DNA of 17,707 nt. Source: a virus (lineage: Duplodnaviria > Heunggongvirae > Uroviricota > Caudoviricetes). The stretch lies in the IMG/VR virus record IMGVR_UViG_3300001765_000263, positions 64,001 to 81,707 of that record; one strand, written 5' to 3'. Positions 1 to 17,707 of this stretch are shown here, one piece after another. The notes below the pieces were generated by a model. That model saw nothing but the letters and a program-made list of their open reading frames with translations. It searched no databases and had not been told where the DNA came from. How positions within the stretch are numbered: position 1 is the first letter of the stretch; every line of letters begins with the position of its first letter. Both the position numbers and the translations under genes were made by a program.

Positions 1-1
1 C

Positions 2-346
2 GGCAGTTTAATATCACTGCACAAAGAGGTATCTGACCCACACAGGCACACGATTGAAACCACTACTGAGGTTTTGGAATACGATTATCCATCATGGGAA
101 CACACATTGGCAATGATAGATCAGATGGATTATATCATTACCAATGAAACTTCAATTTCGGTAATGTCTGCTGCTATGGGGAAACCCACTATAGTCATTG
201 CACCTAAACCACCCTATATATGTTGGGCATCTCATATTCCTTGGTTTAAAGATGTTCATGTGTTTAGTAAGAACGATGAAAAATGGGAAGGCGCAATTGA
301 TGCTGCAGCAGACTACTTGAGGAATCGAATTGAAAGAGATATATGA
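2..346 (+). CDS. 5'-truncated GT9-like (GT-B fold) glycosyltransferase, C-terminal part; paralog of 2310-3785
   Basis: The frame is open from base 2 (GSLISLHKEV...), upstream of the TTG at 74 used by the track. WEHTLAMIDQMDYIITNETSISVMSAAMGKPTIVI aligns with FEDALACIGNLDLVITSCTSIAHAAAALGKKVIVF of 2310-3785, the typical GT9-like DLVIT.DT...H.A.ALG motif. Confidence 0.7.
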   Translation, partial: GSLISLHKEVSDPHRHTIETTTEVLEYDYPSWEHTLAMIDQMDYIITNETSISVMSAAMGKPTIVIAPKPPYICWASHIPWFKDVHVFSKNDEKWEGAIDAAADYLRNRIERDI

Positions 347-953
347 AGAAGTTCTGTCTGGATGGTTATACCAAACGAATGAGACTGGCGAAATAAAATA
401 TGATTACGACTATGTGCACAATGTGTATGACCGTTATGCCATGGTGGATGAAATGTCGAAATTGAGATATGACTTTATCAAGAGAAATGTCAAGTTTAAA
501 TCCATTCTAGACGTTGGGTATGGCAACGGATCATTCTTGAAGTATTGTTCAAAACATGGTAAAATATGCTTTGGGTATGATATATCTGGATATGAGTTAC
601 CAAAAGAAATAAGCGTTATAAATAGTATCAATGAGGCAGTCGATGTAGTTACATTTTTTGATTCATTAGAACATTTCCCACAACGAGATTTGAATTCTGT
701 TTTGGATCAATTGAAATGCAGATATATATCTATATCAGTTCCATGGAATCACTACTCAGGAAAAGATTTCAAGGACTGGAAACATAGAAAACCGAATGAA
801 CACCGACACCATTTTAATGCAACAGGTTTGGCAAGTTTGTTTTACAAGAGTAATTTTAGTTTGATTGAAGTGTCTTCATATGAAGACAAAATCAGGGGAA
901 CGATTCATGGGTTGCCCAATATATTGAGTGCAATTTTTAAAAAGTCAGAATGA
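330..953 (+). CDS. Class I SAM-dependent methyltransferase
   Basis: Motif I ILDVGYGNGSFL, then CFGYDIS and DVVTFFDSLEHF. TTG start with GAGGA at 319-323; overlaps the upstream stop. Confidence 0.8.
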   Translation: MKEIYEEVLSGWLYQTNETGEIKYDYDYVHNVYDRYAMVDEMSKLRYDFIKRNVKFKSILDVGYGNGSFLKYCSKHGKICFGYDISGYELPKEISVINSINEAVDVVTFFDSLEHFPQRDLNSVLDQLKCRYISISVPWNHYSGKDFKDWKHRKPNEHRHHFNATGLASLFYKSNFSLIEVSSYEDKIRGTIHGLPNILSAIFKKSE

Positions 954-960
954 GGTCATT

Positions 961-1755
961 ATGAAACTTGACGTAATTATTAGAACATGTGACAGATCAG
1001 GGGCATTACAGAATGGACAGATTCGGTTAGTGCCAGATGATCGTAAAGACATGATCTTGAAATGTGTCGATTCAGTATTCAAGGCATGTAATAACTCATA
1101 CCACAATATCAAAATCAAAGTTCTGGATGATCATTCGTCAGACGAGTTTCTGACAGAATTGAAAGAGAAAGCAGAGAAACTTTTCCATCCATATGAGGTT
1201 ATCAATCTGGAAGAGACTGGATTTAACCATTCTGCATTCATGCAATTCAAGACTGGATTGGAAGCAGAAGAATTGGTGTATTTCATTGAAGATGATTACT
1301 TCCATACTCCTGATGCAATCTCAACGATGACAAGTTTTATGCAAGCAGCACCTGCACAATCTTATCACCGTTTTAATCCTATGGTATTGACACCGTTTGA
1401 TTCACCACATCGATATTGGCCAGGATTGATTGAACCGTCATTGATGGTGTATTTTGAGAATCGCTATTGGAGAACGACACGATACACTGCCAACACCATG
1501 ATGATTCACAATCAAACACTGAAAACATTTTGGCCAATGTTTGAGAACCTTGCACGTAATTACCCAAAGGTAAAAGAGAACGACACGATCAATCAACTCT
1601 ATACCAATCTGGTTACACATGCTGGACCAATCGCATGTTTCTCACCAATCCCATCTGTTGCATATCATATGTCGTATCAGAATGAACCACCGAATGACTT
1701 GACGAACAAATTTACTAATTGGAAAAAGGAGTGGAATGATTATGAGTGGAATTAA
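961..1755 (+). CDS. GT-A fold (GT2-like) glycosyltransferase; paralog of 5746-6549
   Basis: VLDDHSSDEF and LVYFIEDDY (DxD-like) motifs, with a C-terminal PIPSVAYHM. The start is more likely the ATG at 961 (GAGG just upstream, 7 nt after the previous stop) than 928. Confidence 0.65.
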   Translation: MKLDVIIRTCDRSGALQNGQIRLVPDDRKDMILKCVDSVFKACNNSYHNIKIKVLDDHSSDEFLTELKEKAEKLFHPYEVINLEETGFNHSAFMQFKTGLEAEELVYFIEDDYFHTPDAISTMTSFMQAAPAQSYHRFNPMVLTPFDSPHRYWPGLIEPSLMVYFENRYWRTTRYTANTMMIHNQTLKTFWPMFENLARNYPKVKENDTINQLYTNLVTHAGPIACFSPIPSVAYHMSYQNEPPNDLTNKFTNWKKEWNDYEWN

Positions 1756-2317
1756 ATTACATTTGGGTAGTGGATACAAAAGTTTTGACGGATACAAAAA
1801 CGTAGATTTTGATGCGGCATGCAACCCTGATTTTGTGGTTGATCTGAGCAAACCAAATTGGCCATGGGAAGATAATTCAATTGATGCTGTTATCTCACAT
1901 CACCTCTTTGAACACTTAGGTGATCCAGACTTCTTTATTTTCCTCAAAGAACTTTATCGAATTTGCAAACCCAATGCAATCATTGAGGTGGTAGTTCCAC
2001 ATCACCGTCATGATTGTTTTATGAATGACCCAACCCATCGTCGCCCAATCACAATTGAGGGTATGAGATTGTTCAGTAAAGCACACAATAAATACTGCAT
2101 AGAGATTGAAGATGGTTCAAGTCGTTTGGGGTTGTATTACGACATTGACTTTGAGATTATTGATTATAAGTTCAACATTGATCCGATGTACCAACCAATG
2201 TTGCAAGATATGCAACAAGGGTCACAAGAAGAAGCACAATTTCAAAGAATGTTGCGTGAGTTAAATAATACAATTGTGGATGTTAAATTTACATGGATGG
2301 TGATTAAAGATGAGTGA
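1736..2317 (+). CDS. SAM-dependent methyltransferase (Methyltransf_11-like, glycan-cluster type)
   Basis: KLHLGSG, NVDF, DLSKPNWPWEDNSIDAVISHHLFEHL, LKELYRICKPNA, VPHHRHDCFMNDPTH. The start may be 1736 or 1742. Confidence 0.8.
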   Translation: MIMSGIKLHLGSGYKSFDGYKNVDFDAACNPDFVVDLSKPNWPWEDNSIDAVISHHLFEHLGDPDFFIFLKELYRICKPNAIIEVVVPHHRHDCFMNDPTHRRPITIEGMRLFSKAHNKYCIEIEDGSSRLGLYYDIDFEIIDYKFNIDPMYQPMLQDMQQGSQEEAQFQRMLRELNNTIVDVKFTWMVIKDE

Positions 2318-3785
2318 TTGTGTGACTGGAAACTGTCAGGTTCCTATGCCTACAGAACAATCTGGCGATAACATGCCAGCATATCAAAACGCAATGAACG
2401 ATTTTGCCGCATTGCATATGACTATTGATCTGCTCAATCGAACAGAGAATTTTGAACTTATCAAGACCTTGTTTGGAAAACTTGAGAAGGACAAAATCTT
2501 TCCAAAGAATGTCATGGGATATGACCTATTGTGCTATGCATATTACAAGGCAAAAGAGTACAAGACAGCAATCAAGTATGGTGAATTTGCCGTGGGTGCT
2601 GCTGGTACTCCACAAGAGAAAATGGCAGTGCGCTATAACATTGGCAAGTGTTATTTGAACGGGAACGAACCAATCAAGGCACGTAATTCGTTTGACATGG
2701 TTTCCAAGATGGATCCAAACAAGATTGATGTTAAGTTGGATCTTGCTGCTGCACTGTATGCATGTAACCAAAAAGAAGAGGCATACGAATTACTGAAAGT
2801 ACTTGAGGACGAGAGTTGGCGATTTGATGATCGTGATGCATTGGCGATTCAGTTCAATTTGGGCGCACACGAAATGCGTCATGGCAATTTTAAAACAGGT
2901 ATGGACTATCTCTCCATTGGTCGCAAATTAAGAATTTGGGGATCATATACTCACAGGTTTCCTATTCCAGAATGGGACGGTAAGACATATGAGGGCAAGC
3001 ATATCCTTGTAGTTGGTGAGGGTGGTATCGGAGATGAAATCATCAATGCACGTTTTGTTAAGCATGTCAATGATCGTGGTATGAAGATGTCGTTTGCATC
3101 ATGTCAGAAACTTGATTCCATTCTTGCCAGATTGCCTTTTGAGACTACATTCAACTATCAGAAATTTACGACAGACATTCCACAGATTATGGATTTTGAT
3201 TTCTGGACACCAGCAATGAACTTACCAAAAGTGTGCGGTGTGGATTTCGATGATTTGTGGTATGGAGCATATTTGACTGTTGATCCAGAATATGATGCAA
3301 AATGGAAAGAGATTCTGCCCGATACAGGCAAACTCAAAGTCGGTGTGCGTTGGTCTGGCAATCCTTTGTACGAACATGATTTGCATCGTTCATTACCACT
3401 AACAGGATTATGGGAAAAGATCAAGGACAAAGGGTGGGACGTGTATTCCATTCAACGTGATTATGATTTGGAACGTCTCACAGAATTTCCAGAGATTAAA
3501 CCATTGCACGATCATCTAGAAACCTTTGAGGATGCACTTGCGTGTATCGGCAATCTTGACCTTGTGATTACCTCATGTACGTCTATTGCCCATGCTGCAG
3601 CAGCATTAGGTAAGAAGGTGATTGTATTTACACCAATCATGGATTATTACATCTGGTCAGAGGGTAGGACAGATTCGAGTTGGTATGGAAACAATCTGCG
3701 ACTTGCTAGACAGACAGTGCCTAAGTCGTGGAAAGAACCACTAGATCAATTAGATCAATTGCTAGAAGAAGTGAATAATGCGTGA
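2310..3785 (+). CDS. TPR-repeat protein with C-terminal GT9-like glycosyltransferase domain
   Basis: The N-terminal half has TPR-like helices (YAYYKAKEYKTAIKY; YNIGKCYLNGNEPIKARNSF; LAAALYACNQKEEAYELL). Then PEWDGK..GKHILVVGEGGIGDEI..RF, KVGVRWSGNP and DLVITSCTSIAHAAAALGK, the architecture of TPR-GT9-like proteins. Confidence 0.75.
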   Translation: MSDCVTGNCQVPMPTEQSGDNMPAYQNAMNDFAALHMTIDLLNRTENFELIKTLFGKLEKDKIFPKNVMGYDLLCYAYYKAKEYKTAIKYGEFAVGAAGTPQEKMAVRYNIGKCYLNGNEPIKARNSFDMVSKMDPNKIDVKLDLAAALYACNQKEEAYELLKVLEDESWRFDDRDALAIQFNLGAHEMRHGNFKTGMDYLSIGRKLRIWGSYTHRFPIPEWDGKTYEGKHILVVGEGGIGDEIINARFVKHVNDRGMKMSFASCQKLDSILARLPFETTFNYQKFTTDIPQIMDFDFWTPAMNLPKVCGVDFDDLWYGAYLTVDPEYDAKWKEILPDTGKLKVGVRWSGNPLYEHDLHRSLPLTGLWEKIKDKGWDVYSIQRDYDLERLTEFPEIKPLHDHLETFEDALACIGNLDLVITSCTSIAHAAAALGKKVIVFTPIMDYYIWSEGRTDSSWYGNNLRLARQTVPKSWKEPLDQLDQLLEEVNNA

Positions 3786-4377
3786 TTTTAAATTCACCAT
3801 CAATTGGTTTCTTGATAAGGTAGATACCCTATTCATGATTCAAAAGGTTCAGGATTGGGAGAACAAACCTCTCTCAATCCTTGAGATTGGATCGTATGAA
3901 GGGTATTCGACCACATACTTCCTAGATGTGTATTGTGCAAATCCAGATTCAACTATCATGTGTATTGATAATTGGAAAGGTGGTGTTGAACATGATGGCA
4001 CAGATTTCGAAGAGATATATAGAACATTCCTTCACAATATGAATGAGAGTGGAAAGGTAAATCAAGTGTCTCACCTACGTGGAAGCAGTATAGATTGTTT
4101 ATGTCAATTGCAACAACAAAAGGCAAGATATGATTTTATCTATGTTGATGGGTCACATCAGGCAACTGATGTTTTGGGAGATTGTGTTTTAGGGTTCAAT
4201 ATGCTAAAGGTTGGTGGAGTTATCATGTGTGATGACTATCTATGGAATCAGAATATAAGTAGTTTGACCATGAGACCAAAACTGGCAATTGATTCGTTTG
4301 CTAACGTTTTTTCAGATAAAGTAGAGATATTCAGAACAATGTCAAATTGTTTTGCTGCAAAAAAGATTAAGGAGTAG
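3778..4377 (+). CDS. Class I SAM-dependent methyltransferase (Methyltransf_24-like)
   Basis: ILEIGSYEGYST, CIDNW, YDFIYVDGSH and LKVGGVIMCDDY. Confidence 0.85.
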   Translation: MRDFKFTINWFLDKVDTLFMIQKVQDWENKPLSILEIGSYEGYSTTYFLDVYCANPDSTIMCIDNWKGGVEHDGTDFEEIYRTFLHNMNESGKVNQVSHLRGSSIDCLCQLQQQKARYDFIYVDGSHQATDVLGDCVLGFNMLKVGGVIMCDDYLWNQNISSLTMRPKLAIDSFANVFSDKVEIFRTMSNCFAAKKIKE

Positions 4378-4379
4378 AT

Positions 4380-4931
4380 ATGACAGTTTCAGTCGCATTA
4401 GTTAAATTAATGTATGTTGATAATTTTTATAATGACATTCACGATATAGCAGGTGCAGTCTATGGATTGAACTATGTTCCAAAGAAATTTGGTCATGAAG
4501 TGGACGATTTTAATATGATTGATCCAAGTCTTATTAACAGATTCAGATACATGTGTCAAGATGATAAGTTGGTTATTGATGAAAAGAATTCTGGTGTATT
4601 CAGAAAACCTATGATCAATATCCACTATGAAGATTTCAAAACTGCTTTCGATTGGTGCTTTACCATTGCGTTAGTTGAAACACAATTTCAGTTATACAAA
4701 CACACTAACGGGACAGAGGATGCACTCGCAAATCCAACATTGAATTCATACAACAACAATATTTTGGAATGGGATTGCATCACTAGCGTTACTTTGAAAC
4801 CGAATCAATGTGTTTTCTTTAGACCGTGGTTATACCACTCGTTTTTAGGTGGTCTAACCCAACACTATATCATGAATCATGATATTTCATTATATACACC
4901 AGAAGAAAAAGCGAGAATAGGATTGACATGA
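4380..4931 (+). CDS. 2OG-Fe(II) oxygenase-like protein (resembles phage DUF6445-type), possibly degenerate
   Basis: N-terminal VDNFY, an HxE at IHYE (4623-4631), a distal His in CVFFRPWLYHS (4836-4838), and GLTQ where a conserved RLTQ is expected. Confidence 0.5.
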   Translation: MTVSVALVKLMYVDNFYNDIHDIAGAVYGLNYVPKKFGHEVDDFNMIDPSLINRFRYMCQDDKLVIDEKNSGVFRKPMINIHYEDFKTAFDWCFTIALVETQFQLYKHTNGTEDALANPTLNSYNNNILEWDCITSVTLKPNQCVFFRPWLYHSFLGGLTQHYIMNHDISLYTPEEKARIGLT

Positions 4932-5749
4932 TCGGAAAAACTGCTGCTTATACCATATGTAAAAACGAACATCAATTCGTTGAAAAATGGTTGTACTACA
5001 CTCGTGAGTTTGATTACCGTGTCGTCCTTGACACTGGTTCGACTGATGGCACATGGGAAGAGTTTGAGAAGGCAGCAAAGGATGACAAAAATCTAATCAT
5101 TGAACAAAGAACATTCACCCCTTGGCATTTTTCTGTTGCTCGTAATTACAACATGACGATGGTTCCCAAGGATGTTGAGTGGGGATTATCACCAGACCTT
5201 GATGAGTATTTTTCGATCAACGTGTTACCAGAGATGGAAAAGACTATTGCAAAAATACCCCAAGTAACCAACATATCGTGTGATCGTCTAGATGTGTATA
5301 GTGATGTGGTCAGAGTTGGACCACCAAAAACGATTGGTACGAACAAGATCCATCGTTTCACAAAGTATAAGTGGAATCAACCAATCTACGAACATCTGGT
5401 GTGGATTGGTGAAGGAAATGAACTAGAGATTTATAACGATGACATTTATCTTATTCATGATCAGGACTTCAAGAAAAAAGAACGTAGTCCTCTCTATCTA
5501 AAAATGCTGCGAGAGGAATATGAAGTAAATCCGTCAAACTGTTGGACATTGTGGTTTCTTGTCAATCATTATTTCAAGGAGCAAGACCTAGACAATTTTG
5601 TCAAGACTGCATGTGACTTTATTAGGTATTCCAATCAAGACGAAAAATACAAAGAGATTAGACAGGTGTTGATTAGATTTTATCAAAATGATGAAGTGAC
5701 ACCAGAGTATAAAACGATGATTCAAGATGCAATGAAAAGTCGAAGATGA
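4928..5749 (+). CDS. GT2 glycosyltransferase (SunS/flagellin-GT-like N-terminus) with helical C-terminus; paralog of 6549-7469
   Basis: ICKNE, VVLDTGSTDGT, HFSVARN, SPDLDE (DxD), YKWNQPIYEHL and IHDQD. ATGA overlap with the upstream gene. Confidence 0.85.
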   Translation: MIGKTAAYTICKNEHQFVEKWLYYTREFDYRVVLDTGSTDGTWEEFEKAAKDDKNLIIEQRTFTPWHFSVARNYNMTMVPKDVEWGLSPDLDEYFSINVLPEMEKTIAKIPQVTNISCDRLDVYSDVVRVGPPKTIGTNKIHRFTKYKWNQPIYEHLVWIGEGNELEIYNDDIYLIHDQDFKKKERSPLYLKMLREEYEVNPSNCWTLWFLVNHYFKEQDLDNFVKTACDFIRYSNQDEKYKEIRQVLIRFYQNDEVTPEYKTMIQDAMKSRR

Positions 5750-6549
5750 AATATAGAGTCGTCTTCACAACGCACGATACTCAAATAGAAAGTTTACATG
5801 GTGGTGCGCGACTGTTTGATTTAAACAGAACAGAACTGGCAATATTCTCGTTTATATCTCTCATGGATGCGTTTAAGACAGCAAACATATCCCCAGACGT
5901 TTATATTATTGCAGATCGAATCACAGACCGTTTGCGTAATTTTTTTATTTCACAGAATGTGACGGAGATTATAGATGTCAAACCACATGGCACGTTTGAA
6001 ACCCATGGGTTAAAACCTGGGCAGTTTCTGGCATGGTTGAATACTGCATATGAAAAGATTCTGACGTTTGAACCAGAAGATATCATCTGTCACGTTGAAG
6101 ATGATTATGTATTTGTGGAAGAGGCAATCGTTGCCATAGATGAATTATATAAAATGGCAGGGACATATTTGTATGGGTTTGAGAATACAGATTTCATTAT
6201 TCACCCAAGCAATGAACCTGCGATGTATAGGGAAAAAAGTCTAACTGGAAAACTGGATTACAGACTATTTTATTCTCTGTTTAGAGTTTGGGTGCAATCA
6301 GACGCAGCACACCACACACTTTTCTATAAGCAACGTCTTATTCATGACGAGTTCATGAAAAATGCCTACATCAATGAAGATGTGCACAATCGAGAACCGC
6401 AACTTTGGGAATTTAGCAAGAGGAATCTTGGGTTAAGACCAATCCCAAGTTTGGCAAATCACATGAACCCATTCAACTCTGATCGACACCTAAATTGGGG
6501 TGCTAGATTAGATCAACTATACCACAAATACAACTTAGGTAAATACTAA
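5746..6549 (+). CDS. GT-A fold glycosyltransferase-like protein; paralog of 961-1755
   Basis: IICHVEDDY and RPIPSLANHM match the motifs of 961-1755. ATGA overlap. Confidence 0.55.
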   Translation: MKYRVVFTTHDTQIESLHGGARLFDLNRTELAIFSFISLMDAFKTANISPDVYIIADRITDRLRNFFISQNVTEIIDVKPHGTFETHGLKPGQFLAWLNTAYEKILTFEPEDIICHVEDDYVFVEEAIVAIDELYKMAGTYLYGFENTDFIIHPSNEPAMYREKSLTGKLDYRLFYSLFRVWVQSDAAHHTLFYKQRLIHDEFMKNAYINEDVHNREPQLWEFSKRNLGLRPIPSLANHMNPFNSDRHLNWGARLDQLYHKYNLGKY

Positions 6550-7469
6550 TGAAAATATCTGCAGCAGTTATATGTAAGAACGAAGAGCAGTTTATCCCCA
6601 AGTGGTTAAACATAATGAAATCCGCAGATGAGATTGTGGTGGTTGATACAGGGTCAACTGATAATTCTGTCCAATTATTGCGCGATGCAGGATGTAAGGT
6701 GATAGAAGAAATAATTGAACCGTTCGATTTTTCAAAAGCAAGAAATTTATCTGTGTTAAATGTAAGTGATGACACAGACTGGATTGTTACAGTAGATTTT
6801 GACGAAATGTTAGACGAGAACTGGCGAGAAAAATTTGAAGAACATATTTCACACAATCCATTTACCACCGCAGTCTGGTGCAAAGTAAATAGTCTGAATG
6901 CAAATGATGAATGGGAAGAGTATAAAGAAGGAAACAAGAAATTTTATCGCAATAAATATTACCAATGGAAGAGTCGCATACATGAGCATTTGGTGGCAAG
7001 TGGTGAAGAAATTGAATCAAGATCTGATATATGGTTGCATCATTATGCAAACAACGTAGGTAAAAAGGATGCGTGGTACACAAAACTATGTATTGAGGAA
7101 TTTGAAGAAAATGGAAACCATCATGCATTGTGGTTTGCTATACAACATTTTGTAAGGAATGAAAAACCATACGAAATAGTCAAGTATTGTAAGGCATATT
7201 TGAACAGCACTAAACATGAGACCGTCTCATTCAGAATATACGTTTATCATCATTTGATCAATGAATTGGTTAAACAGAAGCAGTTTCAAGATGTGTTCTA
7301 CCATTGTATGGGGTTGTTGGTTGAACATGCGTCAGTGGAAACCCAAAATTACATTATTCAAACTGTTCTATCTTGCAATCATTTGTCTTTTGCATTATTT
7401 GTTATTGACACGTTTGGCAGACAGGACTTATCTGAACTAAGGGAACAAATTATTACCAACTTAAAATGA
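6549..7469 (+). CDS. GT2 glycosyltransferase (SunS/flagellin-GT-like) with helical TPR-like C-terminus
   Basis: ICKNEE, DEIVVVDTGSTDNS, FDFSKARN, DWIVTVDFDE and YQWKSRIHEHL. TAATG overlap. Confidence 0.85.
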   Translation: MKISAAVICKNEEQFIPKWLNIMKSADEIVVVDTGSTDNSVQLLRDAGCKVIEEIIEPFDFSKARNLSVLNVSDDTDWIVTVDFDEMLDENWREKFEEHISHNPFTTAVWCKVNSLNANDEWEEYKEGNKKFYRNKYYQWKSRIHEHLVASGEEIESRSDIWLHHYANNVGKKDAWYTKLCIEEFEENGNHHALWFAIQHFVRNEKPYEIVKYCKAYLNSTKHETVSFRIYVYHHLINELVKQKQFQDVFYHCMGLLVEHASVETQNYIIQTVLSCNHLSFALFVIDTFGRQDLSELREQIITNLK

Positions 7470-8161
7470 CATTCACAACTTCATATCGAACAGACGTAAA
7501 AGCAGCATATATTCTAAGAATTAAAGGGAATGAAATTTCCGAAGAATTTACAAAAAAGTGCATTGCATCTTGTGATGAAGTGTGTATGCCGTATGAGATT
7601 GTTGATTCATATGACGGAACTTCTGGAAAAATAATTCCTCCTGCTAAAGTTCCAGATTATATGAACTTAGTAAAAATTACAAATACAAGTTTGACTTTTG
7701 GAGAACAATGTTGTGCTCTAGGGCATTTCATGCTATGGGCAAAATGTGTTGAACTAGACCAACCAATAGTGATATTGGAACACGATGCCATAATGGTAAA
7801 ACCATATACAGAGCATAAATATATCAATGCTATCGTTTATCTAGGAAACATTTCCCAACAACGAGGGTTAAAGAATGGTGCAGACATTTATCACACCATA
7901 AACGGGAATTACACCTATATGAATAGAGCACATGCATATGCAATAGACCCTGCAGTGGCGAGGCAAATGGTGGCAAAGATCATAAAATACGGTATTTTTA
8001 CCATTAATGACGTGTTTATTAGACTTGATGAATTTTGTGTCATTCAAGACGGGTTTTATGCATACGATAAAGCAGAATACAAAACAACAATTACTGGCAG
8101 AACAAGACCTTCTTTAGATCAAAAAAAGAAAAGATTGGATCATATGATCAGAAATACCTAG
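7466..8161 (+). CDS. GT25-family glycosyltransferase
   Basis: TFGEQCCALGHFMLWAKCVELDQPIVILEHDA matches the GT25 pattern GE.GC.LSH..LW.......ILEDD. AHAYAIDP matches the downstream AYxI motif. Confidence 0.75.
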   Translation: MTFTTSYRTDVKAAYILRIKGNEISEEFTKKCIASCDEVCMPYEIVDSYDGTSGKIIPPAKVPDYMNLVKITNTSLTFGEQCCALGHFMLWAKCVELDQPIVILEHDAIMVKPYTEHKYINAIVYLGNISQQRGLKNGADIYHTINGNYTYMNRAHAYAIDPAVARQMVAKIIKYGIFTINDVFIRLDEFCVIQDGFYAYDKAEYKTTITGRTRPSLDQKKKRLDHMIRNT

Positions 8162-8178
8162 TTCGCAATTTGCTTATT

Positions 8179-8186
8179 TATAAATA
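8179..8186 (+). promoter_or_regulatory. T4-type late promoter TATAAATA
   Basis: Exact T4 gp55 consensus in the 49-nt intergenic gap, 24 nt before the 8211 start. It lies within the palindrome TATTTATAAATA (8175-8186). Confidence 0.8.
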
Positions 8187-8210
8187 TATAATACATTTTA
8201 AGGAACCACT

Positions 8211-8564
8211 ATGGCAATTATTACAAATACGTTCAATCGCTATGCAAAAAATAACATATCATCTGGTGGGGAATTGTTAATTGACACCACTGGTGTTCCA
8301 ACAAATACTGATATGACAGTTATGGGGTTTGTTATTACCAACGTTACTGCAGCACCAATAACAATTACCGCATACGTAAGAATTGATGGCAATCCACACC
8401 ATCTAGTCAAGAACAATATTATCCCAGAAGGTGAATCATTGATTGTTATTGGTTGGGATCAAAAGTTAGTGTTAAAAACTACGGATGATATCTACGTCGA
8501 AACTAGTGGTCCAACAGAATTTGCAGATGCAATTTTGTCTGTGTTAGAAATCGCAAAGGTATAA
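8211..8564 (+). CDS. Hypothetical small beta-rich phage protein, probably virion/fiber associated
   Basis: 117-aa ORF with AAGGA RBS, directly after a late promoter. VMGFVITNV...HLVKNNIIPEGESL...KLVL...D.IYV...DAILSVLEI resembles a recurrent hypothetical found upstream of fiber genes in aquatic phages (from memory, not searched). Confidence 0.6.
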   Translation: MAIITNTFNRYAKNNISSGGELLIDTTGVPTNTDMTVMGFVITNVTAAPITITAYVRIDGNPHHLVKNNIIPEGESLIVIGWDQKLVLKTTDDIYVETSGPTEFADAILSVLEIAKV

Positions 8565-8570
8565 ACACCT

Positions 8571-10376
8571 ATGTCATTTAAATATAGGACCGTTGGATAT
8601 TCACCAGAATATGCAACAACTACAGGGTCGACAACAAACGAATTTCATAATCCAAACAATTTCATGGATGGTTCCGTTGTTACATTTGAGGACAATTCTT
8701 TGCTAATTGCTGAGAGTGGTGCGGATATATTAGTATCCTCTGGGGCAACACTTAAAGTAACAGATGCCCCAACAACATCACTCGATGTCACTAACCTATC
8801 TTATGTAACGACCCAATTAGCATTAAAGTTAAATTTAGTTGGTGGAACGTTAACTGGTGCATTGACTTTGAGTGGTGCGCCAACTATTCCTCTTCATGCA
8901 GCAACCAAGGCATATGCAGACTTGATGTTGCCTTTAACTGGTGGGACATTGACTGGTGCTTTAGTATTAAATGGCGCACCAACATTACCATTACATGCAG
9001 CAACCAAGGCATATGCAGACTTGATGTTGCCTTTAACTGGTGGGACATTGACTAGTGGAGATTTAATACTAGCAAATCATCCGTCAGAGTTCTCAAATGG
9101 TAAAATTGCAGCAACAAAGGCATATGTAGATGCAAGATTAGGAATTTTTAATGCTGGTGCTGGTATTGGCAAAGCAAGCACCACATCAACTCCAATAACT
9201 GGAACATATGCTCAATCTGGTGCAGAAATTACTGTAACAACGAGTGTGTCACATGGGTACTCTAAGGATACTCTTGTAACGATAACCTTCTCTGGTGATC
9301 CAGTTAATGATCCAATAGATGGTGCATATTCAATCGTTACCTTACTTGGTCCAACTGGATTTGCTCTTGCTGCTGAAGACACAGCAACAAGAGCAGGGAC
9401 CGTGTCTATCGTTACAACAGTGCATGAAGTTTTTGTAGATTCAACCACATTGACAGTCAATGCAGACGGGTTAGATTTAACTGTATTGCATGATGCTGGT
9501 TTATTCTTAGAACCTATAGGGGCAGCAGCATACTCTGATACTGCATGGTACGATAAAGTTAAAGTTGATGAGTATGGTAGAGTAATTAGTGGTAAAAATA
9601 CCCCACTTGTTAATGCTGCAGATGGTACTTTTAATAAGGTGACAATATCTGGTGGTTATATTACATATGCATCAAATGAAGAATATCTAACAGAAAATGA
9701 TGAAATATCTTTGACTGGTGACGTTGTTGGTTCTGGAACTACTGCTATAAGTACGACCCTTTCTGTGATTGACGGGTTAAATGCTGGCACATACTCAAAA
9801 GTTACGGTAAACACCAAAGGTCGTGTCACCGCAGCATCACAATTAAGTGCAAGTGATATATCAAATGCATTAGGATACACCCCACCTAGAGATACAAATA
9901 TAAGATTCCTACACTTAAAATCTGGATATCAGGCACTGAGTTGGGGGTCATCCCCTGCAAACCTTGTTGTTGCAGGTTCTGATAATTGGCCAATGGGGTC
10001 AGAAGGGTTTTCAGTATCTGGTCAATATTTGTATGTACCAAAGGGTGTGTATCAAGTAATTTTCTACGGCACATCTAACTGGTGGCATGGATGGTATGGA
10101 TATTGGTGGAATGGGGACTGGTGGAATAACTACTCATCATATTACTATAACCCATCGATGATTGAAGTTAACGGTGTAATTCAATCTGCTGCTTTTTCAA
10201 ATTATGGCGGTTGGTGGTGGTACTGGAATAGACAATATTCATATCCAGATAAGTCACAAGATTTTTGCTTAACGGACACTTATTATCTGCCTTCAAATGG
10301 ATATATGAGGTTCTATGTTCCGCATTTATATGGTTGCACTTATTGGTATAACGTGAAGGTGGTTAAATTAAGATAA
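8571..10376 (+). CDS. Tail fiber/adhesin-like virion protein
   Basis: Shaft repeats GGTLTGAL..GAPT.PLHAATKAY, further repeats of the type GTYSKVTVNTKGRVTA, then ALGYTP and a C-terminal beta-sandwich-like head. It lies in the late module immediately before gp18. Confidence 0.75.
   Translation: MSFKYRTVGYSPEYATTTGSTTNEFHNPNNFMDGSVVTFEDNSLLIAESGADILVSSGATLKVTDAPTTSLDVTNLSYVTTQLALKLNLVGGTLTGALTLSGAPTIPLHAATKAYADLMLPLTGGTLTGALVLNGAPTLPLHAATKAYADLMLPLTGGTLTSGDLILANHPSEFSNGKIAATKAYVDARLGIFNAGAGIGKASTTSTPITGTYAQSGAEITVTTSVSHGYSKDTLVTITFSGDPVNDPIDGAYSIVTLLGPTGFALAAEDTATRAGTVSIVTTVHEVFVDSTTLTVNADGLDLTVLHDAGLFLEPIGAAAYSDTAWYDKVKVDEYGRVISGKNTPLVNAADGTFNKVTISGGYITYASNEEYLTENDEISLTGDVVGSGTTAISTTLSVIDGLNAGTYSKVTVNTKGRVTAASQLSASDISNALGYTPPRDTNIRFLHLKSGYQALSWGSSPANLVVAGSDNWPMGSEGFSVSGQYLYVPKGVYQVIFYGTSNWWHGWYGYWWNGDWWNNYSSYYYNPSMIEVNGVIQSAAFSNYGGWWWYWNRQYSYPDKSQDFCLTDTYYLPSNGYMRFYVPHLYGCTYWYNVKVVKLR
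8895..9053 (+). repeat. Perfect 60-nt direct repeat (8895-8954 and 8994-9053), period 99 nt = 33 aa
   Basis: catgcagcaaccaaggcatatgcagacttgatgttgcctttaactggtgggacattgact occurs twice identically. Confidence 0.95.
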
Positions 10377-10377
10377 T

Positions 10378-10385
10378 GATAAATA
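10378..10385 (+). promoter_or_regulatory. Probable late promoter (GATAAATA) for gp18-gp19
   Basis: NATAAATA variant in the intergenic gap before gp18; strong RBS AAGGAG at 10424-10429. Confidence 0.6.
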
Positions 10386-10437
10386 TACAATAATGCGAAA
10401 ACATTATCAGATAAAATTATAAAAAGGAGTACAAGTT

Positions 10438-12696
10438 ATGCCATTACTAAGCCCTGGCGTTCTTATCAAAGAAAAAGATTTCACAACAATTGTTCCAAAC
10501 GTTGCAACCGCTATTGGTGGTATTGCTGGTGACTTTAGTCAAGGTCCATTAAATACTCCAATTTTGATCACGTCTGAGAATAAATTGGCAGAAGTCTTTG
10601 GCCAACCAACAGAAACAAACTATGCAACATGGTTCACTGCTGCAGAATTTTTAGGATACACCAATAAGTTGTGGGTTGTTCGCGCAATCCCTGCAGAATG
10701 CAAAAATGCATGCCAAACTGGTAGCATCGTTCACGTAACAAAGAACGGCACATTCACACAATCAACTGGTTCTTCAACAGTCAATATCAAGATTGTCAAT
10801 CATGGGTATGAAGTTGCAGATAACCTTGCATTAATTTTTACCGATGATGGTGCTACACCACCTGATGACAATTATGCGGTTGCTACAGTAAATGGTGCGC
10901 CAGTTGCTACATCAAGTGGATCGTCAACAGGCACAGTCGCAACAATCAATACAGCAACTGCACATGGTTTAGTTAATGGTGACTATGCAACTATTGCTGG
11001 TGTTACACCTGCTGGTTATAACGGTACTGTTGTAATCACAAAAGTTGATAATGACACCTTCACATATACTCTTCCTAATGCTGGTCATGATTTAGTTGCA
11101 GTGAGTGTTCAAGGTACAGTTACAGACATCAATACATTGACAGTAACCACAACATTACCTGCTGGTGAAGACAAGATTGGTGATGTTCAATCAACATTGA
11201 CCACAATCTCTTCAATTCAGGTAGCAAACTTTGAAGACTACGAAGCAAAATGGCCAACGTCATTAGATACTGCAGGTACGTTCATTGCTAAACAACCAGG
11301 CATTGCTGGTAATGCGCTTAAGGTCGTATTAGTTGATGCAGGTAACTACACATTAACCAAAAATGATACAGCAATGGTTGATTATTCTGGTAAGAGTTAT
11401 ACTGATTATATGCCAGGTGAACCAGGAACTTCTTTATACACTGCTGGTAGAGCAATTGCAGAATCAGAACTTAAGTCAGACGAATTATCAGTGTTGATCA
11501 TCGACGCAACTGGTGAAATTTCTGGAAAAGCAAATACAGTTCTAGAAGTGTTCAACTATGCATCTAAGGCATTTGACGCAATCGATTACAAGAATACATC
11601 CTTGTACTATGCAGATGTTGTTAATACTCAGTCAGCATATGTGTATTTCAACAAGCACCCATCATCAAGCATTGAAGTATCAGATAACATCACAACTTTT
11701 GGTTGGGGTAAGTCTGCATTTGATGTAGCAAATACTGGTGATAAGTTTGCTGACTTGACAGCAGTTCTTTCATACACCTTGTCAGGTGGCGATTCAGGTA
11801 CAACTCCAGAAGCAGCAGATATTATCGATGCATATGACGAGTTGAAGAATCCAGAAGATTTAGATGTCAATTTGTTGATCACTGGTAATCATCCAACGTC
11901 AGTAATTGCACACGTGTGTGAAATGGCAGCAACAAGAAAAGACTGTGTTGCATTCCTTACACCACATAATAATGGTGCAAGATATACCAACAGAGCAACA
12001 ATGACTACTGACATTCTTGCATTTAAGGATTCATTGAACGTTGCTGATATGTTCCATTCATATTGCGTTATCGATACTGGTTTCAAATACATGTTTGATC
12101 CATACAATCGTCGTTATCGTTGGATTCCATTGAACGGTGACATTGCAGGTATCTGTGCAAGAACAGACGAATTAACCGATCCATGGTGGAGTCCAGGTGG
12201 TTTCAATCGTGGTGGAGTTCGTAACATCATCAAACTTAGCTACAACCCAAACCAAGCAGAGAGAGACATTCTTTATCCAAAAGGTGTAAACCCTGTTGTT
12301 ACATTCCCAGGTTCTGGAACAGTGTTATTTGGTGATCGTACAATGCAAGCAAAACCAAGTGCATTTGATCGTATCAATGTGCGTAGATTGTTTATTGTTT
12401 TAGAAAAGGCAATCAGTACTGCTGCTAAGTATCAGTTGTTCGAGTTCAACGATTCATTCACGAGAGCACAATTCAAGAATATGGTCGAACCATTCTTGCG
12501 TGATGTTCAAGGTCGTCGTGGTATCACAGACTTCAAGGTTATTTGTGATGAATCAAACAATACTGGAGAAGTCATTGACCGCAATGAATTTATTGCAGAT
12601 ATATATGTTAAACCAGCAAGAAGCATTAACTTCATCTACTTGAACTTTATTGCGACAAAAACTGGCGTTGACTTTTCAACAGTAATCGGTGGTTAA
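10438..12696 (+). CDS. gp18: Tail sheath protein, T4 gp18 homolog with inserted beta domains
   Basis: MPLLSPGVLIKEKD N-terminus, FGQPT, WWSPGGFNRG, YPKGVNPVVTFPGSGTVLFGDRT, AFDRINVRRLF, YQLFEFND.FTR, GITDFKVICDESNNT and FIADIYVKPARSINFIYLNF. Confidence 0.97.
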   Translation: MPLLSPGVLIKEKDFTTIVPNVATAIGGIAGDFSQGPLNTPILITSENKLAEVFGQPTETNYATWFTAAEFLGYTNKLWVVRAIPAECKNACQTGSIVHVTKNGTFTQSTGSSTVNIKIVNHGYEVADNLALIFTDDGATPPDDNYAVATVNGAPVATSSGSSTGTVATINTATAHGLVNGDYATIAGVTPAGYNGTVVITKVDNDTFTYTLPNAGHDLVAVSVQGTVTDINTLTVTTTLPAGEDKIGDVQSTLTTISSIQVANFEDYEAKWPTSLDTAGTFIAKQPGIAGNALKVVLVDAGNYTLTKNDTAMVDYSGKSYTDYMPGEPGTSLYTAGRAIAESELKSDELSVLIIDATGEISGKANTVLEVFNYASKAFDAIDYKNTSLYYADVVNTQSAYVYFNKHPSSSIEVSDNITTFGWGKSAFDVANTGDKFADLTAVLSYTLSGGDSGTTPEAADIIDAYDELKNPEDLDVNLLITGNHPTSVIAHVCEMAATRKDCVAFLTPHNNGARYTNRATMTTDILAFKDSLNVADMFHSYCVIDTGFKYMFDPYNRRYRWIPLNGDIAGICARTDELTDPWWSPGGFNRGGVRNIIKLSYNPNQAERDILYPKGVNPVVTFPGSGTVLFGDRTMQAKPSAFDRINVRRLFIVLEKAISTAAKYQLFEFNDSFTRAQFKNMVEPFLRDVQGRRGITDFKVICDESNNTGEVIDRNEFIADIYVKPARSINFIYLNFIATKTGVDFSTVIGG

Positions 12697-12709
12697 TAGG
12701 AGATAAGTA

Positions 12710-13285
12710 ATGTCACTACAGCAATTTAAATCAAACTTGTTAGGTGGAGGTGCTCGTCCTAACCAATTCAGAGTTGAATTGACCTTCCCAGGTTTAGCAT
12801 ATAACTCATCTGAAGCAGGAAGACGCGCACAATTTCTTTGCACTGCGGCATCCTTGCCAGGTTCTGAAATCGGTATTGCACCAGTGTTCTTTAGAGGTCG
12901 TGAGTTGCCATTAGCGGGAGAACGCAAGTTCAACCCATGGACAATCACGATCCTTAACGATACTGACTTCCTTATCCGTAATGCATTTGAATCATGGGCA
13001 AACGCAATTAACAACTTGAGATTCAACACTGGCGTAACCAATCCAACAGTGTATTCATCTGACATGTCTGTTCATCAGCTTGATCGTAACGGTGGAACAC
13101 TTAAGTCATACAAGTTTGTTGGAGCATGGCCAAACAATATTGCAGAAATTCCATTAGCATTTAGTCAGAATGATGTAGTAGAAGAATTCCAAGTAACTTT
13201 ATCATTTATGCACTATGAAACTGATTTCAGTTTTGCTGGTGGTGGTGCAAACGTGGGGATTAGTGCTGGAATTAACTTTCGTTAA
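12710..13285 (+). CDS. gp19: Tail tube protein, T4 gp19 homolog
   Basis: GGGARPNQFRV, LPGSEIG, FRGRELPLAGERKFNPWTITILNDTDF, HQLDR, YKFVGAWP and VEEFQVT. Confidence 0.96.
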   Translation: MSLQQFKSNLLGGGARPNQFRVELTFPGLAYNSSEAGRRAQFLCTAASLPGSEIGIAPVFFRGRELPLAGERKFNPWTITILNDTDFLIRNAFESWANAINNLRFNTGVTNPTVYSSDMSVHQLDRNGGTLKSYKFVGAWPNNIAEIPLAFSQNDVVEEFQVTLSFMHYETDFSFAGGGANVGISAGINFR

Positions 13286-13318
13286 TTGATGTGAGTACCA
13301 TTGTTATGAAAGAATCTA

Positions 13319-15046
13319 ATGAAACTATTTGAAGATGCACAGCAGTATATCCAAAATCTTTTTGGATTAAATATTGAGAAGATCCCTGTTGCGGAAGACG
13401 AATCTGCCGCAATAGGGACTCCATATAATGACGACGGTTCTACTGTCGTTGCACCGTCTATTGGTGGTGCATATTATGGAGTTTACATGGATATCGATGG
13501 TGCTGTTAAAAGCGATATTGCGGCAATCACGCAGTATCGCCAATTGGCATTGTATCCAGAGGTCGATATTGCGATTCAGGATATTGTGAATGAAGCAATT
13601 CCTCATGAAAATGATTCTCCACAAATTGATGTCATCTTGGATGATTTGGATATTTCAGATAATCTAAAGATGAAGATTGAAGACGAATTTAAAATAGTTC
13701 TCTCCAAACTAAAATATACATCAATGTCGTCTGATATTTTCAGACGTTGGTATGTCGACGGCAGATTGTTTTTTCAGATCATTGTTGATAAGGTAAATCC
13801 ATCAAGAGGAATATTAGAACTGCGTCCTCTTGAAGCAACCAAAATTCGTAAAGTAAAAGAAGTTATTCGTGAAAAAACTCCAATGGGTGTCGATGCAGTT
13901 AAAGATGTGGTCGAGTACTACGTGTATAACGAAGCGGGATTTGGTGCATTGTCATCAACAGTTTCTACCAACACAAGCACGTCAGCATCTGTGCAAGGAA
14001 TTAAAATTAGTCCAGACTCTATTATCTATGTTCCGTCTGGTTACTTTGATACACAAAATCAGAATGGTAATTGTCTATCCTATATCCATAAAGCAATTCG
14101 ACCCATCAACCAATTAAGGATGCTTGAAGATGCTACTGTTGTTTACACTATTGCTCGTGCTCCTGAACGTAGAATATTTTATGTTGATGTTGGTAATCTA
14201 CCAAAACTTAAAGCAGAACAGTATGTAAAAGATTTGATGAACCGTTACAGAAACAAAATGGTTTATGACGCAAAGACTGGTGAAGTTAGAGATGACAAGA
14301 AATACATGAGCATGTTGGAAGATTTCTGGATGCCCCGTCGTGATGGTGGTAAGGGAACAGAAATTACTACATTGCCAGGCGCACAGAATCTTCAAGGTCA
14401 AATCGACGTGTTACAACAGTTCCAAGAAAAAATGTACATGTCATTGAATGTTCCTATCTCAAGAATCAAACCAGAAACTGGTTTCTCATTGGGACGTGGT
14501 AATGAAATCACACGAGATGAATTGAAATTCCAAAAGTTCATCGAGAAACTTCGTCGCAAGTTCTCTGTTCTTTTTTATGAGTCACTGAAAATACAGTTGA
14601 TCCTCAAAGGAATTATAAATAATGAAGAGTGGGAAGAAATCATTGAAAAGTTGCGTTTCAGGTATCAACGTGACAACTATTTTTCTGAGTTAAAGAATCA
14701 AGATATTTGGAATTCTCGATTCATGACGTTGCAAAGTGCGAACCAATATGCAGGTATCTATTTCAGTAAGAGATGGATTCAACAGAACGTGTTGCAAATG
14801 ACAGAAGAAGATATAGCACAAATGGAAGTTGAAATTGATGAAGAGCAGGATGACGAAACAGCAACAATATGGGGTCAGATGCAATTGAGTCAACCACCAA
14901 TGCCACCAGGAATGATGGGTGGTGATCCGTCAATGGGTGGGCAAGACCCATCTATGATGGGGCAAGATCCATTTGCAGCACAGGAACAAGGACAAGTACC
15001 ACCAGAAGAAGATGATGAGTCACAACAACCAAACCAAAAGTTTTAA
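13319..15046 (+). CDS. gp20: Portal vertex protein, T4 gp20 homolog
   Basis: YPEVDIAIQDIVNEA, FRRWYVDGR, LSYIHKAIRPINQLRMLEDA, RAPERRIFYVDVGNLPKLKAEQY, MLEDFWMPRRDGGKGTEITTLPG and EITRDELKFQKF. Confidence 0.98.
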   Translation: MKLFEDAQQYIQNLFGLNIEKIPVAEDESAAIGTPYNDDGSTVVAPSIGGAYYGVYMDIDGAVKSDIAAITQYRQLALYPEVDIAIQDIVNEAIPHENDSPQIDVILDDLDISDNLKMKIEDEFKIVLSKLKYTSMSSDIFRRWYVDGRLFFQIIVDKVNPSRGILELRPLEATKIRKVKEVIREKTPMGVDAVKDVVEYYVYNEAGFGALSSTVSTNTSTSASVQGIKISPDSIIYVPSGYFDTQNQNGNCLSYIHKAIRPINQLRMLEDATVVYTIARAPERRIFYVDVGNLPKLKAEQYVKDLMNRYRNKMVYDAKTGEVRDDKKYMSMLEDFWMPRRDGGKGTEITTLPGAQNLQGQIDVLQQFQEKMYMSLNVPISRIKPETGFSLGRGNEITRDELKFQKFIEKLRRKFSVLFYESLKIQLILKGIINNEEWEEIIEKLRFRYQRDNYFSELKNQDIWNSRFMTLQSANQYAGIYFSKRWIQQNVLQMTEEDIAQMEVEIDEEQDDETATIWGQMQLSQPPMPPGMMGGDPSMGGQDPSMMGQDPFAAQEQGQVPPEEDDESQQPNQKF

Positions 15047-15055
15047 GGACAGATT

Positions 15056-15241
15056 ATGACATTCAAAGAAAATATAGAACAGATGATGGGAGCAATTGCT
15101 AACAAAGATACAGACACTGCTACCAATATCTTTCAATCAATCATTAGTCAGAAGGTTGCTGACCGTCTTGAAGATGAGAAGGTTGGTTTGTCATATCAAT
15201 ATTTCAACGGGTTTAAAGAAGGCGCATTGGAAGAACAATAA
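15056..15241 (+). CDS. Small prohead-core-like protein (gp67-position), copy 1
   Basis: 61-aa acidic helical ORF directly after gp20 with an AAGGA RBS; ends ALEEQ. The assignment rests on position and composition. Confidence 0.6.
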   Translation: MTFKENIEQMMGAIANKDTDTATNIFQSIISQKVADRLEDEKVGLSYQYFNGFKEGALEEQ

Positions 15242-15615
15242 TGGAAATAAGAGAACTTATAGAACAGATGATGAGTGCAGTTGCTAGTAAAGATATGGAT
15301 GCTGCAACAGAGGCATTCCAATCTATTATTAGTCAAAAAATTGCTGACCGTCTTGAATCTGAAAAATCATCAATGGATTATTTCAAAGAAGATGTTTTAG
15401 ATGAATCTAGATTTACTCGTAGAAGTAAAGGCAACAGAAAAATTGCTCATGGTCAAAGATTTTCTGCTGGTTCGTCTGCAAGAAAAAAGACCCCAACAGG
15501 GTTGTCGACATTAAGAGCAAGTCCAACCAAAGGAAGAAAGACTAGAAACTATTCTTCAGAATCGACAGCAAGAGCAGTTATTGCTGCAATGTATCCTAGT
15601 GTAGCAAAATCATAA
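15241..15615 (+). CDS. Small prohead-core-like protein, copy 2, with basic C-terminal extension
   Basis: 27 of 36 residues are identical to copy 1 over IEQMM...RLE.EK. TAATG overlap. The last 69 aa contain 17 K/R and 1 acidic residue. Confidence 0.65.
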   Translation: MEIRELIEQMMSAVASKDMDAATEAFQSIISQKIADRLESEKSSMDYFKEDVLDESRFTRRSKGNRKIAHGQRFSAGSSARKKTPTGLSTLRASPTKGRKTRNYSSESTARAVIAAMYPSVAKS

Positions 15616-15628
15616 GACGAGGTATTAA

Positions 15629-16174
15629 ATGAGTTCAAGAAAAGTATATCCAATAACAAGAACCATCACCGTTAAATCGCAGTCATGGTTAGCAGATGTT
15701 CTCACCATTGAAACTGTTGCAGCACATGGTTTGGTTGCTACTGATGTTGTGACTTTCATGAATCAAGAATTTCCAGAGCAGTTTTCTGGTGCGATTACTA
15801 CAGTAGCAGACACCACACACTTTACTGTTGCATGCACAAATTCAAAGATCAGAGTTCCATATCAAATTCAAACCAACATTTTTAATGCTACTGCAACAGG
15901 CGAACAAGAGGCATTTACATGGGGTTGGGGTTCATATCCATCAGGTGCGGTGCAAGTTGTTACCAATGGCACAGGAACTGTTACCGCAAAAATTCAAGCA
16001 TCATTGGATGGTGTAAATTGGGTTGATGCTGGATCACCTGCATCTGCTGCACTTACTGCTGGTCAATCTGCAATTTTCGATATTACCAAACCATACATTT
16101 ATGGTCGTCTGAACTTTACTGTTGCAGTTGGTGGTGCATTAGGAAAAGTAACCGCATTCAGAACTGTATTTTAA
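15629..16174 (+). CDS. Hypothetical two-domain beta-rich protein, probably virion associated
   Basis: 181-aa ORF with a GAGG RBS. It has an N-terminal AHGLVATDVVTF module and a C-terminal VQ...GTVTAKIQASLDGVNWVD...YGRLNF beta-sandwich-like region. Confidence 0.6.
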   Translation: MSSRKVYPITRTITVKSQSWLADVLTIETVAAHGLVATDVVTFMNQEFPEQFSGAITTVADTTHFTVACTNSKIRVPYQIQTNIFNATATGEQEAFTWGWGSYPSGAVQVVTNGTGTVTAKIQASLDGVNWVDAGSPASAALTAGQSAIFDITKPYIYGRLNFTVAVGGALGKVTAFRTVF

Positions 16175-16184
16175 GGAAGCAATC

Positions 16185-16817
16185 ATGAAACTACTATCAG
16201 AATTTGTCGATCAAGAAATCGAATGTTTAGTTGAGAACACTCAACAAGGCAAAAAATATTACGTTGAGGGAAGATGGGCAACTGCTGGCGAACCAAATCG
16301 CAATGGTCGCGTATATCCAAATGACGTTATGGAATCTGCATTGGCGAAATATGGTACAGAGTACATTTCACAAAAACGTGCTATGGGTGAATTGAATCAT
16401 CCACAAGGTCCAGGCATCAACCTTGATCGTGTGTCGCACGTTATCGAAAATCTTAAGATGGAAGGCAATTATGTAAATGGTCGTGCAAAGATCATGGAAA
16501 CCCCTATGGGTATTATTGCCAAGAGTCTTATCGATGAGGGAATCAAACTAGGAGTTTCTACTCGTGGTTTAGGTTCAATTGAATCAAGGAACGGTCAGAA
16601 TTTTGTTAAGAATGATTTTTTCATTTCTGCAATTGATCTAGTGAGTGATCCTAGTGGTCCAGGATGTTGGGTGAATGGCATCATGGAGTCTGTAGATTAC
16701 AAAATGCTTGAAGATGGTCGCATCATTGAAATGACTATTGATAAAGCGAAAAAACGTATTGATGAATCAAAGTTCATCAAAGAGTTCGCTCGTTTGATGG
16801 AAGATTTAAAGAGATAA
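16185..16817 (+). CDS. gp21: Prohead core protease, T4 gp21 homolog
   Basis: NRNGRVYP, catalytic His in GELNHP, catalytic Ser in GVSTRGLGS (T4 GVSSRGLGS) and IDLVSDPS. Confidence 0.95.
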   Translation: MKLLSEFVDQEIECLVENTQQGKKYYVEGRWATAGEPNRNGRVYPNDVMESALAKYGTEYISQKRAMGELNHPQGPGINLDRVSHVIENLKMEGNYVNGRAKIMETPMGIIAKSLIDEGIKLGVSTRGLGSIESRNGQNFVKNDFFISAIDLVSDPSGPGCWVNGIMESVDYKMLEDGRIIEMTIDKAKKRIDESKFIKEFARLMEDLKR

Positions 16818-16875
16818 GCAATACAACAAAAATATTATTGATGGATTCTAATGTGAGGGTCAAAAACCCAAATTT

Positions 16876-16883
16876 TATAAATA
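16876..16883 (+). promoter_or_regulatory. T4-type late promoter TATAAATA for gp22
   Basis: Exact consensus in the gp21-gp22 gap, followed by an AAGGAG RBS and the ATG at 16912. Confidence 0.8.
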
Positions 16884-16911
16884 TTATCAAAGATAAACAA
16901 GGAGTCACAAC

Positions 16912-17707
16912 ATGACCTTAGAACAACGTATTAAAGCACTGATGGAAGCGCAGCAAGACAGTGGCGAACTTTTGTCAGAAGAATCCATCGAAGAATTATC
17001 AGAGAAGAAAAAGGAAACCATTGAAACCCCAGGTGGTTCAACTATCACTGATGAAGATGACGGCAAGGATGGCGACACAGAGGAAGAAATGAAAGAACCT
17101 TCTGATGATGAAGATCATTCTGAACCCGATGGTGACGAAGATGGCGAAGACGACGACAATGACGGTGACGGCAAAACCGATTACTTCAAAGACAGTGGCA
17201 AAGAAGGTGACAAGAATAAAGCCGAAGTTAAAGAAGGCACAGACCCATTTGGTAAGTTAGTTGCTAATGGTGGTGATTCTTCTGGTGATGCTGGCAAGAC
17301 TTCAAAACTTAAAGTCGGTCTCTCACGTAAAGAAGGTGCTGCTGGTAAATTACCTGCACCACCAACATCAGGATCACAAGATGACAATGGCGACAATGCT
17401 CGTTTGAAGTCGGGTCTTGGTAAGAAAGAATCTGGTGGCAAGGTTGCTAATGGTGGTCCTTCAGCAGGTGGTTCAGAGAATCCTGATTCATCACGCAACA
17501 ATGCAGGTACAGATTTACAAAAAGGTGCAGACAAGAATCCAGTTGGTGTTAAGGAACACATGGAAGCATTGTTTAATGGTGAAGAACTTTCAGAAGAGTT
17601 CCAATCCAAAGCAGCAACAATTTTTGAAGCAGCAGTTGAATCAGTTGCAGCAGCAAGAATTGAAGCACTAGAAGAAGAATATGCTCAAGAAGTTATCAAA
17701 CTTCAAG
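16912..17707 (+). CDS. gp22: Prohead core scaffold protein, T4 gp22 homolog (3'-truncated; absent from the ORF track)
   Basis: I translated it manually: open from ATG 16912 (MTLEQRIKALMEAQQ...) to the window end without a stop. It contains EHMEALFNGEELSEEFQSKAATIFEAAV, characteristic of gp22 in aquatic T4-like phages, and follows gp21. Confidence 0.92.
   Translation, partial: MTLEQRIKALMEAQQDSGELLSEESIEELSEKKKETIETPGGSTITDEDDGKDGDTEEEMKEPSDDEDHSEPDGDEDGEDDDNDGDGKTDYFKDSGKEGDKNKAEVKEGTDPFGKLVANGGDSSGDAGKTSKLKVGLSRKEGAAGKLPAPPTSGSQDDNGDNARLKSGLGKKESGGKVANGGPSAGGSENPDSSRNNAGTDLQKGADKNPVGVKEHMEALFNGEELSEEFQSKAATIFEAAVESVAAARIEALEEEYAQEVIKLQ

Follow-up and report, generated by a model that had tools for sequence, protein, structure and literature searches.

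The stretch of DNA analysed here, which we call the window, comprises 17,707 nt (positions 64,001 to 81,707) of IMGVR_UViG_3300001765_000263, an 81.7-kb contig assigned to the Caudoviricetes. The source phage is uncultured and T4-like, and its portal protein reaches 49.5% identity with those of cyanophages. Positions 2-8161 of the window are occupied by eleven co-oriented genes (Table 1), as an earlier note on this DNA had described; that note allowed gaps of up to 7 nt, and the packing proved tighter still, every junction being an overlap or a gap of at most 2 nt. The 49-nt gap that it placed 3′ of ORF11 is also present. The HMM and structure searches that it had called for assigned a family or fold across the eleven ORFs, and its count of seven glycosyltransferase-like genes, three methyltransferases and one oxygenase is upheld by Pfam/PHROG, fold, Atlas and motif evidence.

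In extent and position, the picture given in the earlier note had to be revised. The first gene of the cassette encodes a sulfotransferase and begins 1.5 kb before the window; as it lies directly before ORF1 and overlaps it, the eleven genes seen in the window belong to a unit of 12. The window edge truncates ORF1, so that only its 3′ part is included; the complete gene (G000:C1:63246-64346) encodes 366 aa. Furthermore, the cassette does neighbour the virion genes, but it is embedded within the fibre module rather than merely abutting them, with five giant RCC1-repeat genes upstream and a tail-fibre-like gene downstream, ahead of the sheath. The product of the latter gene contains short tandem sequence repeats and has a C-terminus rich in Trp, Tyr and Gly.

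Table 1. Features of the cassette and its borders (window positions; C1 coordinates lie upstream of the window).
Feature	Position	Strand	Basis or remark
Late-promoter-like box TATAAATA	C1:62439		Intergenic consensus match, 46 nt before sulfotransferase gene
Sulfotransferase, first cassette gene	C1:62485-63264	+	Sulfotransfer_3 E 9e-18
ORF1 (3′ part), short TPR-like N-terminus and GT9-fold glycosyltransferase	2..346	+	ORF5 paralog
ORF2, class I SAM methyltransferase	330..953	+	Methyltransf_23 E 8.8e-17; phrog_6564
ORF3, GT2-type GT-A glycosyltransferase, IEDDY motif	928..1755	+	PF00535 E 1.2e-8
ORF4, small SAM methyltransferase	1736..2317	+	Methyltransf_11 E 1.3e-7
ORF5, TPR domain and GT9-fold GT-B domain, FlmG-like candidate protein O-glycosyltransferase	2310..3785	+	AF2 model, structure matches
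ORF6, cation-dependent O-methyltransferase-like (TylF/CCoAOMT type)	3778..4377	+	Methyltransf_24 E 1.5e-19; Methyltransf_3 E 9e-8
ORF7, Fe(II)/2-oxoglutarate oxygenase fold, prolyl-hydroxylase-like	4380..4931	+	Fold matches; AF2 pLDDT 94.5
ORF8, GT2-like glycosyltransferase	4928..5749	+	PF00535/PF13704 weak; phrog_13126 E 1e-28
ORF9, probable GT-A glycosyltransferase, VEDDY motif	5746..6549	+	Distant ORF3 paralog, Atlas clusters
ORF10, GT2 glycosyltransferase, helical C-terminal extension	6549..7469	+	PF00535 E 1.3e-13; phrog_13126 E 1e-36
ORF11, GT25 glycosyltransferase, last cassette gene	7466..8161	+	PF01755 E 6.8e-13
Late-promoter-like box TATAAATA, T4-type	8179..8186	+	In the 49-nt gap after ORF11, 32 nt before 117-aa gene
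117-aa gene, function unassigned, outside the enzyme cassette	8211..8564	+	No Pfam or PHROG match; missing in closest relative (L003)
601-aa tail-fibre-like protein	8571..10376	+	phrog_7389 (tail fiber protein) E 5.8e-8

What kind of enzyme might ORF5 encode? Its AF2 model (pLDDT 91.4) contains a TPR domain at about residues 22-205 and a GT-B domain of the GT9 fold at about residues 224-491; the Pfam scan detected TPR, and no match to PF01075 at E <= 0.01. The best match in the Swiss-Prot AFDB is a full-length one to Caulobacter FlbA (P21296, 596 aa; E 3.7e-19, TM 0.73, residues 39-491) at an identity of only 19%, followed by OGT and SPINDLY, both of which are TPR protein glycosyltransferases. 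Going by the length of FlbA P21296 and by the papers on flbA that PMC7591256 cites, we equate this protein with FlmG, the soluble flagellin O-glycosyltransferase of Caulobacter crescentus, in which the TPR domain binds the substrate (PMC7591256). The glycosyltransferase domain of ORF5 aligned with GT9 structures at Z scores of 19.7, 18.3 and 17.3, and with TibC at 16.2. Judged from its modelled structure, ORF5 thus resembles a protein glycosyltransferase and is a candidate for this activity, and the likeness to flagellin glycosylation islands drawn in the earlier note is apt, given the full-length match to FlbA/FlmG. ORF1 is related to ORF5 (blastp, 28% identity, E 5e-21), and its structural matches in the Atlas are TPR+Glyco_transf_9 clusters (TM 0.80-0.85).

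Among the five GT-A enzymes, ORF8 and ORF10 are paralogs (blastp, 33% identity, E 1.6e-25). ORF9, for which no Pfam match was found, shows weak paralogy to ORF3 (blastp E 5e-4) and scores 0.98 in the Atlas to viral GT2-like clusters, one of which is 60% GT2. ORF6 has weak matches to O-methyltransferases in the PDB. ORF7 contains a conserved H82-x-E84...H153 motif; ORF7-like domains are fused to RCC1 repeats in the homologs P0127 and P0129 and to an APS kinase in P0133, and in A0A6C0DAV7 a domain structurally similar to ORF7 (TM 0.71) is fused to a GT2 domain. By hydropathy, no segment in the 12 proteins reaches transmembrane strength (maximum KD19 1.55), and all of the cassette enzymes are predicted to be soluble. 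The window holds no nucleotide-sugar synthesis gene, as the earlier note had stated, and neither an epimerase nor an APS kinase was found on the whole 81.7-kb contig. Likewise, no flippase, polymerase, ligase or polyprenyl-phosphate transferase was found in the Pfam-scanned region.

The 12-gene unit is bracketed by two intergenic T4-type late-promoter-like boxes, TATAAATA, which are consensus matches only. Five of the 11 such boxes on the contig are intergenic, although intergenic DNA makes up 2.6% of the contig (P = 5e-6), and the box is conserved in the relative L003. In 11 of 26 representative loci, the sulfotransferase gene is preceded at 33-54 nt by an NATAAATA box. The cassette is apparently one late-expressed transcription unit, and the box that follows ORF11 probably marks the start of the next.

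We found more than 1300 homologs of ORF5, and phages carrying the cassette include Synechococcus phage S-SRM01 and BUCT-ZZ01. The neighbours of ORF5 homologs in 36 non-redundant IMG/VR loci, which have common ancestry and are therefore not fully independent, include an ORF4-like methyltransferase (29 loci, directly upstream, as also in Bdellovibrio), RCC1 genes (28), a sulfotransferase (26) and an ORF7-like oxygenase (20); the fibre-type genes Peptidase_S74, DUF4376 and Laminin_G_3 also occur nearby in relatives. The earlier note had raised linkage of the cassette to structural modules in related phages. Such linkage exists in the form of the RCC1 genes, but it is not universal: of five RCC1-less contigs tested, three lacked RCC1 anywhere on the fragment, one of them 225 kb long. 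In the closest relative, a 2360-aa RCC1 gene lies just outside the fetched flank. A phage collection of 50,697 records contains 22 with RCC1 homologs and 4 with ORF5 homologs; these four all belong to the 22, with the two genes a few kb apart. The association extends to bacteria, where RCC1 genes lie within 8 kb in 20 of 30 loci, mostly from Bdellovibrionota. On the chromosome of B. bacteriovorus Bd16, a glycosyltransferase, a methyltransferase and two RCC1 genes (1091 and 1073 aa) follow one another, adjoined by housekeeping genes, and the RCC1 proteins carry Tat-like SRRAFL signals. This linkage in Bdellovibrio is an independent genomic context for the cassette.

On balance, we lean towards the view that the cassette glycosylates fibre-like structural proteins late and in the cytoplasm, with methylation, sulfation and perhaps hydroxylation in addition. 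As for the acceptor, the order of steps and the chemistry, we infer the following. The adjacent RCC1-repeat (beta-propeller) proteins, which are probably fibre-like virion components, would be the most probable acceptors and would be modified before assembly. ORF5 and its paralog ORF1 would act as FlmG does, the TPR domain gripping the protein to be modified while the GT-B domain adds the first sugar; ORF3, ORF9, ORF8, ORF10 and the GT25 enzyme ORF11 could then extend the glycan, and ORF4, ORF2 and ORF6 could methylate it. The upstream sulfotransferase may sulfate the glycan or the protein, ORF7 may hydroxylate the protein or a sugar, and the host would supply the sugar donors and PAPS. The idea in the earlier note that the phage adds glycans to its own virion is indirectly favoured by the FlmG-like architecture, the late-type boxes, the soluble enzymes, the RCC1 linkage in phages and Bdellovibrio and the oxygenase-RCC1 fusions, with the acceptor narrowed to fibre-like RCC1 proteins instead of sheath or head. 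Of the multi-sugar methylated glycan envisaged there, methylation is retained, and sulfation is probably, and hydroxylation possibly, to be added.

Could the enzymes instead remodel the host envelope, acting on intermediates of LPS core, O-antigen or exopolysaccharide on the inner side of the membrane, so as to exclude superinfection, prevent progeny from re-adsorbing to debris or alter grazing? We regard this alternative, already named in the earlier note, as possible but less probable. GT25, GT2 and the GT9 fold are classic families of LPS core synthesis, peripheral LPS glycosyltransferases are likewise soluble, a weak NoeE-like match of the sulfotransferase suggests a carbohydrate sulfotransferase, and the multi-glycosyltransferase clusters of cyanomyoviruses are conventionally read as modifying the host cell wall (PMC12801897). 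However, the cassette lacks a membrane-associated component and a nucleotide-sugar gene, and the characterised TPR-fused glycosyltransferases of ORF5 architecture have protein substrates. Its position in the fibre module between late-type boxes, and the oxygenase domain fused to RCC1, also argue against host remodelling, as does the RCC1 linkage that persists on chromosomes of Bdellovibrio, for which the exclusion of other phages offers no rationale.

It is less likely again that the cassette glycosylates a protein outside the virion, such as a surface protein of the host (flagellin, pilin, S-layer or other) or a phage protein with no structural role, with the RCC1 proteins being secreted or injected effectors and not fibres. 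The FlmG-like fold of ORF5 would suit such a role, the Bdellovibrio RCC1 proteins look exported, and the phage RCC1 proteins are putative virion components. Against this, the phage RCC1 genes lie between baseplate/fibre genes and the sheath, no signal peptide was found in their products, and the late-type boxes and fibre-type neighbours in relatives point the same way. DNA hypermodification, in which glycosyltransferases and methyltransferases decorate modified bases against restriction, was the other alternative in the earlier note and is very unlikely: phage glycosyltransferases often act on DNA and ORF6 weakly matches a PHROG labelled DNA methyltransferase, but Pfam scans of the region revealed no hydroxymethyl-base or other base-modification gene on the 81.7-kb fragment, the TPR, sulfotransferase and oxygenase make-up fits poorly, as do the fibre-module position and late-type boxes, and Bdellovibrio, too, keeps these genes linked to those of RCC1 proteins.

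Glycosylation of the phage's own fibre-like proteins has several parallels. Like ORF5, FlmG (formerly FlbA) is soluble and combines an N-terminal TPR domain with a C-terminal GT-B domain in one polypeptide; its substrate, modified in the cytoplasm, goes on to form an extracellular filament (PMC7591256). In contrast to the FlmG system, neither flagellin nor pseudaminic-acid synthesis genes were seen in the present case, and ORF5 has RCC1 and fibre genes as neighbours and shares its unit with methyltransferases, a sulfotransferase, an oxygenase and the five GT-A enzymes. The cyanomyovirus clusters (P-SSM2, S-SCSM1, S-SCSM2R) belong to related T4-like phages with many GT2, GT25 and other glycosyltransferases per genome, but they contain nucleotide-sugar epimerases, KdsA/B and RmlC, of which we found none; their host-surface ("LPS" or cell-wall) role was assigned without experiment, and the core of TPR-glycosyltransferase, methyltransferase, sulfotransferase, oxygenase and RCC1 genes is not described for them in that source (PMC12801897). 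The autotransporter protein heptosyltransferases TibC/AAH (BAHT) and the LPS enzymes WaaC/WaaF (GT9) share the GT9 fold with ORF5 but not its TPR domain, and ORF5 is closer to the LPS GT9 enzymes and FlmG than to TibC. TibC/AAH glycosylate the product of a neighbouring gene in the cytoplasm before its export, as we propose here for the RCC1 proteins.

Virion glycosylation has reportedly been described in mycobacteriophages by Freeman et al. 2023, with phage glycosyltransferase genes adjoining virion genes, as in the cassette, and the phages' own structural proteins being modified. By description, those phages are siphoviruses of actinobacteria, and their one or two glycosyltransferases act on the C-termini of capsid and tail-tube proteins, whereas the source phage is a T4-like myovirus with seven, plus methyl-, sulfo- and oxygenase enzymes and a link to fibre-like RCC1 proteins. 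In the chlorovirus PBCV-1, cytoplasmic virus-encoded glycosyltransferases (A064R and others) and methyltransferases furnish a structural protein of the virus itself with methylated glycans; these are N-linked glycans on the major capsid protein, and the process is independent of host membrane glycosylation. Compared by description, PBCV-1 differs in being a eukaryotic giant virus without a TPR-glycosyltransferase, a sulfotransferase or an RCC1 acceptor. Seen against hundreds of other phages and Bdellovibrio, the cassette would seem to decorate the phage's own propeller-repeat fibre proteins, which would be a new role in a phage of this kind.

The sequence under study forms the final 17.7 kb of the 81.7-kb IMG/VR record (completeness approximately 47% by CheckV); among public sequencing runs, a microbial-mat metagenome, which may be the source sample, was the sole strong DNA match, and no RNA run was listed. 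T4-type genes encoding the sheath, tube, portal, prohead protease and scaffold lie downstream of the cassette, and given these genes and a portal that shares no more than 49.5% identity with those of cyanomyoviruses (e.g., S-CREM1), the source phage is, on sequence grounds, a distant T4-like myovirus. All eleven co-oriented ORFs of the earlier note were recovered on the + strand with unchanged coordinates, and their tight packing was borne out, with junctions that overlap or leave 2 nt or less and a 49-nt gap after ORF11. Pfam searches agreed with the proposed enzyme types: methyltransferases (ORF2, ORF4 and ORF6), GT2-type glycosyltransferases (ORF3, ORF10 and, weakly, ORF8), a GT25 enzyme (ORF11) and TPR in ORF5. 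The description of an eleven-gene cassette abutting the virion genes held in part: the cassette does adjoin these genes, but it comprises twelve genes and is placed inside the fibre module. In the upstream stretch of the record, a sulfotransferase gene overlaps the start of ORF1 (366 aa at full length) and is directly preceded by five genes of 460 to 1824 aa encoding RCC1 (beta-propeller) repeats, and a fibre-like gene of 601 aa lies downstream; therefore, the real unit is a twelve-gene one located within the fibre module. A terminase, guessed for the 601-aa gene from the T4 gene order, was ruled out, the protein being fibre-like. The fibre-like protein contains short tandem repeats (LPLHAATKAYADLMLPLTGGTLTG-type), and its C-terminal 120 residues are extremely rich in Trp, Tyr, Gly and Asn.

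Coordinates of the cassette, its surroundings and the compared loci
Feature	Sequence	Position
Stretch analysed	IMG/VR record (G000:C1)	64001-81707
One of the upstream RCC1-repeat genes	IMG/VR record (G000:C1)	55164-56546
ORF1 to ORF11, + strand	window	2-8161
Intragenic TATAAATA copy in ORF2	window	617-624
ORF11 (GT25)	window	7466-8161
Fibre-like protein	window	8571-10376
Stretch with the near-consensus late box GATAAATA ahead of the sheath gene	window	10377-10437
Intragenic TATAAATA copy in the portal gene	window	14614-14621
TATAAATA box ahead of the scaffold gene	window	16876-16883
ORF1 counterpart in the closest relative	L003	6880-8037
Unbroken 5017-aa RCC1-repeat frame in the record of the closest relative	IMGVR_UViG_3300001765_000038 (G001:C1)	43500-58000
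Bdellovibrio bacteriovorus Bd16 block	CP168971 (L100)	4722-16141
Glycosyltransferase and methyltransferase genes of the Bd16 block	CP168971 (L100)	7875-9453

The cassette contains three paralog pairs, namely ORF1/ORF5, ORF3/ORF9 (both with the EDDY motif) and ORF8/ORF10, and a hydrophobic segment of transmembrane strength is present in none of its twelve proteins. With the cassette as query, megablast matched none of 50,697 phage records, NCBIfam and PADLOC searches gave no informative match and no resemblance to a defence system, and no APS kinase was found on the contig, whose 81.7 kb represent about half a genome.

What kind of enzyme is ORF5? In the AF2 model, built with 46 homologs (pLDDT 91.4), helical repeats (residues 22-205, with a TPR_19 Pfam match) precede a Rossmann-type domain (residues 224-491), and there is no transmembrane segment; ORF5 thus has the FlmG-type architecture, a single soluble polypeptide that begins with a TPR region and ends with a GT-B domain. 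The best structural match to the whole protein is Caulobacter FlbA (P21296, 596 aa; E 3.7e-19, TM 0.73/0.61, residues 39-491, 487 aligned columns, 19% identity), followed by TPR-bearing protein glycosyltransferases (bacterial OGT, SPINDLY and human OGT). We infer that FlbA is FlmG, because the 596-residue length is identical and the flbA-flaG unit is cited for FlmG. The latter is a soluble enzyme that O-glycosylates flagellin and recruits this substrate through its TPR domain (PMC7591256). Taken separately, the glycosyltransferase domain (224-491) is nearest to the GT9 fold (3tov, Z 19.7; WaaF 1psw, Z 18.3; WaaC 2h1f, Z 17.3; TibC 4rap, Z 16.2). Across the 46 homologs, G239, G241, D242 and E243 are invariant, and ORF1 has GYGDEI; these residues may correspond to the N-terminal Gly-rich loop of GT9 enzymes, and the Asp may be the counterpart of the WaaC catalytic Asp. 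ORF1 shares 28% identity with ORF5 in the glycosyltransferase domain and matches TPR+GT9 clusters of the Atlas, a structure-cluster collection, with TM values of 0.80-0.85. The PF01075 (Glyco_transf_9) profile matched neither protein at E <= 0.01; it is carried by some of the Atlas clusters that structurally resemble ORF1, for which a PDB sequence search gave nothing useful. A comparison of ORF1 and ORF5 between two related phages revealed no clear pattern of faster divergence in the TPR than in the glycosyltransferase part.

The model of ORF7 (AF2, pLDDT 94.5) displays the double-stranded beta-helix of Fe(II)/2-oxoglutarate oxygenases, with fold matches to OGFOD1, ALKBH6 and HygX (E 2e-4 to 9e-4) and to prolyl-4-hydroxylase-like AFDB clusters (TM 0.63-0.71). 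Its H82-x-E84...H153 metal triad is largely retained among 37 homologs (H82 in 32, E84 in 34 and H153 in 31). No Pfam HMM matched ORF7, and PDB sequence searches with ORF7 and ORF9 gave nothing useful. Some metagenomic homologs are fusion proteins with the ORF7-type domain at the N-terminus; it is followed by RCC1 repeats in P0127 and P0129 (830 and 484 aa) and by a P-loop domain resembling APS kinase in P0133 (313 aa). The only PDB match of the sulfotransferase is one of 25 residues to the PAPS loop of tyrosylprotein sulfotransferases at E 0.025, which is too weak to tell whether the acceptor is a protein or a sugar. ORF11 also matches phrog_61, annotated as '2OG-Fe(II) oxygenase' (689 positions, E 2e-11, profile positions 57-168), a family that probably contains GT25-oxygenase fusions.

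Homologs of ORF5 number over 1300 in the protein collection, and the family occurs in at least 563 IMG/VR stretches. We clustered 86 fetched loci with ORF5 homologs at 80% identity into 36 groups and scored the neighbours within 10 kb. An ORF4-like methyltransferase accompanies the homolog in 29 of the 36 groups, almost always directly upstream; the counts are 26 for a sulfotransferase, 20 for an ORF7-like oxygenase and nine for a GT25 gene. RCC1 genes are present in 28 of the 36 groups, but the link is incomplete, in that of five contigs examined that lack a nearby RCC1 gene, three have none anywhere on the fragment. The annotated contexts contain fibre-type domains (Peptidase_S74, DUF4376, Laminin_G_3 and RCC1), often an APS kinase and, farther out, T4 neck/terminase genes. 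In the curated collection of 50,697 phage records, ORF5 homologs occur in four and RCC1 homologs in 22; all four are within the 22, with the two genes a few kb apart. The four records with ORF5 homologs are S-SRM01 (twice), BUCT-ZZ01 and a marine single-virus assembly; S-SRM01 grows on Synechococcus sp. KCZYC6 and BUCT-ZZ01 on S. elongatus PCC 7942.

The locus of the closest relative (L003), whose portal is 90% identical, lacks ORF8, ORF11 and both downstream genes (117 aa and 601 aa), and its remaining cassette genes (sulfotransferase, ORF1-7, ORF9 and ORF10) follow the same order; a 2360-aa RCC1 gene begins just past the fetched flank. The present phage and this relative carry the largest cassette versions among the loci examined. 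ORF1 is approximately 50% identical between the two, amid neighbouring genes that are 77-92% identical, and this divergence, together with the differing 3′ end, suggests mosaic exchange within the cassette. On the relative's contig, which has 72 RCC1 repeat matches, the 5017-aa frame is larger than the five-gene RCC1 array of the present phage. In the distant loci L073, L075-L077, L086-L088, L090 and L095, the ORF8 homologs are 55-65% identical to ORF8, and the ORF5 homologs of the same loci only 33-37% to ORF5; ORF8 either has been exchanged recently or is conserved to an unusual degree.

The + strand of the contig has 11 copies of the T4 late-promoter consensus TATAAATA, of which five are intergenic, whereas intergenic DNA makes up 2.6% of the sequence (P = 5e-6). 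The cassette is framed precisely by two of these intergenic boxes, which lie 46 nt ahead of the start of the sulfotransferase gene and 32 nt ahead of the gene following ORF11. The first is kept in the closest relative, and among 26 representative related loci, 11 have a NATAAATA box at a distance of 33-54 nt upstream of the sulfotransferase gene. As consensus matches, the bracketing boxes are candidate promoters of the late type.

A scan of bacterial genomes yielded 30 loci, mostly from Bdellovibrionota, with large RCC1 genes within 8 kb in 20 of them and an ORF4-like methyltransferase in many. In the complete chromosome of B. bacteriovorus Bd16, an operon-like block beside housekeeping genes consists, in order, of genes for a secreted-looking protein (1038 aa), a glycosyltransferase with the GT9 fold (336 aa, lacking a long TPR region), a small methyltransferase of 188 aa and a pair of RCC1 proteins (1091 and 1073 aa), both of which start with Tat-like SRRAFL signals. 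Because the Tat pathway exports folded proteins, this arrangement is compatible with cytoplasmic modification of the RCC1 proteins before export.

What, then, might be the acceptor? The FlmG-like enzyme pair, the all-soluble enzyme set, the late-type boxes, the site in the fibre module, the repeated grouping of glycosyltransferase, methyltransferase and RCC1 genes in unrelated genome types and the oxygenase-RCC1 fusions together point more to a protein than to a lipid-linked glycan or DNA. Among proteins, the fibre-like RCC1 ones are the acceptors most specifically indicated, and elaboration of the glycan would then fall to the variable periphery (ORF1-3, ORF6 and ORF8-11). A serious alternative is that the cassette enzymes remodel the host envelope, since GT25, GT2 and the GT9 fold belong to families of the LPS type; glycosyltransferase clusters of cyanophages are conventionally read in this way (PMC12801897). 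Cyanophage LPS/cell-wall clusters, in contrast, come with nucleotide-sugar or Kdo synthesis genes; as the earlier note had observed, no nucleotide-sugar synthesis gene appeared in Pfam scans of the cassette region, nor a PF01370 epimerase across the approximately 47% complete record.

Extending the RCC1-acceptor reading, we put forward, as a tentative and rather doubtful proposal, that phages and Bdellovibrio share a widespread, previously undescribed cytoplasmic modification system dedicated to RCC1-type beta-propeller proteins. Such a system would consist of a FlmG-like GT9-fold glycosyltransferase and an obligate small methyltransferase, often joined by a PAPS-dependent sulfotransferase and an oxygenase resembling prolyl hydroxylases, and would decorate the propeller blades with methylated, sulfated O-glycans, for which hydroxylation might be the priming step. 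T4-like phages might thereby diversify or shield their host-recognition fibres, and Bdellovibrio might apply the system to Tat-exported propeller proteins; the twelve-gene version described here would be an expanded one, implying an unusually complex fibre glycan.

Glycosylation of virions by viruses is established in chloroviruses and mimiviruses, and we know of no demonstrated glycosylation of receptor-binding or fibre proteins in T4-like phages or cyanophages. In mycobacteriophages, it is likewise established (Freeman et al. 2023, as cited in other papers). Literature searches returned no description, in phages or Bdellovibrio, of a module combining a TPR-glycosyltransferase, methyltransferase, sulfotransferase, oxygenase and RCC1 proteins; 'RCC1' in prasinovirus and single-cell papers denotes strain numbers of the Roscoff Culture Collection, not the protein domain. 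Fibre glycosylation, if real, would bring a further level of control to host range, to adsorption and to the resistance against proteases or defence systems, and would revise the standard reading of the 'LPS genes' of aquatic phages, which are currently taken to target the host surface. The set shared with Bdellovibrio would predict an enzyme-substrate pair testable in S-SRM01, BUCT-ZZ01 and B. bacteriovorus, and the soluble protein glycosyltransferases, sugar methyltransferases and sulfotransferases might serve as glycoengineering tools.

How does the cassette compare with known systems? FlmG-type enzymes act on flagellin and are tied to flagellar genes, whereas the neighbours of ORF5 within 20 kb on the phage record are RCC1-repeat, fibre, sheath, tube and portal genes. 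Their donor is CMP-pseudaminic or CMP-legionaminic acid, supplied with pathway genes; Pfam scans of the cassette region showed no NeuB/Pse genes. The BAHT family (TibC/AAH), marked by an iron-finger motif and dodecameric assembly, resembles ORF5 in fold; as the closest known system it was rejected, its fold match being weaker than those of the LPS GT9 enzymes and without TPR, and FlmG fitting the whole protein better. In actinobacteriophages with glycosylated virions, the glycosyltransferase genes lie in or beside the structural module, and the present cassette has the same placement.
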